Assembly: GCA_030610855.1 (NCBI GenBank)
Contig: JAUWQY010000006.1
Span: 153 to 64,152 of the forward strand
Direction of reading: 5' to 3'
Origin: Dehalococcoidia bacterium
GTDB lineage: Bacteria; Chloroflexota; Dehalococcoidia; GIF9; AB-539-J10
DNA length: 64,000 bases
Shown: piece after piece, positions 1-64,000 of the stretch
Numbering within the stretch: position 1 is the first letter of the stretch
Layout: each line of letters begins with the position of its first letter
Program-made: the position numbers and the translations under genes
Notes under the pieces: model-generated
What the model was told of the DNA's origin: nothing
Database searches by the model: none
The model's input: the letters and a program-made list of their open reading frames with translations, nothing else

Positions 1-11
1 TCGCGGGCAAG

Positions 12-374
12 GTGAGACCAAGGTTTGCGTGGTCGGAGGTACAGGATGTCAGCGGAGTTTACTATAGCCTGCAGATATCAGCCAGTGCCAATGTCACGGA
101 CACCGGGGAATTCGTCGACCCCATCGTGAAGCTAGAGCGCCGGGTCGGGTCGAACTATACCCTTGAGAAAGCAGAAGCTCTATCGCACGGCACCTACTAC
201 TGGATTGTGCAGGCCGTGGATGGGGCGGAGAACGCGGGCAACTGGACCGCGGCCCAATCCTTCCGGGCCGGGCGCTTGCCTATGTGGGCATTCATTGTTA
301 TCATAGTCTTCGCCGTATTGGGCGCCGCCGCTGCTATTTACCTCTTCCTGGTAAGGAGAAGGATGTACCTCTAG
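12..374 (+). CDS. C-terminal fragment of a surface or membrane-anchored protein; the gene probably begins upstream of the window. It ends in a hydrophobic helix followed by RRR.
   Basis: The ORF is open from the window edge. The C-terminus is WAFIVIIVFAVLGAAAAIYLFLVRRRMYL, a transmembrane anchor plus a basic tail. It contains N-x-T/S sequons and an Ig/FN3-like YYWIVQAVD segment. Confidence 0.4.
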   Translation: MRPRFAWSEVQDVSGVYYSLQISASANVTDTGEFVDPIVKLERRVGSNYTLEKAEALSHGTYYWIVQAVDGAENAGNWTAAQSFRAGRLPMWAFIVIIVFAVLGAAAAIYLFLVRRRMYL

Positions 375-396
375 AGCAACGCGATGAGGAGTCTTG

Positions 397-437
397 GAGA
401 TTCATCGCTCCGACAAGTCGGAGCTCAGCATGACAAG
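397..437 (-). repeat. Nested-hairpin dispersed repeat, subtype A: agattc-[ctccgacaagtcggag]-ctcagcatgacaag.
   Basis: It shares the flanks gagattc / ctcag(a/c)atgaca and an inner palindrome ccgacNNgtcgg with the copies at 2072, 3892 and 4278. Confidence 0.6.
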
Positions 438-608
438 AAGCGAAGGGCGCGCAATGACGCGTAGGGCGAAAAGCGGAAATGGAGATAAGATAGAGGCTGT
501 TTGGAAAATGTAGCTGCCCAATTTACCGGGCGATTATGCTCCGATGAACTTGGAGCAACTACAGAGAATCAAGACTAAACGGTCTTAGAAAAGAGCAGGA
601 GGCGAAGA

Positions 609-1787
609 ATGAAGCTAACAGTTATTGGACTGGGACAATGTGGAAGCCGGATTGCCGACCATTTTGCCAGGCTGAATCTCAAGGCGCGTACCCAGCGCAA
701 GGCAACCATAGCCCCCACCGTCATTGCCGTGAATACGGACCAGGCGGATTTGACCGGGCTGAGGTTTATCAAGAACGACTTCCAGCACCGGGTGCTCCTG
801 GGCTTGCGCCAGACGCTGGGACACGGGGTAGGCAAGATAAACGAGCTGGGGGCTCAATTGGCCAAGGAGGACGGTGACAAGGTGCTGGAGGCCGTGAAAG
901 CCAGTCCACAGTTTTACGAGACCCACGCCTTTCTTATCGTAGCCGGCACTGCCGGCGGCACGGGCTCGGGAGCCCTGCCCATAATATGCCGCGCCGTTAA
1001 GGAGCGATACATCAGCAAGCCGGTCTATGCCCTGGCCGTTCTGCCCTTTGAGCATGAGCAGACTACAGAGTCCAGAAGCGTATATAACACCGCTACCTGC
1101 CTGAAATCCACTTACGACATGGTGGATGCCATCTTTCTCGCGGATAACCAGAGGTACGTGAAAAAAGATGCCAGCCTCATCAGTAACATCGACACAATAA
1201 ACAGGATGATTGTCGAGCCCTTCTACGACTTGATGTGCGCCGGCGAAGTAACCAAAGCCAAACACGTGGGCGCGCGGACGATAGACGCCGGCGACATAAT
1301 CGCCAGCCTGGAAGGATGGACCACTATCGGCCTGGGCAGACATGAGCTTCCTTCGTTCCGCTTCCCCTGGGAGATAAGGAAGAGGACTTTCCGCGAAAAA
1401 GCCCTGGAGAGCTTCCGCGGGACACAGGCCCTGGACGCCACCATCTCCGACCTTTCCCTCACTTGCAGCCCCAAAGACGCCGCCAAAGCCATCTATATCA
1501 TATCTGGCCCGGGAAAAGAGCTTAACATGGACATGGTCAAGAGCGTTGCCGATTACGTTAAGGAGTTGGCAGCCAACGCCTTGATTCGAGGCGGCGATTT
1601 CCCCGGGGAAAAGCACTTTATCGACGTTACCCTGATACTATCACAGCTGTCCTTTGTGCCCAGGATAAAGGACTTCTACGAGCAAGCTACCAAGTATGCC
1701 CAGGAGCATCAGGGGCAGATAGAGGAAACTAAGAAAAGGATTGAATCCCTGGCTGAGCTGGGCAAGGACCTGCCTACGTTGGAATGA
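609..1787 (+). CDS. Tubulin/FtsZ-superfamily GTPase with tubulin/CetZ-like motifs, not FtsZ-like motifs.
   Basis: The start has a strong SD, aggaggcgaagaATG. The T1 loop is GLGQCGSRI (tubulin has GQCGNQ; FtsZ has GGGGNNA). The T4 loop is AGTAGGTGSG (tubulin GGGTGSG). IFLADNQRY resembles tubulin FMVDNEA. SNIDTINRMIVEP resembles tubulin LNVDLTEFQTNLVP (T7). The blocks AVNTDQADLTGL...HRVLLG...GHGVG..ELGAQLAKED resemble the archaeal CetZ clade as I recall it. Length is 392 aa. Confidence 0.8.
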   Translation: MKLTVIGLGQCGSRIADHFARLNLKARTQRKATIAPTVIAVNTDQADLTGLRFIKNDFQHRVLLGLRQTLGHGVGKINELGAQLAKEDGDKVLEAVKASPQFYETHAFLIVAGTAGGTGSGALPIICRAVKERYISKPVYALAVLPFEHEQTTESRSVYNTATCLKSTYDMVDAIFLADNQRYVKKDASLISNIDTINRMIVEPFYDLMCAGEVTKAKHVGARTIDAGDIIASLEGWTTIGLGRHELPSFRFPWEIRKRTFREKALESFRGTQALDATISDLSLTCSPKDAAKAIYIISGPGKELNMDMVKSVADYVKELAANALIRGGDFPGEKHFIDVTLILSQLSFVPRIKDFYEQATKYAQEHQGQIEETKKRIESLAELGKDLPTLE

Positions 1788-1789
1788 CG

Positions 1790-2355
1790 TGCGGGGTCGG
1801 AGACAAGCCCCGACCCTACAGATGAGTGCGGTGCCCCGATTCGTTGCGGTGCAGGGAGCGGGACAACAGTGTAGCCCGAGGCGTTCATAACCCCCCTTAT
1901 AATCCCCCTTTATCTTAAGGGGGGATTAAGGAGAAAACTCCCATATTCCAAGTCCCCCTGTTCAGATAAAAGCGGCAGGGACATTGGGATCCCTCTCTTT
2001 AGGCAAGAGGGGCCAGGGGAGTTATGATTCCCCCCTCTTAGCGTAAGAGGGGGCTAGGGGGAGTTACGAATGAGATTCTTCGCCCCGACGGTCGGGACTC
2101 AGAATGACAGGGGTGGTAGTGCGAGGCTCTAGCCTCGTGAAGGGGAGAGGGCACGACCCTGAAGGGTCGCACTACAGTATTGGGTGCACCGGCGCAGCCC
2201 GAGTCATTTTGTAGTTGCTCCGATTTCATCGGAGCACGGTTGGGCGGCTATTCCCCCTGTCGTTGCGAGCCCCGACTTGTCGGGACGCAGCAATCTCGGT
2301 CGGGTAGGAGATTGCCGCGCTCTGCATTCGCTCCGCTCGCAATGACGGGCGGCAC
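1790..2355. repeat. Hairpin-dense non-coding region. It contains several GC-stem/AT-loop palindromes and at least four copies of the dispersed nested-hairpin repeats.
   Basis: Palindromes: gggtcggagacaagccccgaccc (1797-1821); taatccccc..ggggggatta (~1905-1935); ccctctctttaggcaagaggg (~1988-2008); cccctcttagcgtaagagggg (~2030-2052). Subtype A repeat at 2072-2110. cgaccctgaagggtcg at ~2166-2181. tgtagttgctccgatttcatcggagc at 2203-2236. Subtype B at 2260-2297 and a degenerate inverted B copy at 2310-2346. Confidence 0.6.
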
Positions 2356-2359
2356 CTGT

Positions 2360-3757
2360 CTAGCTCTCTCTGAGCCGGCCTTTTGCCTCCCTGGGACCAA
2401 GACCTTTGGCAGCCTGGACCACCAGAGCCAGACTCACGAGGAAATCGTCATGTCCCTCTTGAGGGTCAACATAGAAGTTAATCGTCTGGTTGGGGCGATA
2501 TTGCGCCCTCGCTTTTTCCAACTCGAACATGGTTTCCCTATACTCGCCGGAGCCGTCCTGCCTGTAGAGTTTAAGCCTACCGGAGTTTATGAAGGACAAC
2601 AGCTCAAAGCCCATGTCCGATTTGCTCTTCGAGGTAATGACAAATGGGATAACCCGGCTTCCCAGTTCCTGCCTGAGAAAGCTGGCGACAGGCTGGCCGA
2701 TGCCCGTAGCGTCGACTACTATCCTGTGGCAGTTCCAGACATCGCGCAGAATGCCCGTCATCTGGCCATAGAGCTGACTATGGGGCGTTCCCGTCCAGCG
2801 GTATTGTTCCACGACCTTCAGCACCGGCTGTGAAGGACTGGCAGCGGCGACCTCAGCGATGGTGATTACCGTCGAGTCGTGCCCCCACCCCCGGCGGGTG
2901 CCAGTAGCCTCCTCTGCCGTCAGCTCCGGCTCGTGTTCGCCTGCCAAATCCACGCCGGCAACGTATGTCCTCTTTCCCCCGGCGGCCTGTCCTGAGCCTG
3001 CCGAAGGATGCGACTGCCTCTGGTGTTCTCCAAGCACGAGGGCTATTTGCTGGCGTGACAGGAAACCTCCACCGCGTGTGATAGGCAATAAGGCATATTG
3101 CGTCCGGAACAGGGGATGCTCTTCACCCAATCTTTGCCGCTCAGCCTCCACAAACCTCACATAATCAGGATTGTAGCGCCCTACCTCCTGCCAGTCATAT
3201 CTGAAGTGGCGCTTTATGCCATCCTTCCCTTCCAGTTCCAGATTGGCCTGCTTCACCTCTTCCAGCAAGCTGCTACTGTCCCACGTAGTGCCGTAAAGAA
3301 TCGTGGTCACGTTGGTGGCGGAACCCATGGGGCGGAATTCCCTGCTGTACTTCTCTTTGCTGACATCTTGCGCTTCATCGATCTCAAGGATTATGTCGGC
3401 GGTATGTCCCACCACCGAAGAGGAGCCATCGGCCGAGAGAAAGATGGCTCTGGCGTTGCCGAGCTGTAGAATATAGCCCATCTGGAGACGATAGATGCCG
3501 TCAAAACCAAAATCAACGAGCCTCTCTTTCAGCCTTTCTATAGATATAACGGTCTGAGGCCTGAAGGTCGGGGAGCATTTTACGAGACTGCCTCCCCCGG
3601 CCATATAGAGCGTTAACAGCAGGACTTCCAGATGCGCCGAAAGCTCATTCTTGCCTCCCTGGCGGGCAATCTCCGCGGAAAAGGTCAGTCCCATTCCCTT
3701 CTGGATGGAGTCCATAGCCGCACGGGCGACTTGCAGCTGGTAAGGTCGTAGTTTCAT
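2360..3757 (-). CDS. Phage terminase large subunit (N-terminal ATPase plus C-terminal RNaseH-like nuclease). It is solitary: no other phage structural genes lie in the window.
   Basis: Walker-A-like ARQGGKNELSA; Walker B ILEIDEAQDV; C-terminal nuclease block with AGVDLAGEHE and VVDATGIGQP. Length 465 aa. Flanked on both sides by hairpin repeats. Confidence 0.75.
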   Translation of the reverse strand: MKLRPYQLQVARAAMDSIQKGMGLTFSAEIARQGGKNELSAHLEVLLLTLYMAGGGSLVKCSPTFRPQTVISIERLKERLVDFGFDGIYRLQMGYILQLGNARAIFLSADGSSSVVGHTADIILEIDEAQDVSKEKYSREFRPMGSATNVTTILYGTTWDSSSLLEEVKQANLELEGKDGIKRHFRYDWQEVGRYNPDYVRFVEAERQRLGEEHPLFRTQYALLPITRGGGFLSRQQIALVLGEHQRQSHPSAGSGQAAGGKRTYVAGVDLAGEHEPELTAEEATGTRRGWGHDSTVITIAEVAAASPSQPVLKVVEQYRWTGTPHSQLYGQMTGILRDVWNCHRIVVDATGIGQPVASFLRQELGSRVIPFVITSKSKSDMGFELLSFINSGRLKLYRQDGSGEYRETMFELEKARAQYRPNQTINFYVDPQEGHDDFLVSLALVVQAAKGLGPREAKGRLRES

Positions 3758-3762
3758 AGCTG
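3731..3762 (-). repeat. Copy 1 of a 32-bp direct repeat spanning the terminase start codon (ttgcagctggtaaggtcgtagtttcatagctg).
   Basis: 31 of 33 positions are identical to the copy at 3849-3880. This copy encodes MKLRPYQLQ, the genuine terminase start. Confidence 0.7.
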
Positions 3763-3848
3763 GTTATCGGCGATCAGCCTCAAAATCGTAAAGGAAGGGC
3801 TTCCTTCACGCCTCGAACGGTGGGTTATTGGCCATCAGGTCCAATACT

Positions 3849-3880
3849 TGCAGTTGGTCAGGTCGTAGTTTCATAGCTCT
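3849..3880 (-). repeat. Copy 2 of the 32-bp direct repeat: a duplicated terminase 5' end with a stronger SD. It opens a 22-codon ORF, MKLRPDQLQVLDLMANNPPFEA*.
   Basis: The minus strand reads aggaggagtacgagagctATGaaactacgacctgaccaactgcaag. It is in frame with the terminase ATG 117 nt downstream, but separated from it by TGA and TAA stops. Confidence 0.65.
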
Positions 3881-3891
3881 CGTACTCCTCC

Positions 3892-3932
3892 TTGTCATTC
3901 TGAGCTCCGACAAGTCGGAGCGAAGAATCTCA
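3892..3932 (+). repeat. Nested-hairpin dispersed repeat, subtype A, forward orientation (tgtcattctgag-ctccgacaagtcggag-cgaagaatctc).
   Basis: An outer stem attct/agaat surrounds the inner hairpin ccgacaagtcgg. It is the inverted partner of the copy at 4278-4326. Confidence 0.7.
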
Positions 3933-3969
3933 CCCGCTCGGAGCAAATGCCACGAAGGGCGAAGATGTC

Positions 3970-4260
3970 CTACTCCTCATACCATCTCTCACCTAAGTCT
4001 TTCCATTCTGGATTTGCCGCCTCGATTAAGGCAATCTTCTTCTTTCGCAGCCATCCCTTGATTTGCTTTTCCCTCTGGATCGCAGCACGTACATCACTAG
4101 TAATCTCATAATAGACCAGCCTGGCGATATTGTATTTTCGAGTAAATCCCTCAATTAGCTTATTTCTGTGTTCATATACACGCCGGACTAGATCATCGGT
4201 TACACCTGTGTAAAGCGTTCTAGAGTTATTGGTCATGATATAAACGTAGTACTGCTTCAT
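3970..4260 (-). CDS. GIY-YIG nuclease superfamily small protein (COG2827/YhbQ-like).
   Basis: YVYIMTNNSRTLYTGVTDDLVRRVYEH..IEGFTRKYNIARLVYYE is the classic GIY-YIG core (GIY...YIG, Arg, Glu). Length 96 aa. Bracketed by inverted copies of the subtype-A repeat. Confidence 0.85.
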   Translation of the reverse strand: MKQYYVYIMTNNSRTLYTGVTDDLVRRVYEHRNKLIEGFTRKYNIARLVYYEITSDVRAAIQREKQIKGWLRKKKIALIEAANPEWKDLGERWYEE

Positions 4261-4277
4261 TACCTTAGCTTTTTCTT

Positions 4278-4326
4278 AGATTCTTCCGTCGCCCCGATTC
4301 ATCGGGGCTCCCTCAGAATGACAAAG
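4278..4326 (-). repeat. Nested-hairpin dispersed repeat, subtype A, reverse orientation (agattcttc-cgtcgccccgattcatcggggc-tccctcagaatgacaaag).
   Basis: Its reverse complement is ctttgtcattctgaggga-gccccgatgaatcggggc-gacggaagaatct, matching the 3892-3932 copy in inverted orientation. Confidence 0.7.
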
Positions 4327-4429
4327 AAGTAAAGGGCTCAGAATCGCACCTTATCTTGCCACAAAATAGAACACCTCTAATAGGACCTGTGTTCTTTTCA
4401 TGGCTGGTCGTGCCCTTGTGGATAGGAGC

Positions 4430-4912
4430 CTATTTACTGGCTATCTTCATGCCCACCCCGACCCCCAGGGGCAGGGCAACCTCGGTCAGGACCTTCTGGA
4501 CGGCTTCTTTCAGGGATTTCTTCTGCTCTCTGGTAATCTGGTATCGTGTTCTCACCAGCCGGGCTATGATATTGGCTGCCTCGAAGTGCTGGTCGATCCG
4601 CTCCGGCTGTTCTTCCACGAGCTGCCTGAGCTTCAGCCTGAGAAGAGCAATCTCCTCGTCAATTCCCTCGACGCAAGAGGCCTCCTCCAGCTCAACCCGT
4701 TCCGCCTCATCCAGAGCCCGGCTATAGAAACCCCGTGGACTACCTTTCCGCTTGCTTCTCCCTTGTGTTGTCATAACGGTTCTTGGGTCGGCACGAATTT
4801 GCAGGGTTTCTGACATGTGATCTATGGGCAGCCGGCAGGGTGGCGGGACTTCTCTCATACCGGTTTTTGCCGTATTGCACCCGCGCCTTGACCAGACCGT
4901 AGACAAGGACAT
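4430..4912 (-). CDS. Hypothetical protein. It may be a frameshifted gene, or two overlapping small genes, spanning ~4430-4990.
   Basis: The 3' two-thirds (4430-~4740) is protein-like: FYSRALDEAERVELEEASCVEGIDEEIALLRLKLRQLVEEQ...KEAVQKVLTEVALPLG. Upstream of ~4740 a different frame (the ORF 4740-5174 frame, up to ~4990) looks more coding-like: NPFVYLEHLCYDGVVKLLAAALQKQDYELAAHVLVYGLVKARVQYGKN. Confidence 0.35.
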   Translation of the reverse strand: MSLSTVWSRRGCNTAKTGMREVPPPCRLPIDHMSETLQIRADPRTVMTTQGRSKRKGSPRGFYSRALDEAERVELEEASCVEGIDEEIALLRLKLRQLVEEQPERIDQHFEAANIIARLVRTRYQITREQKKSLKEAVQKVLTEVALPLGVGVGMKIASK

Positions 4913-5014
4913 GGGCCGCCAGCTCGTAATCCTGCTTCTGAAGAGCGGCCGCCAGTAGCTTCACGACGCCATCATAGCACAAGTGTTCTAAATAGACAAA
5001 GGGGTTTTGTCGCT

Positions 5015-6049
5015 TCAGAGGACGGCATGCAGGAGCGATGCTATCACCCAACCGAGGGCACCGCAGACCGGGAAGGTCAGAATCCAGGCCAACACGATAT
5101 TCTTGGTTACACCCCACCTCACTGCAGAGAGGCGCTTCGTGGCACCCACCCCCATTACAGCCGCCGTGGCACAATGAGTGCTGCTGACAGGAATCCCCAG
5201 GCGTGAGGATATCTCAATGATGGTTGCCGCTGAGAAATCAGTGGCAAAACCGTGAATCGGTTGCAGGGCGGTAATCTTGAACCCTACTGTCCTGATCACC
5301 CGCCAGCCACCGACGGCAGTGCCTAAACTAATGGACAACGAGGAGATGACTATGACCCACCACAAACCACGACCGATCGCAATCTCGTCCCACACGGCGG
5401 CCGCCTGCCCGAATTGGCCAGTCCGCTGATAGAAAATCACCAGTGCCATGGCAATGATGCCGATGGGCATCTGTCCATTGTTCTTGCCCAGACTGTAAGC
5501 CAGAAAAGCGGTCGTAAGCCATTGCAGACGGCTGAAGATGACCCTTATCCGGGCGGGAGCGTTTCGCCGAAACGTCCAGAGCAGGGCAATTACCAGGGCA
5601 AAGCCACCGACGAAACCGAGGGCAGGGGTAGCAATCACCGACGCCAGCACCGGTCGCATGACATGCCACTGCACCGCATCTGTGCCCCCCGCCACCGCCA
5701 TGCCGGCTCCTGCGAGCCCGGCGACCAGGCTGTGAGTCGAGCTTACCGGCAGACCACGCCGAGTAGCTATGGCAACCCAGACTATGACTGCGGCTAAACT
5801 GGCGAACAACGTCTCATATAGAATTGCCTCAGGGAGCAGAATTCCCTTGCCGATGGTTTTGGCAACCTCGAGGCCGGTAGCGGCACCGGCGAAGGTAAAA
5901 AAGGCAGCCAGTATTATGGCGCTTGCAGGCGAAAGAGCACGAGAGCCAATGGAAGCAGCGACGCTATTGGCAGAATCATTGAAACCGTTGACCACTCCAA
6001 AGCCGATGGCTGCCCCAACTACCAGAACCAGCAGAGCGAGTTCAGGCAT
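5015..6049 (-). CDS. pit: Inorganic phosphate transporter, PiT family.
   Basis: Has the GFNDSANSVAASIG and GIPVSSTH signature repeats of PHO4/PiT. It is multi-pass hydrophobic. It overlaps the start of the downstream phoU-like gene by 8 bp. Confidence 0.9.
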   Translation of the reverse strand: MPELALLVLVVGAAIGFGVVNGFNDSANSVAASIGSRALSPASAIILAAFFTFAGAATGLEVAKTIGKGILLPEAILYETLFASLAAVIVWVAIATRRGLPVSSTHSLVAGLAGAGMAVAGGTDAVQWHVMRPVLASVIATPALGFVGGFALVIALLWTFRRNAPARIRVIFSRLQWLTTAFLAYSLGKNNGQMPIGIIAMALVIFYQRTGQFGQAAAVWDEIAIGRGLWWVIVISSLSISLGTAVGGWRVIRTVGFKITALQPIHGFATDFSAATIIEISSRLGIPVSSTHCATAAVMGVGATKRLSAVRWGVTKNIVLAWILTFPVCGALGWVIASLLHAVL

Positions 6050-6674
6050 GCTTCAATACTATACCCTCAAGGACGTCGGCGACGTCTTCGCCCCGGTCGG
6101 TGGCGCTTTCGAGGTGGTCATAGATCTCGCGCCATTTGATTACGTCACAGACATCCATATGGCATAAATCGAATAGCTCAGCCAGGGCAGCGTGGTGTAC
6201 GTCGTCAGCCTCATTTTCCAGGCTGTTGATCTGCACACACTGTTTGAGAATCCACGCGTACTGATCACCGTGGCGCAGACGAGGCATTGCTTCATTCAAC
6301 TTGCGGGTTATCCTGGCTACGATTCGAGCTAGCTGCCGGGCTCGTTCCGTGGGCTGGTCAATACGGTAAAGGAAGGTTGTTCTGGCCGCAGCCTCCATGA
6401 AGTCCATTACATCATCCAGGCTATGGGCCAGGAGAGTAATATCCTCTCTGTCGATAGGAGTGACAAACGTGCGGTGCACCCTCTTTATTATCTCGTGGGT
6501 TATGTTATCGCCTTGGTGCTCCAAATCCTTGATTTGCCTGGCTTTCGCTTCAACATCTTCGTAGTTTTCAAAGAGGTCAACCAGCTTTTCTGCGGCAGCA
6601 ACCAGGTTGCTCGCAGCCTGTTCAAACAGGTCGTAGAACCCCATGTCTCTGGGAGTCAGGCGAAATCTAGCCAA
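6042..6674 (-). CDS. PhoU-like phosphate transport regulator (DUF47/TIGR00153; Pit accessory protein).
   Basis: Helical 210-aa protein with paired repeats (DNITHEIIKRVHRTF... and ENEADDVHHAALAELF). It sits immediately upstream of pit and is co-oriented with it. Confidence 0.8.
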   Translation of the reverse strand: MARFRLTPRDMGFYDLFEQAASNLVAAAEKLVDLFENYEDVEAKARQIKDLEHQGDNITHEIIKRVHRTFVTPIDREDITLLAHSLDDVMDFMEAAARTTFLYRIDQPTERARQLARIVARITRKLNEAMPRLRHGDQYAWILKQCVQINSLENEADDVHHAALAELFDLCHMDVCDVIKWREIYDHLESATDRGEDVADVLEGIVLKHA

Positions 6675-6806
6675 CGTGCACCTCCGTCAATACACACTCC
6701 CGGTCCCGAAGTACTCTTCCTCTGCCCCGCGCATTATAACACACCGCGAGAGATTCCCACTCTATGCTGTATTCGTTTTTACGATTAGCGGCACCTCTTC
6801 CTCCCG

Positions 6807-8240
6807 TCACTTCTCTCCCTGCCACCACTTCTTCAACCTGGCGGCAATCTCTTTCTCATAGCCCTGGTCACTGGGAAGGTAATAGCGTTTTCCCTGGAGC
6901 GAGGGTGGCAGGTTCTGTTGCCTGACGAAATGGTCGGGATAGTCGTGGGCGTATTTGTAGCCCTTCCCATATCCCGTCCGGCGCATCAGGTCGGTTACCG
7001 GGTTGCGTAAATGGAGCGGCACCGGCTCATTTCTGCCCTGCTGTATATCCCGTCGCACCCGGGAATAAGCCAGGTATAACGAGTTGCTTTTGGCGGCGGT
7101 GGCCAGATAGACCACCGCCTGCGCCAGAGCCAGGTTGCCTTCCGGTACGCCCACGAAGTGCACTGCTTGCTGAGCGGCTACTGCTATTACCAGCGCTTGA
7201 GGGTCAGCAACGCCAACATCTTCGGAAGCAAAGCGTACGAGGCGGCGAGCGATGTAGAGAGGGTCTTCACCGGCTTCAAGCATGCGTCCCAGCCAGTACA
7301 AAGCGGCGTCCGGATCCGAGCCCCGTAGCGACTTATGCAGTGCCGAAATCACATCATAATGCTGGTCACCGCTCTTGTCATAAAGCAAGGCACGGTGCTG
7401 CAATGCCTGCTCAATGGCCGACAGGTCAATCGACTGCAAACCTTCACCATCAGGCAAGGCAGCAAAAGCCGCCATCTCCAAAGCGTTCAATGCCACGCGA
7501 GCATCCCCGCTGGACGCGGTCACCAGATGGCTCAGAGCCTCCTCGCTTATGCCAATCCGGAGCTTCCCCAGTCCTCTTTCTCCATTCTTGATGGCTCGCT
7601 CCACGATGAGCCGGATATCTTCGTCCCTCAGTAGATTCAGCGGGAAAACCCGGGAGCGAGAAAGAAGCGGAGCGATGACTTCGAACGAAGGGTTTTCCGT
7701 GGTTGCCCCGATGAAAGTCACCGTTCCGCTTTCCACAAAAGGCAATATTGCATCCTGCTGTGCCTTGTTGAAGCGGTGGATCTCATCAATGAATAGAATC
7801 GTCCTCTGTCCTGATAACTTCAGCCTCCTCTTCGCTTCCTCAATAACCCGCCGCAAATCAGCTACCCCGGCACTCACGGCACTCAAAGAGCTGAAATGCC
7901 CCCTGGTGATGTTGGCGATAATGTGAGCCAGAGTCGTCTTGCCGCTGCCCGGCGGTCCCCAGAAGATCATAGATGGTAGCCGATCTGCCTCTATACATTT
8001 GCGGAATACCTGCCCCGCGGCAACTAAATGCTCTTGCCCCACGAACTCGTCGAAGGTCTGCGGCCGCATCCTTGCCGCCAGGGGCATGCTGTCAGGCAAG
8101 GCCTTTTCTTCCGGCTGGTCAAAAAGAGGCATCCTCTCCATTAGACTGCACCGCAGAGTTTCATTGCAGGAGACAGTTTCACCAATCCCTGTATCATCGC
8201 AAGGCATCCCGAGCACAACCGAGGGAACTCGCCGAAGCAA
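6807..8240 (-). CDS. rarA: Replication-associated recombination protein A (AAA+ ATPase RarA/MgsA).
   Basis: Walker A GPPGSGKTTLAHIIA; Walker B ILFIDEIHRFNKAQQDA; the C-terminal MgsA helical domain is present. The true start may be an internal Met (MERMPLFDQ). Confidence 0.9.
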   Translation of the reverse strand: MLRRVPSVVLGMPCDDTGIGETVSCNETLRCSLMERMPLFDQPEEKALPDSMPLAARMRPQTFDEFVGQEHLVAAGQVFRKCIEADRLPSMIFWGPPGSGKTTLAHIIANITRGHFSSLSAVSAGVADLRRVIEEAKRRLKLSGQRTILFIDEIHRFNKAQQDAILPFVESGTVTFIGATTENPSFEVIAPLLSRSRVFPLNLLRDEDIRLIVERAIKNGERGLGKLRIGISEEALSHLVTASSGDARVALNALEMAAFAALPDGEGLQSIDLSAIEQALQHRALLYDKSGDQHYDVISALHKSLRGSDPDAALYWLGRMLEAGEDPLYIARRLVRFASEDVGVADPQALVIAVAAQQAVHFVGVPEGNLALAQAVVYLATAAKSNSLYLAYSRVRRDIQQGRNEPVPLHLRNPVTDLMRRTGYGKGYKYAHDYPDHFVRQQNLPPSLQGKRYYLPSDQGYEKEIAARLKKWWQGEK

Positions 8241-8274
8241 TGGCGATTCGAGTTTCTAAGTAGTCTCGACCCCT

Positions 8275-8799
8275 TCACTTGAATCTTCTTACCTGAAAGC
8301 GATAGAGACTGACCGGCTCGCCGGTTGATATTCTGGCCTTGAGCCGGCAGATGACAATTTGCTCTTCGACGCTATCGACCCCCTCCAGGTCGGGCAGCAG
8401 GAGTCCCTTTTTCAAACCGTTTTCCACGATGACGCCATATTTCCTGTGATCAAGCTGGCTGATATCCGTGACCGGGGCAGGCTCAGTAAGAATATCGACG
8501 CCGTATTCCAGGTCCTCAAGCTCAGACACAGCTACCGGGGGGAAGCGGGGGTCTCTGGTAGATGAGCTGATTGCATTGGCGATTATCTCGTCGGCCACAT
8601 TCTCCCTCATCGGCTCGAAGGTACCGATGCATCCTCTCAACTCGCCGTGCTTATGCAGGGAAACAAAAACTCCCGCCCGCTCTCTCATCTCCGGAGTCAA
8701 CTCGCGCTGCTCGATGATTTCGCCCTTCCGCACATAGCTTTCCACAGCCTCTTTGGCCAGTTTCACAACAGGATGAAGTCCCTCTTCTGTCATACGCAC
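8275..8799 (-). CDS. AMMECR1 domain protein (AmmeMemoRadiSam system component).
   Basis: Has the RGCIGTFEP motif. It is 174 aa and adjacent to the AMMECR1-associated radical SAM enzyme. Confidence 0.85.
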
Positions 8800-8930
8800 C
8801 TCGCATCCCTCACCCTTTTCCTTTCCCTGGACGGGAGAGCATCGAGGCGAGGGTTGACACTTACACTACAGTCTATCTTGCCACTTCCAAGACTCTTGCT
8901 GCATCTCAGAACCCCCCTGTTCGCGTCCAA

Positions 8931-9038
8931 CCTGTAGTTGCTCCGATGCAATCGGGGCTGCCCAATGGATTGGGCAAATACGATCCTGACCTTTCTCCAT
9001 CGTTCCCGTATAATCTGTAGTTGCCTGATTTATCAGGC
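8931..9038. repeat. Two tgtagttgc-[hairpin] repeats (third subtype) between AMMECR1 and the radical SAM gene.
   Basis: ctgtagttgc-tccgatgcaatcgg-ggctgcccaatggattgggc at 8931-8977, and ctgtagttgc-ctgatttatcagg at 9015-9038. The same head, tgtagttgctccgat, appears at 2203-2236. Confidence 0.6.
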
Positions 9039-10055
9039 GATTCGTGGCATCCGGAAGTTAAGCCCCGCCCCGCAGAACTTGCACTGCGAGCCGTCCAGCC
9101 CCACAACACGGGTATCATAGCCAATGCGACGGACGACCGTCTTCCCACAAGAATAGCACACAGTGTCCTCATACTCGTGCCCCGGCACGTTGCCCAGATA
9201 GACAAATCTCAGCCCTGCCTCTTTCCCGATTCCATACGCCCTTTCCAACGTGGACACCGGCGTAGCCGACAGATGAGTGAACTCATGCAGAGGATGGAAG
9301 CGAGTTACATGCCAGGGAGTTAACTCGCCCAGTGCATCTCGAATCCAGCCGGCAATACCTCGAAGTTGCTCCTCATCGTCATTCATCCCGGGAACGATGT
9401 TGGTAACCACCTCGACATGCATATCCCATTTCTCTCTTGCCCGCCTGGCTACCTCCAGAATACCCCGCCACTGGGAGATTCCGGCCAACTTGCGATAGAA
9501 TCCGTCACTGAAGCCCTTGACATCAACCCTCCATGCGTCAAGCCAGGGTCCTATCGTATCGAGAGCTTCAGGCGTGGCATAGCCATTGGTCACATAGACG
9601 GTGTATAGATTGCTTTCCTTGGCCAGCCTGGCTGAATCCAGGGTGTATTCAAACGAGATAGCGGGCTCGTTATAGGTCCAGGCAATGCCCTGGCAATCGT
9701 ATCTCCTGGCTAGCTCTATCTCTCTCTCCGGGAGCAATTGCTGAGAATGGGGCGGCATATCAGCACAGGAGATCTCCCAGTTCTGGCATCCTTTACAGCG
9801 GAAATTACATCCCCAACTGCCCAAAGAGAAGGCATAAGTGCCGGGAAAGAAATGAAACAGAGGTTTCTTCTCAATGTGGTCTGCCGCCATCGAGGATACC
9901 TCGGCATAGTTCATGGCATACAGAGTGCCATCCCGATTGATGCGCATACGGCAGACGCCAAGCTTACCGGGATTAACAAGGCACCTCCACTGGCAAACAT
10001 GGCACCTCACCCTGCCCCCGGGGAGTGTCTCATAGAGCAGAGCCTCCCTTTCCAT
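9033..10055 (-). CDS. AmmeMemoRadiSam system radical SAM enzyme.
   Basis: The N-terminal Cys cluster is CHVCQWRC...C, the SAM cluster is CNFRCKGCQNW, and the C-terminal cluster is CYSCG...CKFCG. This architecture is typical of the AMMECR1-associated radical SAM family (TIGR04337-like). Confidence 0.85.
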   Translation of the reverse strand: MEREALLYETLPGGRVRCHVCQWRCLVNPGKLGVCRMRINRDGTLYAMNYAEVSSMAADHIEKKPLFHFFPGTYAFSLGSWGCNFRCKGCQNWEISCADMPPHSQQLLPEREIELARRYDCQGIAWTYNEPAISFEYTLDSARLAKESNLYTVYVTNGYATPEALDTIGPWLDAWRVDVKGFSDGFYRKLAGISQWRGILEVARRAREKWDMHVEVVTNIVPGMNDDEEQLRGIAGWIRDALGELTPWHVTRFHPLHEFTHLSATPVSTLERAYGIGKEAGLRFVYLGNVPGHEYEDTVCYSCGKTVVRRIGYDTRVVGLDGSQCKFCGAGLNFRMPRIA

Positions 10056-10226
10056 CCCCTATCATTATACCACCGCGGACTACCCCACCTAAATCACAGC
10101 CTCGACCCTAATTCCACAGGAAGTCCCACTACGTTAATGGAAAGGGGCCAACAACCCAGTTTGTGGTGCGAGTTCTCAGGGTTACGTCCCATCCCCTGGC
10201 TTCCCCACCAGAGAGGAAAACCTACG

Positions 10227-11126
10227 TTATCTGCTGATAAACGTGTTTATAATCCCTTCAAAAGGTGATAGGCTCCCATGAAGTTGGTCGATTTCCTCTG
10301 GACTCAATACTGTGAGGGCGTTAGCTATCTCGGCAAACGCTCCACTAGAAAGAAGCTCCCCTGCTTTATTCTGGTCTTCTGATGTGGTTACGACGAGGAA
10401 GAGGAGAGGATGGCCCATAGTATGGTATCCGTGCAGCAGTTTGGCTAGTGCACTCTCTAGAGTGCCCTTGTGTTGAACTTCGAAGACATGACTTACTCCC
10501 TGTACCCGTTGAGAGCTTTTCCACACGACATCATAAATGTAGAAGCCTTTGCGGTACTCTCCTTTAGCATATCTTCCTAGAATCTTACCGATTTCCTTAA
10601 TTTTTCTCTGAATCTCTTCATGTGTGTAGGTTTGCTCGTCTCTCACTACCGTTGGTTTTCCAACTCCCTTATACCCCAGCTCCGCTGCCAGCTCTCTGTA
10701 AGAAAGAGTCTCCGCCTTGTTCCAGAGTGCCTCGTTGAGTTCACCTCTTCGCCCCTTTGTTACTAGTAAACACAGCTTTGAAATGCCAATCTTAATCAAA
10801 CGGTCTTTTGGGGGCGCTATGGGAGTGGTCGACAATCGGTAAATATTCATGAGGCGTGTCGCCCAAGAGTAGGAGTTGTTGAAGGGTAAGCTGTATTGCA
10901 CATATTCCATGAAGTTCCCGTAACCGAGAACCCGCCAATAACGCCCTTCAGAGCATTCGGTTAGTAGTCTTCCGATTTGTAGAAAATCGTGCATCACTTC
11001 CGCAACAAGTCGGATTGTCTCTTCACGGTTCCGACGCGCTTGCTCACGGATGTCTGCTTGCGGAACTATCTGCATAGACTGAAGCCTACAGGTATACCTT
11101 GTATTGCTCAATGTAAAGTATACCAC
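10227..11126 (-). CDS. Hypothetical protein with a C-terminal PD-(D/E)xK nuclease-fold motif, in a low-GC islet. Probable start is the internal Met at 11078.
   Basis: GFYIYDVVW...VFEVQHKG supplies Asp and E-x-K on adjacent predicted strands, followed by LLFLVVTTSED. The N-terminal half is helical and HTH-like. Local GC is ~47%, against ~57% in the neighbours. It is a single gene inserted between the radical SAM gene and an ABC substrate-binding-protein gene. Confidence 0.5.
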   Translation of the reverse strand: MVYFTLSNTRYTCRLQSMQIVPQADIREQARRNREETIRLVAEVMHDFLQIGRLLTECSEGRYWRVLGYGNFMEYVQYSLPFNNSYSWATRLMNIYRLSTTPIAPPKDRLIKIGISKLCLLVTKGRRGELNEALWNKAETLSYRELAAELGYKGVGKPTVVRDEQTYTHEEIQRKIKEIGKILGRYAKGEYRKGFYIYDVVWKSSQRVQGVSHVFEVQHKGTLESALAKLLHGYHTMGHPLLFLVVTTSEDQNKAGELLSSGAFAEIANALTVLSPEEIDQLHGSLSPFEGIINTFISR

Positions 11127-11288
11127 AAACGACCCATTCTGGCTCTCGCAACCTTGTCTGGGTTCCGTGAGGCGGGCTGTTTAGTATCTTCCCCTAGGCC
11201 TATCACGCCCAATAATCACGATAACGTTCGTAGGGCAGCATTTTATGTGCCTCCATCTCCGGCGGGGAATAAATCCCCGCCCCCCAAG

Positions 11289-12887
11289 CTAGGGCTGTTC
11301 CACGTAAACCTGGCTCAGGTTGGGAATACCCAGTAGACCAAGCTCATAGCCTGTAACATAGGGTCTGACCAGGATGTAGTTTGCGCCGTGCCACAGAGGC
11401 AGGCAAGGAGCCTCATCAACCACCATTTGCTCAGCCTGCCGGTACATAGTCAGGCGGGCGGTATTATCCTGTTCTATGGCCGCCTGGTAAAGCAAAGCAT
11501 CCAAGTCGGGGTTGCTGTATTCAAAGGCATTGTTCTCGCTTCCGGTAAGAAAGAGGATATCCAGGAAATTGTGCGGGTCCGGGTAATCGGCTATCCAGCC
11601 CAGCACAAACATCTCATCCTTCTCTTGCTTCAGGTTGTAGACAAAATTCTCTGGTTCCAGTTGCCTGACCGAGACTTCCACGCCGAGGTTTTGCTGCCAT
11701 TCCTCGATAATCGCGCCCAGGTAGTCGGGAATGTAATTGCCATAGCCGGCAACAGTCAAGGTGATAGGAGGCAAGTTCGAGGCTTCACCATACCGTGAGG
11801 CGGCGATGAGTTCTTTCGCCTTTTCCACATCGTAGTCCAGTCCCTCGAGACCCTCGTCATAGCCAGGCATACCCGGTGGCAAAATCCCCCTGGCCTCATT
11901 CGCCATGTCACTCAATACCAGTTTGGCGATGCGCTCTCTATCAACAGCATGAGAAAAGGCCCGCCGAACATTAACGTCGTCGAAAGGAGGTTCGGCAGTA
12001 TTAAAGCCAACATAATAAAGGCTGAGCTCAGACGTTACGGCTAACTCCGCGTAGAACGGGCTGGTCTCGTCACGCACCCGGTGAATATAACCCCCGTATA
12101 CCGGAACGACGTCGATGTACCCCAGTTCATACATGGGCATAGGCGGACCGGCAAGATAATAGACGACGTGCTCCACTTCGGCCGGATCGCCGTAGTAGGT
12201 TTCGTTACGCTCCAGAATCAACCACTCGCCGGCCTGCCATTCCTTTAGCTTAAACGGCCCCGTTCCGTCTGGTTCGCACCACCAGTCTGTCCGGACCTCC
12301 GCATTGGCTCTGTCAACAACAAAAGCAGTAGGATAAGCCAGCTTGCTCAGGAAATAAGCCCTGGGAGCATCAATGGTGACACGAAGAGTGTAATCATCGA
12401 TTACTTCGACCCCGGAGATCTCTCCCGTTTTTCCCGCCAGCATATCGCTGGCGCCAATGATATCTCCCAGATAGGTAGCCGCCGTGCCAGAGCCAGTATC
12501 CGGGTGGCAGGCTCGCTCCCAGGAGTATTTGAAGTCGGCGGCTTTCACTTCTCTGCCGCTATGAAATTTCACTCCCTGGCGCAGGTAGAAGGTATACGTT
12601 CTGCCGTCAGGGCTTTTCTCCCAGCTCTCAGCGATATCGGGTACTGTCCTCAGCTCATGGTCCAGACGAACCAGGCCGGAGAAGATATGCACGACATAGG
12701 TATAGGAAGAGAAGTCGGCAGCAATCGCCGGGTCGAGCGTTATGGGGCCCGCGTCCCAGAGACGAAGGACGCTGTCTCCGCTGCCCAAAGGAGGACAGCC
12801 CGCCAACGAAAGCAGAAAGAAGGCGAGAACAAGTGAGAGCAATACTATGTGCCGATTTCTTCTTCTACAGAAACAACTTGACTTCAT
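11289..12887 (-). CDS. ABC transporter substrate-binding lipoprotein, family 5 (peptide/nickel/oligopeptide).
   Basis: Lipobox LLSLAGC; length 532 aa; SBP_bac_5-like sequence throughout. Confidence 0.85.
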   Translation of the reverse strand: MKSSCFCRRRNRHIVLLSLVLAFFLLSLAGCPPLGSGDSVLRLWDAGPITLDPAIAADFSSYTYVVHIFSGLVRLDHELRTVPDIAESWEKSPDGRTYTFYLRQGVKFHSGREVKAADFKYSWERACHPDTGSGTAATYLGDIIGASDMLAGKTGEISGVEVIDDYTLRVTIDAPRAYFLSKLAYPTAFVVDRANAEVRTDWWCEPDGTGPFKLKEWQAGEWLILERNETYYGDPAEVEHVVYYLAGPPMPMYELGYIDVVPVYGGYIHRVRDETSPFYAELAVTSELSLYYVGFNTAEPPFDDVNVRRAFSHAVDRERIAKLVLSDMANEARGILPPGMPGYDEGLEGLDYDVEKAKELIAASRYGEASNLPPITLTVAGYGNYIPDYLGAIIEEWQQNLGVEVSVRQLEPENFVYNLKQEKDEMFVLGWIADYPDPHNFLDILFLTGSENNAFEYSNPDLDALLYQAAIEQDNTARLTMYRQAEQMVVDEAPCLPLWHGANYILVRPYVTGYELGLLGIPNLSQVYVEQP

Positions 12888-12941
12888 CGTCCTGCCAATA
12901 CCTGTTTTCCTTGATTGATCTAGAACAAACTCGGTACTCCT

Positions 12942-13589
12942 TTACCAGATGACAGTGATCCGCGTTATCGTGTCATCATAGTCGGGCGTAGCCATATAAT
13001 GGCCTGGCGGCGCCTTGACGCACTGGTAATAACGCCTGCCGATCTCAAGCTCGACCTCCCAATCGAACTGCGGCTCGATGAAGACCAACCCTGCATCGGT
13101 AGTATCAAAGGCAACAATAGCATGCCCGCTTCCCCCACGGTGTTCAATACCGACATAAGCGCAGCGGATCCCTTCCCCTGCAGCATTCGCCTTGACATCG
13201 GCAGCAAAATCAACACACGCGTACTCATTTTCTGCGTACTCCCGCTCGCTTGTCTCGTCCCTAGCCAGGAAATCGCTCACCTCCCGGTAGGTCGGGTCTC
13301 TTAGTACATAACTATATCCTGCGGTCAGCCTGGCATAGTTAACCTGCAGGTTAGACAGCGTGGCTTCAAGATATTCGACAAACTCTTCTGTCGTGTTTAG
13401 TTCAGTTGTAGCAGTTGCTAGTTCAGTACGTATCGTGGCTAGCTCCATTTCCGCATCCAGCAACCGAGTTTGTGTCTCATTCAGCTCATTTGACACCCAG
13501 GCTGTGGCGACAAGAGACACAATAGCTACGGCTGCCAGAACTACAATGGCAAGCCCAAATTTGCTGTGGGAATGTCTATCGATCATCAT
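12942..13589 (-). CDS. Membrane-anchored coiled-coil protein with a C-terminal transglutaminase-like cysteine protease domain.
   Basis: The probable start is the internal MMIDRH. The TM segment is FGLAIVVLAAVAIVSLVATAWV. A coiled coil follows (ETQTRLLDAEMELATIRTELATATTEL). The core YACVDFA...GSGHAIVAF...IEPQFD fits the Cys-His-Asp TGase-like pattern. Confidence 0.55.
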   Translation of the reverse strand: MMIDRHSHSKFGLAIVVLAAVAIVSLVATAWVSNELNETQTRLLDAEMELATIRTELATATTELNTTEEFVEYLEATLSNLQVNYARLTAGYSYVLRDPTYREVSDFLARDETSEREYAENEYACVDFAADVKANAAGEGIRCAYVGIEHRGGSGHAIVAFDTTDAGLVFIEPQFDWEVELEIGRRYYQCVKAPPGHYMATPDYDDTITRITVIW

Positions 13590-14022
13590 TGTCAGCACCT
13601 CCAAGTATCGCTTCCAATGCGGAGAACAACTGAGCCGGGTTTTCTGAATTCTGTGCCAGTTTCTCAAACGGACACAGGCCCGTACCGGCGCTGTCAGAGA
13701 TATAAGGAACCACATTCTTGCTACTGACGGTCACCCCTTGTCTCCTCAGGATGTCAATTGCCGCCTGGCTTGCTGTACCAGCATATACAGCTGCTACCCG
13801 GGCATGAACGCAAAGCATAGCTATGGCTGAGCCGACTATGCGGTCAGCCGCTGCGGCATTATGTAAGCTCTTCTCCATGCTCCGAACAGCTCGAAAGAAG
13901 GGAGCTACCCCGCGCTCTTTGGAACTGAAGATGATCTGCCCATTCTTCACTATGACGAGATTCCATTTCTCTTCCTCGAGAAGAGAGCCGGCCAACTCTA
14001 AATCTTCCATGCCTTTCCCCAT
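13576..14022 (-). CDS. Conserved hypothetical protein (DUF1893/TM1506-like, low certainty).
   Basis: 148 aa, soluble. No motifs recognised with certainty. It overlaps the downstream gene by 14 bp, which suggests an operon. Confidence 0.45.
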   Translation of the reverse strand: MGKGMEDLELAGSLLEEEKWNLVIVKNGQIIFSSKERGVAPFFRAVRSMEKSLHNAAAADRIVGSAIAMLCVHARVAAVYAGTASQAAIDILRRQGVTVSSKNVVPYISDSAGTGLCPFEKLAQNSENPAQLFSALEAILGGADNDDR

Positions 14023-14138
14023 TCCATTGCGATAATCACACGTAAACTATCAAGGATCAGGTCCTGTTACATCCAGCCCGAATCTGTAAATGCGACCCTT
14101 GAATTCAGTCTTGAATCTGGCCCCGTCATTTTACATAG

Positions 14139-15260
14139 TCATCTTTGCTCTGTGAGTTGGTATTCCATACTGCCCAGGCCAAGCTCCTGAGCAACCCGTA
14201 TTTGACACAGGCTATCCGCATCGTTGATCCTGCCCAGAATATCAGGAGAGCTCACCCGGGCGTATTTCCCTACTGGCTTGCTTTGAGCAATCAGGTCCAG
14301 AGATGCCTTGTCAACAGCTACGACATCTGTGGATGAGAGAATGCCGATATCGGGAACTACGGGCAGACCCGACGGCGCAACACAGTCACACAATGGCGTT
14401 ACATCCTGGACGAAATTGATGAAAGCTACCTTGGAGTGAAACCGGCTTAGCACCCCGGCGGCAGAATGAGCCAGATTGACTGAGAGCTTCTCCTTAGCCC
14501 GGGGAGGCAAGGCAAAAACCTCCTCTTTGCAGAGAAAGAGGCACCGATTACAACTCATGCATTTCTCTTCGTCACGCACCATTCTTTCCTCAAGCAAAGA
14601 CAGAGCTCTGTAGAGGCAGACTTCAACACACTCTCCACAGCCCGTGCACTTAGAGAAGTCGATGAGACCGCGATTTGCCCTGTGCTGAGCGGCCTTCGAT
14701 TCCTTGGTAACGCAGCCCATAGCCACATTCTTGATGGAGCCGCCAAAGCCAGCTAGAGGATGCCCTTTCACATGAGAAAGCACTATCATACAGTCGGCAT
14801 CCCAAATCTTCCTGGCTATCTTTATCTTGTCTAGACGACAATCATGAACCCGTGTAGGGATATCCACCCACTCGCCATCATAGCCCTGCTCTCCATCAGC
14901 GATAATGATAGGCGTTCCCACCGATTCCTCGGTGAAGCCATTAAAAGCTGCCGTCGTCAGATACTGTCCGGCGGTAAATCTGCCTCCGGGATAAAGAGTA
15001 GTGGTATCAGTGACAAATGGTCTAGCTCCAGCTTCTTTAACCAAATCACACACTCGGCGCACTAACGGCGGGCGAAGGTAAGCACTACCACCGTACTCTC
15101 CCATATGAACCTTCACTGCCACAGAATCACCCGTAGAGACGACATCTGCTACTCTAGAGAAAAGGGTTCTCAGCTCTCTGAGGAAAGCCCTGTTTCTGCT
15201 ATATGGAAAGAAGAAGACCTCGCTCCTTTGGCTAGCCTTCATGTCACTGGCTCCCTTCAC
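14139..15260 (-). CDS. DUF362-family protein with an inserted 2x[4Fe-4S] ferredoxin domain.
   Basis: CTGCGECVEVC and CMSCNRCLFLC ferredoxin motifs lie within a DUF362-like 373-aa frame. Confidence 0.7.
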   Translation of the reverse strand: MKGASDMKASQRSEVFFFPYSRNRAFLRELRTLFSRVADVVSTGDSVAVKVHMGEYGGSAYLRPPLVRRVCDLVKEAGARPFVTDTTTLYPGGRFTAGQYLTTAAFNGFTEESVGTPIIIADGEQGYDGEWVDIPTRVHDCRLDKIKIARKIWDADCMIVLSHVKGHPLAGFGGSIKNVAMGCVTKESKAAQHRANRGLIDFSKCTGCGECVEVCLYRALSLLEERMVRDEEKCMSCNRCLFLCKEEVFALPPRAKEKLSVNLAHSAAGVLSRFHSKVAFINFVQDVTPLCDCVAPSGLPVVPDIGILSSTDVVAVDKASLDLIAQSKPVGKYARVSSPDILGRINDADSLCQIRVAQELGLGSMEYQLTEQR

Positions 15261-15360
15261 TCGCCTTCATAACACTCGCCTGCCCGATAGTATATCCCAC
15301 GAATCGAGACACGGTACAATGCACACCTGAAGAGTGTCTACTTGCCATTTGCACCTGCAC

Positions 15361-16050
15361 TCAGAGCAAATTCCTGGCTTTCAGGCTCAGAAAACTCGCA
15401 TCGCAGACGACGATGTGGTCAAGGACCTCGATGCCCATTATTTCACCGGCCTTCACCAGCCTCCCGGTTAGCTCGACATCCTCTTTTGACGGCTCGGGGT
15501 CGCCAGAAGGATGATTGTGTACGAAGATTACGGAAGCGGCGGAGGAGGAAACGGCTTCCTTGAATACCTCGCGGGGATGGACAACGCTCGTATCCAGGCT
15601 GCCTATGGAAACCGGCCTGCAACTTATCAGCCTGTTTCGTGTGTCCACACAAAGTACCAGGAAGTGTTCCTTCTTCTTGCCTTTCAACTGGCTCCTCACT
15701 ACGCCAACCACATCCTCAGGAGACTTCATCAGCACCCTGGGCTTCTCATCGGCATCGGCTTCCAGCCTCTTACTCAACTCAAGGGCAGCCTTGATTTGAG
15801 TTGCCTTAGCCAAACCAATCCCGTTTATCTCTCTTAACTCCTCCACAGAGGCATTGGCAACGCCTTTGAGACTGCCAAACCGGCTCAGCAGCTTCTGGCT
15901 GGTCACCATGACTGACTCACCTCTGCTCCCTCGCCCCAGAATTAGAGCCAGGATCTCCTGGGCAGAGAGAGCTTCGCTCCCCAGCTTCAGTAGCCTCTCC
16001 CTGGGACGTTCGCTAAGCGGTAAGTCGCGAACCGTAAAGGAGTCCTTCAT
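15361..16050 (-). CDS. radC: RadC-like JAB/MPN domain protein (UPF0758).
   Basis: N-terminal HhH (ILALILGRG). JAMM motif HNHPSGDPEPSKEDVELT. Confidence 0.85.
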   Translation of the reverse strand: MKDSFTVRDLPLSERPRERLLKLGSEALSAQEILALILGRGSRGESVMVTSQKLLSRFGSLKGVANASVEELREINGIGLAKATQIKAALELSKRLEADADEKPRVLMKSPEDVVGVVRSQLKGKKKEHFLVLCVDTRNRLISCRPVSIGSLDTSVVHPREVFKEAVSSSAASVIFVHNHPSGDPEPSKEDVELTGRLVKAGEIMGIEVLDHIVVCDASFLSLKARNLL

Positions 16051-16067
16051 AGTCTATCTTCTTCCGG

Positions 16068-17447
16068 CTATTTCGCCGACGACCTTCGCCAGGTCCGCTT
16101 TTTCAGAACATACCATACGCCGAGTCCTGTAGCCAGCGCTCCTAACACAGCAATCACGCCGGGATGCAGCCATGCCCGCCAACCCGGAACTGCCGGGCCT
16201 GACAGCGTTGCCCGCCAGTTAGCATCCAGAGCGTCCATGTCAAAATCATAAACATCGCTCAAAGCATCATCATAGGTGCTGCCCTGCTTCAGAATACTCA
16301 ACAAATCGAGCATCCTGGTCTTGCCATGATTATCAAGGAGATACTCCACAAGGCTGTAGCTCTGAGCATAAGAAAGGTAAGCTTGATCAGGCTCGGCAGA
16401 GAAAGGGCTGCACAGGCTGCGCACAGAAATGAGTTCATCATCCGAGATAGCCTCTTCCAGGCGAGAGCGGAAGTGAGGCTCAAGCTCACCTTCATTGTGC
16501 ATGGCCAGCCCTTCATCAAGCCAGGTAGGAAGCCGCCCGTAGGGGCCGAAAGTTGCCTGGTGAACAACAAGATGTGTTAATTCGTGAATCAGGGCTCTCT
16601 TGCCCCAATCAAGTCTCTCGGGCGAAATCCCGATAGCGATTATGCTGAACTCGGTATAGGCTACGCCGCCAGTCCACTCTTGAGGAAAGATCATAGCTCC
16701 CCGCAAGTCCTCGGTGGAGGCATAGATATACATCCTTATCGGCCTTTCTGGATAAGTGCCGATATCCTCAGTCAATCTAACGAGGCCTTCCTCGCAGGTA
16801 TCCATCAGTTCTCGAGCGAAGGAATCATCGCCTTCGTACCAGAAAATGGTCAGGGCGTCGCCTTGATAGGTCTGCCATTCTGCCGGAAGGCCGCTACTGA
16901 TCAAGCTCTGCCACAGATAGCGAGCGTCATTGAAACGCATTACCTCGGGAGAGGTCTCAAATCTGTTCCCGTCAGCGTCCTCAATCATCCACCAATAGGT
17001 GACCTCGGCACCGGGGGGTAGGCTTGCGTTCCGCATATCCCATACCCATTCAGCCTCTATCCTGGTTGCTGGCGAAAAACTAGCCCAACCCTCACTGACA
17101 ACCTCTGCATACTTCATCCTGTCAACCCGGTAGCAAAGACGGACATCAATGATATCGCTGCTGCTCTCAGCTTCAATGGTGAACACAGCCTGGTCAGGGA
17201 AATCCACTGCCACACCGCTCGCTATGATGGCAATTGCGTTCTCGGTTTGCTGAGCCGTCACCCTGAGCGGGAGCGAAGGGTCTCTCGATTCTTCGTGGAG
17301 CTCGCCCTGAGCGAGATTCCTCGGTCGCACTGCTCCCTCAGAATGACACGCAATATCGCTATTTGAGATGCTACTCTGCCCCCCAACGAACGAAGACGCT
17401 GACAGCAGCAGCAACGTCAAGACTACTAAGACGATGCGCCCGATCAT
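16068..17447 (-). CDS. Putative secreted or membrane-anchored zinc metallopeptidase (HExxH), with an N-terminal signal and a C-terminal TM.
   Basis: Signal peptide MIGRIVLVVLTLLLLSASSFVGG. Zincin motif IHELTHLVVHQ with a downstream GLAMHNE. C-terminal TM IAVLGALATGLGVWYVL plus KKRTWRR. It contains a decayed dispersed-repeat copy coding ACHSEGAV. Confidence 0.55.
   Translation of the reverse strand: MIGRIVLVVLTLLLLSASSFVGGQSSISNSDIACHSEGAVRPRNLAQGELHEESRDPSLPLRVTAQQTENAIAIIASGVAVDFPDQAVFTIEAESSSDIIDVRLCYRVDRMKYAEVVSEGWASFSPATRIEAEWVWDMRNASLPPGAEVTYWWMIEDADGNRFETSPEVMRFNDARYLWQSLISSGLPAEWQTYQGDALTIFWYEGDDSFARELMDTCEEGLVRLTEDIGTYPERPIRMYIYASTEDLRGAMIFPQEWTGGVAYTEFSIIAIGISPERLDWGKRALIHELTHLVVHQATFGPYGRLPTWLDEGLAMHNEGELEPHFRSRLEEAISDDELISVRSLCSPFSAEPDQAYLSYAQSYSLVEYLLDNHGKTRMLDLLSILKQGSTYDDALSDVYDFDMDALDANWRATLSGPAVPGWRAWLHPGVIAVLGALATGLGVWYVLKKRTWRRSSAK
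17313..17349 (-). repeat. Degenerate subtype-A dispersed repeat embedded in frame within the metallopeptidase-like CDS.
   Basis: gagattcc...gctccctcagaatgacacg retains both flank motifs, but the inner hairpin has decayed. The minus strand translates to ACHSEGAVRPRNLA. Confidence 0.5.
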
Positions 17448-18540
17448 TTCCCTATTTGAGACCGTAAATATGCAGTGATAAATCCATCCAGGTCGCCATC
17501 CAATACAGCTTCAGGATCATGAACTTCATGGTCGGTACGGAGGTCCTTCACCATTTTGTACGGGTGAAGAACGTAGCTTCGAATCTGATTCCCCCAGCCT
17601 GCCACGATACGCTCGCCTTTGATCTTGGCTCTCTCCTCCTCCTTTTTCTTATGGTCAAGCTCCAGAAGACGCGAATAAAGAATCTTCAGAGCCGCTTCCT
17701 TATTCTGGTGCTGCGACCTCTGCCCCTGGCAGGTAGCTACCAGTCCTGTTGGTAAGTGAGTTATCCTGACGGCGCTGCTTGTCTTCTGCATATGTTGCCC
17801 ACCAGGACCGCTGGACCTGAATGTATCTACCTTCAAGTCTTCCGGGTCTATTTTGATATCCACCGCCTCTTCAGCCTCAGGGAGGACTTCTACCAGGACA
17901 AAAGACGTATGGCGGGCGTGGTCAGAATCAAAAGGGGAAAGCCGCACCAACCTGTGTACCCCGTGTTCACCTTTCAGATAGCCGTAGACATAAGCTCCCT
18001 TAATCTCCACGATAGCACTCTTGATGCCAGCCTCTTCGCCAGGGGAGACATCCAGTGCCTCAGTTTCATAACCATGCCGCTCGGCCCACCTCAAGTACAT
18101 CCGCAGTAACATGTCCGCCCAGTCCTGAGACTCCGTCCCGCCAGCACCGGCATGCACGGCAAGCATGGCATTGCGAGGATCATAATCGCCAACAAAGAGC
18201 TGTTGACTCTCCAACTGCTCGAATTGAGAGCTTAGCTTCCGCAGTTCCAGCTGTAGCTCTTCCTTAAGAGAGGAATCATCCTCTCCGATAGCCAGAACAA
18301 TCATGTCCTGAAGGTCGCCGGCTTTCTTCTCCATCTCACGCCAGACGTCGACCAGGTTCTTCTTGACCGAAAGCCGGCGCATAATAGCCTTGGCTCTAGC
18401 CGGGTCTGCCCAGAAATCGGGTTGAGCTGACTCCGCCTCTATCCTGGCGATTTCACCTTCTTTGCCGGCGATGTCAAAGATGCACCATGACGTCTGAGAC
18501 TCGGCGAAGCAAGGCTTCTAGATTCCCCTTCTCTTCCTGC
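17444..18540 (-). CDS. prfB: Peptide chain release factor 2, with a programmed +1 ribosomal frameshift.
   Basis: The frame-0 leader is MQEEKGNLEALLRRVSDVMVHL, followed by CTT TGA C (plus-strand 18474-18479). The +1 frame continues DIAGKEGEIARIEAESAQPDFWADPARAKAIMRRL and then the full RF2 body (SPGGQHMQKT... GGQHVN-type). SD aaaaggagctatATG. Confidence 0.85.
18474..18479 (-). promoter_or_regulatory. prfB +1 frameshift site (CUU UGA C).
   Basis: This is the canonical RF2 autoregulatory shifty site, with an in-frame UGA after a Leu CUU codon. Confidence 0.8.
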
Positions 18541-18603
18541 ATATAGCTCCTTTTATTCAGTCGATGCGGTCAACCGGAAGAATCCCGCCATCATTCCTGC
18601 CTA

Positions 18604-19320
18604 TCACCGTGCCCGAACTCCCCTGCCGCGGTAGTCTGGCTCAACGAGGCTGCTGCCCGCGGCAGCGAGGTGAGCCAGGCGCGTAGGTTCAGGAAGTCTA
18701 TGACCACGGCAGCATTCTATCACCCATTGTAAGGCCGATGCCAGATCGATTTTGTGACCAACAGAAACATATATCGGCTTCACTCCAGATTTAGTCCTTA
18801 ACGCTGCTCCAACGATCTCCCCATTATCGAGTAGTTCAACATGAGAGCCAGGCTCTTCTCCTAGAGGCTGATGCCGGCCACAAAGGATAGATTTGGCACA
18901 GCCGATAGTAGGCAGATCGAGAAAGAGTCCCAAATGTGAGGCAAGCCCAAACCTCCTCGGATGGGCAATCCCCTGACCATCAACAAGAACAAGGTCGGGA
19001 GCATTGCTCAGTTTCTCGCAGGCCGCCAGGATCAACGGACTCTCTCGAAAGGACAGCAGACCAGGAACATAGGGAAACGAAATCCTATCCTCAGCTACCT
19101 CTACTTCGACTATTTTGAACTCAGGATAGCAGAGAACCACCACTGCTCCTCTCGCTAAGCCCCTAGCGTCAGGCGAAGATAGGTCGATACCGGCAACAAG
19201 GCGCGGGTTGATGACTGCGTTTTCGGTTACGACATCTCTTGCCAGGCTCAATTGCATTTCCTTCGCCTGTGCAACGCCCACATCCCACCCGTGCAGTTGG
19301 TTGACCCTCATATCCTGCAT
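18604..19320 (-). CDS. nfi: Endonuclease V.
   Basis: VAGIDLS, YVPGLLSFRE and LVLVDGQGIAHPRRFGLASHLG motifs. The start is placed at an internal Met (MQDMRVNQLHGWD), which aligns with the usual N-terminus. The upstream extension to 19578 looks non-conserved. Confidence 0.85.
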   Translation of the reverse strand: MQDMRVNQLHGWDVGVAQAKEMQLSLARDVVTENAVINPRLVAGIDLSSPDARGLARGAVVVLCYPEFKIVEVEVAEDRISFPYVPGLLSFRESPLILAACEKLSNAPDLVLVDGQGIAHPRRFGLASHLGLFLDLPTIGCAKSILCGRHQPLGEEPGSHVELLDNGEIVGAALRTKSGVKPIYVSVGHKIDLASALQWVIECCRGHRLPEPTRLAHLAAAGSSLVEPDYRGRGVRAR

Positions 19321-19790
19321 TATAGAGTATTCGGCCTTGATGACAAACTCTGAAGCTGCTGCCGTATAAAGCCTGGATTTCCCATATTCAACTTCGCCCG
19401 CAGATAGGCTCCTATGGTGAAACAGCTTCAAAAGAGACGCTTTGCTGGAGGAACCCAATGGGTGAAAAGAGACAAGAGGCACTGAAGCTCCAATTCGACA
19501 AACAGTTGAGACTGGAGTTTCACGGAGCCAGGATAGCCTCAGACGTAGGGCTACTGGCCTGCCGGGAGCTCGAGACAAATAGTGGAAACAGAAGATAGAA
19601 AATACTAGACAGCTAAAGCAAACCTTGACACGGATTTACTTTGATAGTTTTGATAGTATGGTATAATTTTGCAGGAGATCTTACCGGAAGTGGCTGTTGA
19701 ATAAGTATTATCGCAATATCACCCAAAGTGCAGGCACGGCGCTCGGCTTTATTTGTGGTCATTCACAATTTTTAAGGCAGGTATGATTCG

Positions 19791-20261
19791 ATGGCAGAAG
19801 GCGTAGCAGTACTGTTCTCTAGTTCATGGATTTGGTTGGTATTTGTAGTTCTTGGTCTGCTGCTGATTCTGCTGGAGCTCATCATTGGCGTAGAGACCGG
19901 GTTTGACCTGGTATTCCTCGGGTCTGCATTCATACTCGGGGGACTGGTGACCTGGCCAGCTCATTCCTGGATTCTAACACTAATTATAACCAGTGTAATC
20001 TGTACAGCCTACATTTTTATCGGCAGGAGATATGTTCACAGGTGGGCTGCCGTACGAAAATCAAAAACCAACGTTGATGCCATCGTCGGCAGGACAGGAA
20101 TCGTTCTGCAGAGTATATCCAGAAATCTTGATGGTCGTGTTAAAGTTGGAAATGAAGACTGGAAGGCAAGAGCAACAGAGGATATTGAAGAGGGTATTGA
20201 GATAGTTGTCACGGGCGTTAGTGGCGCTACGCTAATTGTAGAAAAAACTAAGGGAGGGTAG
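19791..20261 (+). CDS. NfeD-family membrane protein (short form, partner of SPFH/stomatin).
   Basis: N-terminal TM helices plus a C-terminal OB-like beta domain. It is translationally coupled (stop overlaps start) with the SPFH gene. Confidence 0.75.
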   Translation: MAEGVAVLFSSSWIWLVFVVLGLLLILLELIIGVETGFDLVFLGSAFILGGLVTWPAHSWILTLIITSVICTAYIFIGRRYVHRWAAVRKSKTNVDAIVGRTGIVLQSISRNLDGRVKVGNEDWKARATEDIEEGIEIVVTGVSGATLIVEKTKGG

Positions 20262-21166
20262 TGAAAATGAACGTAGGCGTAATAGTTGTCCTCAGCGTGC
20301 TGGCAGTGGTAGCACTGATAGCTCTTAGCAGGTCTATAACCATCATCCATCAAGCAGAGAAAGGCCTCGTGGAGAGATTTGGTCGATATAAGGAGACACT
20401 CGTACCGGGGCTCAGATTTCTTGTGCCTTTTATGGATTCCCTGAGAGCTAGAATCGATATGCGGGAGACCGTCCTGGATGTGGAACCTCAGGCGGTTATC
20501 ACCAAAGATAATGTCGGCGTAACCGTAGATGCCGTGGTTTACTACTACGTGACAGATGCCAAGGCTGTCTGCTATGAGGTCTCCAACTTCTTCGTTGCAA
20601 TAAGCAAGCTAGCACAGACGAACTTGAGAAACATGATCGGTGACATGACCCTCGATGACACACTGGCATCAAGAGAACGTATCAATACTGCTCTGCGGGA
20701 AACCCTCGATGAAGCCACTGACAAGTGGGGAGTAAAGGTAACCAGGGTAGAGGTTAAGGAAATCCTGCCACCCAGGGACATCACTGATGCCATGAGCAAG
20801 CAAATGAAAGCGGAGAGAGAGAAGCGCGCGACTATCCTGGAAGCGGAAGCATACCGACAAAAACAAATTCTCACGGCTGACGGCGATAAACAGAATGCAA
20901 TACTTATAGCTGAGGGTGACAAGCAGGCTGCAATATTGAGGGCGGAAGGGGAAGCAAAGGCTATAGAGAATGTCTCAAAGGCGGCCGATGAGTTCTTTGT
21001 AGGAAATGCTCAGTTGCTGAAACAACTTCAAGTTACTCAGGCATCTCTAGAAGATAATACAAAGCTTGTCATCTCCGACCAATCAAGGTTGATTAATGTC
21101 CTCGGTCTTGCTGAAGCGCTGGCCGGAACAAAGTCAAAACCTCAAACCCAATCAAAATCATCGTAA
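20261..21166 (+). CDS. SPFH/Band-7 (stomatin/prohibitin-like) protein.
   Basis: N-terminal TM segment followed by an SPFH domain (IIHQAEKGLVERFGRY..TKDNVGVTVDAVVYYYV) and a coiled-coil tail. Confidence 0.9.
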   Translation: MKMNVGVIVVLSVLAVVALIALSRSITIIHQAEKGLVERFGRYKETLVPGLRFLVPFMDSLRARIDMRETVLDVEPQAVITKDNVGVTVDAVVYYYVTDAKAVCYEVSNFFVAISKLAQTNLRNMIGDMTLDDTLASRERINTALRETLDEATDKWGVKVTRVEVKEILPPRDITDAMSKQMKAEREKRATILEAEAYRQKQILTADGDKQNAILIAEGDKQAAILRAEGEAKAIENVSKAADEFFVGNAQLLKQLQVTQASLEDNTKLVISDQSRLINVLGLAEALAGTKSKPQTQSKSS

Positions 21167-21583
21167 GCTCTCTTTCTGGGATAACACGGTCTTTGAGGGT
21201 TGGAATTGTAGAGGGTTATGTGTGAGTCCCTGGGCTTTAAGACCAGGAAGCCCGGGTGAAACTGAAGATGTAAAAAACCCTTCGCATAGCTAACAATGGG
21301 TTACACTTTCGCTTGTTTAGTGTGATTAACCCCGAAGACTAACTGGCTCTGTTCAAGCTATTTGCTGTTCTCTCGCTCATCAATCCAAGAATTCCATCAT
21401 AAACTGTCCCGGTCTAATACAAACGGGCCTAATCATACTGGCAATATGCTCGCTGGGCTCCCAGATATCGACGCCACTCTGAAGTCCGATTTGTTGCGCC
21501 AACTTATGGAGACTTTCAGGCTCGTAGAAGAGTAAGAAAGTATTTTCGGCACGAAGACGGTGGATTCCCACCATGACTGCCAA

Positions 21584-21612
21584 TTGCCAAAAATGAACTG
21601 CTTTGCTATAAT
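21584..21612 (+). promoter_or_regulatory. Putative sigma-70 promoter for the V/A-ATPase operon: TTGCCA-17 bp-TATAAT with a TGc extended -10.
   Basis: ttgccaaaaatgaactgctttgcTATAAT lies ~110 nt upstream of the first ATPase gene. Confidence 0.4.
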
Positions 21613-21724
21613 CGCAACCTAGTCAATGATTGGTCGCTAGGATGTTTATCTCCCCGATGATAGAGACATCTCGCGTACGCTCTTTATCCGGTGCGAGTCC
21701 GGTGAACCACTGCGGAGATGCGTT

Positions 21725-22036
21725 ATGACTGAAGAAATCACCAACAGCGTGGCAGCCATCGAGGCCGAAGCTGAGAAGATACTCGAAGAGGCGAGGAATA
21801 GAGCCAGGCAGATTATCCTCGAAGCCAGAGAAGAAGCTAGGAACATACTCTCCTCTCAGTTGCCCCTGAATGAGGTAAAAACTGAATGTGTTAAGATTGT
21901 GAATGAGGCTAGAGCCGAAGCCGATAAGAAGACCGAGGATTCTGAGAAGAAAGCTGCTGAAATCCGCATCAGTGCCGACAGGAAAGCAAAAGAGATCATG
22001 GAGCTCATCGTAAGTATTATCACGGGCAGAAGCTAG
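21725..22036 (+). CDS. V/A-type ATP synthase small stator subunit (subunit H/G-like).
   Basis: 103 aa, all-helical. Has the EAEAEKILEEARNRARQI coiled-coil typical of the first gene of Thermus-type A-ATPase operons. Confidence 0.6.
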   Translation: MTEEITNSVAAIEAEAEKILEEARNRARQIILEAREEARNILSSQLPLNEVKTECVKIVNEARAEADKKTEDSEKKAAEIRISADRKAKEIMELIVSIITGRS

Positions 22037-22037
22037 C

Positions 22038-24014
22038 ATGATACCTCTAGTCGTCAATACACTCGACCCTATGGCCAAAGTCAGGATTCTGACTACCAAA
22101 GATCACTCCACAAAGGCCCTCAAGACTCTGCACACAGCCGGCGTGCTGCATGTTAAACAAAGTGAAGAGCTAAAGCCTGTGGGCAGAGAAGCTCTTGAAC
22201 ATGAAAGAAAGCAAATCAACGGGCTACTAACAGACATTGCCAATGTGCTGGCTTACATACCGAAGGGAGAGATTGTGTCCCTGGAGGAGGGTGTTGAGGT
22301 CATATACACCAGGCCCCTGGACGAGATTGACAGCGAAGTAAGATCATTATGCACCAAGCTCAGTAATATGCATCGAAGAGCTGCCAAACTCGAAGAGGAC
22401 GTTAAGGAGCTAAGAGAACTAAGTAAGTATCTTGGCTCTCTGGGACAGCAGGCTGACATCAGACTGTCTGATCTGGATTTTTCGGGAGGCTATCTTTTCT
22501 CCCGGGTCTTCCTTCTTCCAAATGAGGCATATCACAATCTGTGCCATACCGTGAAGGACTACCTGCTTGAGAGCATTGCTGTTGCGCTAGAAAATGAAAC
22601 CGCATTCTACGTAATTGCCAGGGTTGAAGACAAGGAGACTATAGAATCTGCGATTAGGAGCAGCGGTGGCAGAATTCTTCAGATACCGAAAGAAGATCTA
22701 ACTGTGCGACAATTCGTTGAGGTAGTCGTCGATAAGGTCCATGGCTTTGAAGAGGAAATGGCAAAGCTCTACGGCGAGATTGAAGGCAAGACCAGGGAGA
22801 ACTTAGGACAGCTCGTCCTTTTCAGGGAGGCACTATCAGCTGAAGCTGAAAGACTGGCAGTCTTAGAAAAGGCCTCTGAGGCAGACTATGTCACACTAAT
22901 CGAGGGCTGGATTCCTGAGAGCAATGTTGAAGGCACAATTGCCGAGCTGAAGGAGAACATAGGCCTTGTGTACATTGACACGAGGAAGCCGGAACAGGCA
23001 GAAGAACCGCCCACCAGGATGAAGAATGCGGCTGCAGTCAAACCGTTCGAGGTCATCGTCAACATGTTCGGTACACCGAAGTACAGAGAATGGGATCCCA
23101 CGCCGATAATAGCCTATTCATTTGCCATTTTCTTCGGTCTTATGCTTTGTGATGTTGCATATGCTATCGGCATTATACTGGCTGCCAGATTTCTAATACG
23201 CAGATTTGTCGATGACCCATATTCTGAAGGCTACAGGCTGTTCCAGAGAGTGCTCTATATCAGCGGGGCCGTTGCCCTTGTACTCGGCTTCCTGGCCGGG
23301 AATTACCTCGGAGATATATACTCGTTCTTTGGAGTTGACAGCGCGGCGCTCTTGGAGCCTGTTAGAGACATGCTTACCGATCCGATTTCTTTCATAGTCC
23401 TTTCCGTTGGGCTGGGCCTTGTTCATGTGAACACGGCTCATCTTCTGGCGCTGATCGTCGGGGTCAGGAAAAAGGACAAAGGCATAGTGATCAACAAGGT
23501 TGCACTCTTTGCACTCCAGCTCTGCGGTATCCCCATAATTCTAAGGTGGTTGTTTGAGATATCTTTGCCGGTGGCTCCAGGCATGTACGACATCTTCATG
23601 TATGTCGTAGCTGCCAGTGTGGTAGCCATTATAGTGTCCTCTTTCATGCAGCAGGGCGGTCTGGGGGCTGTCTTCTGGATCTTTGACCTGACTGGTCTGC
23701 TCGGCGATGTGATGTCATATGCCAGGCTGGCCGGAGTCGGATTAGCCACATTCTACCTTGCGTCGAGCTTCAACATGCTGGCACGGTTGTTCTCCGGAAT
23801 GATACCGGGCGTGGTCGGAGTCATCATTGGGACTATCATAGCAGTTGTAGTCCTGATCGTCGGGCATCTTATCAACCTGGCTCTGAGCGGTATCGGTTGC
23901 TTCGTGCACTCCCTGAGACTGTGTTTCGTCGAGTTCCTATCCAAGTTTTACGAAGGCGGTGGTGAGGAGTATAGTCCATTCCGGTTGAAGACGCGACCCG
24001 TATTCGTCAAATGA
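22038..24014 (+). CDS. atpI: V/A-type ATP synthase subunit I (the a subunit: stator plus proton channel).
   Basis: 658 aa. A hydrophilic N-terminal half is followed by a C-terminal multi-TM domain. Confidence 0.85.
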   Translation: MIPLVVNTLDPMAKVRILTTKDHSTKALKTLHTAGVLHVKQSEELKPVGREALEHERKQINGLLTDIANVLAYIPKGEIVSLEEGVEVIYTRPLDEIDSEVRSLCTKLSNMHRRAAKLEEDVKELRELSKYLGSLGQQADIRLSDLDFSGGYLFSRVFLLPNEAYHNLCHTVKDYLLESIAVALENETAFYVIARVEDKETIESAIRSSGGRILQIPKEDLTVRQFVEVVVDKVHGFEEEMAKLYGEIEGKTRENLGQLVLFREALSAEAERLAVLEKASEADYVTLIEGWIPESNVEGTIAELKENIGLVYIDTRKPEQAEEPPTRMKNAAAVKPFEVIVNMFGTPKYREWDPTPIIAYSFAIFFGLMLCDVAYAIGIILAARFLIRRFVDDPYSEGYRLFQRVLYISGAVALVLGFLAGNYLGDIYSFFGVDSAALLEPVRDMLTDPISFIVLSVGLGLVHVNTAHLLALIVGVRKKDKGIVINKVALFALQLCGIPIILRWLFEISLPVAPGMYDIFMYVVAASVVAIIVSSFMQQGGLGAVFWIFDLTGLLGDVMSYARLAGVGLATFYLASSFNMLARLFSGMIPGVVGVIIGTIIAVVVLIVGHLINLALSGIGCFVHSLRLCFVEFLSKFYEGGGEEYSPFRLKTRPVFVK

Positions 24015-24041
24015 AAGACTTAAAACAGGAGGTATAAAGAG

Positions 24042-24509
24042 ATGATAGATCCAAGCGCGTTAGCTAGTATCGGCGGTGCAGTGGCGTTGATTGCCGGTCT
24101 AATCGGTTCATCTATAGGTATTGCCACCGCTGCATCAGGCGGATTGGCTACATTGTCCGAGGATCCGCGGCAGTTCAGGAATGTGTTAATACTGGCATCA
24201 TTGCCAATGACACAGTCCTTTTATGGGCTAATAGTGCTCATACTAGTAATAACAGGCGTACTTCCCAATATGCCTGCCGAGGGCAGCGCCGGTCTTGTTG
24301 CTCTTGTTGTCAGCCTCATAGCGGCTTTTGCCTTTGGTTTCTCGGCAGTATATCAAGGTATGGTTTGTGCCTCAGGTATCGCAATGTTACCCAAGACCGG
24401 AGGGAAAATCCTGACCAGCTCTATGATGCTGGCAGTATTTGTCGAGCTGATAGCTGTTCTTGCCCTGGTCTTCACGATAATGGCGTTCACCCTGCTTGGC
24501 CTTATGTAG
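24042..24509 (+). CDS. atpK: V/A-type ATP synthase subunit K (proteolipid, double hairpin).
   Basis: 155 aa with four TM helices, rich in G/A/I/L. Confidence 0.85.
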   Translation: MIDPSALASIGGAVALIAGLIGSSIGIATAASGGLATLSEDPRQFRNVLILASLPMTQSFYGLIVLILVITGVLPNMPAEGSAGLVALVVSLIAAFAFGFSAVYQGMVCASGIAMLPKTGGKILTSSMMLAVFVELIAVLALVFTIMAFTLLGLM

Positions 24510-24518
24510 AGGTGTTTT

Positions 24519-25106
24519 ATGGGAATGGATAAGATCAGGGACGCCATCATCTCCAAGGTCCGGATGGAGGCCGAAGACATAACACGTGAGGCTAAGGAGA
24601 AGGCACAGGAGGAGATAGAGAAGGCCAGGAGACAACGGGAAGCTAGGTTCGACGAAGAGAGAGGCAGAATACTGACAGACGTGGAAGCGGAGGCTGCCAG
24701 AACTCTAGCTCAAGCCTCTATCAAGGCGCGTCAGAAGCTATCGAGTACGAAAGCTGACATAATCGCTGAGATAGTTGACAGGGCCCGCAGGGAATTGTCC
24801 CGAGTTTCAAGCGATGACAGCCATATTCTAAACTTGGTCAGAGAAGCCATGGAGGCACTCGCTGCCGCCAAAGGCAAAATCTACGTTTCACCTAAAGACG
24901 TAGGCACTGTAAAGAAACTCCTTGAAGCACACAGGGACTTGTCTGACAGGATAGTGGAGGTCAGGGAATCGAATTGCCTCGGTGGAGTCATAGCTGAGGA
25001 CATCGAGGGAAAGCTCAGGATAGATAATACTTACGAAACAAGGCTCGAGATGCTCCTGCCAAGGCTATTGCCGGAGATAAGCAAGAAACTCTTTGAATCT
25101 CCGTAA
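24519..25106 (+). CDS. atpE: V/A-type ATP synthase subunit E.
   Basis: 195 aa with an N-terminal charged helix (EAEDITREAKEKAQEEIEKARRQREARFDEE). Its position in the operon is consistent with subunit E. Confidence 0.75.
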   Translation: MGMDKIRDAIISKVRMEAEDITREAKEKAQEEIEKARRQREARFDEERGRILTDVEAEAARTLAQASIKARQKLSSTKADIIAEIVDRARRELSRVSSDDSHILNLVREAMEALAAAKGKIYVSPKDVGTVKKLLEAHRDLSDRIVEVRESNCLGGVIAEDIEGKLRIDNTYETRLEMLLPRLLPEISKKLFESP

Positions 25107-25115
25107 AGGAATACC

Positions 25116-26150
25116 GTGCCTAGTGTAAAGTACGCATTCATATCGGCTTACCTGAAGGGTCAAGAGGCCAGGCTGCTGACTTCCGAGCATATAGATAGCT
25201 TGCAAGCAGCGCCCAGCATACAGGACGCGCTGGCAACCATAAGGGAGACCGATGTAGGGAGCTATCTGGAGGAATTGCCCGTCAGAACTTTTGATGATCT
25301 AGACGAATGTTTGTGGAGATATCTTGCCCAGCGCTTTGCGTACATAGAGTGGTTCAAGCTCGTGCCCCGGGATGTGCTGGGGATATTGAGGGCATATATT
25401 GCTAAGTATGATGTCTTCAATATCAAAGCGACCTTAGAGAGCATTTCTGCTGCCAAGAAAGCCAAGACGATACCGCTGGGGATAATCCACAATAATGGAT
25501 TGCTGGATGAGCTCTCCAGCGCCCAGAATATAGATGACATCACCCGGGTACTTGTCAAGTGCAAACTGGGAGACTATGTACCTGCCCTGGAACGACACAA
25601 AACAGATGAAGCCGCGAAGTCGAAGCTCCTCGTTCAGGCCAGGTTAGATGGTGAGTATTACGGAAATCTCCTGAATATGGCAAGGTCTGTAAAAGACGGC
25701 CCTATCCTTCTTCAGGCCTTCGGTCTAATCATAGATCTGGCAAACCTTCAAATCGCCTGGAGAGCCGTGATTGCAGGCATAGAACTCCACGTTGCCGAGT
25801 TAACCATTGCTGGCGGATATGAGATTACGGACAGATCTATCAAGGAGTTACTATCTCTTAAGATGGCCGAGATGCCTGCCAGGCTGGAGAATACCCAGTA
25901 CTCTGATGTGGTTAAAGAAATGCTGGTTAGCCATGACAAAACCAAAAGCATCACGGTTGTAGACGAAATCATCGATAAGCACAAGTTCAGGATGCTCAAG
26001 GAAATGCTGGCGCCAAGAGTGCTATCCCCGCTGGCGATGGTCTGGTACCTAATCCTCAAAGAGATTGAAATACGAAACCTGCGGCTCGTTCTGAAAGCAA
26101 TTGTCGATGGTGTTCCGGCGCAGGAAGTGAAGGGCTATTTGGTGCTGTGA
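25116..26150 (+). CDS. atpC: V/A-type ATP synthase subunit C (the d subunit).
   Basis: 344-aa helical protein at the canonical position between E and F. Confidence 0.75.
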   Translation: MPSVKYAFISAYLKGQEARLLTSEHIDSLQAAPSIQDALATIRETDVGSYLEELPVRTFDDLDECLWRYLAQRFAYIEWFKLVPRDVLGILRAYIAKYDVFNIKATLESISAAKKAKTIPLGIIHNNGLLDELSSAQNIDDITRVLVKCKLGDYVPALERHKTDEAAKSKLLVQARLDGEYYGNLLNMARSVKDGPILLQAFGLIIDLANLQIAWRAVIAGIELHVAELTIAGGYEITDRSIKELLSLKMAEMPARLENTQYSDVVKEMLVSHDKTKSITVVDEIIDKHKFRMLKEMLAPRVLSPLAMVWYLILKEIEIRNLRLVLKAIVDGVPAQEVKGYLVL

Positions 26151-26151
26151 C

Positions 26152-26505
26152 ATGATGCCCATCAAACACCTGGATATAGTTGTTGTAGGAGACGAAGAGC
26201 TAGTCAACGCGCTCAGATTGGCCGGCAGCAGCAGATATTACATGATAAAGGGCGATCACGATGTCCGTGAAAACGTAAGGAAGGCTCTAGCCGAGTTGAT
26301 AGCCGAGCCTGATGTTGGCATAGTAGTGATGCTGGAAGACTATGCACAGTATGTTGAAGACCTGTTAACCCGGGTCAGAAAAGGAAGAGCGATCACTCCT
26401 GTGATCATTGAAGTTCCATCCAAGTTCGGTACGAAGTACCCGGATGTCAGGGAATATTACAGAGCGTCTGTTAGAGCATCTATAGGGTTTGAAGTGGAGA
26501 TTTGA
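26152..26505 (+). CDS. atpF: V/A-type ATP synthase subunit F.
   Basis: 117 aa, with IVVVGDEELVNALRLAGS, typical of the F subunit. Confidence 0.75.
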   Translation: MMPIKHLDIVVVGDEELVNALRLAGSSRYYMIKGDHDVRENVRKALAELIAEPDVGIVVMLEDYAQYVEDLLTRVRKGRAITPVIIEVPSKFGTKYPDVREYYRASVRASIGFEVEI

Positions 26506-26534
26506 GACTATAGAAAGAGCAGGAGGTTGAAGAT

Positions 26535-28286
26535 ATGGGCAAAATATGGAGAGTTTCAGGTCCTCTAGTTATAGCCGAGGGAATGAAAGGTTCCCAGGTT
26601 TATGAAGTTGTTGAGATAGGTGAAGAAGGGCTTGTCGGGGAGATAGTAGGACTGGAAGGGGACAGAGCGGTAATTCAAGCACACGAGGATACTTTGGGAT
26701 TGAAAGTCGGTGCGGTGGTGATAGGAACGGGAAGAATCTTAAGTGCTGAGCTAGGCCCCGGACTGGTGGGCTCTATTTATGATGGGTTGCAGAAATCTTT
26801 GCTTGCCCTGAGTGAGAATACCGGCCCATTCATAAAACGAGGGGTCAAAGCTTCGCCTCTTCCTCGAGACAAGAAATGGCAATTCACACCTCAAGTCAAG
26901 GTGGGGGATGCTGTTAGCCAGGGGGATATAATAGGCATAGTTCCCGAGACCAATCTGATAGAACACAGGATAATGGTGCCAGCAGGAATCAAAGGCACAG
27001 TAAAGGAGATACGCAAAGGCGACTACACCGTCGAAGAGCCTATAGCCTGGGTGGAACATGACGGGGAAGCAAAAGAACTCACGATGATGCAGCGATGGCC
27101 CGTAAGAAAGCCCAGGCCCTATAAGCAGAGATTCGATCCTTCAGGCTTACTCACTACTGGCATGCGGATTCTGGATTACATGTTCCCTTTGGCTCTCGGG
27201 GGCAAAGCGGCGATACCCGGGGGCTTTGGTACTGGAAAAACCGTTGCCCTGCAGCAACTGGCCAGATGGGCCCGGACACATCTGAACATCTATGTTGGCT
27301 GTGGTGAAAGGGGTAACGAGATGTCCGACGTGCTCTGTAGCTTCAGAGAACTCAAGGATCCCAACACAGGAAGACTACTGCAGGAGAAAGAGATCTTCAT
27401 AGCTAATACCTCCAACATGCCTGTGGTGGCCAGGGAGGCAAGCATTTTCGTCGGCATTACCATGGCCGAGTATTTCCGGGATATGGGTTACGATGTTTTG
27501 CTGGTTGCCGATTCAACTTCGAGATGGGCTGAAGCCATGAGGGAGATGAGTGGCAGGCTTGAGGAAATGCCCGGAGAGGAGGGCTTTCCCTCATATATGG
27601 GCTCTCGGCTTTCTTCTTTCTACGAAAGAGCGGGGATGGTTGAATGCCTGGGTAATCCTGGAAGAAGGGGATCAGTAACAGTGGCCGGTGCTGTGAGTCC
27701 CCCCGGAGCCGATTTCAGCGAACCCGTAACCCAGAACACACTGAGAATAATAGACGCACTGTATGCCTTAGAAGTCTCGCTGGCAAACAAGAGACATTTC
27801 CCGGCCATAAGCTGGCTCACCAGCTATAGCCTTTATGTAGACGCGGTCAGAGACTGGTGGAATGAGTATGATGCAGGGTGGGAGAATACCAGGGCCAGTG
27901 CCTTGAGACTATTGCAGCAGGAGGCTGAACTTGAGGAGATCGTCAGACTCGTGGGTCCCGAAGCTCTGCCTGAAGGAGACAAACTGCTGCTTCTTGTCTC
28001 CAGGATGATACGCGAGGACTTTCTCCAGCAGAGCGCTTATCATGAAGTTGATACCTACTGCGTGCCGACAAAAGCCGGCCTCATGCTCAAAACTATCATG
28101 AAGTTCTATGAGCTAGCCCAGGAGATGCTAAGTGCAGGGTCAGGTATTGAGAGCATCCGCTCATCACCGATGGTGTACAGAATATCCAGGATGAAGGATA
28201 TACCCAACGAGGTCGCCGAACAGAGAATCAAGGAATTGTGGGCGGAGATGGAACAAGGCCTGGTAACCGGCAAACGGGTTCCCTGA
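26535..28286 (+). CDS. atpA: V/A-type ATP synthase catalytic subunit A.
   Basis: P-loop GGFGTGKTV, the non-homologous insert region, and [12 protein letters not shown] motifs. Length 583 aa. Confidence 0.95.
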
Positions 28287-28302
28287 GCAAAGGAGGACTC
28301 CA

Positions 28303-29700
28303 ATGGATTTTTCATCACTGTACATTAAGGAAGGAAGGGCAATCAGCAGAGCCGCGGGAGCTTTACTCGTAGCGGAAAGCATCCCCGGCATAATGCTCAA
28401 TGAGATAGTTGATGTTCAACTTGGGAACGGTGAGGTCAAAAGCGGTCAGGCAATAGACATCAGTAAGGAGGCAACCATAGTCCAGGTATTTGGCGGTGTC
28501 AGCGAAGTGGACCTGGTCGCAAGTAGGATAAGGTGTAAAGGCCAGACCTTAAGGCTGCCCGTATCCGTTGACATTTTAGGAAGGATCTTCAATGGCATGG
28601 GAGAGCCTATAGATGGAGGCCCACAGGTGATCCCCGAAGAATACCTGGATATTAACGGTGAGCCCATGAACCCGGCAAGCCGCCAGCCTCCGGCAGAGTT
28701 CATTGAAACTGGAATCTCGGCCATAGACGGCCTGAACGCATTAGTAAGAGGACAGAAATTGCCCATTTTCAGCGGTTCGGGACTGCCGCACAACCGAATT
28801 GTAGCTCAGATAATCAGGCAGGCGGCCGTAAAGGGCAAGGAGGAGAAGTTCGCTCTCGTATTTGCCGCTATTGGGATCAGCTACGATGATGCCTCCTTCT
28901 TCATGAGGAATCTCGAGAGGACAGGTGCCCTGGAGAGAACGGTCGCCTTCATCAATACCGCGTCAGACCCTGTTATTGAGCGAATATCAACGCCGAGGTT
29001 AGCCTTGACCGCAGCCGACTATCTGGCATGGAAACAGCATATGCATGTACTGGTGATACTAACCGACATGACGAATTATTGCGAAGCTCTCCGCGAACTT
29101 TCCTCCATGCGTGAGGAGATACCTTCCAGAAGAGGATATCCCGGTTATATGTACACTGATCTTGCCACGATGTATGAGAGAGCAGGAAGGCTTGCCCAAA
29201 TGGAGGGGTCAGTAACTATAATGCCCATTCTGACCATGCCCGACGATGACATAACCCATCCCATACCGGACCTTACCGGCTACATAACAGAGGGGCAGAT
29301 TGTTCTGTCCCGAAACCTAGAAAGAAAAGGCGTATACCCGCCAATAGACGTATTCTTATCGCTATCGCGGATGATGAAAGAAGGGATCGGGCCGGGCAAG
29401 ACCAGGGAGGATCACAACAACGTCTTCATGCAATCCTATGCTGCTTATGCTGAAGGGTGCTATCTCAGGGAGATATCCACCATCATAGGTGCTGAGGCGC
29501 TGGGTGAAAGAGATAAGATATACTTGACCAACGCCGATGAGTTCGAGAGGAAATTCATATCTCAGGGCGAGTGGGAAAAAAGGACGATTGAGAACACCCT
29601 GGATATAGCCTGGGCACTGTTCTCGGCGCTGCCCAAAGAGGACCTGAAACTGATTAAAGAGGAATTCATCAATAAGTACCTTCCCAATCGCCAGGAATAG
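28303..29700 (+). CDS. atpB: V/A-type ATP synthase subunit B.
   Basis: 465 aa. Has SGSGLPHN in place of the P-loop, and [14 protein letters not shown]. Confidence 0.95.
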
Positions 29701-29717
29701 AATCGAGCGCAGGGCAA

Positions 29718-30353
29718 ATGCCGGAATTAATCAAGGTTAGACCCACCAAGATCGAGCTGGTAAGACTAAAACGCAGGCTCTCCTTAGCGCGAAGAGTGCA
29801 GAAGATAGTCAAGGACAGGCTTTCCATACTAACGACCGAATTCCTGCAAACAGCGAGAGAGACAGTGGATGTCAAGAGAAGACTCCTTGATAACTTGACT
29901 GAACTCTACAGGGCGCTATCAATCGCCTCCGGATACCATGGGTACATCGCCCTGGAGAAGGAGCTAATAGCCACTGAGGCTGATTTGAAAGTTATTCCTG
30001 GCTCAAGGAACATCGCCGGTGTGCGAGTTCCGTCTTTTGAACTGGTGGACAGTCCCGACAAGGTCGGGATGAGGGGCTACAGCCTGGCTGATACATCCTC
30101 GTGGCTGGACCGCGCGGCGCAACTATCTGGAGAATGCCTCGGAGTTACTGTGGAATTAGCTGAGCTTCAGAGGACTTTCGAATTGCTGGCAGCGGAAATC
30201 AACAGGACAAAAAGGATAACTAACGCCTTAGAATATATAGTAATTCCAGGGTTACAGGTCACGATAAATTACTTGAATATGAAGTTCGAGGAAAGAGATA
30301 GAGAGGAGAAAGCACGTCTGAAACGTGTGAAAGTGCTGGTTGCTCGAGGATAG
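29718..30353 (+). CDS. atpD: V/A-type ATP synthase subunit D.
   Basis: 211 aa coiled-coil central stalk protein (KLRLKRRLSLARRVQKIVKDRL...). Confidence 0.9.
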   Translation: MPELIKVRPTKIELVRLKRRLSLARRVQKIVKDRLSILTTEFLQTARETVDVKRRLLDNLTELYRALSIASGYHGYIALEKELIATEADLKVIPGSRNIAGVRVPSFELVDSPDKVGMRGYSLADTSSWLDRAAQLSGECLGVTVELAELQRTFELLAAEINRTKRITNALEYIVIPGLQVTINYLNMKFEERDREEKARLKRVKVLVARG

Positions 30354-30357
30354 ACGA

Positions 30358-30816
30358 ATGCCTGAGCCACTACACGATGAAACAAAGCAGTCTCCCTATG
30401 AAAAGATGCTTCAGGAATGCTTAACAAACGAGCTCAGGGTCGTGAATGCCGGTTTGCCACGCAGCCAGAAGCGGTTATCAGATTTATTGAGCGAGCAATA
30501 TCCTCATGCAATATGTAACGATGGCAGCACCCACTCGTTCAAGAAGAGGGAACTCGAGTATCTGGCAAGCATTCTAGATACCGTTGAGCAAGAAGCATTG
30601 TTATTGCCCATCCTTATAGAGGTAGGTGCAGATCAAGCTGAGGCATCCATAATATGCGAAGGAAAAGTGGAGGAGAAGGTGATATCAAAAGCGCTTGATA
30701 TGCCGCTAACCTGCGAACACCGAAGGATCAGGATATATAGACCGCAGCTAGCCTTGCTGAGGAGTAAGCTGAAGACGACAACAGCATATGTATTCTCTGC
30801 CAGAATCGTTGTCTGA
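30358..30816 (+). CDS. Hypothetical protein, apparently co-transcribed as the last gene of the V/A-ATPase operon.
   Basis: The ORF (30340-30816) overlaps the atpD stop. The likely start is MPEPLH at 30358. No recognised motifs. Confidence 0.5.
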   Translation: MPEPLHDETKQSPYEKMLQECLTNELRVVNAGLPRSQKRLSDLLSEQYPHAICNDGSTHSFKKRELEYLASILDTVEQEALLLPILIEVGADQAEASIICEGKVEEKVISKALDMPLTCEHRRIRIYRPQLALLRSKLKTTTAYVFSARIVV

Positions 30817-31047
30817 GCTGCCCAGCCACGGCCTGGCTTTCTCATTTCTGTGCCGCCGAATCACATTCGGCTGCAAAGAACGGCGCCACAAAGGTGATCG
30901 AGAGGAGCCCTGATGAATCACGACCCATCAGGACGAAGTAATTGCGGTGAGGAAGCGGACTGGCAGGCTCGACTCGCACTGAGAGACAGCATTGAGTGAT
31001 TTGTGCAGAAAACCGCTAAAAAGCGTTGCCTTCCGGGACAAAGGCCA

Positions 31048-31076
31048 TTGACAAACATCTGCACTTAAGAGATAAT
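31048..31076 (+). promoter_or_regulatory. Consensus sigma-70 promoter (TTGACA-17 bp-GATAAT) for rpsP. The transcript is near-leaderless.
   Basis: ttgacaaacatctgcacttaagaGATAAT ends 11 nt before the rpsP ATG. There is no SD. Confidence 0.45.
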
Positions 31077-31087
31077 CCCCTTATCAA

Positions 31088-31357
31088 ATGGTTAGAATCA
31101 GATTACGCCGCATGGGGAGGAGAAACAGACCATCCTACCGGGTGGTAGTTTGCGATAGCCGCTCTCCCCGCGACGGTAAGTTTGTCGAGATTATCGGGCA
31201 TTATGATCCTTTGACCGAGCCTGCAACTACTGTCATCAACGAAGAAAAAGCTCTGAAGTGGCTTAGATGTGGGGCCCAGCCCTCGGATACGGTGCGCAGC
31301 TTGCTTAATAAACTGGGCATTATGGATAAATTCAAGCCGGCCTCAGGCCAGAACTAA
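31088..31357 (+). CDS. rpsP: 30S ribosomal protein S16.
   Basis: [41 protein letters not shown]. Confidence 0.9.
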
Positions 31358-31373
31358 CTACTAAGGAGGCGAA

Positions 31374-31601
31374 ATGAAAGACCTGGTGGAATACATTGTT
31401 AAAGCCATTGTGGCAGAACCGGATCAAGTAAAGATTACCGAAGAAGATAGTGATGACGGCTTATTAATCAAGTTGGAGGTCGCCCCCGATGACAAGGGCA
31501 GGGTTATCGGCAGGCAGGGTCGCGTAGCTCAAGCGATGCGTACGCTGCTTCGAGTGAAGGCAGCTAGGGAAGAGAAAAGAGTCAGACTGGAAATCCTGTA
31601 G
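31374..31601 (+). CDS. KH-domain RNA-binding protein (YlqC/UPF0109).
   Basis: 75 aa, with a VIGRQGRVAQAMRTLL GxxG-type KH motif. It occupies the classic position after rpsP. Confidence 0.8.
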   Translation: MKDLVEYIVKAIVAEPDQVKITEEDSDDGLLIKLEVAPDDKGRVIGRQGRVAQAMRTLLRVKAAREEKRVRLEIL

Positions 31602-32067
31602 TCAACGTTGATAGCAGTCCATTCCCAGGATTCGTTAATCCCCAATCATACATAAGAGTCTGGGCGCGTCTTCGCAGGAGGACGGTGACGCTCTTGAAAG
31701 GGATTATCTGATCGTTCTTCTCGCCGTATCCGGCAACACATTTCTCTCGTCTTCCGAGTAGCGCCCGTGCGGCTCAAACCAAGCTTCCTCTTTGGAGCCA
31801 GGTTCTCCATAACAAGCAAGCAACTACAGCTCGTATGCGGTTGACCTCGCTCATAAACAACTCCTCATTCTTGTCCATCTTGGACTTCCTGATGCAGTTG
31901 CACTGCGCTCCCGGAGCTCCACCCAAACAAGCGTTGTTATCATCCCTCGCGGTCTGGCTTTCTTATACCTGCGCCGGGAGGGCTTATCGCGCTTCTCGCT
32001 AAAGCCAGCCGTCCGATTTTCAATCAAGCACAACAATTGCTACAATCATGCTACAAAGCAAAAGGAG

Positions 32068-33258
32068 GTGTACATGGACTTTTCGCTTACAGACGAACAA
32101 AAATCTCGTAGCAGGGAGTTCTATGACACATGCAAGGACCTCAGCAAGAAGAGACCGCCGAGCCTTGTGGGGTTTGAGGCCATCTACGAACTGGATGAGT
32201 GTTGGGAGTACAACATGTATTGCGCTAAGGAATTCGCCAAGAAAGGATGGCTTGCCCTTGGCTGGCCCAGCGAATATGGCGGTAGTGGAGACATGATGAA
32301 CCGTGTTCTCTTTGCTGAAGCCAGAGGGTACTACGGCACTCCCGGAGTAGATATTTTTGGAGTGCAGATGCTTGCCCCAACGCTGTTGCAGGCCGCGAGC
32401 GAAGAGATAAAGAGAGAGTTTCTGCCACCTATTGCCCGTGGGGAGGTTATGTGGTGTGAGCTTTGGAGCGAACCCAATGCCGGCTCGGACCTGGCCGCTC
32501 TGGCCGCAACGGCAGTAAGAAAAGGTGATGAGTACGTCATAAACGGTCAGAAAACCTGGAATACCGGCGCTCACCGGGCCCACTGGGGCTTCGGCGTGTT
32601 CAAGACGGACCCGGCAGCTCGAAAACATCACAACATGACGTTCCTTCTGCTGGATATGAAGACGCCGGGGATCACGATAAGGCCGATCCCTTACCTGGAT
32701 GGCAGTGCTCCTTATTGCGAGGTCTATTTCGATGATGTCCGTGTGCCGGCCAAAAACATTGTCGGCCAGGAACACGAAGGCTGGGCGGTTGTAAATCTTC
32801 TGGCCGGTTTCGAGAGATCCGGCATAAACGAAATCATGAGCATGATGCGCGGGCTAGAACAGCTGGTGGCATTTTGCAACGAGACCAAACGACACGGGCA
32901 GCCACTGGCCAAGGACCCGCTCGTTCGCAACCGGTTGGCTCAACTGGCCTGCGAATTGGCGGCTGCCCGAGCCCTGGCATACCGTGTTGCTGATTTACAG
33001 AACAGAAACGAAATGTCCCTCATGGATGCCTCAGCAGGTAAGATCTTCTTCAGTGAACTGGGCGAGCGCTTCGCTTTCATGGCTGGCGATATTCTAGGCC
33101 CCTATGGCCAGGTCAGGACTTCCCGATGGGCTCCTTTAAACGGGATATGGGAGAAGATGTTTCACGAGCATTTCATAACCACCATATCTATGGGAACAAA
33201 TGAGATACAGAGGAACATCATCGCCTGGTACGGCCTGGGCTTGCCCAGGATGAGATGA
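32068..33258 (+). CDS. Acyl-CoA dehydrogenase.
   Basis: ACAD N, middle and C domains are present. The C-terminal GTNEIQRNIIA carries the catalytic Glu. Confidence 0.9.
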   Translation: MYMDFSLTDEQKSRSREFYDTCKDLSKKRPPSLVGFEAIYELDECWEYNMYCAKEFAKKGWLALGWPSEYGGSGDMMNRVLFAEARGYYGTPGVDIFGVQMLAPTLLQAASEEIKREFLPPIARGEVMWCELWSEPNAGSDLAALAATAVRKGDEYVINGQKTWNTGAHRAHWGFGVFKTDPAARKHHNMTFLLLDMKTPGITIRPIPYLDGSAPYCEVYFDDVRVPAKNIVGQEHEGWAVVNLLAGFERSGINEIMSMMRGLEQLVAFCNETKRHGQPLAKDPLVRNRLAQLACELAAARALAYRVADLQNRNEMSLMDASAGKIFFSELGERFAFMAGDILGPYGQVRTSRWAPLNGIWEKMFHEHFITTISMGTNEIQRNIIAWYGLGLPRMR

Positions 33259-33279
33259 ATCGACTTTCTACAAGGAGGA

Positions 33280-34416
33280 ATGATGGATCTTAGATTTACG
33301 GAAGAACAGGAAATACTGAGGCAAACAGCGCGGGGTTTTCTAGCGGCGGAATGTCCCAAGACCCTGGTAAGAGAACTGGAACAAAGTGAAAAGGGATACT
33401 CTCCGGAACTGTGGAAGAAGATGGCTGAGCTGGGATGGATGGGGCTGATCATACCTGAGGAATACGGAGGTATAGGTTATACGTTCCAGGACCTGACCGT
33501 CCTCCTGGAGGAGATAGGCAGAAACATTCTTCCTGGACCATTCGTAGCTACTACGACTAGCACTTTCCCTATACTCGAGGCGGGAACTGAAGAACAGAAG
33601 AAGGGATTACTCCCTGAGATAGCTCAAGGTGACCTGATTCTCACTACGGCTCTCCTCGAAAGCGATGGCGTCTTCGATGCTTCTGGAATCGCCATCAAGG
33701 CAGCACCGAAAGGAGATGCCTTCATAATAGACGGTACAAAGCTCTTCGTCGACATGGCTCATGTTGCAGGCCACATCATCTGCGTCACAAGGACAAAAGA
33801 AGGAACTGCACCCGAGAAGGGAATTACCCTTTTCATCGTCGACTCCGCGACTGCAGGAATAAGCTGTCAGGTAATGCCTACCACTTCCCAGGACAAGCTA
33901 TGCGAGGTGCGTTTCGAGAATGTGAACGTGCCCAAGAAGAACGTACTCGGTACAATAGACGAGGGCTGGGCCATCGTGGAAATGATGTTACGCAAAGGCG
34001 CCATCGCCAGGTGTGCCGAATCCATAGGCGCCATACAGACCTGTGTAGAGATGACCGTGGCGTACGCCAAAGAAAGGGTTCAGTACGAGAGGCCCGTAGG
34101 CGCTTTCCAGGCACTTCAACATATCATGGCTGACATGTGGACCGCGATGGAAACCAGCCGTTACCTGGTCTATGAGGCAGCCTGGATGGAATCGAATGGT
34201 CTTCCCTGCACCAAAGAAGCTTCCATGGCTAAGGCATATGTCAACGAGGTCTACAGGAATGTCAGCAAGTGGGCAGTGAGACTACACGGGGCAATCGCCA
34301 CCAGCAATGACCATGACATACCCCTGTATTACCGCAGAAGCAAGGCCGCGGATACTGCCTTTGGCAGCACCGACTTCCACAGGGAGATAGTGGCCCGGCA
34401 AATCGGGCTGGTCTAA
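33280..34416 (+). CDS. Acyl-CoA dehydrogenase (second, tandem).
   Basis: ACAD fold throughout. The C-terminal FGSTDFHREIVAR has Asp at the usual catalytic-Glu position. Confidence 0.85.
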   Translation: MMDLRFTEEQEILRQTARGFLAAECPKTLVRELEQSEKGYSPELWKKMAELGWMGLIIPEEYGGIGYTFQDLTVLLEEIGRNILPGPFVATTTSTFPILEAGTEEQKKGLLPEIAQGDLILTTALLESDGVFDASGIAIKAAPKGDAFIIDGTKLFVDMAHVAGHIICVTRTKEGTAPEKGITLFIVDSATAGISCQVMPTTSQDKLCEVRFENVNVPKKNVLGTIDEGWAIVEMMLRKGAIARCAESIGAIQTCVEMTVAYAKERVQYERPVGAFQALQHIMADMWTAMETSRYLVYEAAWMESNGLPCTKEASMAKAYVNEVYRNVSKWAVRLHGAIATSNDHDIPLYYRRSKAADTAFGSTDFHREIVARQIGLV

Positions 34417-34698
34417 AATCCCGACTCACAACAAGCAGCCTATTAGCCCTTCAGAGATGAGGGGCTAAGTCTGTGCCCGTCCGCGTTTGATACTGTCAAC
34501 GCAAAGATGTGTCTCTGTGCTCTTTGTCAATCGCTATGATATTAGGAGCATTTACAAGTTAGAATCTCTTTGCTATACTTCCACCAGAGGCAGCCTTGTA
34601 TTCTTGCTCACGCAACATCAGACATCATGGCAATCTCAAGTAATACGACATCAGGAGTTATCGGCCACACGCTGCTGTAGGCATGCGGCTTCTTTACC

Positions 34699-36183
34699 GT
34701 GAACTCGTCCCATCATTCGCTTCTGACAGACCGTTGCCGGGCCAAGAGCGTGAAGAATACGCATCAACATAGTCTGGAGTTTCTTTTCCACCCCAGTTCA
34801 GTCGCCCTCGTAGGCATCACAACTACCAACCCCTGGCATTGGACACGCACTTTCCTGGATGCCCTTATCGAATCCGAATTCGATCGCCCCCTCTACCTCG
34901 TCAATCCGAAGGGAGGCGAGATCAAGGGTCATAAGGTGCATACCAGCCTCAAAGACGTCCCGGGCAACATCGACTACGTGATCGGCCTGGTCAATGCGCA
35001 TACTGCTGCCAGGCTTGTGGAAGAATGTGCCGAAAAAGGCGTACGGGCAGTTCACTTCTGTACGGCGGGTTTCAGTGAGACCGGCGAGGATGAGAGAATA
35101 AGGCTGGAATCTCAGCTGGTGGAAGTCGCCCGCAGAACGGGAATCAGGATTATCGGTCCTAACTGCATGGGCATTTACTGTCCTCAATCACGCCTATCCT
35201 TCAGTCCCTCCTTGCCCAAAGAGCGCGGCCCGGTGGGGTTCATCAGTCAAAGCGGCGGCAATTCCATCTATCTGGTGAGGCAGGCAGCGTTGCGAGGCGT
35301 TCGCTTCAGCAAGGTCATAAGCTACGGCAATGCATGTGACATCAATGAAAACGATCTGCTCGAATACCTTGCTAACGACGCAGATACCAGAATAATATGC
35401 CTTTACATCGAGGGAGTTAAGGATGGGAGACGATTCCGCAGGGCCCTGGAGAAGGCAACGAAGGAAAAGACAGTGATCTTGCTCAAAGGAGGAACTACCG
35501 AGGGGGGAGCTCGAGCAGTTGCCGGTCATACGGCAGCACTCGCTGGAAGCCGGTCCACCTGGGAGGCCCTCTGTAAGCAGTTGGGAATCATCAGTGTCTG
35601 TAACCTCGACGAGATGGTAGATGTACTGGTCACACTTCTGTTCTTGCCGCTTCCCAGGGGCAGGAATGCAGTGTTGTTCGGTGCCGGAGGTGGAGCCAGC
35701 GTTCTGATCGCTGACGAATTCGAAAACAGAGGGCTAAGAGTCCCGGCACTCCCTAAGGAGATAGTTGCCCGGATACGGGAGTTTACTCCCGCCGCGGGCA
35801 ACATCCTGCGAAACCCCGTGGACTATTCACAGAACATGATGGATGCTGAGAGCACGAGCAAAACCTTCGATATATTGTCAAGGTGGGAAGGAACTGACTT
35901 CGTGGTCACGTTTATCAGGACGGGTCAATTCGTACTGCCCTGGCTTTCGGAATCACGGATAAACATGTTAGTGGGTAGGTTTGGGGCAAAGCAGGGTCAT
36001 TCCCCCAAGCCGGTGGCAATGGTGCTTGAACCCAGTATTCTGCCCCAAGAGGCGGAGGCCATTCTCGCCGCGATTCGAGAATGTATTTCATCCGGGTTGC
36101 CTGTCTACTACTCGTTTGCTGCCGCCGCCAACGCTATCAATCTCGTATTGAGCCACGCGGAGAAGCACTCTGAAACAGCTTGA
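34699..36183 (+). CDS. CoA-binding-domain protein / ADP-forming acyl-CoA synthetase alpha-like subunit.
   Basis: PSSVALVGITT (CoA-binding Rossmann), IIGPNCMGIY and FISQSGG are succinyl-CoA-synthetase-alpha-like motifs. The true start is probably a GTG near 34758. Confidence 0.7.
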   Translation: MNSSHHSLLTDRCRAKSVKNTHQHSLEFLFHPSSVALVGITTTNPWHWTRTFLDALIESEFDRPLYLVNPKGGEIKGHKVHTSLKDVPGNIDYVIGLVNAHTAARLVEECAEKGVRAVHFCTAGFSETGEDERIRLESQLVEVARRTGIRIIGPNCMGIYCPQSRLSFSPSLPKERGPVGFISQSGGNSIYLVRQAALRGVRFSKVISYGNACDINENDLLEYLANDADTRIICLYIEGVKDGRRFRRALEKATKEKTVILLKGGTTEGGARAVAGHTAALAGSRSTWEALCKQLGIISVCNLDEMVDVLVTLLFLPLPRGRNAVLFGAGGGASVLIADEFENRGLRVPALPKEIVARIREFTPAAGNILRNPVDYSQNMMDAESTSKTFDILSRWEGTDFVVTFIRTGQFVLPWLSESRINMLVGRFGAKQGHSPKPVAMVLEPSILPQEAEAILAAIRECISSGLPVYYSFAAAANAINLVLSHAEKHSETA

Positions 36184-36266
36184 GGCCTCAGAAGCGAGGC
36201 CTTTGAACGCCAATGTTACATGCAAGGGTTTGTTCAGGATTGAGCGTTTGGAGTTTGTGATACAAG

Positions 36267-37073
36267 GTGGGTACACCCCGGAGCTATCAAACACAAGGTA
36301 TCGTCTTAAGGCAAAGCAAGCTGGGCGAATTCGACAAAATTGTCACCATCTATACTCCCGAATTCGGCAAGCTGAGGGCAGTCGCTAAGGGAGCGTGTCG
36401 TCCCAAGAGCAAACTGGGTGGCAATGTAGAACCATTGACGCATAGCTTGATGTTTCTGGCTAAAGGGCGCAACCTCGATATTGTTACTCAAAGTCAAACG
36501 ATAAATGGTTTCCCTGCTCTGAAGAGCGACTTGCGGCGCCTTGCCTGTGCCCTTTACATCTTAGAGGTGGTTGATTCCTTTACTGCGGAGGGCGGTGAGA
36601 ATCGTCCTTCGTTCGATTTGCTGCTCGAGACCCTTGATCAATTGAGCCAGCCTGAGAGCAATGACATTGCTCTACGCTATTTCGAGCTGCACCTTCTTCA
36701 TCATCTCGGTTACCGCCCCCAGTTACATCGATGTGTTAGCTGTGATTCTCCTCTCGAACCCGAGGTCAACTTTTTCTGCTCCGGCAAAGGCGGAATTCTC
36801 TGTCCTCGTTGCAGCTCAGATGAGAGCATGCAATACGAGCGAACAGAGGTGAGTTCACCGAGATCATCTTCTCCCCTGTCGGTCGAGGCTCTGAAGGTTC
36901 TTCGTTTGTGGCAAAGCTGTGACTATGCTACGGCAAGGCGGGTCAGAGTAAGACCGGATCTATCCCGGGAGCTAGAGCGGGTATTGCACGAGTACATAAG
37001 ACATATCTTACAGCGGGAGCTTAAATCGTTGACCTGGCTAAAGCAGGTAGATAAGGAAAGCGCCCCCACGTGA
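36267..37073 (+). CDS. recO: DNA repair protein RecO.
   Basis: N-terminal OB domain (GIVLRQSKLGEFDKIVTIYT). C4 zinc motif CVSCDS...CPRC. Confidence 0.85.
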   Translation: MGTPRSYQTQGIVLRQSKLGEFDKIVTIYTPEFGKLRAVAKGACRPKSKLGGNVEPLTHSLMFLAKGRNLDIVTQSQTINGFPALKSDLRRLACALYILEVVDSFTAEGGENRPSFDLLLETLDQLSQPESNDIALRYFELHLLHHLGYRPQLHRCVSCDSPLEPEVNFFCSGKGGILCPRCSSDESMQYERTEVSSPRSSSPLSVEALKVLRLWQSCDYATARRVRVRPDLSRELERVLHEYIRHILQRELKSLTWLKQVDKESAPT

Positions 37074-37083
37074 TTTTCGTAAC

Positions 37084-37112
37084 TTGACAAGCATTTCATG
37101 GGGGGTTAGAAT
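37084..37112 (+). promoter_or_regulatory. Putative sigma-70 promoter (TTGACA-17 bp-TAGAAT) for trkA-trkH, followed by a ~170-nt leader.
   Basis: ttgacaagcatttcatggggggtTAGAAT. Confidence 0.4.
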
Positions 37113-37284
37113 CCCTGGACTGTCGAAGGCGGTGCAATATCACAGTAATGGAAATGGAGAGTGCTTGGTATTCTAAGTAAACCTTCGAGTTCTTCTGCTC
37201 ATCTGAGCTGCAACTCCCCTTTTCCGCACCAGTTCATCAGTTCATTGAAAGGATGACGAAGTAACTCGCCATCGGAGAGAAGCA

Positions 37285-37941
37285 ATGTATGTCGTAATAG
37301 CAGGCTTGAGTGATATAGGGAAGAATCTGGCGGAGCTCCTTGTGAAGGAAGGGAATGAAGTAGTGATTATAGACCGGGACTTAGCGAAATGCACTGAAAT
37401 GGCGGAGGGGTCTGACGTGATGGTGATCACCGGAGATGCCAGCCAGAAAGCTGTCCTCGAAGAGGCCAGAGTCAGGAATACCTATGCCTTTGTGGCTGCA
37501 GCCGGCGATGACTCGGAGAACTTGATGCTCTGCATGATAGCCAAGGAAATGGGGGCAAAAATGGTGATTTCTCTCATAGATGCGACAGAGCACGCGGAAG
37601 CATTCAGGCAGGCAGGGGTCAGTGTCCAGGTTAACCCTCACATGGTGGCAGCCAGGCATATTTCCCGCATGATTGCACAGCCTTATGTGAAGGACTTCAT
37701 CTCTTGCGCAGGAGCAGAGATATTCGAAATAGAGGTTGAGCAGGGCATGAAGTGTGCCGGGCGGAGGATTGCCGAGATATCAACTCCGAACGGCGTGAAG
37801 GTTTTGGTAGTGCAAAGAGGAGGAAAATACCTTAGTTCTGACGGCGAGATACGGCCTCAAGACTGGCTGACTCTCATCGTGAATCAGGAATCTGCCAGGA
37901 AAGGCACCGAGTTCATGGATAAATGGTTCGCCAAAGGGTAA
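37285..37941 (+). CDS. trkA: K+ transport system NAD-binding component TrkA (TrkA-N plus TrkA-C).
   Basis: MYVVIAGLSDIGKNLAELLVKEGNEVVIIDRD is the Rossmann GxGxxG motif. A C-terminal RCK_C domain is present. Confidence 0.85.
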   Translation: MYVVIAGLSDIGKNLAELLVKEGNEVVIIDRDLAKCTEMAEGSDVMVITGDASQKAVLEEARVRNTYAFVAAAGDDSENLMLCMIAKEMGAKMVISLIDATEHAEAFRQAGVSVQVNPHMVAARHISRMIAQPYVKDFISCAGAEIFEIEVEQGMKCAGRRIAEISTPNGVKVLVVQRGGKYLSSDGEIRPQDWLTLIVNQESARKGTEFMDKWFAKG

Positions 37942-39350
37942 AACTAGCCCTCCATATCATCGGATCATTCCTGAGGTTCTTCGCCTTAGCCTACATCGTT
38001 CCCCTGGTAACCGCTGTTTACTATGGCGAGGACTGGCGGATTTTCTTATACTCACTACTACTCACTTTAGCTATCGGGCTGATTCTTGAATTTGGTTTTA
38101 GAACCACCAGGGAAATAGAGCGTGCCGATGGTTTCATCATAGTGGCCTTCACCTGGCTTCTCATCCCTCTCTTCGGCATGCTCCCTTATATACTCCCTCC
38201 TGTCGGGCTGGGTTTTCTCGATGCTTTTTTCGAGGCCATGTCCGGCTTCACTACCACCGGGGCGACCATACTGGAGGTGGTAGAAGAGTTGCCCAAGAGT
38301 GCTCTCCTGTGGCGTAGCCTTACGCAATGGTTGGGCGGAATGGGAGTGATTGCTCTCTTTGTTGCCATACTACCCAGACTGGGGGTAGGAGGCTCTCAGC
38401 TTTTTGATCGGGAATTTCCCGGCCCCTTACCTGAAAAGCTGCGTCCCAGATTCAGAACCACGGCCAGAATTCTCTGGACAATCTATGCAGGGTTTACTGC
38501 TTCCCAGATAGCACTCCTCTATTTCCTGGCCAGGCTCCCTCTCTTCGACTCAATCTGCGTCTCCCTCTCCACCATACCTACTGGCGGATTCGCGCCTTAC
38601 ACACAGAGTATTGGCTTCTACGGTAATCCGTTGGCCGAATACATAATAATGGTCTTTATGTTCCTGGCGGGCACAAGGTTCATACTTCACTATCAGGTTT
38701 TACAGAGAAACTTGAAGGCAATCAAAGGCGAGGAACTCAGGCTTTACCTGATTATTCTGGCAGCGGCTATCTCTCTATTAATGCTTGCGCAGGGGCTTAG
38801 TTCATATAGAGAGGGAATCTTCCAGGCAATCTCGATCATGACTACTACGGGTTTTGTTACCGGCAATTTTGCCGAGTGGAACTCCGGAGCCAGAATGGTG
38901 CTTCTGGCTTTGATGTTCATCGGAGCCTGTGGCGGCTCTACTGGCGGGGGGATGAAAGTGATGCGGGTTTTAACCCTGATAAAACATACGGGGGGAATGA
39001 TGAGGAAGGCCATTTCTCCCAAAGCTGTGGTTCCGCTGAAACTCGGCCACAAGCCTCTCTCAGAAGGAATCATCCGGGATATAATTTCCTTCCTGTTTCT
39101 CTATATTCTTGTTGCTGTTCTAGCTTCAATAGCGCTTGGTTTCTTAGGGCTTGACCTGGAGACAGCAATTTCAGCAGTAGCTGCCAGTTTAGGGAATGTG
39201 GGGCCTGGTTTGGGTGGCGTGGGTCCCACTCTGAATTATGCCTGGCTCCCCGGCGCAGCCAAGGTCATCCTGATTATCTGTATGTGGTTGGGGAGATTGG
39301 AATTGTTTGCAGTTTTCATGATATTCTCTCCCCGCTTCTGGAGAGCTTAA
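37923..39350 (+). CDS. trkH: K+ transporter TrkH/KtrB family membrane protein.
   Basis: Repeated M-P-M selectivity-filter-like segments (TTTGATI, TGGFAP, TTTGFVTG, GGSTGGGMK). Confidence 0.85.
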   Translation: MVRQRVKLALHIIGSFLRFFALAYIVPLVTAVYYGEDWRIFLYSLLLTLAIGLILEFGFRTTREIERADGFIIVAFTWLLIPLFGMLPYILPPVGLGFLDAFFEAMSGFTTTGATILEVVEELPKSALLWRSLTQWLGGMGVIALFVAILPRLGVGGSQLFDREFPGPLPEKLRPRFRTTARILWTIYAGFTASQIALLYFLARLPLFDSICVSLSTIPTGGFAPYTQSIGFYGNPLAEYIIMVFMFLAGTRFILHYQVLQRNLKAIKGEELRLYLIILAAAISLLMLAQGLSSYREGIFQAISIMTTTGFVTGNFAEWNSGARMVLLALMFIGACGGSTGGGMKVMRVLTLIKHTGGMMRKAISPKAVVPLKLGHKPLSEGIIRDIISFLFLYILVAVLASIALGFLGLDLETAISAVAASLGNVGPGLGGVGPTLNYAWLPGAAKVILIICMWLGRLELFAVFMIFSPRFWRA

Positions 39351-39517
39351 CCAGGCCACAGGGGAGGTTCAGAGCAGGTCCAGGCTGCATCTTGCAGGAG
39401 GGTGATGCCCGGGCTGCTTGCCGGGGAGAATTCATCCTCAGAACGAGCGCCGGCAGTGGATCTCTGCAATGGGAGTTGCCGCATGATATCGATGAACCTG
39501 ACAGAACGGCAACTGCG

Positions 39518-39991
39518 CTATAACTTCGCTCGCAGCTTCAGGTATGTGGCAGTCAACGCTTCCGGCATCACTTTGGTATCGGACAACACCGGCATGAAGT
39601 TAGTGTCACCTCCCCACCTGGGCACTACATGAGTATGGAGGTGCTCTGCTATCCCCGCTCCGGCCGCTCTACCCAAATTCAAGCCAATGTTGAAGCCGGT
39701 CGGTTTCATCACTTGTCTGAGAAGCTCCAGGACCATCTTGATGATGTCGAAGTGCTCCTTTGCTTCTTCATCTGTCAGAACCTGCAGGTCTGCCGTATGG
39801 CGATAGGGGGCGACCATTAGATGACCCGTATTATAGGGAAAGGCGTTCAGGATTATGAAATTGCGCTGACCGCGATAGAGGATAAGATTCGCCTCATCGT
39901 TATTCTCCGCGGGCTTCCGGCATAGAATGCAGCTGCTTTCTGGGGTCCTCTGTAGATACTCTATCCGCCATGGCGCCCAAAGGTGTTCCAT
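39518..39991 (-). CDS. HIT family hydrolase (histidine triad).
   Basis: HLHTHVVPRW histidine triad. Has a CxxC N-terminus (CILCR). Confidence 0.85.
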   Translation of the reverse strand: MEHLWAPWRIEYLQRTPESSCILCRKPAENNDEANLILYRGQRNFIILNAFPYNTGHLMVAPYRHTADLQVLTDEEAKEHFDIIKMVLELLRQVMKPTGFNIGLNLGRAAGAGIAEHLHTHVVPRWGGDTNFMPVLSDTKVMPEALTATYLKLRAKL

Positions 39992-40117
39992 TGAGCCTAT
40001 ATAGTATGCTCATTCTCGCTTAAGTGCAACGGGAGTCCCTGTTTGATGTTACGAATCCCGGACACGGCAGGAGTTGACTATGGTATTGAGCTCAGAATAG
40101 AATACTTCGGGGTTAAC

Positions 40118-41458
40118 ATGCTGGAAGTCTTGACCCAGAAGTTGACAGGTGTATTCAGTAAGCTTGGCAGGAAAGGCAAGCTTAGCGAAGGAGATATCGA
40201 CGATGCCTTGCGCCAGATACGAATGGCGCTCTTGGAGGCAGATGTAAATTTCAAGGTCGTCAGGGAATTCCTGTCCCGAGTGCGGGAGCGTGCCCTTGGC
40301 TCTGACGTATTGCGCAGCCTGACACCGGCCCAGCAGATTGTTAAGATCGTCAATGAAGAGTTGATTGCTATCCTGGGCGGAGAGCCCGCACGTTTGGCTT
40401 CGGTCACTGACTTGCCGGCGGTTGCTTTGCTTGTAGGGTTGCAGGGCTCCGGTAAGACAACTACGGCGGTGAAGCTGGCCGTTCAACTAAAACATCTCGG
40501 GCAGCGTCCGTTACTGGTCGCTGCTGACACCCGCCGACCCGCTGCCATTGAACAGCTCAGATTTCTCGGTGAACAGAACGATATCCCCGTATATAGCGAA
40601 GACACTAACGTAGCGTCGCTCATAGTCTGCCAGCATGCGCTGAAGCAAGCCAGGGAAAAGGGATCGACCTGGGTTATAGTAGATACTCAGGGGCGCCTGC
40701 ATGTTGACGAAGCCATGATGAAGGAATTGGCGGATATCAGGTCCCGTGTACGGCCTTCAGAGGTGTTGCTTACTGTAGATGCCATGGTCGGGCAGGATGC
40801 AGTACGGGTAGCTCAAGAATTCCACGGCCAAATCGGCCTCACCGGACTCATCCTTACCAAGATGGACGGGGATGCCCGAGGAGGAGCCGCCCTCTCCATT
40901 AGATCTGTTACCGGAGTGCCCATAAAATACCTGGGCACAGGCGAGAAGATGGATGCTCTGGAAACGTTTCATCCGGATCGTCTGGCATCTCGCATTTTGG
41001 GCATGGGAGATATGCTCACCTTCATTGAGCGAGCAGAGACGGCCTTTGACGAACAGCAGGTCAAGAAACTGGAAGAAAAAATGCACGCCGGCAACTTTGA
41101 CCTTGAGGACCTGCTCAGTCAAATGCAGCAGATTCACAAAATGGGTTCGTTGGGGCGACTGGTTGAGATGATACCGGGTTTCTCCAAGTTCTCCTCTCAT
41201 CTACCGGATGCCGAAGGGGACAAACAGTTGAGAAGGATAGAGGCTATCATCCTGTCTATGACTTATGAGGAAAGGCGCAATCCAGCTATTATTGATGGCA
41301 GACGGCGAAGCCGTATTGCGCGAGGGAGCGGCACCACACCGAAAGATGTTAACCAGCTTCTTAATCAGTTTCGCGAGATACAGAAGCTGACCAAGTCCAT
41401 AACGCGAGGGAAGTTGCCCAAGAACATAGGTGCCATGCTCGACATACCCTCAAGGTGA
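40118..41458 (+). CDS. ffh: Signal recognition particle protein Ffh.
   Basis: The start is the internal Met MLEVLTQKLTGVFSKL. GTPase motifs LVGLQGSGKTTT and DTQGR, plus the TKMDGDARGG-type motif. The C-terminal Met-rich M domain is present. Confidence 0.9.
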   Translation: MLEVLTQKLTGVFSKLGRKGKLSEGDIDDALRQIRMALLEADVNFKVVREFLSRVRERALGSDVLRSLTPAQQIVKIVNEELIAILGGEPARLASVTDLPAVALLVGLQGSGKTTTAVKLAVQLKHLGQRPLLVAADTRRPAAIEQLRFLGEQNDIPVYSEDTNVASLIVCQHALKQAREKGSTWVIVDTQGRLHVDEAMMKELADIRSRVRPSEVLLTVDAMVGQDAVRVAQEFHGQIGLTGLILTKMDGDARGGAALSIRSVTGVPIKYLGTGEKMDALETFHPDRLASRILGMGDMLTFIERAETAFDEQQVKKLEEKMHAGNFDLEDLLSQMQQIHKMGSLGRLVEMIPGFSKFSSHLPDAEGDKQLRRIEAIILSMTYEERRNPAIIDGRRRSRIARGSGTTPKDVNQLLNQFREIQKLTKSITRGKLPKNIGAMLDIPSR

Positions 41459-41460
41459 AA

Positions 41461-42939
41461 TCAGTCTAGATAGCCTTTGAGTTTTCGACTACGAGTGGGA
41501 TGACGTAGCTTACGGAGGGCCTTGCCCTCAATCTGCCGTATTCGTTCCCGAGTTACATTGAACTCTTTGCCCACCTCTTCCAGAGTCCGCGTATGCCCGT
41601 CCTTGAGACCGAATCTAAGCTGCAGCACCTTCTTCTCACGCTCGGTCAGTTCATCGAGAACTCTGTCGATTTGCTCCTTCAGTAATTGCCGTGATGTCGC
41701 TTCAGTCGGTGCCAAACTGCCCTGATCTTCAACAAAATCGCCCAGCCGGCTATCAGCATCTTCGCCAATGGGCGTGTCCAGCGATATCGGCTCGCGGAAA
41801 AACAGGGCCATCACCCCTTCGACTTTTTCCGCCGGCATGTCCAGGCGCTTGCCGATCTCTTCGTAGCTTGGCTCGTGTCCGAGTTCTTGAATCAACTGCC
41901 GCGTCGCGCGTAACAGCTTGTTGATTGTCTCTACCATATGTACCGGAATGCGAATGGTGCGAGATTGATCAGCTATAGACCGACTGATACCTTGCCTGAT
42001 CCACCATGTGGCGTAAGTACTGAACTTGTAGCCTTTCCTATACTGAAACTTGTCCACGGCCCGGATAAGGCCAATGTTTCCCTCCTGAATAAGCTCAAGG
42101 AGCGACATGCCATGGCCAATGTATTTCTTAGCTATGCTCACCACTAGGCGCAAATTCGCCTCGGTGAGATGCCTCTCCGATGCTTTGGCTTCGGTCTTTA
42201 TCTGTTCGAAGTAGACCCTGAACTCACCGCTATGAGAATCGAGTTGAAACAAGAAACTCTCGTCAGTCACGATGGTTTTTAGTCTCTGCCACGAGATGTT
42301 ATCTCTAGCCAGGAGCTCTGTTAATCGCGGAGGCAGGAGTTGGCTGCTTATGGAAACGTTTACTATCGCTTCTTCGGCGGCGCTCGTTCCTTTGTCCATC
42401 CCCGTCGCAATCGCGGATAATAGCGACGCATCTATGACATCATCGACGGCGGAGCGAAATCTGGCATCCGTGATTATCTCTGCCACGCTACGAGAGGTAT
42501 CGATACCGATATGCGCTCCGATAATATGAACAACAGAGTATGCTCCAGATAATTGAGAAAGCACCTGAACAACAACCTCAATGACTGAAGGGTATTTCTT
42601 GTGTTTCTTGAAATGGCTTTCCTCGATCCTCTCCAGGTATCTACCCATCTCTATCTTCCGGCATAACAACTTCTCTTCATGGACATTAAGAAGCGGCACC
42701 CTCCCGATTTCCTGAAGATACATGCGAGCTGAGTCATCAGTCACTTCAAACTCGCCCAGTGGTGCAACCGGCTTGGTTTCTTCAGCATCCTCCGGGAAGA
42801 GCTCTGCCATTCCGTCTTTCTCTTCAGCTTCCTCGGTCAAGGCAGCGGCGTCCTCGCCTTCAACTTCGTCGCCGAGTAAGCTCTCAGCCAATGCCTCATC
42901 ACCGTCCACGTTTATGCTTTCTCTTTTAGTTGAATCCAC
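41461..42939 (-). CDS. rpoD: RNA polymerase sigma factor RpoD (sigma-70).
   Basis: Acidic region 1.1, region 2 ([27 protein letters not shown]) and region 4 ([20 protein letters not shown]). Confidence 0.9.
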
Positions 42940-44717
42940 TGTCTTTTCCCCTTTTTCTCAAAGACTTCCTGGAGTTGTTGCGCAGAACCTATTCCTTGCT
43001 CCTGTAGTTTCGATAACTCTGAGCTTATGCCGCCCTTCTCCCTCTCAACTTCAAGTATCGTTTCCTTCTCAGTTTCTAGTTTCCGGTATGATTTTTCTTT
43101 TAGACGGAGAATACAGTAGCCTAGCTCAGATCGCCGCGTTCCTTCGCTTTCCCCTGTGCCGGGCGGAAAGACCCTGCCAACCAAACAGCATAAGTGTTCC
43201 CTTAGACCGGCGTCGAGTTCCGTTTCCAGGCCTGAAACATCAGACGAATGCTGCCATTTAGCAAAGACCTCACGATTCTCTGTGCATTCGAAGTCTTCCG
43301 CTGATAGGCCTCCGGCTAAAGGACGCAGTTCCGGGTACTGAAGAAGAAGCGCTAAGCAGTGTTCTTCAATAGGGCTAGATCCAAGCCCACGGACAAGGCG
43401 GGATTGTTCCGCTGGCCTGTCGAGTTTCGGACTCCTCCCAATGGCTTTGTCTTCGCGCAGGGCGGTTCTTATGGTGGACTCCTCAATTCTCAGCTCACGC
43501 GCCAGCTTCTGCGCGTAATGGAGTTTTTGCACAGGATCCTTAAGCTCACGAATTGACGGCAGGAGTTTCTGTACGGCTAGCGACTTGTCTTTGGCCTTAT
43601 TGATATCGACTTTGCTTATTACAGACTGAAACGCGAAGTCTAGAATGGCCATGGCCTGTTCTACCAGTTTTCCCCAAAGAGCAGGGTCGTCTCTTATTAC
43701 TTCGTCAGGGTCTTTGCCTGAGGGCAACAAAATAACCTCTGCTTCGGCATTGGAATGAGCCAATATCGCTTTGCCGCGCAAGGTAGCTTCCTCTCCAGCT
43801 AGATCGGCATCAAGTGCCAGCGTTATGTTATTGGTTAACCCTTTGACAAGCCCCACTTGCTTTTCGGTCAAAGAGGTTCCCATTGAGCCAACCACATTCT
43901 GCCAGCCGTGCTGGTGAGCAGTGAGAACATCGGTGTAGCCTTCCACGATTATCACTGCGTTCTTCTTTCTGATGGAGGACTTAGCCTTATCAATGCCATA
44001 CAGAATGCTGCTCTTGTCGAAAACTGATGTTTGGGGTGAGTTTATATACTTAGGCAGGGAGTCATCTAAGGCTCTGGCTCCGAAGCCGGTGACTCGACCC
44101 TGGATATCACATATAGGAAACATGAGACGGTTGCGAAACCGGTCATAACTGCCGCCTCCTTCCTTTTCGAGTATCAGACCTGCTCCCAATAGCTCCTGTC
44201 CCTTGTAACCTTTATCCAGCAAGTAGTTCTTGGTTGTTTCCCAGGTATCAGGACTGAAACCGAGACGGAACTCCTTGATGGTCTCGGGCGTCACTTTTCT
44301 TCTTGCCAGATAGCTTCTCGCAGCCTCACCCGCTTTGGCACTCAGGAGTAAGTGATGGTAGTATTCAGCAGCTGCCTCGTTAAGTTGAAATAACTCCTCC
44401 TCCCCCTCGTGCGCAGCCCTGGACGGCGCCTCAAGCGGACCTATGGCGATGCCTTCCCTTTGAGCTAGAAGGCGAAGAGCCTGGCCGAAATCAATGCCCT
44501 CCTTCTTCATGACAAAGGAGAAAATGTCGCCGCCGGTGCCGCAGGCACCGAAGCAATGCCAGGTTTGTTGCTCAGGAAAGACGAAGAAGGAAGGATGTTT
44601 CTCACTATGGAAGGGGCACAAGCCTTTGAAGTTGCGCCCTGCTTTTTGCAGGGTGACATACTCGGAGACGAGCTCCATTATGCCCAGTCGCTGCTTTACT
44701 TCCCTGATTACGCTCAT
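42912..44717 (-). CDS. dnaG: DNA primase DnaG.
   Basis: Zinc ribbon [27 protein letters not shown]. It overlaps the dgt stop by 4 bp and the rpoD start by 28 bp. Confidence 0.9.
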
Positions 44718-45778
44718 TGCGATATTTCTTCAGCTAGCCTCAGTGCATATTGATCGGTCATTCCGGCAATGTAGTCAATGACCTTCTGCTCCCTGCTGCC
44801 CGGTAAACAGACGAGTTCTCGCGGCAGTCCATCCTCATGCTCCAGGAAATGAGAATACAACAGATGTAATATCTCTCGGGCCTTCGCCACCTCTTCTCCT
44901 GCCAGGCTGGGATTGTATACTCTGTCAAACAGAAACTGGCGGAGTATGTTAGCTGCTCTGAGGACTGCCGGGCTCATGCCTATGATCGGCTTGGTTGAAT
45001 TGCCATTGCCACCAACCGGCCACGAGTAACTAATGATATCACAAACCAGGGTGTTAACTCGCTGTGAATGCGTATGCCCTAGAGTTGCGGTTACCGGCCT
45101 GGGCAAGTCACTATGGGAGAGGACGCTGGCTCTTATGGCATCCTCAACATCGTGGTTAACGTAGGCCACAATATCGGCTATCTTGCATATTTGGCCTTCC
45201 AGAGTATTGGCATCCCCCCATCCTTCTCCTAAGATTTCAGCTTGTCCTTTGGAATGATTAAGGATGCCGTCTCGCACTTCCCAGGTAAGATTCAACCCCT
45301 GGCCCTCTTTCTCCAGCACATCGACTACTCGCAAGCTTTGCTCGTTATGCCTGAAGCCAGCGTGATATAGTTCATTGAGGACCTCCTCTCCTATATGACC
45401 GAAAGGCGTGTGTCCTAAATCGTGTCCAAGAGCAATAGCCTCAGCAAGGTCTTCGTTGAGGTCCAGTGCTCGAGCTATGGTCCTGGCTATCTGTGATACC
45501 TCCAGAGTATGAGTCAACCTGGTGACATAATGGTCACCTGAGGGCGCGATAAAGACCTGTGTCTTATGCTTTAGCCGACGGAAGGCTTTGCAATGGATGA
45601 TACGGTCACGGTCACGTTGAAAATCCGTTCTTATGGGGCATGGCTCTTCCTTCCTCAGTCGACCCCGGCTGAACTTGCTCCTGGCGGCATAACGGGAAAG
45701 AGCCTCTTCCTTCTTTTCCGTCTGTTCACGTACGTTGATTCTGCTAACCATTGAATCACTGTCGTCATAGCAAGTCAA
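44714..45778 (-). CDS. dgt: dGTPase-like HD-domain deoxynucleoside triphosphate triphosphohydrolase.
   Basis: HD motifs HTLEVSQIAR and LGHDLGHTPFGH. It is the first gene of the dgt-dnaG-rpoD operon. Confidence 0.85.
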   Translation of the reverse strand: MTCYDDSDSMVSRINVREQTEKKEEALSRYAARSKFSRGRLRKEEPCPIRTDFQRDRDRIIHCKAFRRLKHKTQVFIAPSGDHYVTRLTHTLEVSQIARTIARALDLNEDLAEAIALGHDLGHTPFGHIGEEVLNELYHAGFRHNEQSLRVVDVLEKEGQGLNLTWEVRDGILNHSKGQAEILGEGWGDANTLEGQICKIADIVAYVNHDVEDAIRASVLSHSDLPRPVTATLGHTHSQRVNTLVCDIISYSWPVGGNGNSTKPIIGMSPAVLRAANILRQFLFDRVYNPSLAGEEVAKAREILHLLYSHFLEHEDGLPRELVCLPGSREQKVIDYIAGMTDQYALRLAEEISQ

Positions 45779-45812
45779 AGAAAAGCCTTTATTCTAAAAC
45801 CCGGAAACGACC

Positions 45813-48245
45813 TCATGCCCTCACGCGCGTTGTCTTCTCAATTCTCGACTTAATCCTCTCTTCCACGTCTGCGATATTCAACCTTGTTGACAATATCACA
45901 TCCGGGTTCAAAGACATGGAATCTATTCCACATTCAACTAAATAGTCGGCGAACTCGGGAAAATCACTCGGCGCCTGACCACATATTCCTATCTTCCTGC
46001 GTGGTTTATGACGGTGTGCTGCATCTATGACTTGCTTTATCAGCCTCTTCACTGCTTCGTTTCTTTCGTCAAATAAGCCCGCAACGAGTTCTGAATCTCT
46101 GTCTAAGCCGAGAGTCAGTTGCGTTAAATCGTTCGACCCTATGCTGAACCCATCAAAGACATCGGCGAATTCATCCGCCAGGATCACATTCGATGGTATC
46201 TCGCACATCACGTACACTTCCAACCCGTTTTCCCCTTGCCTTAAGCCAAACTCTTCCATTACCTTTATCACCTTTCTCCCCTCTTCTGGCGTCCGGCAAA
46301 ACGGGACCATCACGTTCACGTTGGTCAACCCCATCTCATCCCTTATCTTCTTTATGGCCTGGCATTCCAGACCAAACGCGGGCTTGAACTTCTCATCATA
46401 ATAGCGAGAGGCTCCTCTCCAACCTATCATCGGGTTCCTCTCTTCTGGCTCATAGCGATACCCGCCCACTAAATTGGCATACTCATTAGTCCTGAAGTCA
46501 GAAAAACGGACGATGACCTCGTTGGGATAGAAGCCCGCCGCTATCTTTGCTATTCCCATTGCCAGGTTGTCGATAAAGAACTGCTTTTTGTCCCTATACG
46601 CTATGCTCCTTCGGTCTATCTCCTCCACTACTTCCTTCAGTTTGTCATCTACCTGCGCTGTTTTCTTCAGCTCATCGTATTCTATCAGGGCCATGGGATG
46701 TATGCCGATATACGAGTTGATGATGAACTCCTCACGCGCCAGGCCCACGCCATCATTGGGAATCTGACCTTGAATAAAGGCACCATCGGGAATGCCGAGG
46801 TTCATCATTATCTTGGTCTTGGGCCTGGGGATCTTACTCACTTCCACCTCATCTATCCTGTATTTCAGATTCCCTTCATAGACTCTTCCCACACCTTGCG
46901 AACAATCTGCCGTAACCTGCTTCACGTCCTTCAGCACCTCTGTCCCCGTGACCGTGCTGATTACACAGGGCACCCCGAGTTCGCGACTAACGATAGCTGC
47001 ATGGCACGTCCTCCCGCCCTTGTTTGTGATTATGGCGCTGGCGATCTTCATGATTGGCTCCCAATCGGGATCTGTCATATCAGTGACCAGGATCTGACCG
47101 CTCTTGAACCGATGGATTTCACAACTGCCTTCTATTACATTCACCTCCCCCTGCCCTATCTTCGTGCCGACAGCTTCCCCTGTTAACAGCAGTTTCCCCT
47201 TTCCTTCAAGCTTGTAAGTCCTGAGCAGGGCTGCGTCCCTATGCGCATGCACCGTCTCCGGCCTGGCTTGAACTACGAATAGTTCCCCGCTTATTCCATC
47301 CTTTGCCCATTCAATGTCCATAGGCAGGCCATAATGCTCTTCTATAATGCAAGCCCATCTGGCGAGAGCCAATACCTCATCGTCACTCAACACAAACCTT
47401 CTTTGCTCCTCAACCTTGACTTTCTTTGACTCCGTTCCGGTTCCATCTTGCTTATAAACCAGTTTCTCTTCCTTCGTCCCGAGCTTCTTCTCCACGATGG
47501 GCTTGAATCCTTTCTTCAGGGTTGGCTTAAAAACATAGAACTGGTCAGGACTTACAATGCCCTGCACCAAACTCTCTCCCAGACCATAGGTAGCTGTTAT
47601 GTAGACCACATCCTTGAAGCCCGATTCTGTGTCTATGGAGAACATGACTCCTGAGCACGCTAAGTCAGAGCGAACCATCTTCTGGACTCCGACCGAGAGG
47701 TAAACGCTGAAATGGTCAAACCCTTTATCCACCCGGTAGGAGATTGCCCGGTTTGTGAACAAAGATGCAAAGCATTCCATGACCTTCCCCACAAGTTCAT
47801 CTTCGCCCTGCACATTGAGATAAGTCATTTGTTGTCCGGCAAACGAGGCTGTAGGCAAGTCTTCGGCGGTGGCACTGCTTCTTACAGCAACATCAACATT
47901 CCTGCCATATTTCCCTTCCATCTCCCGATAAGCAGCTCTTATTTCGGCTTCCAATTCCGCCGGGCAAGGTGCAGTTCTTATCAGGCTCCTCACCTTTTCA
48001 CCCCTCCTAGACAAGTTCTTCATGTCATGTGTATCCAGGTCTGCCAAAATGCCCTTGATTTCCTGGCTGATGCCTGCCCTCTCCACCGTATGCCTATATG
48101 CTTCGGCGGTAATGGCAAACCCAAGAGGCACATTTATTCCCTTTTTGCTCAGATTTCTTATCATCTCACCAAGAGATGCGTTCTTGCCACCGACCAAAGC
48201 CACGTCCCCTGCGCCGATGTCTTCAAACCACTTCACAAACTTCAT
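45813..48245 (-). CDS. ppsA: Phosphoenolpyruvate synthase (pyruvate, water dikinase).
   Basis: ATP-grasp N-terminal domain; phospho-His domain (GGRTCHAAIVSRELGVP); C-terminal PEP-utilising TIM barrel. Length 810 aa. Confidence 0.9.
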   Translation of the reverse strand: MKFVKWFEDIGAGDVALVGGKNASLGEMIRNLSKKGINVPLGFAITAEAYRHTVERAGISQEIKGILADLDTHDMKNLSRRGEKVRSLIRTAPCPAELEAEIRAAYREMEGKYGRNVDVAVRSSATAEDLPTASFAGQQMTYLNVQGEDELVGKVMECFASLFTNRAISYRVDKGFDHFSVYLSVGVQKMVRSDLACSGVMFSIDTESGFKDVVYITATYGLGESLVQGIVSPDQFYVFKPTLKKGFKPIVEKKLGTKEEKLVYKQDGTGTESKKVKVEEQRRFVLSDDEVLALARWACIIEEHYGLPMDIEWAKDGISGELFVVQARPETVHAHRDAALLRTYKLEGKGKLLLTGEAVGTKIGQGEVNVIEGSCEIHRFKSGQILVTDMTDPDWEPIMKIASAIITNKGGRTCHAAIVSRELGVPCVISTVTGTEVLKDVKQVTADCSQGVGRVYEGNLKYRIDEVEVSKIPRPKTKIMMNLGIPDGAFIQGQIPNDGVGLAREEFIINSYIGIHPMALIEYDELKKTAQVDDKLKEVVEEIDRRSIAYRDKKQFFIDNLAMGIAKIAAGFYPNEVIVRFSDFRTNEYANLVGGYRYEPEERNPMIGWRGASRYYDEKFKPAFGLECQAIKKIRDEMGLTNVNVMVPFCRTPEEGRKVIKVMEEFGLRQGENGLEVYVMCEIPSNVILADEFADVFDGFSIGSNDLTQLTLGLDRDSELVAGLFDERNEAVKRLIKQVIDAAHRHKPRRKIGICGQAPSDFPEFADYLVECGIDSMSLNPDVILSTRLNIADVEERIKSRIEKTTRVRA

Positions 48246-48428
48246 GATCCTCCCTCCGATCCATACTCAGCAGTGGGGTCAGATTCGTCCGTGCCATCTC
48301 CGCCAGATCTGCATCGCTGCCTAAGAGTCGCAAAACCAAGAAGGTAGGGCTGCATTATATCACCTTTCAAAAAAGGTCAAGGTAATGGGCCTCTCTGCCC
48401 TTACCTGTTTGGCTCTGCTGTAATCACC

Positions 48429-49010
48429 CTATCCTCTTACCATCTGTTGCAGTGCCATTCTAATCTTCTCCTCCAGGCTTAGCTCCTCAGAACCTGAGAG
48501 CCTGGAGACGGCCCTGGCGGCTTCCGTCAAAGAGTAGCCCAAGCCGGTCAATGCGGCTATGACATCGGCACCCTCCGGAGCCGAAGGCAAGGCTATGTCT
48601 TTCCACTCCTTCTCCAACTTACCTCTGAGTTCAACGACAAGGCGGTCGGCCGTCTTTTTCCCAATTCCGGGCGCTTGGCATATGAGGTCGGTATTGCCGC
48701 TGGCTATAGCCATGACCAGCTGTTGGGGATTCAAGGCAGAGAGGAGGCCCAAAGCGACCTTAGAACCGATTCCTGAGACAGAAACGAGGTTTCTGAACAG
48801 AGCCAGTTCCTCACGGGAGGCAAAACCATAAAGAGAGACATTATCCTCCCTCAAGTGGAGATGGGTATGGAGGAAAACCTTACCTTCTACAGTTCCCAAT
48901 TGGCCTAAAGTGAAGCCGGACACATATACACGAAAACCTATCCCGCCGACGTTTATGATGATAGAATCGTTACCACGATATTCCAGTATCCCTTCTAATG
49001 TGGCTATCAC
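48429..49010 (-). CDS. ruvA: Holliday junction branch-migration protein RuvA.
   Basis: MIATLEGIL...LHTHLHLREDNVSLYGF OB domain. Two HhH motifs (GIGSKVALGLL, GIGKKTADRLV). Confidence 0.9.
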   Translation of the reverse strand: MIATLEGILEYRGNDSIIINVGGIGFRVYVSGFTLGQLGTVEGKVFLHTHLHLREDNVSLYGFASREELALFRNLVSVSGIGSKVALGLLSALNPQQLVMAIASGNTDLICQAPGIGKKTADRLVVELRGKLEKEWKDIALPSAPEGADVIAALTGLGYSLTEAARAVSRLSGSEELSLEEKIRMALQQMVRG

Positions 49011-49507
49011 TTCGGTCCATGCTCAATGAGCCACCGGTTGAGGCGACTCTGCTGAATGTGGCAAATCGCTACAGCCAGGGCATCAGCAGCATCGCTGGGC
49101 TGAGGCAGCTCAGTGAGTCCGAGCTGGATTCTCACCATCTCTTGAATCTGTTGTTTATCGCTCTGTCCATAGCCGGTTATCTGCTGCTTTATCCTGGCTG
49201 GCGAGTAATAATAGACAGGCAACCCCTTGTTGGCAGCTGCCAGGATAGCAATGGCTTGTGCTCTGCCAATAGCGAATGCTGACCTTACGTTGCGACCGAT
49301 GAAGGGATCCTCGATAGCTACTTCGCTCGGTCTGTGATTAGCGATTATCTGGCTCAATCTGTCGTATAGAGAGCGCAGTCTTTCCTCCATGGGAACTCGA
49401 GACGAGACATTGATCACCCCACAGTCCACCATATGCATTTCCTCTTCGCCGTCTACTATACCGTAGCCCAGATTCACAGTACCAGGGTCAACGCCAAGAA
49501 TGAGCAT
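49007..49507 (-). CDS. ruvC: Holliday junction resolvase RuvC.
   Basis: Start at the internal Met MLILGVDPGTVNLGYGI; catalytic Asp/Glu pattern present. The ORF extension to 49603 is not supported. Confidence 0.85.
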   Translation of the reverse strand: MLILGVDPGTVNLGYGIVDGEEEMHMVDCGVINVSSRVPMEERLRSLYDRLSQIIANHRPSEVAIEDPFIGRNVRSAFAIGRAQAIAILAAANKGLPVYYYSPARIKQQITGYGQSDKQQIQEMVRIQLGLTELPQPSDAADALAVAICHIQQSRLNRWLIEHGPK

Positions 49508-49508
49508 A

Positions 49509-50261
49509 TCACGTCCGACCGCGCAGCTTTTCTGAAGTAGCATCAGAAAAGTCGATATTGGAGAAAACACGCTGCACGTCCTCCAATTCCTCCAGTTGAT
49601 CAAGAAACCTCAGGGCCTGAACCGCTTTGCCTTCATCCAGCAGCACTGTACTCTTGGGGAGTAGGGACAGCTCTGCCGAAATCACACGCTCTTTCTCTTC
49701 AATGACCTTTCTCACCTCTTCCAAATCTTCCGGCCGCGTGTATATTTCCACATAACCCTGTTCGGTCTTGACATCCTCAGCTCCGGCATCGATAGCTTGC
49801 AGTGCTATTTCTTCAGCATCCCGAGCACCGCTCTCTACCGTGATTACTCCTCTATTCTCGAAGAGCCAGGAGACACAACCAGTCTCGCCAAGATTGCCGC
49901 CGTGGCGGGTCAAGAGCCGACGCACGTCCTGAACAGTGCGATTACGATTATCGGTCAGGGTCTCTATCAAGACCGCTATGCCTCCCGGTCCATAGCCTTC
50001 GAATTTCACCTCCATCAAGACAGCTCCCCCAGACTCACCGCTACCCCGCTTTATGGCTCTCTCGATATTATCCGACGGCATGTTATTATCACGGGCTTTC
50101 TGAACTGCCAAACGTAGCTGGAGATTGCTTTCCAGACTGGATCCACCTTGTCGTACCGCAACTGTGATCTCGCGCGCAAGCTTAGTGAACAGCTGCCCGC
50201 GCCTGGCGTCAGCTACGCCCTTCTGACGCTTGATCTGCGCCCACTTAGAATGCCCTGACAT
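49509..50261 (-). CDS. yebC: YebC/PmpR-family transcriptional regulator.
   Basis: MSGHSKWAQIKRQKGVADARRGQLFTKLAREI is the canonical YebC N-terminus. Confidence 0.9.
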   Translation of the reverse strand: MSGHSKWAQIKRQKGVADARRGQLFTKLAREITVAVRQGGSSLESNLQLRLAVQKARDNNMPSDNIERAIKRGSGESGGAVLMEVKFEGYGPGGIAVLIETLTDNRNRTVQDVRRLLTRHGGNLGETGCVSWLFENRGVITVESGARDAEEIALQAIDAGAEDVKTEQGYVEIYTRPEDLEEVRKVIEEKERVISAELSLLPKSTVLLDEGKAVQALRFLDQLEELEDVQRVFSNIDFSDATSEKLRGRT

Positions 50262-50370
50262 TGTTGCCCTTCACATCAATTTTAACATCGGAGCACCTGA
50301 AGGTAAAGCGGATATATTCTTGACTAGTTGCACTGTCTTTGCACTTGTGGCATAATAAGCCAGACCTTTA

Positions 50371-50392
50371 AACCAGTCCAGTGAGGCTGGTA
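50371..50392 (+). promoter_or_regulatory. PyrR-binding RNA loop (pyr attenuator binding motif) in the pyrR leader.
   Basis: ccAGUCCAGUGAGGCUgg matches the ARUCCNGNGAGGYU consensus and is closed by a ccag/cugg stem. It lies ~60 nt upstream of pyrR. Confidence 0.55.
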
Positions 50393-50423
50393 AGGGGAGA
50401 TATGCTAAAGCAACCCGCAATAG

Positions 50424-51035
<612 letters not shown>

Positions 51036-51048
51036 AGGAGAGGCAGTC

Positions 51049-52452
51049 ATGAAGCTGACAAATAGGGATCTTGTGACCATAGACGATTTATCCAACGACG
51101 AGATGGAAGCTCTCTTCTGCCTGGCAGACGAGATGGCCGACTCCTTAGACGCGCAGTACGGACTATGCCAGGGTAAGATCATGGCCAGCCTGTTTTTTGA
51201 GCCCAGCACCAGAACGAGGCTGTCCTTTGAAGCTGCGATGCTCCGGCTTGGCGGTCATGTCATAAGCACGGTTGACGTCGGTGCCACTTCTCTGGCCAAA
51301 GGCGAAAGCATTGCCGATATGGCCAGAGTGGTCGGGAGCTATGCCGACATAATTGTCATCAGGCACCCCTGGGAGGGAGCAGCCAGGGTCGTCGCCGACT
51401 ACGCCGGCGTTCCCGTGATAAATGCCGGCGATGGGGGCCATGAACATCCGACCCAGACCTTGTGCGATCTGTATACCATCAGAAAGCAGAGGCGGACCCT
51501 TAAGGGGCTCAGAATTGCCCTTTGGGGAGACCTGAAACACGGGCGAACAATACATTCCCTGATCTATGCCCTGGCCAGGTTCGGTGCCTCTGTCCTCTTC
51601 TGTCCTGGCCCCGGGCTTGGGCTGCCGGAGCATGTTCTGAGAAGGCTGAGCACGGAATACAAAGGGGAGTTAAGAAGACGTGCAAATCTCAACCAGGAAC
51701 CTGAGAGGAAGCTCTTCCCTATCGATGCCGTATACATAACTCCGAGCAGCCCGCATCAACTCGCCATGCTGCCTGACATAAGCGTCCGAGTGGAGTTGAA
51801 GGCAGGGGTTGATGCGCTTTATGTCACCAGGCTCCAAAAGGAAAGACAGGCACCCACGGTTGAGCAACAGGAGTTGAGGAAGAGGTACCCGGTGGTAGAT
51901 AAAGAACTCCTCAAGGGAAAGGAGTTTGAGAAAACACTGGTTATGCATCCGCTGCCCCGTGTTGACGAGTTGGCTTGCGAGGTGGATTCCGACCCCAGGA
52001 GCATGTACTTCAAACAGGCGGCTTACGGGATCCCCGTCAGAATGGCGCTCATCGCCATCTTGCTGGGCACCAGGGAAGTCGTGATTTCCAGAGAGTATCA
52101 TTCCTTCGCTCAGAAGATGGAATACCCCGTCTATAAGCGGGATTCCGGATTGAAGTGCTCTAATAGAAGCTGTGTCTCAAACCAGGGAACAGAAGCAAGG
52201 TACATAAAGCCTGAGTTCAAAATAGTGAGCCTCGAGCCGTTAACGTTGCGCTGCATCTATTGTGAGCACGAGCTTCATCCCGAATATGTTGCCAGCTCAG
52301 ATTGGCATCAGGGGAAGCTGGAGAACAAGAAATATCACAACGCTAGTAGCCATTGGGCACGGAGGATTAAGCCGGGGAATTTGATTATCTTCGCTTCGGA
52401 AGATGAAGCTCAGGCTCAGCAGTTTAAGCCCAGCAGCTATGTCACACGATGA
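51049..52452 (+). CDS. pyrB: Aspartate carbamoyltransferase with a fused C-terminal PyrI-like zinc regulatory domain (PyrB-PyrI fusion).
   Basis: Catalytic STRTR, HPTQ and HPLPR motifs sit in the first ~310 aa. The C-terminal 150 aa has a Cys4 zinc domain (CSNRSC...CIYCEHE) like the PyrI regulatory chain. Confidence 0.85.
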   Translation: MKLTNRDLVTIDDLSNDEMEALFCLADEMADSLDAQYGLCQGKIMASLFFEPSTRTRLSFEAAMLRLGGHVISTVDVGATSLAKGESIADMARVVGSYADIIVIRHPWEGAARVVADYAGVPVINAGDGGHEHPTQTLCDLYTIRKQRRTLKGLRIALWGDLKHGRTIHSLIYALARFGASVLFCPGPGLGLPEHVLRRLSTEYKGELRRRANLNQEPERKLFPIDAVYITPSSPHQLAMLPDISVRVELKAGVDALYVTRLQKERQAPTVEQQELRKRYPVVDKELLKGKEFEKTLVMHPLPRVDELACEVDSDPRSMYFKQAAYGIPVRMALIAILLGTREVVISREYHSFAQKMEYPVYKRDSGLKCSNRSCVSNQGTEARYIKPEFKIVSLEPLTLRCIYCEHELHPEYVASSDWHQGKLENKKYHNASSHWARRIKPGNLIIFASEDEAQAQQFKPSSYVTR

Positions 52453-53828
52453 ATAGGGAAGCTATGTTCCTGCTTGTCTGCGGCGGACGCATAATCGATC
52501 CCAGCCAGGGCATAGATCGAGTTGGGGACGTGCTCATTGTTGAGGGCAACATTGTGCAGGCAGGAAGCCCCATCATTCAGAGACCTTCGTTTTCTGTCAT
52601 GCTGAGCAAGGCGCAGCAACTGGACGCCACGGGACTGGTTGTTTGCCCCGGCTTTGTCGACCTCCACTGCCACCTCCGGGAGCCAGGTTTCGAGGATAAG
52701 GAAACAATCGCCACAGGGACAAAAGCAGCCGCCACAGGTGGTTTCACCACTGTCTGTTGCATGGCAAACACCGAGCCTCCTCTCGATACTGCTGCTGCCG
52801 TAGATCGGATGAAGCAAAGAATAGATAAGGACAGCCTGATTGCCGTTCTTCCCGTAGGCTGTGTCACCAAAGGTCGAAAAGGTAAGGAGTTGACCGTAAT
52901 GGCGGGACTGGCTGAAGCTGGCGTGATTGCTTTCAGCGATGATGGCGACCCCGTGGCAAGCTCGCAGATTATGCGTCACGCCATGAGTTACAGTCGTAGC
53001 CTGGGCTTGCCGGTAATCGACCACTGTGAAGACAGAGCATTAAGCGGCGGTGGAATCATAAACGAAGGACGGATATCTACTGAAACAGGTTTGAAAGGGA
53101 TTCCCGCAGCCGCCGAGGAGGTTATGGTAGCCCGCGATCTAATTCTGGCCAAGATGACTGAAGCCAGAGTTCACATCGCCCATGTGAGCACCAAAGGCTC
53201 CGTGGAGCTTATTCGTCGTGCCAAGGAAGAAGGGACTTCGGTAACCGCCGAGGTGACTCCCCACCACCTGACCCTAACCGAAGAGAGTATTATCGACGAG
53301 GCCCGAAACAAATCCTTCGATACCAATGCCAAGGTGAATCCGCCCCTGCGCACCGAAGCTGATATCGAAGCACTGATTAAGGGACTGGGCGACGGGGTGA
53401 TCGATGCTATCGCCACTGACCATGCGCCACATACCGTGGCGGACAAGAACTGCGATTTGAAGTCAGCTGCTTTCGGCATCAGCGGCTTCGAAACCGCTTT
53501 TGGCTGCCTCATGGGCCTGGTGCACCAGGGAGAGATAAGCCTTGTTCTACTGCTCTCTAAACTAACTTGCGAGCCGGCCAAAATCATCGGCAGAGACGGT
53601 GAACTGGGCACCTTGAAAGCAGGAGCTCCCGCTAATGTCACCATACTTGACCCCGATCGGGAATGGGTAGTGAATAGCCGCGATTTCGCCTCCAAAGGCA
53701 AGAACACCCCTTACGATGGCGTTAAGCTCAGGGGTAAGGTAATGGCTACTATAGCAGACGGCAAGATAGTCTATGTAGATGGCTCGTTGCCGTCGTCTGC
53801 CATCTCCCTCGAAAGAAAGAGGATATAG
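52449..53828 (+). CDS. pyrC: Dihydroorotase (multifunctional/type I-like).
   Basis: Metal-binding DLHCHLREPG, plus HVSTKGS and DHAPH motifs. Confidence 0.9.
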   Translation: MNREAMFLLVCGGRIIDPSQGIDRVGDVLIVEGNIVQAGSPIIQRPSFSVMLSKAQQLDATGLVVCPGFVDLHCHLREPGFEDKETIATGTKAAATGGFTTVCCMANTEPPLDTAAAVDRMKQRIDKDSLIAVLPVGCVTKGRKGKELTVMAGLAEAGVIAFSDDGDPVASSQIMRHAMSYSRSLGLPVIDHCEDRALSGGGIINEGRISTETGLKGIPAAAEEVMVARDLILAKMTEARVHIAHVSTKGSVELIRRAKEEGTSVTAEVTPHHLTLTEESIIDEARNKSFDTNAKVNPPLRTEADIEALIKGLGDGVIDAIATDHAPHTVADKNCDLKSAAFGISGFETAFGCLMGLVHQGEISLVLLLSKLTCEPAKIIGRDGELGTLKAGAPANVTILDPDREWVVNSRDFASKGKNTPYDGVKLRGKVMATIADGKIVYVDGSLPSSAISLERKRI

Positions 53829-53847
53829 GTGATGGTGAAAGAACGTC

Positions 53848-55023
53848 ATGGCTAAGAAGGCGATTCTGGTTCTCGAGGACGGGTCAGTTCATGAAGGCCA
53901 CGCCTTTGGAGCCGAGAGTACTGCCTTTGGAGAAGTGGTTTTCGATACCAATATGACCGGCTATCAGGAGATGCTCACTGACCCATCCTTTGCTGGCCAG
54001 ATTCTGGTTCCTACGTATCCTTTGATTGGCAACTATGGCATCAATGAATGTGATTCTGAATCCAGGCAAATCCAGGTGAGAGGCTTAGCCGTTCGGGAAT
54101 ACTGCTCCCGGCCCAGCCACTGGCAGAGCACTCATACTTTGCATGAGTTTCTGCTGGCTCATGGCATTCCTGGCATCAGTGGACTGGATACCCGTGCCCT
54201 GACTCGTCGTCTGAGGTCAGCCGGGGTGATGATGGGAATTATTACATCGGAGATGGCTGCTGAAGGGGCACTAAAAGAATTGAAGAGCTTACCTGGATAT
54301 GATGTTACTGATTTTGTTCGACAGGTTAGCACCGAGAAGGCGTATGAATGGCAATCCGTTGCGCCCGTGCCTGCGAATCCGATTTCGTCTCCCTTGAAGG
54401 GAAGAGATGAAGGCGATGGCGAAACAGAACAACATCACGTCGTGGTGATCGACTATGGCTTGAAATACAGCATTCTGCGCATACTGAGCCGGCTTGGTTG
54501 TCGGATAACTGCGGTTCCGTGCACCGCTTCAGCAGAAGACGTCCTCGCCCTGAAGCCCGCCGGGATTGTCTTATCACCAGGCCCAAGCAACCCTGCTCTC
54601 CTTGACAGTATGACGAACACAGTCAGAGAGCTTATCGGACGAAGACCCATAATGGGGATTTGCCTGGGACATCAGCTCATAGGTAAAGCCTTCGGTGCCG
54701 AGACCTTTAAGCTCAAGTTTGGGCACCGGGGCGGCAACCATCCTGTGCGGGATTTGGCTACGGGCAGAGTCTATATCACTGCTCAAAATCACGGCTATGC
54801 CCTGCACGCCGACACCTTGAAAGGAGGACTCTGGGTCAGCCACATAAACCTGAACGACGGCACGGTGGAGGGCGTGCAGCACCGGGACCTGCCCATCCTG
54901 TCTATCCAATACCACTGCGAAGCTTCCCCTGGCCCACTGGAAAACATGTATTTCTTCGACAGATTCCTGGAGATGGTGAGGGGGAGCAGCAGGAGAAACA
55001 GAGGACATGCCCAAAATATCTAA
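53848..55023 (+). CDS. carA: Carbamoyl-phosphate synthase small (glutaminase) subunit.
   Basis: The N-terminal CPSase_sm domain is followed by a GATase with GICLGHQ and catalytic His. Confidence 0.9.
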
Positions 55024-58000
55024 AGTCCTGGTCATTGGCTCAGGGCCGATAATCATCGGGCAGGCAGCCGAGTTCGATTATTCGGGGACCCAGGCTTGCC
55101 GGGCGCTGAGAGAAGAGGGCGTAACAACGGTTCTGGTGAACTCCAACCCGGCTACCATCATGACCGATGAGGGCATCGCCGACATCGTCTATATCGAGCC
55201 GCTCACTGTGGAAGTCCTGGCTCGCATAATCGAGAGGGAGCGCCCCGACGGGCTATTGCCTACCCTTGGGGGGCAAACAGGGCTCAATCTGGCCGTGGAG
55301 TTAGCTACTGCCGGCATACTTGACAAGTATAACGTGCAGTCTCTCGGTACACCCATAGAAACGATAAAGCAGGCTGAAGAGAGGTCGTTATTCAGGCAAC
55401 TTCTCGTTGACATGGGCGAGCCTGTGCCTGCGGGCGCCACGGTAAGATCGGTGAAGGATGCGAAAGAACTGGCAAGGTCCATTGGTCTGCCTTTGATCAT
55501 CCGCCCTTCTTACACCCTGGGCGGCACCGGCGGTGGCATCGCCCGCACCATGAAGGAACTTGAGCAAATTGCCGCCAACGGCCTGAGTTCCAGTATGAGC
55601 CATGAGGTGCTGGTGGAGCAATGCGTCCTGGGCTGGAAGGAAATCGAATACGAGGTCATGCGGGATGCTGCCGACAACTGCATCACGATCTGTTGCATGG
55701 AGAACATCGATCCCATGGGCGTGCACACCGGGGATAGCATCGTCGTAGCTCCCAGCCAGACTCTCAACGATAAAGAGTACCAGATGCTCAGGTCGGCCAG
55801 CTTGAGAATCATAAGAGCGCTGAAAATCGAGGGCGGCTGTAACATACAGTTTGCTTTGACCCCCAGCCCGACAGTGGCAGAGAAATGGGCTCCGGAACGT
55901 AAGGGAGCCACAAGAAGTGAATACTACGTAATCGAGGTCAACCCGCGTGTCAGTCGTAGTTCAGCCTTAGCCAGCAAAGCCACCGGCTATCCCATTGCTC
56001 GAGTGGCAGCCAAAATAGCCATAGGTAGAAGGCTTGATGAGATACCGAATAGGGTTACTGGCAAGACGTTGGCGTCCTTCGAGCCGGTCCTGGATTACTG
56101 CGTAGTCAAGGTACCAAGGTGGCCCTTTGACAAATTCGCTTTGGGCGACAGAGGAATTGGCAGTCAGATGAAAGCCACCGGTGAAGTGATGGCCATCGAC
56201 AGATGTTTTGAGGCCGCTTTACAGAAGGCAGTCCGCTCCCTGGAATTCGGCAGACGCACCCTTCTTTGGGAAGACCCCACCTGGAGCAAAGGGGAGTCAC
56301 TTGCTTCCTACCCTCTTCACCCCAACGACTTAAGAGTGTGGGCCATTACGGCGGCGCTGCGAAGGGGAACCGTGCCTGAGGAGCTTTCTCGACTCACCGG
56401 CATAGACCCCTGGTTCATCCATAAACTAAAGAATATTGTGGAAATGGAGAAGAGGCTTCTTTCCGAACCATTGGAACCGGAGCTTTTGCGGGAGGCGAAG
56501 AGGCTAGGCTTTTCCGACGAGCAGGTGGGCACTCTTGCCGATAGGTTGCCGGAGCAGGTAAGGCGGACTCGCCGCGAATGGCATATTCGCCCCGTGTACA
56601 AGATGGTGGATACATGTGCTGCCGAATTCGATGCTGAGACTACCTGTTTCTACAGCACCTATGAGAAGGAGAACGAAGCTGCACCTCTGGAAGGGCAGAA
56701 AGCAGTAGTCATCGGCAGCGGCCCGATACGCATCGGGCAGGGGATTGAATTTGACTATTGCTGCGTCCATTCAACCTGGGCACTTCGGGAAGCAGGAATA
56801 AAGAGCATTTTGATCAACTCCAATCCCGAAACGGTTTCCACCGATTTTGACACCAGTGATCGGCTCTACTTCGAACCCTTAGATGAGGAAGGTCTCCAAG
56901 GCGTACTTGAGAATGAGAGCAGCAACGGCTCTGCTCCGGCATCTATCGTCCAACTCGGTGGACAGACACCCATTAACCTTGTGAATTTCTTAGCTCGCAA
57001 CAATCTCCCGATACTTGGCTCAGTTGCCGAAGCCATAGATATAGCGGAAGACCGTCGTCGCTTTGAGGACTTCCTCGATAGGTTGGGGGTTCCGCAGCCC
57101 CCTGGAGCCGGAGTGTCGTCCGTAGAAGAGGCTCTGAATATAGTTAAGGTTCTGGGCTTTCCTGTGTTAGTGCGACCCAGCTATGTCCTGGGCGGCAGAG
57201 CTATGGAGATTGTCCACAATGAAAGCGAGTTGATTCGTTACCTGACACTGGCTCTGGAGATAGATAGTCAACATTCTGTGCTTATTGACAAATATCTGCA
57301 GGGGAAAGAGGTCGAGGTAGATGCTATTTGCGACGGGGAAAGGGTTCTCATTCCCGGTGTGATGGAGCAGATTGAAAGAGCCGGCGTACATAGCGGTGAT
57401 TCCATGGCAGTTTATCCTGGAGTGACCCTGACCAACGGTGAAGTCGATACCATGGTGGAGTATGCTACCAGGATCGCATTAGCACTTCAGATCAGGGGCT
57501 TGCTAAACATACAGATGGTGATCGTGCCGGAAAACGGCAAGTCGTCCACATACGTGCTTGAGGTCAATCCTCGTGCCAGCCGAACCGTGCCTTTCATATC
57601 CAAGGTTACCGGTGTGCCCATGGTCAGAATTGCAACTAAGGTCATGACCGGCATTAGCCTCGAGGAGCAAGGCTACCAGGGTGGACTGTGGAGGAGACAG
57701 AAGCTGGTAGGCATAAAAGCTCCTGTCTTCTCTATGTCCAAGCTGACCGGAGTGGATAGCTACCTTGGCCCTGAGATGAAGTCTACGGGCGAGGTCATGG
57801 GAATTGACTACAGCTTTGAAGCAGCCCTCGTTAAGGCGCTTCTGGCCGCTGGATTGATGCTGCCTCAAGGGGGTAGTCTGTTACTCAGCATCGCAGACAG
57901 GGACAAGGCTGAATCCCTGCCGCTGATTAAGCAATTGCATTCCCTTCACTACAGACTCTGTGCCACGGAGGGAACTGCTGCCATGATTGAGGCTATGGCG

Positions 58001-58276
58001 CTCCCGGTAAAAATGGTGACGAAAAAGCTAGGCCAGGGACATCCTAACGTTGTTGACGTCATTCAAGATAACTCCGTGAACGGAGTGATCAACACCATCA
58101 CCGGCGGGCGTGTCCCATTGCAGGATGGGCTGGCTATCAGGCGCGCCGCGGCAGAGAAAGGCATACCCTGCTTCACTTCGCTTGATACCGTTAGGGTAGC
58201 TATAGGAGCATTGGCAGACAGCAGCCAGGTCTTCAACGTTCTGCCGCTCAGAGAGTATCTGAAGGGCAGGAAGTGA
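55007..58276 (+). CDS. carB: Carbamoyl-phosphate synthase large subunit.
   Basis: 1089 aa with duplicated ATP-grasp halves ([25 protein letters not shown] and [24 protein letters not shown]), an oligomerisation domain and a C-terminal MGS-like domain. Confidence 0.95.
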
Positions 58277-58301
58277 CAGCCGGAATGCGGTATGATAGAG
58301 C

Positions 58302-59267
58302 TTGAACATGGAACAAGCCCTGTGCACCATAACTTCTAATGTGGAGGTCATGCCCGACGCATACCTCATGCGGATTGAGGCGCCGAATATGGCTCGTTCA
58401 GTTCAGCCGGGGCAATTTGTCACACTGCGTTGTGGAGACTTCACGCTCCGTCGTCCCTTCAGCGTGCATCAGTCACGATTCGATCGGGATTCAGGTGAAG
58501 GCGAGATTGCCATTCTGTTTAAGTTAACAGGCAAGGGCACGCTCTGGCTATCACAGCGGCAAACAGGCGAGACGATAGACATTCTTGGCCCCTTAGGTAA
58601 AGGATTTAGCATTCCCCCGATAAGATCGGGGGAATCACAGCGCTTCCTGCTGGTGGCCGGGGGAATTGGCATTGCCCCGCTCGTTTTCTTGATGCAGCAT
58701 ATCCTCAGGCGATGCTCAGGACATGCTTCGTCACACCGCCAGATAACCTTGATTCATGGCGCGAGCACTGCCGCTCAACTCTATCCGTTCGGCCACGCTG
58801 AGGACAGGTCTTCTTTGTCAACCGCTTCTCCACTGTCATTGACCACTTCTCCCTCGTCATTGACCGCTTCTCCCTCGTCATTGCGAGCGAAGCGAAGCAA
58901 ACTCCATTCCTTGCCGAAAGGAATTCAGTTTGTTCCCGTCACGGAAGATGGTAGCACCGATAAGAAGGGCCTGGTCACGGATCTTCTACCTGACTTCCTA
59001 AACCGGGCTGATCACGTGTATGCCTGTGGCCCGGTAGATATGTACAAGGCGATGGCAGAGACGTCATTGCCGGTCCTGAACACAGCCGCAGGGCGAAGCA
59101 ATTCCGGGTTGAGCAAATGCCAGGTTTCGCTTGAGGTGAGGATGGGATGCGGTTTTGGCGCTTGCTATGGCTGCACCGTGAATACGAGGAAGGGCCTAAA
59201 AAGGGTATGCCGCGATGGCCCGGTATTTGAGTTAGGGGATATCATATGGCAGGAGGTAAGGATATGA
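58302..59267 (+). CDS. pyrK: Dihydroorotate dehydrogenase electron-transfer subunit PyrK-like (FAD/NAD-binding plus 2Fe-2S). It carries an in-frame repeat-derived insertion.
   Basis: RRPFSV FAD motif, GGIGIAPL NAD motif, and C-terminal CGFGACYGC cluster. It is ~35 aa longer than typical because of the insertion LSTASPLSLTTSPSSLTASPSSLRAKRSKLHS. No pyrD is adjacent. Confidence 0.75.
   Translation: MNMEQALCTITSNVEVMPDAYLMRIEAPNMARSVQPGQFVTLRCGDFTLRRPFSVHQSRFDRDSGEGEIAILFKLTGKGTLWLSQRQTGETIDILGPLGKGFSIPPIRSGESQRFLLVAGGIGIAPLVFLMQHILRRCSGHASSHRQITLIHGASTAAQLYPFGHAEDRSSLSTASPLSLTTSPSSLTASPSSLRAKRSKLHSLPKGIQFVPVTEDGSTDKKGLVTDLLPDFLNRADHVYACGPVDMYKAMAETSLPVLNTAAGRSNSGLSKCQVSLEVRMGCGFGACYGCTVNTRKGLKRVCRDGPVFELGDIIWQEVRI
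58819..58904 (+). repeat. Tandem ~21-bp repeat (3 units), ending in a subtype-B dispersed repeat fragment, inserted in frame within pyrK.
   Basis: The three units are caaccgcttctccactgtcattgac, cacttctccctcgtcattgac and cgcttctccctcgtcattgcgagcgaagcgaagcaaactc. Confidence 0.7.
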
Positions 59268-59278
59268 CCACGCACCAC

Positions 59279-59317
59279 GTCATTGCGAGTCCCGATCTGT
59301 CGGGACGAAGCAATCTC
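59279..59317 (+). repeat. Nested-hairpin dispersed repeat, subtype B (gtcattgcgag-tcccgatctgtcggga-cgaagcaatctc).
   Basis: A full copy lies between pyrK and the yjbQ-like gene. Outer stem attgc/gcaat; inner hairpin cccgaNNNNtcggg. Confidence 0.7.
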
Positions 59318-59336
59318 TTTGGAGGGAGGTAAGACT

Positions 59337-59756
59337 TTGACTGTAGTAACCAGGGATATCACGCTTCAATCAAAAGGCGATTGCGACATCATCGACATAA
59401 CCTCTCAGGTAGCAAAGAGTGTGGAGGAATCCGGGGTTAACAGCGGAATAGTCACTCTGTTTGTAGTCGGTTCAACAGCGGGAATAACCACCATAGAGTA
59501 TGAGCCCAATCTTCTTTCCGATTTCAGGAATATGTGGGATAGGGTGATGCCCAAGAGCATTGCTTATGAGCATGACAAAACCTGGGGGAATGGGAATGGC
59601 CATTCCCATGTGCGTGCTTCCACGCTTGGAGCTTCTCTGGTAATACCCTTTGTCAATAAGAGGTTGACTCTGGGCACCTGGCAGCAGATAGTGTTCATAG
59701 ATTTCGACAATCGTTCCAGGTCAAGGAAGATTGCCATTCAGATAATGGGAGAGTAA
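59337..59756 (+). CDS. YjbQ/UPF0047 family protein (secondary thiamine-phosphate synthase-like).
   Basis: The start is a TTG after the SD ggagggagg. TLFVVGSTAGITTIEYEPNLLSDF...NGNGHSHVRASTLGASLVIPF is typical of YjbQ. The first-ATG ORF (59283) would begin inside the repeat. Confidence 0.7.
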   Translation: MTVVTRDITLQSKGDCDIIDITSQVAKSVEESGVNSGIVTLFVVGSTAGITTIEYEPNLLSDFRNMWDRVMPKSIAYEHDKTWGNGNGHSHVRASTLGASLVIPFVNKRLTLGTWQQIVFIDFDNRSRSRKIAIQIMGE

Positions 59757-59852
59757 GCGAGACTATCGGATATTCTAGCGAGAAACGAGGCCGGAATCCC
59801 CACCAAGGAGCAGGGAAAGCAGTTAGGCATGGGCAGTGGCTAAAATACACAG

Positions 59853-60695
59853 ATGGATAAACAAATTGAGGAAAAAATCTGTGTCGAGCGTTTCTTGAAT
59901 TGGTATAACAAACGGCAGAACAGAGACTATACTTATGAGAAAGCAACGGTTCACTTCCCTTGCCTGAAGAACAAGTTGAACTGGGACTTTGTGGTTTACG
60001 AGCGTGATAATCCACAAGAGTGGATTGGAATTGAGGTGAAAGAACTACACAGTTTAAGAAAGACCTCTATAAGCCTTGAATTGTGGCGGCGTTTGTGCTC
60101 AGATTTGACGAAGGATTTGCCAGGCAAGGGAATTCAGGGAGAATTCGAGATTAGCTTTCCACCAGTCTTGCGTTTACGACAAAAAGAGAGCCAAACACTA
60201 CTGGATGCCTTTGGCCAAGTCTTGATTGATAAACAATCAGGCTGGAGGGTAGGCGAAACAAAAGATATTGGCCCTGATGTCAGGAGTAAATTTCCCAACT
60301 GGCCTAAAGGCAAAAGTGATGTGGACGAATATGAGAAATGGCGAACGTATCGTCCATGTAAGTTAGAGATTAAAAAGGTTTCAGATTTAGGATGTAAGGT
60401 AAGTGTGGTCACTAGCCCGTTGATCATTGGTGACGTGGTACAAGAGGACAAAAAAGCTTTCAATGAAGTGTTTAAGCTGAAGAATAGTGTTATACAGGCA
60501 GACAGGCAGCTTGAACTGGCCAAAGAAAAGGAAGCAAGGAAGACCATCCTTTTACTAGCTGGTATCGGTGTCGATGAAGGTCTCACAGAGAATTCTGTAC
60601 AGAATTTAGACCATGACCTTATTTCTCATATCGATTGCATTTACCTTGTTGATATGGGTAATGGGGATAGCGTAGTCAAACTGTATGCTAGTTAG
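59853..60695 (+). CDS. Hypothetical protein with an N-terminal PD-(D/E)xK nuclease-fold motif, located in a low-GC island.
   Basis: NWDFVVYERDNPQEWIGIEVKEL supplies Asp and E-x-K on adjacent strands. Local GC is ~42% across 59760-61060. Lys-rich and AT-rich codon usage is atypical for this window. Confidence 0.5.
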   Translation: MDKQIEEKICVERFLNWYNKRQNRDYTYEKATVHFPCLKNKLNWDFVVYERDNPQEWIGIEVKELHSLRKTSISLELWRRLCSDLTKDLPGKGIQGEFEISFPPVLRLRQKESQTLLDAFGQVLIDKQSGWRVGETKDIGPDVRSKFPNWPKGKSDVDEYEKWRTYRPCKLEIKKVSDLGCKVSVVTSPLIIGDVVQEDKKAFNEVFKLKNSVIQADRQLELAKEKEARKTILLLAGIGVDEGLTENSVQNLDHDLISHIDCIYLVDMGNGDSVVKLYAS

Positions 60696-61066
60696 TGGTG
60701 AGCAAATGGGGGTGAAAATCATGGAATCAGCCGTAAGAGAACTGGAAGAAAAGGGAAAGGGACGAGATGAAAGCGGACACTTTTGTACAGGATGATCTGA
60801 GAATGAGCGTAAGTATAAAATCCGTCACAAGAATGAGAATTAGAAGATTCTAAACAGTTTCCATGAGTGGAAATGCATAGGGATTTTACCTGATTTCGCA
60901 ATTCAAGGACTGGATTAGGAGTTACCGTAGGGGGAGGGATTCTGTACGAGATGATGCACCTAGCTATAACTGAAGGCTCGAGTGGGCCTCAAGCTGACCG
61001 GGAGCATACACGTCACACGATGCCATCGGCAGAGTGATGAAGCAAGAACAGGTGTAGACAGGCCAA

Positions 61067-61645
61067 TTAGCAGGAGCGGTATAATCTCAAGAACTCGGCT
61101 CGGGAGAGCCATATCGCCTTGACCTTCAAGGATTCACGAGAGCGTTTATACCTCTCCTGTCCTCGGATGTGATAGAACCGCATCAGACTTGTGATGTAGA
61201 ACCACGCCAGCTTCGTCCTCAGAGTGTTTGGCAAGTCAATCACCTGGAATCCAAGTCGCCTGCAGGGAGCATGAAGGACCGTCCAGCCGTACACGGCAAC
61301 GACGTCGCCATACTTGCCGTTGGCTATCTGTGTGGCAAGCAGCCGAAAGCTCTCCTTGAAGTAGTGCATGAGTCCTCGCGGCCAGTCTGTCGTTCTAGGT
61401 CCCGGGCTTGATTGCCGTTTCTCAGTAATCCAGGCATTACCCAAATGCAGTTTGATGACACGGTCACCACGCCTGACCTCACAGCCGTCCGACAGCTTAA
61501 CGGTACGGTCCTTGTAGCGTCTTAGCTCAACACAGATCAGGCTGCTGCCTGCCCCGAGGGACTTGACGCCGACGGCTATCGTGTAGATCCTGTCTATAAT
61601 GGGTAATAGGGGCCGTACGATGGCTCTCAATAAAGCATATATCAT
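61067..61645 (-). CDS. Hypothetical protein, probably co-transcribed downstream of the PaaK-like ligase.
   Basis: 192 aa. No motif recognised. It has the same strand as the ligase, with an 87-bp gap. Confidence 0.45.
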   Translation of the reverse strand: MIYALLRAIVRPLLPIIDRIYTIAVGVKSLGAGSSLICVELRRYKDRTVKLSDGCEVRRGDRVIKLHLGNAWITEKRQSSPGPRTTDWPRGLMHYFKESFRLLATQIANGKYGDVVAVYGWTVLHAPCRRLGFQVIDLPNTLRTKLAWFYITSLMRFYHIRGQERYKRSRESLKVKAIWLSRAEFLRLYRSC

Positions 61646-61731
61646 GTACCTTCTTCGTAACTCATCTCTTGAACCCGGAACGACGCGTCATCAACAGCCA
61701 CAGTTCGCTTCGATGCCCGTCAACCCGGCCG

Positions 61732-63144
61732 TCAATGGTTGGCGCCTACAGGCATTGACCGGTCTACGTTGGAGACGATGTTCTTCCACTTTCCCATGTT
61801 ACGCGAGCGGTCTTCCAGCGTGGTCACCAGCTCGACACTGATAGAAGGGCACGTAGCGCCCAGCGCGTGCAGTTTCTGTGCCAGCTGTTCCCTAACGCTG
61901 GCAGCTATGTGTCCATTCCCTTCCGTAAAGACCAGTCGCAGGCAGAGGCCGTCAGGTTCATGGACCACTTGATACTGCCGTATAGCCTCGAAGCTCTCCA
62001 GAACGTTCCAGAAATGGACAGGGTGAACGGCAACCTGCTTCCCTGCCAGCCCCTCCAGGTAAATAACGTCGTCATTTCTCCCGTTGATGGCAATAATACG
62101 TCGGAATGGTTGGCCACACGGACACGGCTCCGGAGCCAGTACCACCATATCAGATATCTCGTAGCGGATAACGGGCTGAGTGAAGCTGATGAGACTGGTG
62201 AACAGGATCTTGTGTCCCAGAGTCCCGTCCGGCACAGGGCAGTTGTCTTCATCTACGACCTCAACAATACCCAGGTCTTCGAAGATATGCATCCCCTGGT
62301 CCAGATTGCACTCCATGGCGCGGAGTCCCTCCTGAGTGCCATAGATGTCAAAGACAGAGCTTTGCCACACAGCATGGAGTTGCTTTCTCAGTTCGCCGGT
62401 CAGCGGTTCTCCACCACCGGCCACAATACAGGGACTAATATGTAAGCGCCCTTGAAGCTGTTCTGCCACGAGCAGCCCGAGCATGGATGGAAACCCCCGA
62501 AGAATGTAGGGCTGCAGGAGATTCAACCGCTGGACCAGCTCTTCGATAGGAGCAGTAGCCGGTAGCACGTCATAACGATAAAGGCCGATATCCATGCTCA
62601 AGGGGAGACGACAGCTATCGTGCAGAGGACTGGGAGAACCGATGGTCACGATCTTGGGCCGTCTTCTTGAGAAGGGCAGTACTCCCATCATGCTTGCGAT
62701 CCGCATGCTTGCCGCCTCCTGGATGCTCCACTCCTTTCGATTGAACACTATCACCGTCTTTTGCCCAGAGCTCCCCGCCGTAGTAAGCACACGATACTCG
62801 CCCAGGTAGTACTCGTCCCCAGAAACGTTGGCCATGTGTGCCTGTAGTCGGGCGATGCGCAACCGGGGGTCGGTGACGATTTCGTCGAAGTGTTCCATGT
62901 AGGTCTTCTTGTCCATGATGGGGAAGTCTTGCAGACTATAGGGTTGACTCATCCGCTGCGTGGCGCGTAGCTGGCGGTAGAGGGGAGACCGCCGCGTTGC
63001 CCAATCAAGTAGTTCTGCTAACCGGCGCTGCTGCAACTCCTCGAGCTTGGTGCGGGGCCAGTACTCATGTCTGATCAATGCCTGACGATAGGCGATTGCT
63101 CGAGCCAGATCTTCCAGGCGACGCAGTCTGTCCGGTTTATCCAT
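61732..63144 (-). CDS. Phenylacetate-CoA ligase / coenzyme F390 synthetase family adenylate-forming enzyme (PaaK/CapK-like).
   Basis: VLTTAGSSGQKTVIVF is the AMP-binding P-loop-like motif. The C-terminal small domain GKWKNIV is typical of the PaaK family. Length 470 aa. Confidence 0.8.
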   Translation of the reverse strand: MDKPDRLRRLEDLARAIAYRQALIRHEYWPRTKLEELQQRRLAELLDWATRRSPLYRQLRATQRMSQPYSLQDFPIMDKKTYMEHFDEIVTDPRLRIARLQAHMANVSGDEYYLGEYRVLTTAGSSGQKTVIVFNRKEWSIQEAASMRIASMMGVLPFSRRRPKIVTIGSPSPLHDSCRLPLSMDIGLYRYDVLPATAPIEELVQRLNLLQPYILRGFPSMLGLLVAEQLQGRLHISPCIVAGGGEPLTGELRKQLHAVWQSSVFDIYGTQEGLRAMECNLDQGMHIFEDLGIVEVVDEDNCPVPDGTLGHKILFTSLISFTQPVIRYEISDMVVLAPEPCPCGQPFRRIIAINGRNDDVIYLEGLAGKQVAVHPVHFWNVLESFEAIRQYQVVHEPDGLCLRLVFTEGNGHIAASVREQLAQKLHALGATCPSISVELVTTLEDRSRNMGKWKNIVSNVDRSMPVGANH

Positions 63145-63383
63145 ACAGCACTATCCTCGAATTACCTTCGGGACCTCCTTTGCCATCCAGTGTCCCTTGG
63201 CATTCATTGGCTCTGTGGCAACCCTTATCTTTCCAACAACTACATCGCCATACTAGGTATCATCGATTATAAATCGACGATTAACCCTTGTCAACTCCCG
63301 GCTGCGGGGGCTGCTTGCGACGAGCAGTACACAGCCATAATGCCGCGGTTGACCTGTCTGTGTCCCCGTCCGAGCTTTCCCGG

Positions 63384-64000
63384 CTAATCCTTCTTCCCAG
63401 GAGAATCTGGCAGGGAATTGCCGAAATACACTTTGGTATGGGGCCACGGCATTTCGATACCCTCGGCATCAAAGGCCTTCTTGAGGCGGAGCCTCAACTC
63501 CCCCATCACTGCCCACTGCTCTATAGGTTTAACATCGCCCAGAATCTTGATATCTATTCCCGAGTCGCCCAGATTATTAACCCTCAGCACCTTGGGAGGA
63601 CTTTTAATCACGCTACGCCATTTTTCATCCTCAGCGAGTTCCTGTCCTACGCGATTTATCACGCTTATGGCATGGTCGAGGTCAGTGTTATATGCTACCG
63701 AGACATCGAGATTGACCCTGCCAAAGTGTCTGGTGAAGTTGCTGGCTATCCTGATCTCACCATTGGGTACATGATGTACTATGCCATCCAGGTCACGGAG
63801 CACCGTCTTCCTCAAAGTTACCTCCTCCACCAAACCAGCGACGTCGGCTACCCTGGCTACATCACCCACCCTGTACTGGTTCTCCAAGACGATGAATATG
63901 CCGGCAATAAGGTCTCTTATCAAGTACTGAGCGCCGAAGCCGATGGCTATGCCGACGATGCCAAAACCAGCCAGGATTGGCGCGACAGCTATTCCCACCT
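63384..64000 (-). CDS. Mechanosensitive ion channel MscS family protein. This is the C-terminal part; the N-terminus lies beyond the window end.
   Basis: Pore helix GFGIVGIAIGFGAQYLIRDLIAGIFIVLENQYRVGD, then the beta-domain VGDVARVADVAGLVEEVTLRKTVLRD. The ORF runs to the window edge. Confidence 0.8.
   Translation of the reverse strand, partial: VGIAVAPILAGFGIVGIAIGFGAQYLIRDLIAGIFIVLENQYRVGDVARVADVAGLVEEVTLRKTVLRDLDGIVHHVPNGEIRIASNFTRHFGRVNLDVSVAYNTDLDHAISVINRVGQELAEDEKWRSVIKSPPKVLRVNNLGDSGIDIKILGDVKPIEQWAVMGELRLRLKKAFDAEGIEMPWPHTKVYFGNSLPDSPGKKD

Follow-up and report, generated by a model that had tools for sequence, protein, structure and literature searches.

Besides FtsZ, the tubulin superfamily has other bacterial representatives, and BtubA/B of Prosthecobacter are one such case, which is thought to have been acquired horizontally. 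To our knowledge, BtubA/B are limited to one genus, whereas the proteins described below form a class-level radiation. CetZ has been described as archaea-specific, which is a statement on distribution and not a molecular criterion (PMC9856176). In Haloferax volcanii, CetZ1 controls rod development (PMC13556191). CetZ-like sequences of Dehalococcoidia have already been mentioned once in the literature (PMC9871819). They are also not new to the databases, as UniRef and JGI already name them CetZ by automatic annotation.

We compared with these systems a gene found in a window of 64,000 nucleotides, which is the whole stretch of DNA analysed here, from a Dehalococcoidia bacterium. The open reading frame (609..1787, + strand) starts with ATG and encodes a protein of 392 aa. 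A Shine-Dalgarno sequence, AGGAGG, was read at 596..601 (+ strand), 7 nt 5' of the ATG, in agreement with the strong ribosome-binding signal noticed in a preliminary description of this DNA. In a Pfam profile search, in which gathering scores served as the domain cut-offs, a Tubulin/FtsZ GTPase domain was found at aa 3-183 (PF00091, Tubulin; 108.2 bits against a cut-off of 33, E=8e-31) and a CetZ_C domain at aa 189-361 (PF21011; 72.1 bits against 21.6, E=5e-20), followed by C-terminal helices and a tail. The protein failed the FtsZ equivalog model, TIGR00065, with 61.7 bits against a cut-off of 295.2 and a match to aa 2-203 only. The same Pfam search gave no match to the FtsZ_C domain at E<=10. 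When the Protein Data Bank was searched by phmmer, the top three matches were CetZ1 (4b46; 3e-49, full length), CetZ2 (2e-28) and MtCetZ (4e-17), whereas the best FtsZ reached 2e-9. Therefore, we concluded that the protein encoded at 609-1787 is a CetZ-family GTPase of the tubulin/FtsZ superfamily.

The predicted structure points in the same direction. The AF2 model of the 392-aa protein has a pLDDT of 78.9 and a pTM of 0.84. With this model as the query, the top three Foldseek matches were 4b46, 4b45 and 3zid (E from 4e-30 to 7e-24), the crystal structures of the same three CetZ proteins that led the sequence search; CetZ1 (4b46) was matched at E=4e-30 with a TM score of 0.90 and an rmsd of 2.6 Å. 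FtsZ structures ranked next, at 5e-20 or weaker and with TM scores of ~0.8. The model also has C-terminal helices at residues 351-366 and 368-386, and the predicted fold is thus that of CetZ, including the C-terminal helical extension. The preliminary description had proposed a structure prediction to look for a tubulin-like C-terminal helix; the model has its C-terminal helices at 351-386.

Next, we aligned the protein by MAFFT with CetZ1, CetZ2, MtCetZ, FtsZ and tubulin. The T1 loop, G7-L-G-Q-C-G12 (627..644, + strand), is of the CetZ/tubulin type GxGQxG and not of the FtsZ type GGGGxN, and its residues G7, G9, Q10 and G12 are invariant among 37 aligned clade members. The T4 tubulin signature A115-G-G-T-G-S-G121 (951..971, + strand) is likewise invariant in the clade alignment and was found in 360/360 members of the clade, and D179-N-Q corresponds to the DN[DQ] motif at H7. 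These three motifs had been picked out correctly in the preliminary description, as had a series of conserved blocks, AVNT..ADL.GL..HRVL.G..GHGVG..ELGA..A.ED, which aligns residue for residue with H. volcanii CetZ1. Its assignment of the T7 region to 'N-I-D...VEP' was mistaken, however. Residues 193-204 lie in helix H7 (helix 191-210 in the AF2 model, with which the alignment agrees), and the true T7 loop/H8 junction is T224-I-D226-A-G-D229-I-I (1278..1301, + strand). In the alignment, this segment lines up with NVDFADV of FtsZ, VVD215SSE218II of CetZ1 and NADLRKL of beta-tubulin, so that D229 is the equivalent of CetZ1 E218 and of E. coli FtsZ D212. In FtsZ, the T7 acid of the D212 type is the catalytic residue given to the GTP of the next subunit. 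D226 and D229 are invariant among the 37 aligned clade members, and T[IVL]D[AG]GDII is near-universal in the clade. The corresponding CetZ1.E218A is a published T7 GTPase mutant that distorts the envelope (PMC13556191).

The extreme C-terminus carries a conserved peptide, K386-D-L-P-T-L-E392 (1764..1784, + strand), that resembles the adaptor-binding peptide of FtsZ and is disordered in the model, where residues 388-392 have pLDDT values <50. MAFFT placed this tail against DIPAFL of E. coli FtsZ. P389 and L391 are invariant among the 37 aligned clade members, and [ILVM]-P-x-[LFIM] occurs within the last 9 residues in 347/360 members. The tail of the bathyarchaeial protein P0179, KDIPPLL, is nearly the same as that of the window protein.

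The overall likeness to CetZ1 (HVO_2204, 4b46) of H. volcanii extends over the two-domain architecture, the length and 33% full-length identity; over the GxGQxG T1 loop, GGTGSG in T4, DN[DQ] at H7 and an acid in T7 (D229 here, E218 in CetZ1); and over a long S7-H9 loop (the M-loop region), the extension by C-terminal helices and the short hydrophobic peptide at the C-terminus. The two differ in that the host of the window protein is bacterial and in that it belongs to a separate, well-supported clade. The tails also differ, being D-[IL]-P-[ST]-L-[LE] here and [IV]-[ED]-P-L-F in many haloarchaeal CetZ proteins.

The tubulin-like motifs raise another reading, namely that the protein is a bacterial tubulin of the BtubA/B type or a TubZ/PhuZ-type filament for DNA segregation. 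BtubA/BtubB and eukaryotic tubulin do share the GQCG-type T1 loop and the DN[EQ] motif with the window protein, Tubulin_2 (PF13809) gave a weak match of 18 bits in the Pfam search, and two tandem paralogs seen in Dehalococcoidales recall btubA/btubB. However, that match stays under the cut-off of 27; Tubulin_C (PF03953), present in BtubA/B and tubulin, gave no match in the window protein; BtubA/B and the tubulins appeared only at ~1e-5 in the phmmer search (BtubB at 3e-5); and no tubulin was among the top 50 Foldseek matches of the AF2 model. The T7 acids for catalysis are present in each of the tandem paralogs, in contrast to the asymmetry of alpha/beta-tubulin, and the gene sits in a chromosomal housekeeping context without a TubR- or centromere-like partner and without phage or bacterial plasmid homologs. 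We consider a tubulin or TubZ origin extremely improbable, and the 'deep-branching bacterial tubulin' that the preliminary description had offered as an option is not supported.

A second reading takes the CetZ-like protein for a further division protein that would work with canonical FtsZ in the manner of FtsZ2 and be needed for cytokinesis where there is no peptidoglycan septum, and not for cell shape. The window protein shares with bacterial and archaeal FtsZ the superfamily fold, the logic of GTP-driven polymerisation through a T7 acid and a C-terminal peptide of the D-I-P-x-F-L type, and the D-[IL]-P-x-L-L tail resembles the FtsZ peptide that binds FtsA/SepF. In the D. mccartyi proteome, the levels of a tubulin/FtsZ GTPase vary together with those of FtsZ and further division proteins (PMC8163811), and Brown and Duggin point to the importance of dual FtsZs for archaea without a pseudomurein wall (PMC9856176). 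Many annotations, moreover, read 'cell division protein FtsZ'. Those labels are automatic, however, and for the many Dehalococcoidia CetZ proteins that carry them they are mislabels. FtsZ has GGGGxN in T1 where the window protein has GQCG; the protein fails the FtsZ equivalog model and lacks FtsZ_C; and neither in the window nor at the Dehalococcoidales loci does cetZ lie beside ftsA or a dcw remnant. The protein groups with CetZ and not with FtsZ1/FtsZ2-type sequences at 100% bootstrap (NJ), and CetZ1 of H. volcanii has its role in shape and motility, while deletion of cetZ2 in that species gave no division defect (PMC13556191). A division role is, in our judgement, unlikely, and we keep to the CetZ reading.

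We then considered the surroundings of the gene. The window encodes the bacterial markers DnaG and RpoD, consistent with the preliminary description of the rest of the window as bacterial. Upstream lies the 3' end of a surface-protein gene (3..374, + strand) with an Ig-like domain and a C-terminal TM anchor, which had likewise been recognised before. At related loci this place is taken by 1-3 copies of ~520-aa proteins with a signal peptide, TIG/Big domains and a TM anchor, and the position is kept in 21 of them. A gap of 234 nt precedes cetZ, and the downstream gene is convergent. The gene had been called monocistronic, which these two observations make plausible; a search for promoter and terminator consensus around cetZ gave nothing above the shuffle expectation. 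A search of all six frames found no second ORF with a tubulin/FtsZ signature in the window.

Both intergenic regions carry repeats. Palindromic repeats upstream (400..563) pair as inverted repeats with copies 3' of cetZ, where hairpins and a cluster of palindromic repeats (1790..2350) match the hairpin-repeat cluster reported earlier on that side. The inverted pair 537-563/2210-2236 extends over 27 nt at 93%, a second pair is 410-435/2258-2283, and the sequence CCGACNNGTCGG was observed 3 times against 0.02 expected. We rejected the idea that the flanking inverted repeats bound a mobile cassette, since the synteny of the gene holds across dozens of genomes and the repeats themselves are short intergenic palindromes.

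Related loci, 35 in number, were collected from Dehalococcoidia/Chloroflexota MAGs, including one closed chromosome. In one group of these, which we call group A, the gene order is Ig-TM, cetZ, PHO4, PhoU, MgsA, and in Dehalococcoidales it is eno, gap, cetZ, ..., dnaX, ybaB, recR. MgsA had at first appeared as a neighbour common to both groups; this was an artefact, as the Dehalococcoidales gene is DnaX. Among the neighbourhoods compared (group A and Dehalococcoidales), no functional partner common to the orders was found. The neighbours also differ from those of archaeal cetZ, which are reported to be F420, purine and pili genes (PMC9856176); here they are surface Ig-TM proteins or the eno-gap...dnaX set.

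These data bear on whether the gene was gained recently by horizontal transfer, or whether an assembly or binning artefact joined an archaeal fragment to a bacterial contig. The palindromic repeats on both sides of cetZ with their long-range inverted pairs, the terminase-like gene and the GIY-YIG nuclease gene that adjoin cetZ in the window, and the archaeal origin of the nearest characterised relatives could all be read in this way. However, dozens of independent MAGs, contributed by many studies, share the gene (73-100% identity) and its neighbourhood; the gene is present in closed or Mb-scale contigs, with an ortholog in the genome of a D. mccartyi isolate; and the clade is old, with identities inside it down to about 30%, and monophyletic. 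In the plasmid and phage collections searched, there were no phage homologs, and the plasmid homologs were only CetZ paralogs of haloarchaeal megaplasmids. Because of the conserved synteny, we regard a recent gain or an artefact as effectively refuted and give it almost no credence.

To place the protein, bootstrapped neighbour-joining (NJ) trees were built with two distance measures, the second run with stricter trimming. The bacterial CetZ clade was monophyletic (43 tips) in 96/100 bootstraps, and in 60/60 with the second measure and stricter trimming. It was parted from FtsZ at 100% bootstrap. Neither a place inside canonical bacterial FtsZ nor an archaeal contig, the two findings that would have spoken most directly against the preliminary description, was observed. 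The sister set of the bacterial clade included Nitrososphaerales, Bathyarchaeia and haloarchaeal CetZ, with CetZ1 and CetZ2 among them. The phylogeny thus places the protein outside FtsZ with full support, while monophyly of the archaeal set reached 21% and the node it shares with the bacterial clade only 46%. Beta-tubulin branched outside the bacterial clade, but neither it nor MtCetZ found a firm place in the NJ trees. The Nitrososphaerales/Bathyarchaeia proteins, named 'tubulin/FtsZ family protein', are by score the closest named relatives outside Chloroflexota apart from H. volcanii CetZ1; one of this set, P0150, has 33% identity to the window protein (E=7e-49), and they differ in being archaeal and in falling into the sister set. 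Our literature search found no study on them.

The bacterial clade comprises thousands of sequence clusters from Dehalococcoidales, including the cultured Dehalococcoides mccartyi, from SAR202 and from related orders. Among the named sequences, roughly half of the representatives at 50% identity, it is confined to Dehalococcoidia (Chloroflexota). In two of its subclades outside this named set, the genes around cetZ look bacterial, FtsH and MacB being examples. The Dehalococcoidia CetZ-like sequences have elsewhere been called 'sparse paraphyletic groups' (PMC9871819), which differs from the monophyly in our NJ trees. The archaeal host that goes with the description of CetZ does not apply here, as the host is bacterial by DnaG and RpoD in the window and the relatives come from Dehalococcoidia genomes.

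From the monophyly of the clade, its synteny within orders and its archaeal CetZ sister, it follows most likely that a single ancient inter-domain transfer of an archaeal cetZ was followed by vertical descent; archaea are the putative donor, and the early date of the transfer is likewise presumed. The first proposal, a CetZ-like cytoskeletal GTPase with archaeal affinity on a bacterial chromosome, was well founded, as CetZ_C, the PDB matches, the fold, the separation from FtsZ and the bacterial contig all agree, and the profile search that it had called for gave CetZ_C and Tubulin above their cut-offs with failure of the FtsZ equivalog. Two of its statements need rewording. 'Horizontally acquired' is right about the archaeal affinity, but the gene is a syntenic, class-level core gene acquired anciently and not a recent gain of one genome; and 'rare in bacteria' is misleading for Dehalococcoidia, where thousands of homologous clusters exist.

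The conserved GTP-binding loops, the T7 acids and the C-terminal peptide together lead us to predict a polymerising, adaptor-tethered filament. GTP would be bound through the T1-T6 loops, with subunits polymerising head to tail; D229 of one subunit would complete the GTPase site of the next, giving dynamic protofilaments. The disordered KDLPTLE tail would probably dock these filaments on a membrane-associated adaptor, in the manner of the C-terminal peptide of FtsZ. With Haloferax CetZ1 as the model, filaments below the membrane may shape or organise the envelope of peptidoglycan-less, S-layer-type bacteria, where CetZ would work beside the retained canonical FtsZ/FtsA and not replace them. 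Taken as a whole, this account of a CetZ-family protein, with predicted GTP-dependent filaments and a likely origin in one ancient archaeal transfer with vertical inheritance since, is in our view very probable.

Dehalococcoidales, SAR202 and related orders occur abundantly in aquifers, in sediments and in the ocean, and Dehalococcoides mccartyi is a bioremediation organism. Dehalococcoidales and SAR202 are without peptidoglycan and dcw genes and have kept ftsA and ftsZ (PMC10608941), and a single loss of peptidoglycan synthesis is placed at the ancestor of Dehalococcoidales and the marine radiation (PMC10284905). For D. mccartyi BTF08, the proteome study reports an expressed 'FtsZ/Tubulin GTPase', btf_0551, distinct from FtsZ (btf_0595), which becomes less abundant when the cells go from discs to barrels (PMC8163811). 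Judged from its annotation, btf_0551 is probably the CetZ homolog of this species. We tentatively raise, as a rather doubtful extension, that cetZ entered Dehalococcoidia from archaea at or near the loss of peptidoglycan and flagella and, tethered by FtsA/SepF, became the main shape determinant (discs, flattened cocci) under an S-layer-type envelope.

CetZ, treated so far in the specialist literature as a third branch of the tubulin superfamily restricted to archaea, is a conserved core gene in Dehalococcoidales, SAR202 and related orders, and its most likely history would make it a clean example of the ancient transfer of a cytoskeletal gene from archaea to bacteria. These lineages, reportedly without peptidoglycan, keep defined shapes, and an obvious candidate mechanism is a cytoskeleton of the tubulin type. 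If the extension proposed above is true, CetZ would be anchored to the membrane by the retained FtsA (or SepF) through its FtsZ-like C-terminal peptide, and a major radiation of bacteria, to which the abundant marine SAR202 belongs, would have switched to an archaeal-style design of envelope plus cytoskeleton.

The ORF at 609-1787 (+) begins with an ATG that lies 7 nt downstream of an AGGAGG read in the sequence, and encodes 392 aa. In the HMM comparison suggested by the preliminary description, the protein matched Pfam PF00091 (Tubulin, 108 bits) and PF21011 (CetZ_C, 72 bits, cutoff 21.6), with a sub-threshold match to Tubulin_2; FtsZ_C and Tubulin_C were not matched, and the NCBIfam FtsZ equivalog was not passed (61.7 bits versus a cutoff of 295). 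Among all PDB sequences, the top match was H. volcanii CetZ1 (4b46; 3e-49, end to end), followed by CetZ2 (4b45) and Methanosaeta CetZ (3zid), these three being the only solved CetZ; FtsZs began at 2e-9 and BtubB, the bacterial tubulin of Prosthecobacter, at 3e-5. The AlphaFold2 model (pLDDT 78.9, pTM 0.84), for which 37 clade sequences were aligned, has the two-domain tubulin/FtsZ core, C-terminal helices at 351-366 and 368-386, and five disordered final residues. With this model, Foldseek against the PDB placed 4b46 first (E=4e-30, TM 0.90, rmsd 2.6 Å), then 4b45 and 3zid; FtsZs appeared from 5e-20, and no tubulin was among the top 50 matches. Because the Pfam, PDB sequence and fold matches all point to CetZ, the likeness to CetZ noted in the preliminary description was correct, and the CetZ interpretation is supported. 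The reading as a bacterial tubulin was rejected.

The motifs first quoted for this ORF are all found in it, namely the T1 loop (G7-L-G-Q-C-G12), the T4 loop (A115-GGTGSG-121), D179-N-Q and the AVNT..ADL..HRVL..GHGVG..ELGA..ED blocks. T7 had been wrongly assigned to the N-I-D...VEP segment. N193-IDTINRMIVEP-204 is not T7, because it falls inside helix H7 (191-210 in the model) and aligns with H7 of FtsZ and tubulin. The alignment places the T7/H8 junction at T224-I-D226-A-G-D229-I-I, opposite FtsZ NVDFADV, CetZ1 VVD215-SS-E218-II and beta-tubulin NADLRKL; E218 is the catalytic T7 residue of CetZ1 (PMC13556191).

We then compared the protein with its relatives. Three word-seeded protein searches each gave thousands of matches, and the best 120 of each were examined: these were relatives 85-100% identical to the window protein, SAR202/Chloroflexota proteins on contigs of up to 4.4 Mb, and Dehalococcoidales proteins, respectively. 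The last set includes a D. mccartyi protein named 'Tubulin-like protein CetZ' in UniRef and 'cell division protein FtsZ' at NCBI. When 1.84 billion representatives at 50% identity were scanned exhaustively with HMMER, 1508 matched at E<=1e-3, of which 70 reached E<=1e-30. Neighbour-joining trees were computed from 104 sequences, which comprised named loci, full-length representatives and the window protein, along with the three solved CetZ, beta-tubulin and the FtsZ of E. coli and M. jannaschii as references; the outgroup sequences had been verified. In these trees, FtsZ split from all other sequences at 100%. The window protein fell in a 43-tip clade (96/100), which a BLOSUM-score distance combined with stricter trimming recovered at 60/60. 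The clade also includes the SAR202 group, the two Dehalococcoidales paralogs and other metagenomic representatives; every named member is from Chloroflexota. Its sister set holds CetZ1, CetZ2 and Nitrososphaerales, Thaumarchaeota, Bathyarchaeia and Halogeometricum representatives; support at deeper nodes is low (46% and below). Within the clade, two subclades have neighbours of bacterial type: FtsH, GntR, and an ABC transporter of MacB type plus a membrane-fusion protein. For one divergent clade member (P0136), a stretch of ~3.2 kb without called genes (L039:4358-7567) separates cetZ from an upstream ABC/MFP efflux operon; the matching interval of a sister contig has a LAGLIDADG-like ORF.

The window was described as bacterial, and its DnaG (423 bits, cutoff 284) and RpoD are both bacterial. 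No second tubulin-signature ORF was present within the 64 kb. One NCBI contig of 64 kb encodes a protein identical to that of the window gene. In a species-representative genome collection, 35 related loci came from Dehalococcoidia, Dehalococcoidales or Chloroflexota MAGs, except for one contig labelled Chloroflexia, yet with Dehalococcoidales synteny, and a ~3-kb contig binned as WWE3. At 93% identity to the window gene, the cetZ of the latter (PXDX01000076.1, 3.3 kb, 'candidate division WWE3') lies behind the same upstream Ig-TM gene, and misbinning of a Dehalococcoidia contig is the most likely explanation.

Close relatives of the window gene (73-100% identity) lie in a shared gene order: 1-3 surface proteins with Ig/TIG domains and a TM anchor, cetZ, in some loci a terminase-like gene, then PHO4, PhoU, MgsA, AMMECR1 and a radical SAM gene. 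In Dehalococcoidales it is enolase, GAPDH, cetZ, then dnaX, ybaB and recR; recO lies on the same side of cetZ in both groups at unlike distances. Most Dehalococcoidales loci have two cetZ paralogs, in tandem (e.g. L028:10001-11176 and 11210-12385) or two genes apart, ~50-55% identical to the window protein, with the KDIPSLL tail and the catalytic acids of T7 retained in both; at this locus, D. mccartyi and Dehalogenimonas sp. TCA1 have one copy. No phage homologs were found, and the only plasmid homologs were haloarchaeal megaplasmid CetZ paralogs. The synteny conserved within groups argues for vertical descent. Judging from these sequences, the best reading is one ancient inter-domain transfer into an ancestor of these Dehalococcoidia, after which the gene was inherited vertically and duplicated locally. 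On this reading, the proposed horizontal acquisition would be an ancient event; a recent transfer was rejected.

Conservation extends to the GTPase residues. Among 360 full-length clade members, GxGQxG is present in 358, GGTGSG in all and DN[QDE] in 357, and T[IVL]D[AG]GDII, or the SAR202 variant VLDANDVI, is near-universal at T7. Residues invariant in the 37-sequence alignment include G7, G9, Q10, G12, G71, G73, G75, A115-G121, D179, N180, D226 and D229. By its residues, the clade is predicted to have everything that a GTPase activated by polymerisation needs. Also conserved is the peptide at the very C-terminus, as KDLPTLE in the window-type group, KDIPSLL or KDIPTLL in Dehalococcoidales and LLPNL in SAR202; [ILVM]-P-x-[LFIM] occurs within the last nine residues of 347 of the 360, and P389 and L391 are invariant in the alignment. 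MAFFT aligned this tail with DIPAFL of E. coli FtsZ. Many archaeal CetZ representatives have a related end motif (e.g. IEPLF or DIDSLL), and one from Bathyarchaeia ends in KDIPPLL. FtsZ-type tails dock filaments on membrane adaptors (FtsA, ZipA, SepF). By analogy, the clade peptide may dock filaments in the same way, with FtsA as the obvious candidate adaptor.

The surroundings of the window gene have several other features. Upstream lies a surface-protein gene (3-374, +). In the window-type group, this position holds 1-3 paralogous ~520-aa proteins (e.g. L007:5808-7364 and 8121-9713) that have a signal peptide, Ig-like domains of the TIG/Big type, and a C-terminal TM anchor before a basic tail; a ~1150-aa fn3/Ig protein often precedes them. 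These proteins are candidates for parts of the envelope or S-layer. Convergent to cetZ is a terminase-large-subunit-like gene (2360-3757, −; Terminase_6C 30 bits, phrog_5909 E=6e-7) that stands alone, without further phage genes close by. As 16 related loci in Dehalococcoidia have it in that position too, it looks conserved or domesticated rather than a transient prophage remnant. A stand-alone GIY-YIG nuclease-domain gene (3970-4260, −; 96 aa, PF01541 E=7e-16) separates it from a conserved 160-aa hypothetical gene. Short palindromic repeats (CCGACAAGTCGG, TGCTCCGAT..ATCGGAGCA, GCTCGCAATGAC) cluster in the intergenic DNA that flanks cetZ, the terminase-like gene and the GIY-YIG gene (400-563, 1790-2350, 3830-3920), and long-range inverted pairs among them bracket cetZ (537-563/2210-2236, 93%; 410-435/2258-2283). 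Farther along, an A/V-type (archaeal-type) ATP synthase operon (22038-30353, +) with subunits I (22038-24014), C (25116-26150), A (26535-28286; NF003220, 831 bits, cutoff 470) and B (28303-29700) is a second archaeal-flavoured system in this bacterial window. A PyrR binding site (Rfam RF00515, 50361-50473, +; 54.1 bits, gathering score 54) precedes pyrimidine genes, with carB at 55007-58276.

By analogy, a cell-shape or envelope role may be inferred for the bacterial CetZ, because of CetZ1 biology (PMC13556191), the disc or flattened-coccus shapes and reported absence of peptidoglycan in these lineages (PMC10608941, PMC10284905), and the fall in btf_0551 abundance as D. mccartyi goes from discs to barrels (PMC8163811). 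The main functional rival is a role in division alongside FtsZ. The gene set mraZ-mraW-ftsA-ftsZ is reported from Dehalococcoidales and SAR202 (PMC10608941), and D. mccartyi BTF08 has FtsZ (btf_0595) plus btf_0551 as a separate 'FtsZ/Tubulin GTPase' (PMC8163811). A hypothetical protein near the tubulin gene, btf_0548, shares with this GTPase its pure-culture-only abundance (PMC8163811). Next after cetZ in D. mccartyi (L037:11384-12480) come a DUF2089 gene, a small gene for a hypothetical protein and a SHOCT-like gene. The Dehalococcoidales paralogs adjoin a conserved, probably all-helical protein of 570-740 aa, highly repetitive, Ala/Glu/Lys-rich and with an acidic tail (L028:13012-14724; L032:7433-9652, −), and a ~170 aa helical protein (L028:12414-12944; L032:6751-7245, −). 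Both lack a TM segment and a Pfam family, and they are candidate filament-associated proteins.

A specialist survey regards CetZ as archaea-specific (PMC9856176). Another paper mentions CetZ-like sequences from Dehalococcoidia and describes them as sparse and paraphyletic (PMC9871819), which differs from the monophyly seen in our trees. Our literature search found no paper that studies bacterial CetZ proteins. Since JGI and UniRef already label clade members 'tubulin-like protein CetZ', the window gene belongs to a known, annotated family. What we add is the size and monophyly of the clade, its within-order synteny, the tandem paralogs of Dehalococcoidales and the conserved C-terminal peptide. 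We hypothesize that the known distribution of the clade overlaps the peptidoglycan-less radiation. Ordinary as an annotation, the gene yet points to a cytoskeleton, so far unstudied, in wall-less bacteria of ecological importance.

Follow-up and report, generated by a model that had tools for sequence, protein, structure and literature searches.

What a phage-type terminase does among the housekeeping genes of a Dehalococcoidia bacterium is the question raised by one end of the contig analysed here. Dehalococcoidia abound in the subsurface, and the main organohalide-respiring bacteria are among them; the class is hard to culture and is not known to have a genetic system. A previous reading of the same DNA (the sequence-only reading) had described the gene as a solitary, intact-looking large terminase with a duplicated 5′ end, and had offered a GTA-like or PICI-like remnant, or recruitment to a host function, as explanations. 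Whether the gene is alone, whether it is kept or decaying, and what its doubled start signifies is addressed below for the whole stretch of 64,000 nt (the window; features in Table 1) and for its relatives.

An intact large terminase

Profiles, similarity to phage proteins and fold agree that the 465-aa ORF is a terminase, as first read. It matches Pfam Terminase_6C above the Pfam cut-off (E 4.7e-7) and the TerL family of PHROG (E 5.6e-7), and it resembles the TerL of the Bacillus phages vB_BboS-125 and BCD7 (30% identity across 96% of the length, E 3e-44). A fold search was required because a sequence search of the PDB with TerL gave 0 matches; the AF2 model (pLDDT 92.3, pTM 0.88) has the two-domain terminase fold, and its best Foldseek matches in the PDB are all TerLs (HK97, D6E, Sf6, T4; probability 1.00, E 1e-19 to 1e-14). 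The terminases of HK97 (6z6d) and D6E (5oe8), Sf6 gp2 and T4 gp17 share with it an ASCE ATPase joined to an RNase H-like nuclease, although the sequence identity of TerL to them is only 11–17%.

The Walker A/B and nuclease motifs noticed at first are present. The N-terminal ATPase has Walker A (R32, Q33, G35, K36), Walker B (D127, E128) and a coupling motif (Y155, G156, T157); a flexible linker at about aa 246–293 separates it from the C-terminal nuclease, whose catalytic acidic residues D270, D349 and D437/D438 are intact. In alignments of 16 and of 72 sequences these motif residues are invariant or nearly so, those of the ATPase at least 90% conserved. The ORF is an intact phage-type large terminase, predicted from its sequence and model to act as DNA-packaging ATPase and headful/cos nuclease.

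Surroundings of the gene and a small partner

The neighbours, first named as a tubulin-like gene, pit and rarA, were identified as a CetZ-type tubulin, Pit/PhoU_div and RarA. To the right, housekeeping genes extend to about 40 kb; to the left, the window stops about 2.36 kb past TerL, within a surface-protein gene. The claim that no portal or capsid gene lies within tens of kb on either side therefore holds for the right side; on the left the window is too short to bear on it, and there the portal is found at about 10 kb in relatives. Queries with the cognate portal and capsid gave no match anywhere in the 64 kb, Pfam annotation of 60 kb of the window returned no integrase, replication, regulation or lysis module, and neither a tRNA nor an att-like repeat turned up in the window. 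The GC content of the locus equals that of the host.

Table 1. Features at the TerL end of the window (positions in nt, counted from the first letter of the window)
Feature	Position	Strand	Remarks
Ig-repeat (TIG) surface-protein gene, 3′ end	12..374	plus	groups with TIG family; cut by window edge, contig (64,381 nt) breaks here
CetZ-type tubulin	609..1787	plus	Pfam Tubulin and CetZ_C; first gene of host envelope/cytoskeleton block
TerL-CetZ convergent intergenic region	1788..2359	.	several hairpin repeats
TerL (large terminase subunit)	2360..3757	minus	465 aa; ATPase and nuclease motifs, profiles, fold
Direct repeat, proximal copy, 33 nt	3729..3761	minus	4 nt, ATG and first 9 TerL codons
Lineage-specific insertion, 117 bp	3762..3878	minus	84 nt new (3762–3845) and distal copy of 33-nt repeat (3846–3878)
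Palindromic motif GAGGCGTGAAGGAAGCCCTTCCTTTACGAT	3785..3814	minus	9-4-9 inverted repeat inside insertion
Leader mini-ORF, 22 codons, MKLRPDQLQVLDLMANNPPFEA*	3806..3874	minus	in frame with TerL; created by insertion
Hairpin repeat at downstream end of GIY-YIG cassette	3888..3931	minus	SD source: of TerL in L001, of leader ORF here
GIY-YIG nuclease ORF, 96 aa	3970..4260	minus	Pfam GIY-YIG, E 6.7e-16
TerS-like small protein, ~114 aa	4430..4774, open frame to 4912	minus	conserved upstream partner of TerL

A small terminase, said to be missing, is represented by a TerS-like ORF, which stands directly upstream of TerL in nearly all loci, is co-conserved with it and evolves at a dN/dS of ~0.1–0.25. 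Phage-type and Dehalococcoidales copies match PHROGs 1889, 509, 9231 and 370 (best E 2e-8); the copy in the window matches the TerS PHROGs weakly (E 0.17), owing to the loss of its N-terminal motif. The protein has no Pfam match, a profile search against the PDB gave nothing significant, and a single-sequence AF2 model has four helices at a pLDDT of 62, too weak for a fold search. The N-terminal motif, NxNAx[KRT]HGFY, is present in 29/29 portal-adjacent, phage-type loci versus 6/52 loci adjacent to CetZ/TIG, the other 46 having lost it. If, as we assume, the motif binds DNA, its loss from the chromosomal copies would point to a functional shift of TerS.

A gene cluster split by host genes

Among the GTDB species-representative genomes, at least 199 loci encode a TerL of this kind, the top 80 of them all from Dehalococcoidia/Chloroflexota; homologues number more than 3,500 for TerL and more than 4,100 for the portal. 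In the relatives three blocks follow each other: TerS-TerL (forward); then, on the opposite strand, the CetZ tubulin, two Ig-repeat surface proteins and a surface protein of ~1150 aa, the number of surface-protein genes beside CetZ being two or three; and last (forward) HTH, portal, scaffold, HK97-fold capsid, SU10-type adaptor, small proteins and a protein of ~700 aa. The most complete view is given by one 22-kb contig (L114), which runs from the 3′ end of TerL through CetZ, TIG and the 1150-aa gene to HTH, portal, scaffold, MCP, adaptor, g114, g70 and g711. Four further loci (L103, L110, L124, L145) reach from the TerL 3′ end through the host block to HTH and portal; L093 covers CetZ through to the portal on a contig of 16,042 nt, the same size as the contig that bears TerL P0041; in L020 and L062 the portal N-terminus is reached at the locus ends; and in L080 and L091 the layout is the same with two TIG genes alone between the halves. 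For the closest relatives, L001 (95% identity) and L004–6 (99%), the sequence covers TerL to the end of the surface-protein block. Searching with the N-terminal part of the portal brought up fragments for the most part, P0391 being the useful match; a portal fragment on a 2.28-Mb contig (P0516) is interrupted by a serine recombinase and uninformative for this clade.

The label "solitary" does not survive this comparison: TerL has a TerS-like partner within the window, and on single contigs of relatives it adjoins the host block and then, at about 10 kb, portal, scaffold, capsid, adaptor and the ~700-aa gene. The chromosomal backbone radical SAM-AMMECR1-RarA ... TerS-TerL ... CetZ-TIG is kept across clades whose CetZ proteins are just 58% identical. 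Around either half, Pfam annotation of 10-kb flanks in relatives found no integrase, replication, early or lysis genes, and no tail-tube or tape-measure gene was detected in the cluster. Some loci depart from the common plan: L018 keeps TerS and TerL with the head genes deleted, L089 has a head half without TerL within 10 kb, and L089 and L091 both show an XRE-type regulator behind the head half.

Inheritance and selection

TerL follows its host. Pairwise identities of TerL and of the adjacent CetZ are correlated (r = 0.86), dS between the window and L001 is 0.151 for TerL and 0.148 for CetZ, and TerL dS generally stays near the value for the adjacent host gene, exceeding it by a factor of no more than about 1.8. 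With dS values up to about 0.9, dN/dS is 0.06–0.18 for TerL, and the medians for the distal half are 0.125 (portal), 0.18 (MCP), 0.14 (adaptor) and 0.21 (g711). These comparisons show TerL to co-diverge with the adjacent host gene, and they show both halves to be under purifying selection. TerL is intact in 126/128 evaluable loci; the portal is full length in 45/56, counting two point-disrupted alleles (L092/L093, L161), and lost in about 11/56 evaluable loci of the clade. Stops or frameshifts occur in the portal of L092/93, L156 and L161 and in the MCP of L100.

Phage-like contigs encode the nearest relatives of the cluster. Uncultivated temperate or lytic Dehalococcoidia phages from IMG/VR and metagenomes (L186, L203, L007, L035, L174–L219) share with the cluster the module TerS-TerL-(HTH)-portal-scaffold-MCP-adaptor-g70-g114-~650-aa protein, at 53–71% TerL identity. 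They differ from the chromosomal form in that the module is contiguous, that an integrase (a tyrosine integrase in L186) or early genes including HNH (as in L203) go with it, and that TerS keeps NxNAxKHGFY. In neighbour-joining trees phage-type TerLs interleave with chromosomal TerLs between the major clades; therefore either inheritance was not purely vertical or the trees are unreliable.

Function of the terminase

Among the explanations offered at first, a GTA-like remnant is the best supported: TerL probably serves for packaging in a domesticated, GTA-like element that is passed on vertically and that host genes have split. TerL would work with the TerS-like protein encoded just upstream. 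The two would make up half of a set of particle genes of phage origin, which has become a fixed part of the chromosome in a large Dehalococcoidia clade; the host gene block would have broken up the order of the ancestral phage, TerS-TerL-(HTH)-portal and so on, with integrase, replication and early genes gone. We infer that the distal half supplies the capsids and that TerL fills them with DNA, as in a GTA or another domesticated particle; by the same inference the window's own genome would carry the head half, make particles and load them with DNA. A literature search found no prior description of such an element.

TerS and TerL might instead have been domesticated truly on their own, for a host role independent of capsids such as DNA translocation, cutting or defence, with the head genes as leftovers. 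Such a history would fit the intact TerS and TerL of L018 after deletion of its head genes, the head cluster of L089 unlinked from TerL, the missing portal in 11/56 loci set against the TerL record, and the disappearance of the phage-type N-terminal motif from TerS. It sits badly with the portal, MCP, adaptor and ~700-aa gene, which are intact in most loci at dN/dS of 0.12–0.21, with nuclease and ATPase motifs that are the same as in the phage relatives, and with the outcome of PADLOC profiles, which gave no defence-family match to TerL, TerS, GIY-YIG or CetZ at E up to 0.01; we consider it improbable. The state of L018 and L089, the portal losses, the stops and frameshifts in head genes, the interleaved trees, a window that ends before the head half and a TerL without SD in the lineage of the window also count against a GTA-like reading.

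That the element is still mobile, either as an inducible temperate phage or as a capsid-forming satellite that borrows replication and lysis from a helper, and has integrated here repeatedly, is likewise unlikely. The close relationship to real phage-like contigs, the interleaving of the trees and the XRE-type regulator behind two head halves are what such an element would leave. Yet beside neither half does the chromosomal type have integrase, replication or early genes, host genes take up about 10 kb of its interior, the same chromosomal backbone recurs across deeply diverged clades, dS stays close to that of the host neighbour, and the window holds no tRNA or att-like repeat. As judged from the window and the flanks in relatives, which have no integrase, att or lysis modules, and from the host genes inside, the locus does not appear to be an intact or inducible prophage.

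Slow, neutral decay of a prophage remnant without present function is very unlikely: head genes are deleted or carry stops and frameshifts in some lineages, the locus has taken up hairpin repeats and a GIY-YIG cassette, and TerL has lost its SD here, but with dS reaching about 0.9, dN/dS is ~0.1 for TerL and TerS and 0.12–0.21 for head genes, more than 120 loci have intact ORFs almost without exception, catalytic residues are conserved, and even in the insertion-bearing lineage 10–17 synonymous changes stand against 4–5 non-synonymous ones. "Intact-looking" was an apt description of a gene whose motifs are conserved under purifying selection and which the host has kept.

Comparison with known systems

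A GTA-like domesticated element would have familiar counterparts. GTAs are phage-derived gene sets in the host chromosome, under purifying selection, whose TerS lacks features kept by phage TerS (PMC11841831, PMC6854486). RcGTA, CcGTA, BaGTA, Dd1 and VTA resemble the cluster in combining structural with packaging genes while lacking functions for integration and replication, and in being passed on with the host under selection. The cluster differs from RcGTA-type GTAs in having no sequence relationship to them, being closest to the uncultivated Dehalococcoidia phages, in its adaptor and capsid of the podovirus SU10 type, in that no tail-tube or tape-measure gene was detected in it, and in its phylum, Chloroflexota; particles, random packaging and transfer are candidate properties of it.

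A division of particle genes has a parallel in VSH-1 of Brachyspira hyodysenteriae, reportedly (in the work of Stanton and colleagues from 2009) a GTA with a divided genome, whose particle genes likewise lie in blocks separated by unrelated host genes. Lineage and gene content are different, and in Dehalococcoidia the split falls exactly between TerL and HTH-portal and is made by tubulin and surface proteins. The cf-PICIs are also small chromosomal elements with their own terminase, portal and capsid and few other phage functions; they are mobile islands with integrase and replication modules, whereas no such modules were found in the cluster, which has host genes inside and co-diverges with its host.

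If true, a host-maintained particle system across the class would be a concrete route for gene exchange in Dehalococcoidia, for instance of reductive dehalogenase islands, with a possible handle for DNA delivery, and an independent, non-proteobacterial addition to the few known domestications of phage heads. Phage relatives and chromosomal copies can be compared side by side for the loss of the TerS motif and for splitting by host genes. For annotation the lesson is not to read a terminase as solitary when it stands at a contig end.

The duplicated 5′ end

The doubling of the TerL start stands as reported in so far as the repeat is concerned: the two copies of 33 nt are identical at 31 of 33 positions at a spacing of 117 nt, and in none of 100 shuffles of the window did the repeat find two matches. 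The SD, thought to be part of the duplication, is not; the repeat begins just 4 nt ahead of the ATG, and the single GGAGG (3887–3891) stands before the ATG of the leader only, while the ATG of TerL (3757) lacks an SD and is preceded by an in-frame TAA at -9. The in-frame, stop-interrupted leader ORF of 22 codons was found as described.

Alignment to L001 and L002 leaves a clean gap of 117 nt at the insertion site, and at both positions where the upstream copy of the repeat deviates, with a change from Tyr to Asp, the proximal copy agrees with L001, a relative without the insertion. Insertion and leader are confined to the lineage of the window, identical or nearly so in L004, L005 and L006 from three other samples, and are absent from L001, L009 and all other relatives compared, including those that are 95–97% identical. 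Judged by these alignments, the 5′ duplication is a secondary event of one near-clonal lineage (4 sequences).

Within the insertion lies the palindrome GAGGCGTGAAGGAAGCCCTTCCTTTACGAT (half-sites GTGAAGGAA-N4-TTCCTTCAC), a single copy in the 64-kb window, where the chance expectation is 0. Among the fetched loci there are 36 copies with up to 5 substitutions, all intergenic within this gene cluster and in many cases directly ahead of HTH, portal or later genes. The insertion carried this cluster-specific palindrome to the front of TerL, duplicating 33 nt of its target; it moved TerL off its old SD, which would now drive the leader, leaving the TerL start without one. An origin of the 84 new nt from the 3′ flank of TerL, by tandem duplication and later deletion, was rejected, only the ~30-nt palindrome being common to both. 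In the fold of the leader RNA the palindrome forms the main hairpin; terminator calling found none at this hairpin, and a role as intrinsic terminator was rejected, most copies being without a T-run. Rfam and tRNA scans gave no match in the region.

A uORF-type regulatory arrangement had been suggested for the doubled start. A conserved regulator of that type is unlikely because the leader is missing in relatives of 95–97% identity. A younger device, in which leader ORF and hairpin were selected as uORF/attenuator or as a new operator for the HTH protein of the cluster, is conceivable, though we lean towards a neutral insertion scar. The restriction of the palindrome to intergenic sites of the cluster, its dominance in the leader fold, the stability of the insertion across three other samples and the continued purifying selection on TerL after it would suit a selected device; confinement to one near-clonal lineage, the drift already seen in the upstream repeat copy, a fold z-score of merely -2.0 and the lack of a called terminator-like site there speak against it.

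If the palindrome is an operator, a wider reading suggests itself, which we hold tentatively and rather doubt: many Dehalococcoidia would carry a working GTA of podovirus-like ancestry, the first in Chloroflexota, whose halves, set apart by the tubulin/S-layer-like block, are co-regulated through the palindrome as a possible binding site of the Cys-rich HTH protein, the operator being newly placed before TerL in the lineage of the window. A stronger variant of this tentative reading would tie the envelope/cytoskeleton block to particle release or uptake.

The GIY-YIG ORF, lying between the TerS-like gene and TerL in some relatives only, is an inserted cassette outside the packaging system, flanked by inverted hairpin copies (4280–4327 and 3888–3931). 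The "nest of hairpin repeats" in which the gene was said to sit amounts to no more than a modest enrichment, with 6 of the 32 perfect hairpins of at least 7 bp falling in the first 4.5 kb of the window.

The terminase and its upstream partner

The product of the 465-aa ORF passes the Pfam cut-off for its terminase domain, matches the TerL PHROGs, and aligns with proteins annotated as large terminase in Bacillus phages vB_BboS-125 and BCD7 (30% identity over 96% of the length, E 3e-44, tblastn). Across two alignments of the family, with 16 and 72 sequences, the Walker A residues R32, Q33, G35 and K36, Walker B D127 and E128, the coupling motif (Y155, G156, T157) and the nuclease acidic residues D270, D349 and D437/D438 are invariant or at least 90% conserved. 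An AlphaFold2 model built from the 72-sequence alignment (pLDDT 92.3, pTM 0.88) is uncertain only in the inter-domain linker (about residues 250-300), and its top Foldseek matches in the PDB are large terminases only: HK97 (E 1e-19), then D6E, Sf6 gp2 and T4 gp17. Because of the conserved motifs, the confident model and the terminase-only matches, the protein is judged a bona fide, catalytically intact-looking TerL, with every trait that could be checked in agreement; the sequence-only reading, which had proposed an intact terminase with ATPase and nuclease motifs, is thereby borne out, also for the nuclease acidic residues. Of 128 evaluable loci, 126 have an intact TerL. In-frame hairpin repeats occur within coding regions, namely the TerL linker of P0083, P0107 and P0118, which tolerates such insertions, and the portal gene of locus L092 (5189-6622); the resulting peptides include SLRAKRSNL..., HSVLDTESR...RFRGNDRE and VIASAAKQSQGIATS.

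Relatives were sought in one genome per GTDB species, and at least 199 loci encode a TerL relative; the best 80 of these (59-97% identity) are all from Dehalococcoidia/Chloroflexota MAGs. Their neighbourhoods, mapped by tblastn and by clustering all ORFs in those loci, contain in almost every case a small ORF directly upstream of TerL. It is also present in the window, where no small terminase had been noticed. In phage-like loci and in Dehalococcoidales this ORF opens with KRGAPKGNQNARKHGFYS, and copies of that type match four “terminase small subunit” PHROGs (best E 2e-8); this N-terminus is gone from the copy in the window, which reaches only E 0.17. The motif NxNAx[KRT]HGFY precedes all 29 of 29 portal-adjacent TerLs, as opposed to 6 of 52 that are followed by CetZ/TIG genes, the six all being Dehalococcoidales. 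The putative TerS of known GTAs have no detectable DNA-binding domain, which was proposed as the cause of non-specific packaging (PMC11841831; PMC6854486). Loss of the motif is read as a change in TerS function, and is a suggestive parallel if the motif is assumed to bind DNA.

A GIY-YIG ORF and its bracketing inverted hairpins form a compact cassette, found only in some relatives: L004-6, L010 and L025 have it, L001 has a remnant, and in L021 it lies ahead of TerS.

Features of the window, with counterparts in relatives where available
Feature	Position	Strand	Remarks
TerL, large terminase subunit, 465 aa	2360-3757	minus	Pfam Terminase_6C, TerL PHROGs
TerS-like gene	4430-4912 (probable true start 4774, giving 114 aa)		position upstream of TerL
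TerS-like N-terminal region	4700-4774		compared for NxNAx[KRT]HGFY
GIY-YIG ORF, 96 aa	between TerS-like gene and TerL		inverted hairpin repeats on both sides
GIY-YIG cassette, ~440 bp	3888-4327	minus	ORF plus hairpins
Direct repeat	3729-3761 and 3846-3878		31/33 identical, 117 nt apart
Palindrome GAGGCGTGAAGGAAgCCCTTCCTTtACGAT, 30 nt	3785-3814		9-4-9 inverted repeat, core of insertion
GGAGG	3887-3891		before leader ATG
CetZ-type tubulin	609-1787; L001 11518-12696; also L046-L066	plus (window)	Pfam Tubulin, CetZ_C
Ig-repeat surface-protein ORF	12-374		
AMMECR1 and radical-SAM pair	8275-10055	minus	by rarA
A/V-type ATPase operon	22038-30816		
PyrR binding-site leader	50361-50473	plus	

Head genes in relatives

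The window comprises 64,000 nt of a 64,381-nt contig, and its left end lies 2.36 kb beyond TerL within a gene for an Ig-repeat surface protein. Convergent neighbours of TerL in relatives are a CetZ-type tubulin, one or two TIG proteins of ~520 aa and a ~1150-aa protein; the sequences of the latter two kinds show a signal peptide and a membrane anchor at the C-terminus. Past this host block, L020 and L062 (TerL 80-82% identical) have a small Cys-rich HTH gene and then an SPP1-type portal, of which the fetched DNA reaches only the N-terminus before it ends. L093 extends from CetZ through the host block to HTH and portal on one contig, taken to be that of TerL P0041 (83% identical) because both are 16,042 nt long. 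In L092, its counterpart from another sample, a ~1165-aa gene on the opposite strand is followed by HTH, portal, scaffold, a 93-aa gene, MCP (PHROG major head protein, E 1.8e-53), a 70-aa gene and an SU10-type adaptor, and then by genes of 114, 70, 435 (virion structural PHROG), 204 and 711 aa. An HTH-anchored metagenome scan gave 80 further loci of the window clade; tblastn maps link the TerL 3' end to the 711-aa gene on one 22-kb contig (L114), and TerL to the portal side likewise in L103, L110, L124 and L145. In Dehalococcoidales (L080, L091) TerS-TerL and two TIG genes precede HTH-portal-scaffold-MCP-adaptor and a 667-aa gene. In L089/L090 the head half has DnaJ on one side and exosortase/Fur genes on the other, and TerL is absent within 10 kb. 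No integrase, replication or lysis genes were found flanking either half in relatives. The terminase had been called solitary; that does not hold, given the TerS-like partner in the window and the portal and capsid genes on single contigs in relatives. The object first described is real, its scope was drawn too narrowly, and the finding is the broader split element.

In L089 (20735-21130, minus) and L091 (18241-18627, minus), whose chromosomal contexts otherwise differ, the head half ends in an oppositely oriented XRE-family HTH gene, which could be a retained repressor.

Ancestry, inheritance and selection

The closest homologues of the element are those of uncultivated Dehalococcoidia phages. 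The nearest representative at 50%-identity clustering, P0121 (62% identical), belongs to a contiguous TerL-portal-x-x-MCP module, and nearly all of 46 IMG/VR relatives (53-71% identity) have an uninterrupted TerS-TerL-(HTH)-portal-scaffold-MCP-adaptor-g70-g114-~650-aa gene module, some with a tyrosine integrase (L186), others with early genes and an HNH nuclease (L203). Because the module is uninterrupted in these phage-type relatives, the chromosomal layout is read from gene order as a phage module split by host genes between TerL and the HTH gene, with all else stripped. Some phage-like IMG/VR contigs (L213, L215, L197) have a permuted order, tail-side genes and then TerL; in L197 a Zn-ribbon ORF precedes TerL and no TerS-like ORF is present there.

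Recent independent integrations are argued against by the co-divergence of TerL and adjacent CetZ (r = 0.86 for pairwise identity, over 820 non-independent pairs) and by the backbone radical SAM-AMMECR1-RarA ... TerS-TerL with convergent CetZ-TIG, which is kept across clades whose CetZ are only 58% identical; the locus also has the GC content of its host. TerL and CetZ have dS values of 0.151 and 0.148, respectively, when the window is compared with L001; in the other pairs, TerL dS reaches up to ~1.8 times the CetZ value. As a caveat, neighbour-joining trees place phage-type TerLs among chromosomal ones between the major clades, although only chromosomal copies make up the window's own clade (at least 79% identity). 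This could reflect recombination with infecting relatives, several captures or tree error.

A neutral remnant is likewise argued against, by low dN/dS in both halves and by intactness: TerL dN/dS is 0.06-0.18 (19 pairs), similar to CetZ, that of TerS-like about 0.1-0.25, and window-clade medians are 0.125 (portal), 0.18 (MCP), 0.14 (adaptor), 0.12 (g114) and 0.21 (711-aa gene). Of 56 evaluable HTH-anchored loci, 45 keep a full-length portal gene, among them two point-disrupted alleles (L092/L093 and L161), and the other 11 have lost it. Lesions do occur: a conserved portal Lys codon (Lys285) is TAG in L092 (about 6041-6043) and L093 (about 10853-10855), identically in two samples, which is either a pseudogene or read-through. 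The portal has a frameshift in L161 and a stop in L156, where it is cut by the contig end; MCP is interrupted by a stop in L100, and the adaptor of L094 was flagged for a frameshift.

Proposed function

Gene identity, integrity, linkage in relatives and selection are observed. The best-supported reading is that the packaging half serves a domesticated, GTA-like particle system. In it, the TerS-like protein and TerL would together package DNA into capsids encoded by the head half, and the system would be host-maintained, GTA-like or otherwise domesticated; we infer particle formation and the DNA content of the particles. The window genome probably still has the head half, judging from the 45/56 clade loci. 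GTAs are defined by particles, random packaging and transfer; of their genomic proxies, structural genes only, vertical inheritance and selection are all present. The closest analogues are RcGTA-type agents and the divided VSH-1 genome. The GTA-like domestication, one of the options suggested earlier, gains intact, selected genes that are linked in relatives to particle genes; its premise of a lone terminase falls. A capsid-independent role of TerS/TerL is kept alive by the 11 portal-less loci and by L018 (737-kb contig), where the head genes are deleted (18651-19662), so that ~130-170 C-terminal codons of the ~670-aa gene are all that is left, and TerS-like and TerL are both intact. PADLOC defence profiles gave no match, and a full-text literature search found no GTA or conserved terminase-portal cluster described in Dehalococcoidia or Chloroflexota.

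The 5' insertion and its palindrome

The duplicated start is real as a 33-nt repeat, and window shuffles never gave two such matches; the strong SD, said to be duplicated with it, lies outside the repeat, which begins 4 nt before ATG. Compared with L001 (95% aa identity) and L002, the window carries a clean 117-nt insertion just after codon 9. It is missing from L001 and L009 and the same or nearly so in L004, L005 and L006 from three other samples, so an assembly artefact is ruled out; ordinary transposition was rejected as its origin, a 33-bp target duplication being too long. GGAGG now stands only before the leader ATG. No SD precedes the TerL ATG at 3757, and an in-frame TAA lies nine bases ahead of it; the SD that once served TerL would now drive the 22-codon leader ORF, which reads as described. 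TerL still appears constrained after the insertion, since synonymous changes (10-17) outnumber non-synonymous ones (4-5) between the window and L004 and L006. Conserved uORF regulation is unlikely, as the leader is confined to the window lineage.

The palindrome, GTGAAGGAA-N4-TTCCTTCAC, has 36 copies at up to five substitutions in about 2 Mb of fetched loci, all intergenic within the cluster (1150-aa gene|HTH, HTH|portal, MCP|adaptor, g114|g711, TIG|1150-aa gene, TerL|CetZ), and a single copy in the window; none was found in same-clade host flanks (estimated roughly 200 kb), and the other ~50 nt of the insertion had no match. In L094-L173 it is often found directly ahead of the HTH gene, the portal gene or an SD-ATG. 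It could be an operator bound by the HTH protein, an RNA element (fold z = -2.0) or a repeat that spreads locally. The “nest of hairpins” amounts to a local, modest enrichment.

CetZ and the remainder of the window

The CetZ family is known as an archaeal one. The tubulin is conserved in these bacteria, always beside Ig-repeat and ~1150-aa surface proteins, and some clades have a second paralogue upstream of rarA; the papers that a literature search listed for CetZ together with Chloroflexi do not, by title and abstract, deal with this. Right of TerL, where Pit and RarA had been recognized as host neighbours, only housekeeping genes follow to ~40 kb: Pit, PhoU_div, RarA, AMMECR1/radical SAM, peptide-chain release factor, endonuclease V, the A/V-ATPase operon, acyl-CoA dehydrogenases, RecO and Trk. 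No tRNA was found in the window. Two major clades conserve the AMMECR1 and radical-SAM pair upstream of the terminase locus. The archaeal-type ATPase operon encodes subunits I, c, E, C, A, B and D and has a DUF61 gene behind it, and the PyrR leader is the sole Rfam match in the window (score 54.1, gathering threshold 54).

Follow-up and report, generated by a model that had tools for sequence, protein, structure and literature searches.

A probable Ssn nuclease gene and its outward-facing hairpin repeats form an insertion in a conserved operon of uncultured Dehalococcoidia

The Ssn system and the GIY-YIG protein of the window

The Ssn nuclease/repeat system was first described by Chenal et al. 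(2025, Nat Commun 16:2388; PMC11893778), and our literature search found no follow-up papers to that description. Ssn enzymes are single-domain GIY-YIG nucleases that bind hairpin repeats exclusively when the DNA is single-stranded and cut immediately 5′ of the hairpin; SsnA needs GTC 5′ of the stem for cutting and C 3′ of the stem for binding, and mutations of Y6, Y17 and E64 abolish cutting (PMC11893778). What has been demonstrated for the family is that it cuts single-stranded DNA site-specifically, which in Neisseria lowers transformation; transposition is not among the shown activities, the IS-like NTS-ssnA-NTS layout and the analogy with RAYT having been remarked on and a mobility hypothesis raised and left open (PMC11893778). 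Repeat-association figures of 71% and 42% were given for the published Ssn homologs, which were defined by a strict criterion of 60% identity or a looser one of E < 1e-10 over >75% of the length, and Rickettsia and Wolbachia are among the genomes richest in Ssn-related hairpin repeats (SRMs) (PMC11893778).

We analyzed a 64-kb stretch of DNA (hereinafter the window) that differs from the described system in its host, a member of an uncultured Chloroflexota/Dehalococcoidia lineage. On the minus strand of the window, a gene at 3970-4260 (hereinafter designated ssn) encodes a 96-aa protein with a GIY-YIG domain (PF01541, E = 6.7e-16) as its sole domain, resembling in architecture and size SsnA of Neisseria meningitidis, a single-domain GIY-YIG enzyme of about 95 aa. 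Compared by BLASTP with the 94-aa SsnA ortholog of N. gonorrhoeae (L142:1498-1782), whose ORF is surrounded by 10 canonical NTS repeats, the window protein shows 51% identity across 88 residues (E = 3e-30), which places it just below the strict identity threshold for Ssn homologs and within the looser one. The three assayed residues are conserved, Y7, Y17 and E64 of the window protein aligning with SsnA Y6, Y17 and E64; all of 27 homologs have Y7 and E64, and at least 90% of them have Y17. The gene evolves with a dN/dS of 0.05-0.16. Taken with the repeats described below, these features make it quite probable that the locus belongs to the Ssn system, the 96-aa protein being an SsnA homolog of the Ssn family and the repeats its cognate SRMs. 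The original prediction, made from sequence alone, had detected a system published only in 2025, so the pairing of hairpins with a GIY-YIG enzyme that it considered unusual has a precedent in Ssn/SRM (PMC11893778).

The sole relative of the protein by sequence in the PDB is 1ZG2, a UPF0213 protein; a Foldseek search of the PDB with an AlphaFold2 model of moderate confidence (pLDDT 69.6) returned only weak matches, to 1ZG2 and to the UvrC N-terminal domain, and nothing beyond the fold. No NCBIfam model matches the nuclease, and the IMG/VR scan found no relatives of it. GIY-YIG homing endonucleases such as I-TevI share the catalytic fold, but these enzymes have separate DNA-binding domains, cut duplex DNA and reside in introns, inteins or free-standing phage genes, whereas the window protein has no second domain in its 96 aa and its gene lies between two chromosomal operon genes.

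A divergent hairpin repeat linked to the gene

Two inverted copies of a repeat with the consensus TGTC-ATTCT-GA-[hairpin]-GA-AGAAT-CTC bracket ssn. The upstream SRM (4279-4323, minus strand) has the polarity of the gene and ends 18 nt before the ATG; the downstream SRM (3893-3931, plus strand) is inverted relative to the gene and starts about 40 nt past the stop codon. These coordinates include the conserved flanks, and both copies turn their TGTC end outward. The pattern CATTCTGAG-N-GAAGAATC matches exactly at 3896-3929 (+) and 4279-4320 (−), with a third exact copy at 2074-2106 (−), and has 0 matches in 100 shuffles of the window, in line with the inverted copies that the original prediction placed on both sides of the 96-aa GIY-YIG gene. 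The outer 16 nt of the two flanking copies form an inverted repeat with 94% complementarity, and each copy folds as DNA into a nested hairpin of about −9.8 kcal/mol (z of −2 to −3.3). A comparison of the inner-segment hairpin energy with shuffles was uninformative, the nearest-neighbor parameters giving G.A pairs and GNA loops no credit.

Besides the flanking pair, the window holds about 10 more copies or relics, and a scan for any compensated stem finds 6 perfect copies, where 50 shuffles average 0.06. The dispersed solo copies that had been predicted for two subtypes, A and B, are present: a solo SRM of subtype A at about 2074-2107 (−), within a repeat-rich stretch of about 530 bp (1818-2348); an outward-facing subtype-B (CATTGCGAG...GCAATC) doublet at 2261-2345, composed of a degenerate copy at 2261-2295 (+) and a second copy at 2310-2345 (−), with the TGTC ends outermost; an intergenic subtype-B solo at about 59280-59315 (+); and, at 399-457 on the minus strand, a degenerate SRM (399-432) with a preceding 5′ half-site (448-457). 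Unrelated palindromes also gather in the intergenic stretch 1818-2060.

Two further sites lie inside coding sequences, where copies in frame in two genes had been proposed, and one of the two holds. A doublet at 17258-17346, consisting of an ACCCT-stem copy (17258-17282, +) and an ATTCT-stem copy (17287-17346, −) that are both among the 6 perfect copies, is in frame in the peptidase-MA ORF 16068-17447 (−), between signal peptide and mature domain, and is missing from orthologs of that ORF. The other, a degenerate subtype-B copy at 58878-58905 (+) in a PyrK-like gene, is ambiguous: its right arm is mutated, and the KRSKL residues encoded at 58878 also occur in orthologs that lack the neighboring insert. 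Rickettsia palindromic elements, which are palindromic repeats too, can likewise insert in frame in protein-coding genes. At least one doublet in frame in a CDS distinguishes the window from the Ssn NTS, of which 2% lie in genes (PMC11893778).

We anchored 234 copies on the stem arms alone and found the flanks strongly conserved, with T91 G99 T99 C96 (%) at positions −4 to −1 and C97 T86 C75 at +1 to +3; GTC 5′ and C 3′ of the stem are thus 96-99% conserved. The stem shows covariation: 248 of 276 copies are complementary at all four variable positions, compared with about 120 (maximum 136) in permuted sets, and all four Watson-Crick pair types are seen at stem position 2. The repeat shares with NTS/SRM the oriented hairpin, the core GTCATTC...GAATC, and the GTC and C on the two sides of the stem, and differs from NTS in its 5-bp ATTCT/AGAAT stem, conserved tandem G.A mismatch and variable inner hairpin, frequently a mini-hairpin with a GNA loop. 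The SRM search sequence of PMC11893778, HGTCWYN(0-2)YYVSBRHN(0-5)WNVSBRGN(0-2)RNCYNB, a working tool of that study and not a definition of the family, finds canonical NTS but no repeat of the window, and it matches in just 1 of 80 loci. By its sequence the repeat is therefore a divergent subtype, and since the published motif misses it, the published SRM counts probably understate the spread of the system. The conserved tandem G.A mismatch and mini-hairpin loops suggest that substrate specificity is distinct here, a point that could interest those who are turning Ssn enzymes into tools that cut single-stranded DNA.

Across 81 homologous loci from many phyla, SRMs number 4.7 per kb up to 200 bp from the gene and 0.13 per kb farther than 500 bp away, a 36-fold difference, and in 78 of the 81 loci at least one copy lies no more than 250 bp away. 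Copies bracket the gene on both sides in 63 of 81 loci, 42 of these in the outward +− orientation (p = 4e-12); relative to the gene, 20 (+) and 3 (−) copies lie within 50 bp upstream, and 27 (−) and 4 (+) within 50 bp downstream. The repeat-gene link is not coincidental, and the functional link that had been proposed, together with the expectation that other GIY-YIG homologs would carry flanking repeats, is borne out. Judged from these sequences, the published system extends to uncultured Chloroflexota and many other phyla; homologs of the gene also occur in the closed genomes OY970271.1, NZ_OZ244997.1 and OZ252246.1. As in the Ssn system, repeats flank the gene and many more copies are dispersed and clustered. 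The outward layout is not a constant of the family, because in the gonococcal locus the copies closest to the gene on either side face inward (−+).

A generic REP-like or terminator-like element lying beside the GIY-YIG gene by coincidence, the alternative named in the original prediction, would account for copies that are mostly intergenic and hairpin-forming, and for the accumulation of unrelated palindromes in the same stretch at 1818-2060. It is very improbable given the 36-fold enrichment beside homologous genes of many phyla with a strong orientation bias, and given the direct protein-repeat interaction shown experimentally for the Ssn family (PMC11893778). The hairpins are not followed by T-runs, and a scan for terminators returned nothing at them. 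Across the whole window, the Rfam scan at gathering thresholds found only a PyrR site (50361-50473) and no repeat family, and a permissive Rfam scan of 3600-4600 gave chance-level matches only. We reject the coincidence because orthologs have flanking repeats and because insertion polymorphism exists.

Insertion of the cassette into a conserved operon

The cassette, composed of a leader, an SRM, ssn and a second SRM, has been inserted into the conserved PHO4-P160-TERM-TUB operon and is present, absent or otherwise placed in close relatives. In outgroups, the stop codon of a 160-aa gene overlaps the start of a terminase-like gene (ATGA), an overlap found in about 25 of 35 loci, with no ssn and almost no SRM; the cassette splits this gene pair. 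Relative to the outgroups, the whole inserted block spans 3758-4429 (−). Its leader, from the stop of the 160-aa gene to the upstream SRM (4324-4429, −), contains at 4337-4345 the 5′ half-site GATTCTGAG, together with a segment similar to the host promoter found ahead of the cassette at an alternative site. At the other end, a secondary duplication of 117 bp (3762-3878, unstranded) copies the first 33 nt of the terminase-like gene and adjoins the cassette; it is missing from the 93% clade and from loci L091, L092, L094 and L095.

At the alternative position (hereinafter site B, the operon junction being site A), the window and L092 have clean empty sites. Homology between the differing genomic contexts is bounded by the outer ends of the SRMs, with the downstream limit at CTCAGAATGACA. 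The inserted DNA runs 45-100 bp past the left SRM and, at site B, also about 75 bp past the right SRM, and the leader at site A resembles the host DNA at site B. A presence/absence comparison of the segment in relatives and metagenomes, as proposed in the original prediction, shows every combination. Among 28 metagenome loci, 27 come from close relatives (TERM about 79-95% identical), of which 21 have ssn at neither site, 5 at site A and 1 (L155) at both; the remaining locus, L150 (68%), belongs to an outgroup and has the overlapping junction. Site B alone is occupied by ssn in the genome loci L002, L006 and L008. By host markers, both site states occur in both host clades.

Repeats without the gene vary as well. 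SRM presence or absence differs between relatives in an intergenic region and within a CDS, the stretch of about 530 bp at 1818-2348 is missing from L092 and L094, and a 92% identical copy of 2202-2347, which holds the subtype-B doublet, lies elsewhere in L082 (15705-15850). Like the cassette, solo SRMs and doublets thus come and go between relatives. Compared with the published work, the demonstration of the cassette as an insertion and the documentation of filled and empty sites are new; such sites, for the cassette and for the in-gene doublet, are the kind of evidence needed on the mobility that PMC11893778 left open. A strain-specific segment of 1.2 kb at 10088-11307 was considered as related and rejected, having neither SRMs at its edges nor a Pfam match. 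No tRNA genes were found in the window, which speaks against tRNA-linked integration.

These polymorphisms could reflect an autonomous mobile element, a reading that goes beyond membership of the Ssn system. The SRM-ssn-SRM cassette would relocate after Ssn cuts the DNA immediately outside the two outward-facing repeats, with host repair or recombination completing the move and solo SRMs and doublets traveling as non-autonomous passengers, like REPINs for RAYT. Cassette limits at the SRM outer ends in different contexts, insertion into an overlapping gene pair, the four states in relatives (none, site A, site B, both) and the occurrence of both site states in both host clades all fit it, as do the piling up of SRMs at shared sites in alternating orientation (+− 59, −+ 49, direct 24) and the outward-facing gene-less doublets, which resemble the flanking copies of the cassette; the same hypothesis was raised in PMC11893778. 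The ends of the cassette are, however, imprecise, because the inserted DNA overruns the SRMs and the site-A leader resembles site-B host DNA. The two ssn copies of L155 share just 81% identity, and the site pattern could go back to old paralogs that were differentially lost; a neighbor-joining tree of 288 nt resolves too poorly to separate relocation from that history. None of the 80 genome loci has a second ssn copy within 3 kb, nor does the remainder of the 64-kb window, and dS values from 0.4 to saturation indicate a long stay at the site. Doublet spacers and the cassette interior have no sequence in common, which counts against this reading and led us to reject an origin of the doublets as MITEs by internal deletion. 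On this evidence we regard an autonomous mobile element as possible but short of probable. Of the minimal mobile element with MITE-like derivatives that had been proposed, the gain and loss of cassette and solo repeats stands, while the element itself is still conjectural and its excision as a single strand fits poorly.

Predicted cutting and the spread of the repeats

By analogy with the biochemistry of SsnA, the strand bearing the TGTC consensus would fold into a hairpin once the DNA is single-stranded, and the enzyme would bind it in a sequence- and structure-dependent manner, the C directly 3′ of the stem being needed for binding and the GTC directly 5′ for cutting. The cut would fall on that very strand, at a distance of a few nucleotides 5′ to GTC, and duplex DNA, RNA and the complementary strand would be left alone. 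The conserved tandem G.A mismatch and GNA loops favor the hairpin on the TGTC strand only. As the flanking copies point outward, cuts are predicted just outside each end of the gene, one per strand. We infer from this analogy that the window protein would cut single-stranded DNA, and that its cuts may serve either the spread of the repeats or the restriction of incoming single-stranded DNA.

In IS200/IS605 elements, the hairpins at both ends are on the same strand and a covalent intermediate with an HUH tyrosine rejoins the DNA. The 'peel and paste' enzyme TnpA of these elements resembles Ssn in recognizing imperfect single-stranded hairpins and cutting a short distance away (discussed in PMC11893778). 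The present locus differs in its GIY-YIG enzyme and in flanking copies on opposite strands, as in 42 of 63 bracketed loci, so that a single strand has just one cuttable site. Both the opposite-strand layout and the enzyme, a hydrolytic GIY-YIG nuclease without known strand-transfer activity, count against the autonomous mobile element, and we know of no joining chemistry for an Ssn-type GIY-YIG nuclease. The insertion-sequence-like architecture seen by the original prediction, and the single-strand logic of hairpin and nuclease that it borrowed from IS200/IS605 and REP/RAYT, are apt, but excision of the IS200/IS605 type does not agree with inserted DNA that exceeds the repeats and flanking copies on opposite strands.

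The REP/REPIN-RAYT systems are similar in having one gene flanked by inverted hairpin repeats and long resident at one locus, with dispersed solos, inverted doublets and orientation-alternating clusters as in BIMEs. They differ in that the only ORF of the cassette encodes a hydrolytic GIY-YIG enzyme and not an HUH/Y1 transposase, and in the conserved 5′ tag, GTC in SRM and GTAG in REP. REPs are lineage-specific, whereas the conserved parts of the SRM are common to several phyla.

A stronger proposal is that the leader-SRM-ssn-SRM cassette is a self-mobilizing element of a new mechanistic class, wherein nicks made by a single-domain, single-strand-specific nuclease immediately outside the two outward hairpins lead host repair to copy or move the segment, and SRM solos, doublets and recurrent tandem 5′ half-site arrays would be by-products. 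We consider this rather unlikely; if true, the 'domesticated' Neisseria system would descend from transposable elements that cross phyla and even insert in frame.

Also somewhat unlikely in our judgment is a host-domesticated system that restricts single-stranded DNA or modulates recombination, as in Neisseria. Here Ssn would act on single strands that enter the cell or become exposed, cutting them at SRMs, as might happen in transformation, conjugation or infection by ssDNA phages; the repeats would persist as marks of genomic regions, and the cassette polymorphism would come from the usual acquisition, loss and transfer that accessory genes undergo. Such a role leaves the multiplication of SRMs, their in-frame insertion in genes and their clustering at the ssn locus unexplained. 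It agrees with the about five-fold lower integration of NTS-bearing DNA through SsnA in N. meningitidis (PMC11893778), with the strong purifying selection on ssn and with its retention at one site in the 84-100% relatives. It also agrees with the setting of a 77% identical homolog, which is encoded on a Planktothrix plasmid between an MmeI-type restriction enzyme and the DISARM gene drmA.

Identity of the nuclease gene and its repeats

As originally predicted, a 96-aa ORF at 3970-4260 (-) is enclosed by two inverted copies of a hairpin repeat, and GIY-YIG is the sole Pfam domain of its product (E = 6.7e-16), whose close homologs are named from Chloroflexota/Dehalococcoidia metagenome-assembled genomes. 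The repeat core CATTCTGAG-N-GAAGAATC is present at 3896-3929 (+), 4279-4320 (-) and 2074-2106 (-), with zero matches in 100 shuffles; a wider scan accepting any compensated stem yields six perfect copies, compared with 0.06 in shuffles. Including the conserved flanks, the gene-flanking copies occupy 3893-3931 (+) and 4279-4323 (-); over their outer 16 nt they are inverted repeats of each other, and folding predicts a nested DNA hairpin for each. Copies of subtype B (CATTGCGAG...GCAATC), and degenerate ones, were likewise found where expected.

The locus belongs to the Ssn/SRM system (SRM, Ssn-related motif), already published, and represents it in a Chloroflexota lineage with a repeat subtype that has diverged. 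In N. meningitidis, the nuclease SsnA has 94 aa and a single GIY-YIG domain (CDD family cd10448); it binds its substrate, the hairpin repeat NTS (CGTCATTCCCGCGMAVGCGGGAATCYRG), only as single-stranded DNA, is inactive on duplex DNA, RNA and the reverse strand, and makes its cut 5' of the NTS at a distance of a few nucleotides (Chenal et al. 2025, PMC11893778). Cutting is governed by the three nucleotides that adjoin the palindrome on its 5' side, binding depends chiefly on the C directly 3' of it, and in vivo SsnA reduces transformation by NTS-bearing DNA (PMC11893778). SRMs flank homologous genes on at least one side in 71% and on both sides in 42%, and the authors pointed out, as a hypothesis, that the NTS-ssnA-NTS arrangement is IS-like and that REP/RAYT offers an analogy (PMC11893778).

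The window protein aligns at 51% identity (E = 3e-30) with a 94-aa ORF surrounded by ten canonical NTS copies on a gonococcal chromosome catalogued under plasmids (NZ_CP119140.1; the N. gonorrhoeae 'plasmid' record is 2.17 Mb, chromosome-like in size). SsnA residues Y6, Y17 and E64 align to Y7, Y17 and E64 of the window protein, positions with little or no variation in the family. The window repeat and NTS have GTCATTC...GAATC in common, and precisely the GTC and C positions mapped for SsnA are retained (PMC11893778). With the published degenerate SRM search sequence, no window copy is matched and a match occurs at only 1 of the 80 loci fetched for homologs; the window repeat is therefore a divergent SRM subtype. 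Judging from homology and the conserved mapped positions, the window protein would most likely act by the mechanism shown for SsnA, in which the hairpin of the TGTC strand is recognized in single-stranded DNA and the cut falls directly 5' of it.

Association of gene and repeat across phyla

The 80 fetched loci, each encoding a homolog of the window protein (61-86% identity), span Chloroflexota, Ignavibacteria, Binatia, Nitrospirota, Nitrospinota, Zixibacteria, Planctomycetota, Desulfobacterota, Bacteroidota and others. Repeat density is 4.7 per kb within 200 bp of the gene versus 0.13 per kb beyond 500 bp, a 36-fold difference, and a copy of the generalized motif lies within 250 bp of the gene in 78/81 loci. 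Homologs elsewhere are also repeat-flanked, with 63 of 81 genes bracketed on both sides within 150 bp; in 42 of these 63 the TGTC ends point outward (expected 25%; p = 4e-12). Because the association is general across homologous loci, the density near the gene and the orientation bias exclude the reading that the repeat lies beside the gene by coincidence. Among copies distant from the gene, adjacent ones are mostly in alternating orientation.

Two Nitrospina/Nitrospinales loci (L047 and L070) hold dense arrays of 20-35 copies in ~6 kb around ssn, in which two repeat variants alternate in opposite orientations. On a Planktothrix agardhii plasmid (NZ_LR882964.1), a 77% identical gene is flanked by the same SRM subtype as the window's. 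This homolog (1501-1785 of the fetched locus, L143) has a type IIL MmeI-family restriction-modification gene on one side and DISARM drmA on the other, a defence-island setting.

The consensus from 232-276 copies reads T-G-T-C / ATTCT / G-A / variable inner hairpin / G-A / AGAAT / C-T-C. When copies are anchored by the stem arms only, the 5' flank (-4 to -1) is T 91%, G 99%, T 99% and C 96%, and the 3' flank (+1 to +3) C 97%, T 86% and C 75%. Stem variants across copies and loci (ATTCT, ATCCT, ATGCT, ACCCT, ATTCC and ATTGC) are compensated in the opposite arm; all four variable stem positions are complementary in 248/276 copies versus ~120 in permutations, and all four Watson-Crick pair types occur at stem position 2. 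The GA/GA tandem is retained in 231/232 copies, and where the inner segment is shortest it is an xCGNAGx' mini-hairpin, e.g. GCGAAGC. Tandem G.A pairs and GNA loops are stabilizing for the TGTC strand only, and the element therefore has strand polarity.

Insertion and polymorphism of the cassette

In the window, a tubulin/CetZ-like gene (TUB, 609-1787, +) adjoins a terminase-large-subunit-like gene (TERM, Terminase_6C, 2360-3757, -) and the 160-aa partner gene (P160, 4430-4912, -). In many Dehalococcoidia the PHO4-P160-TERM-TUB block is chromosomal and conserved; IMG/VR classes contigs carrying it as viral, and the block may derive from a phage and have been domesticated. A 117-bp duplication at 3762-3878 copies the first 33 nt of TERM (3729-3761 versus 3846-3878, 94% identical), with a hairpin between the two 33-nt copies; it is found in the 98-100% clade of relatives and not in the 93% clade.

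The cassette, comprising leader, SRM, ssn and SRM, is an insertion. Across three differing genomic contexts, homology begins at TGTCATTCTGAG and ends at CTCAGAATGACA. No ssn and hardly any SRM occur in 46 IMG/VR loci carrying the terminase-like gene (53-71% identity), where the stop of P160, the upstream gene, overlaps the terminase-like start (ATGA) in ~25/35; in the window lineage the two genes are 672 bp apart (3758-4429).

The presence/absence comparison proposed with the original prediction revealed relatives with the nuclease segment at neither site, at either one, or at both. Relatives with 84-100% identical Ssn carry the cassette between P160 and TERM (hereinafter site A), as in the window, and L002, L006 and L008, which have a PHO4-P160-(TERM)-TUB operon in common, carry it on the opposite side of P160 (site B), between the host promoter and the following start codon; the window and L092 have clean empty site-B alleles. 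The 28 metagenome loci comprise 27 close relatives (TERM ~79-95% identical) and one outgroup (L150, 68%) with an overlapping junction. Of the 27, 21 are without ssn, site A is filled in five, and both sites are filled in one (L155, Ga0315294_10152075), whose two copies lie on either side of P160 (972-1259 and 2056-2343). The ssn-less metagenome loci have 70-400 bp at site A, made up, in the 20 loci read (70-190 bp), of subtype-B SRMs and tandem 5' half-sites. Both site states occur in both host clades defined by host markers. The L155 copies are 81% identical in nucleotide sequence, and the site-B copy is 97.6% identical to L002 ssn. With the L155 copies just 81% identical and the gene tree poorly resolved, the site pattern may reflect either repeated relocation or old paralogs with differential loss. 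In none of the 80 genome loci is there a second ssn copy within 3 kb, and the remainder of the 64-kb window has none.

Of the mobile element first envisaged, the gene-repeat link and the gain and loss stand, and mobility driven by Ssn is a hypothesis. Against reading the cassette as a transposon, the inserted DNA exceeds the SRM-bounded unit, by a left leader of 45-100 bp and by ~75 bp on the right at site B, and the site-A leader is similar to the host promoter region ahead of the site-B cassette; the cassette ends are therefore imprecise. The two flanking SRMs also lie on opposite strands, so that, unlike in IS200/IS605, any single strand carries just one cutting site. GIY-YIG nucleases are not known to have any joining chemistry. 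Strong purifying selection acts on the gene (dN/dS 0.05-0.16), and between contexts its synonymous sites are close to saturation; the cross-phylum similarity thus reflects constraint, not necessarily recent transfer. The Ssn/SRM system itself is already published; what is new here is comparative evidence indicating that cassette and repeats are gained and lost, also inside coding sequence, and are possibly relocated.

Solo repeats, half-sites and neighbouring features

Solo SRMs are polymorphic between relatives. The repeat-rich stretch 1818-2348 is lacking in the 93% clade. One of the predicted in-frame copies inside CDSs corresponds to a doublet at 17258-17346, TGTC ends outward, that is inserted in frame in a peptidase-MA gene, behind its signal peptide; the entire linker is missing from most orthologs (412-413 aa), and two have the linker without SRMs.

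A 5' half-site with a ~13-nt C/T-rich spacer recurs ahead of the full repeat (TGTCATTCTGAG-CCCTTCGCTTCTT-TGTCATTCTGAG...), at times doubled or tripled in tandem with a ~25-nt period. This arrangement lies at 4345-4279 (-) and 457-399 (-) in the window, in comparison loci L002, L004, L005, L007, L017 and L019, and at site A in L152, L156, L157, L166 and L169. The spacer CTTCGCTTC is complementary to GAAGCGAAG of the repeat's 3' half, and the recurrence could have been left behind by cutting and repair, or could reflect alternative pairing. Within a dihydroorotase-like CDS (52449-53828), two 5' half-sites (ATCATTCAGAG...TGTCATGCTGAG) with the right arm missing, at 52573-52606 (+), may represent a decayed in-frame repeat. 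In a PyrK-like protein (58302-59267, +), a ~28-aa low-complexity insert, SPLSLTT/SPSSLTA, immediately precedes a degenerate subtype-B copy, and in a related ortholog, P0125, an in-frame repeat, CHSEGAKRPKNL, is clear elsewhere along the protein.

Several unrelated perfect palindromes (CCCCCTCTTACGCTAAGAGGGGG, CCCCTCTTGCCTAAAGAGAGGG and CCCCCCTTAAGATAAAGGGGG) at 1818-2060 share an intergenic stretch with Ssn-related repeats and are missing from the 93% clade. A 1.2-kb strain-specific segment (10088-11307), where four relatives have ~110 bp, has no hairpin repeats at its edges and contains a 299-aa ORF (10227-11126, -) with no Pfam match. A PyrR binding site (RF00515; 54.1 bits, cut-off 54) lies at 50361-50473 (+), upstream of pyrimidine biosynthesis genes.

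Follow-up and report, generated by a model that had tools for sequence, protein, structure and literature searches.

A single gene gained between two housekeeping genes of a Dehalococcoidia bacterium encodes a predicted two-domain nuclease, possibly a solitary defence enzyme

In the reading that we favour, with moderate confidence, a single gene of a Dehalococcoidia bacterium (GCA_030610855.1, JAUWQY010000006.1:153-64152) encodes a horizontally acquired, stand-alone endonuclease of two domains that most likely defends its host against foreign DNA. The gene lies on the minus strand of a 64,000-nucleotide stretch of DNA, all of which was analysed and which is called the window here. A preliminary description of this DNA had placed the gene between an AmmeMemoRadiSam radical SAM gene and the gene for an oligopeptide substrate-binding protein (SBP), and both neighbours proved to be what it had named. 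The radical SAM neighbour scores 282 bits against TIGR04337 (cut-off 220) and is followed, further out, by genes for AmmeMemoRadiSam protein A and then RarA/MgsA; the neighbour on the opposite side is an OppA/DppA-like family-5 SBP. Acquisition of the gene is read from comparison with relatives, and the nuclease fold from a structural model; its function, defensive or selfish, we infer.

The minus-strand open reading frame at 10227..11126 is present and amounts to 299 amino acids when counted from its GTG, a codon that falls within a conserved -10-like box. In the databases and in all homologs the start is the ATG at 11075, which yields a protein of 282 amino acids; this is the form on record, and every full-length homolog can be aligned to it from residue 1 onward. 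Comparison with a 73%-identical homolog (L091) gave a dN/dS of 0.21 at a dS of 0.72, and because of this dN/dS value we conclude that the gene is real and under purifying selection. The window holds no paralog of the 282-amino-acid protein, which has no name in public databases. Searches of Pfam, NCBIfam, PADLOC and PHROGs with the protein returned no match beyond a weak one to phrog_17202. No defence protein matched in PADLOC-DB 2.0, where the sole hit was HORMA (E = 0.044, 11.5 bits), a Pfam scan at E values up to 10 found neither Mrr_cat nor Mrr_N, and sequence searches of the PDB, made with the single sequence and with profiles of both domains, found nothing. The segment that carries the gene, the coding sequence and the parts of its product are as follows.

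10131..11288, minus strand: inserted segment, about 1.16 kb at most, from the SBP stop codon to the restart of homology with the closest relative (L011)
10227..11075, minus strand: coding sequence, 282 amino acids plus stop, from ATG 11075 to the stop codon at 10227-10229; dN/dS 0.21 against L091
10671..11075, minus strand: N-terminal helical domain, residues 1-135, presumed to be a targeting or DNA-associated domain (AF2, Foldseek BFVD)
10626..10670, minus strand: poorly conserved inter-domain linker, residues 136-150, variable and gapped in alignments
10230..10625, minus strand: predicted PD-(D/E)xK-fold domain, residues 151-282 (AF2 model, Foldseek, conservation)

The decisive evidence for acquisition is the comparison with relatives, more than the modest dip in GC content. 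By scanning one genome per species we obtained 80 Dehalococcoidia/Chloroflexota MAG loci with an orthologous radical SAM gene (67-96% identity), and relatives of the gene were encoded at none of the 80 when the surrounding +/-10 kb of each was examined. In the 31 relatives that have the same gene order the spacer between the flanking genes measures 49-496 bp and is without an ORF, against 1,233 bp in the window. The flanking genes are about 130 bp apart in the closest relative, L011, whose radical SAM and SBP proteins are 96% and 95% identical to those of the window. Local alignment shows that homology with L011 ends at position 11299 on the SBP side and restarts at 10130 on the radical SAM side; about 1,168 bp of the window stand where L011 has 57 bp. 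Because relatives differ in this spacer, the ends of the insertion cannot be placed to the exact nucleotide. We considered whether the insertion had replaced the 3′ end of the SBP gene and ruled this out, as the C-terminus of the SBP in the window is of the native type and resembles that of other relatives. It is therefore highly probable that this lineage gained a piece of about 1.1 kb, with a single gene and a -10 box of its own, in the spacer separating two conserved housekeeping genes. The single-gene islet of the preliminary description is borne out in this way, and the presence-absence comparison that it proposed uncovered no native gene conserved at this locus. In distant relatives the spacer contains, on the other strand, a gene for a P-loop protein of about 200 amino acids that by eye is dephospho-CoA kinase-like.

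The drop in GC content to ~47% that had drawn attention to the gene is real and confined to it. GC content is 46.8% for 10227-11126 against 52.1% for the window, and about 47% in the gene against about 54% in its neighbours. The dip is modest, with a z of -1.9, and 3.4% of 900-bp segments are equally low (SD 2.8 points). At 0.48, the GC3 of the gene is the third lowest among 50 ORFs (mean 0.578, SD 0.055), and that of the three genes adjacent to it is 0.61-0.63. Stretches of still lower GC lie elsewhere in the window, at 59853-60695 (41.9%) and 19791-20261, and composition alone would not single the gene out. Members of the family keep a GC content of 45-50% whatever their host, as in one contig of 61.5% GC where the member has 47.9%.

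Homologs are found in unrelated surroundings. L091 sits by a gene for an iron-type alcohol dehydrogenase, and another homolog, 47% identical, lies between gyrB and gltX. With the full-length members added by a metagenome scan we could compare 8 distinct contexts, the window included, in which the neighbours are housekeeping genes or small unannotated ones, for example those for ClpP and a DedA/VTT protein. No methyltransferase, integrase, transposase, recombinase or second defence gene was identifiable in the 8 contexts, many of whose genes are unannotated, and no recurrent partner gene of the window-type family was found among them. The gene in the window is not within a defence island. Members of the window-type family are solitary and occupy different loci in different genomes.

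Around the insertion there is no integrase, transposase, tRNA, Rfam element, duplication or conserved terminal repeat. The only candidate for terminal inverted repeats, a 70%-complementary pair of 20 nt at 10153-10172 and 11145-11164, is not common to L091 and was rejected. DNA homology with L091 stops at the stop codon on one side and about 55 nt upstream of the ATG on the other. A precise insertion of one gene with its own predicted promoter, placed in a spacer between conserved genes without integrase, transposase, terminal repeats or tRNA, in a family scattered across different loci, is also what a selfish homing-type free-standing endonuclease might leave behind. Such an enzyme would cut the empty intergenic site, repair would copy its gene in, and the host would derive no benefit. 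We regard this explanation as unlikely. Homing should lead to recurrence at the same site, yet none of the 80 relatives carries the gene here and the closest homologs are at other loci, and the dS of 0.72 together with the dN/dS of 0.21 points to long-term selection on the protein. The protein has no Pfam or PHROG match to the homing families LAGLIDADG, GIY-YIG, HNH or His-Cys box. A PD-(D/E)xK fold is compatible with homing nucleases of the I-Ssp6803I type and is not specific to them.

Beyond the coding sequence, the only non-coding DNA common to the window and L091 is a piece of about 55 nt that contains TTTGTGGTATACT and the leader. Positions 11129-11100 of the window align with 1349-1378 of L091 at a local alignment score of 17.5, against a maximum of 12 for shuffled sequences. 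Three short elements were noted in or near this region and downstream of the gene.

11100..11129, minus strand: extended -10-like box TTTGTGGTATACT and start of the leader; TATACT at 11117-11122; conserved in L091
11091..11124, no strand assigned: imperfect 16-nt palindrome GGTATACCTTGTATTG / CAATGTAAAGTATACC with a 2-nt spacer, overlapping the -10 box and the leader
10145..10157, minus strand: weak terminator-like hairpin, a pattern match from a consensus scan only; 5-bp stem with 3 GC pairs, then CTTTCCATTA

The conserved -10-like box presumably serves as a promoter element; scanning for the sigma-70 consensus did not turn up a complete -35/-10 promoter for the gene. The radical SAM gene has a similar GGTGGTATAAT box, which is conserved in L011. 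The palindrome was considered as an autoregulatory operator and rejected, for it is absent upstream of 7 other family members and occurs as a single copy in the window; as RNA its fold is ordinary (z = -0.7). The terminator-like hairpin lies ~70 nt past the stop codon, within the inserted segment.

An AF2 model of the full-length protein, built with 17 homologs, has a pLDDT of 82-93 over residues 150-280, and values below 50 at residues 137-147 in the linker. The modelled order across residues 150-280 is helix, three strands, helix, strand, helix, strand and helix, of which the first six elements (H152-165, E169-176, E179-186, E194-201, H206-219 and E224-229) make up an alpha-beta-beta-beta-alpha-beta core. 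At a probability of at least 0.8, Foldseek matches in the PDB were to PD-(D/E)xK nucleases only; the best was VC1899 (1xmx; E 1.1e-3, probability 0.99), and others were Can2, EndoMS (5gke), EcoT38I, BstEII, YaeQ and MUS81. At 1e-3 to 0.1 the Foldseek E values are marginal, and the poor modelling of the N-terminus in the full-length model keeps whole-chain TM scores low. On this modelling the C-terminal domain is likely to have a PD-(D/E)xK nuclease fold, as had been proposed from its sequence, and the Foldseek check suggested at that time pointed to no fold other than that of a nuclease. Searches of Pfam, NCBIfam and PADLOC and a PDB profile search linked the domain to no known nuclease family by sequence.

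The predicted nuclease core matches that of CARF/Card1-Can2 and NucS/EndoMS proteins (1xmx, 8q3z, 5gke; probability 0.98-0.99). Unlike those proteins, that of the window has neither a CARF nor a NucS N-terminal domain and no CRISPR context, and identity is 8-19%. The matches to EndoMS/NucS 5gke (119 columns, rmsd 4.0, 19% identity), 2vld and MUS81 would suit an accessory DNA-repair or structure-specific nuclease (NucS/EndoMS-, MutH- or resolvase-like) with no role in defence, and so would the position of one Mrr_N-fused relative 9 bp upstream of mutS. We consider this the least probable of the explanations weighed here. A repair gene is expected to be conserved, yet this one is absent from all 80 relatives; the adjacency to mutS is seen in a single genomic arrangement; and the partner domains found in relatives are readers of modified DNA.

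Conservation across 42 diverse C-terminal domains marks out a possible active site. D182, W185 and L213 never vary, and H152, E173 and E199 hardly do; the conserved residues of the domain are H152, E161, E173, D182, W185, K186, H196 and E199 (and Q201). Three putative catalytic residues are encoded within 60 nt.

10473..10532, minus strand: putative catalytic codons for D182 (10530-10532), E199 (10479-10481) and Q201 (10473-10475), from predicted strands and conservation

D182 is in predicted strand 2, and E199 and Q201 are in strand 3. The motifs YDVVW and EVQHK, which the preliminary description had taken as a restriction-endonuclease-like signature, are both present, but 13 residues separate them and not 19, and the lysine of EVQHK lacks conservation. 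What corresponds to the canonical (D/E)xK lysine is Q201, a position at which relatives have Q, E, H or C. K/R186, directly after the conserved aspartate, might substitute for the canonical lysine.

Variant active sites are found within the PD-(D/E)xK superfamily in BglII (D...ExQ) and BamHI (D...ExE), both of which are active enzymes. The window protein resembles them in having D182 ... E199-V-Q201, with Q (E in some relatives) at the lysine position. It differs in that no sequence relationship or specific fold relationship to either was detected, and H152 and H196, invariant in the window family, are residues for which BglII and BamHI offer no explanation. BglII and BamHI are, moreover, Type IIP enzymes with cognate methyltransferases. 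The absence of the canonical lysine and the variability of its position could instead mean that the protein is a catalytically dead nuclease fold now employed in DNA binding or regulation. The palindrome that overlaps the gene's own -10 box also speaks for this. That interpretation seems to us highly unlikely: across hundreds of diverged sequences the acidic residues and histidines vary little or not at all, known enzymes with ExQ/ExE motifs are active, and the palindrome is not kept in 7 other family members.

The company kept by the C-terminal domain in other proteins bears most directly on its role. A profile search of 1.84 billion representatives yielded 737 relatives of the domain (50% clustering), 230 of them at E <= 1e-10. 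Among 83 relatives the partner domains were Mrr_N (20 proteins), EVE (12), DUF1802 (3), McrB_N (2), SAP (2), HARE-HTH (1) and DUF5655 (1). Because relatives are fused to reader domains, the domain would seem to serve Type IV-like restriction enzymes as their cleavage module. The earlier characterization of the gene as that of an orphan restriction or Mrr-like nuclease survives in part: with relatives that carry Mrr_N, EVE, McrB_N and HARE-HTH, an orphan restriction or defence nuclease is a reasonable reading, whereas by sequence the protein is not Mrr. Pfam Mrr_cat matched none of the 83 relatives, and hhalign of the C-domain profile gave a probability of 0.4% against E. coli Mrr; assignment to McrC was rejected likewise (probability < 1%). 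The window protein further differs from Mrr in having no Mrr_N, a domain that 20 of the 83 sister proteins do have. The C-terminal domain has no model in the Pfam copy used. Precomputed matches described as 'faint' to a new Pfam family, NmeDI_C (PF27126), exist for two homologs of 71-73% identity; R.NmeDI itself belongs to the Type II enzymes and cleaves to either side of RCCGGY (PMC2095814). The literature offered nothing informative on DUF3102 or NmeDI domains.

EVE is a reader of modified bases (PMC7641849), and the fusion of a reader to a nuclease is how modification-dependent restriction enzymes are known to be built (PMC6765204, PMC11037411). Stand-alone fusions of this kind that have no methyltransferase nearby are expected to be modification-dependent, as they would otherwise be toxic (PMC11037411, PMC6765204). 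The window protein appears to follow the plan of Type IV Mrr, of PUA/EVE-PD-(D/E)XK proteins and of winged-helix-nuclease fusions, in which a single chain has a targeting domain at its N-terminus and a PD-(D/E)xK-fold domain at its C-terminus (PMC6765204, PMC11037411). Like the modular Type IV enzymes, it is a stand-alone protein that lacks a cognate methyltransferase and moves horizontally; unlike known Type IV readers, its N-terminal domain has a helical phage-type fold and matches no known reader. Methyltransferase-like neighbours do occur at five Mrr_N-fused sister loci, in the form of a 955-amino-acid NPPF/DPACGSG protein encoded 13-31 bp downstream, DPPF plus DEAH genes, two SPPY genes and a D12 methyltransferase. 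That the C-domain family is otherwise coupled to readers of modified DNA and found beside methyltransferases, and not in homing contexts, also argues against a selfish homing enzyme.

The N-terminal half of the protein is helical, as the preliminary description had said, and the helix-turn-helix (HTH) character also attributed to it could not be demonstrated. AF2 modelling of the domain from a 38-sequence alignment gave an all-helical structure (pLDDT 88.2, pTM 0.75) whose first helix has 38 residues. Foldseek found no relative of it in the PDB (best E 1.9, probability 0.08), and neither an HTH nor a pocket for a modified base was demonstrable by Pfam, PDB profile search or Foldseek against the PDB. 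In a profile search residues 1-140 behave as an independent module, which occurs alone in proteins of 150-180 amino acids or after a small N-terminal domain and an acidic linker. Homologs that have only this domain usually end in a CPRCG zinc ribbon; the N-terminal domain of the window protein is joined to a predicted nuclease, and those of its phage homologs to a zinc ribbon.

Among viral models (Foldseek BFVD) the domain matches uncharacterized Caudovirales proteins (TMq 0.59-0.70, probability 1.0), and also three proteins named DUF3102 (TMq 0.48-0.56). The resemblance to DUF3102 phage and plasmid proteins is weak and at the level of fold. Assignment to that family (PF11300) was rejected, since Pfam matches 1 of the 38 N-domain sequences, at E = 0.041, and the query not at all. 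The PHROG family phrog_17202, which has no assigned function, is matched by 10 of 24 relatives of the domain (best E 6.6e-11). Proteins consisting of the N-terminal domain only are encoded on 12 IMG/VR contigs, and two unrelated viral contigs have the gene 1-2 kb upstream of those for a replication initiator and a DnaC-like loader. On one phage contig an HNH endonuclease gene comes directly after the gene for such a homolog, an adjacency that lends something to the homing explanation.

A domain with a phage fold, known from BFVD, phrog_17202 and the 12 IMG/VR loci and encoded upstream of viral replication genes, in a gene of foreign composition, might also indicate a stranded gene of a phage or other mobile element, whether moron or remnant. 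Its native role would then have been in the DNA metabolism of the element, for example as a replication-linked or recombination nuclease, or in superinfection exclusion. We think this improbable. Neither the full architecture nor the C-terminal domain had a tblastn match in 50,697 cultured-phage records or a confirmed match in 2.9 million viral contigs (IMG/VR), a result that tells against homing as well. No other phage gene flanks the gene in the window or elsewhere among the 8 contexts, and purifying selection in cellular genomes speaks against a decaying remnant.

Should the protein be the stand-alone defence endonuclease that we favour, its C-terminal domain would be a metal-dependent cleavage module in which D182 and E199 bind the metal and Q201 or K186 stands in for the canonical lysine, as happens in BglII and BamHI with their ExQ/ExE motifs. 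Target recognition would fall to the N-terminal helical domain, whose long helix may mediate dimerization. As there is no methyltransferase partner, the DNA of the host would have to be spared by recognition or by activation: the enzyme would either recognize a feature found only in the invader, be it a modification, a structure or a sequence, or be activated only on infection. This is the logic by which Type IV and other modification-dependent enzymes would spare their hosts. A more specific version, which we hold to be distinctly doubtful, is that a domain from phage replication regions was captured by a restriction-type nuclease module of the host as its sensor, and that base modification is not read. 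The enzyme would in that case home on phage replication origins or proteins and cut only where the phage replisome assembles, and this use of a stolen phage domain as a sensor would give solitary restriction nucleases a targeting logic that is new.

Modular orphan restriction-like nucleases are a known and common class, and for this reason the finding is incremental and not surprising. What is new is an unmodelled family of cleavage domains and the pairing of one of its members with a structurally uncharacterized phage domain. If our reading is right, two unannotated building blocks have been brought to light. The first is a widespread PD-(D/E)xK-fold domain that serves as an exchangeable effector after Mrr_N, EVE, McrB_N and HARE-HTH, and its family might be a source of new modification-dependent enzymes. 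The second is a helical domain, without a solved structure, that is common to proteins of phage replication regions and to a cellular nuclease. The locus itself would offer a clear natural case of the gain of a single gene among uncultured Dehalococcoidia, whose genomes are streamlined and whose defence is little known.

Two other places in the window bear on the base composition of the target, the gene for a two-domain protein with a helical phage-type N-domain and a predicted PD-(D/E)xK-fold nuclease C-domain:

59853-60695, + strand: 280-aa ORF, GC 41.9% (the window minimum), GC3 0.44
19791-21166, + strand: two neighbouring low-GC genes, GC 46.5% and 48.0%

Near its N-terminus the 280-aa ORF carries the motif NWDFVVYERDNPQEWIGIEVKE, a canonical, nuclease-like D...E-V-K arrangement. 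The ORF had no match in a sequence search of the PDB and shows no similarity to the target; it may be a second solitary low-GC nuclease-like gene, unrelated to the target. The neighbouring pair is ordinary: on inspection by eye, one product resembles a membrane protein of the NfeD type and the other a member of the SPFH/band-7 group. The pair shows that a GC content of about 47% is not peculiar to the target. A much stronger compositional islet than that of the target in the window is found at L003, a locus from outside the window, where a homologue 47% identical to the target (8666-9526) lies between gyrB and gltX and has a GC content of 47.9%, versus 61.5% for its contig.

One further feature lies in the putative promoter region of the target:

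11091-11124: imperfect palindrome of 16 nt (spacer, 2 nt) that overlaps both the target's -10-like box and its leader

The palindrome is absent from seven other family loci and from the rest of the window, and is thus peculiar to the target copy.

Each domain of the target also occurs in other contexts. On two IMG/VR contigs, L097 (8001-11458) and L094 (7356-11105), phage proteins combine the N-domain with a zinc ribbon, and shortly downstream of their genes come those for an O-like/DnaD-like replication initiator and a DnaC-like helicase loader. An HNH endonuclease gene comes directly after in L097. In the sister family, where the target-type C-domain is fused to Mrr_N, nuclease genes directly adjoin methyltransferase-like genes at five loci:

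L120, 209-3805
L127, 3700-7284
L122, 706-5979
L129, 730-4635
L009, 5889-8699

These neighbours, called from motifs found by eye or regular expression rather than by family scans, include a protein of 955 aa that bears the motifs DPACGSG and NPPF and is encoded 13-31 bp downstream of the nuclease gene, as well as DPPF plus DEAH proteins, two SPPY proteins and a D12-class methyltransferase. At L134 and L135 (7677-10993), the Mrr_N-nuclease gene is located 9 bp upstream of mutS on the same strand. This mutS is full-length (E 1e-173 to a solved MutS), and the adjacency reflects either a possible link to mismatch repair or mere coincidence.

The target resides in the spacer between the SBP (OppA-like) and rSAM (AmmeMemoRadiSam) genes. 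In more distant Dehalococcoidia (L043, L045, L060, L062, L069, L081 and L089), the same spacer holds an opposite-strand P-loop gene of approximately 200 aa, which by eye looks like dephospho-CoA kinase. Its presence there makes the spacer a variable spot in this lineage.
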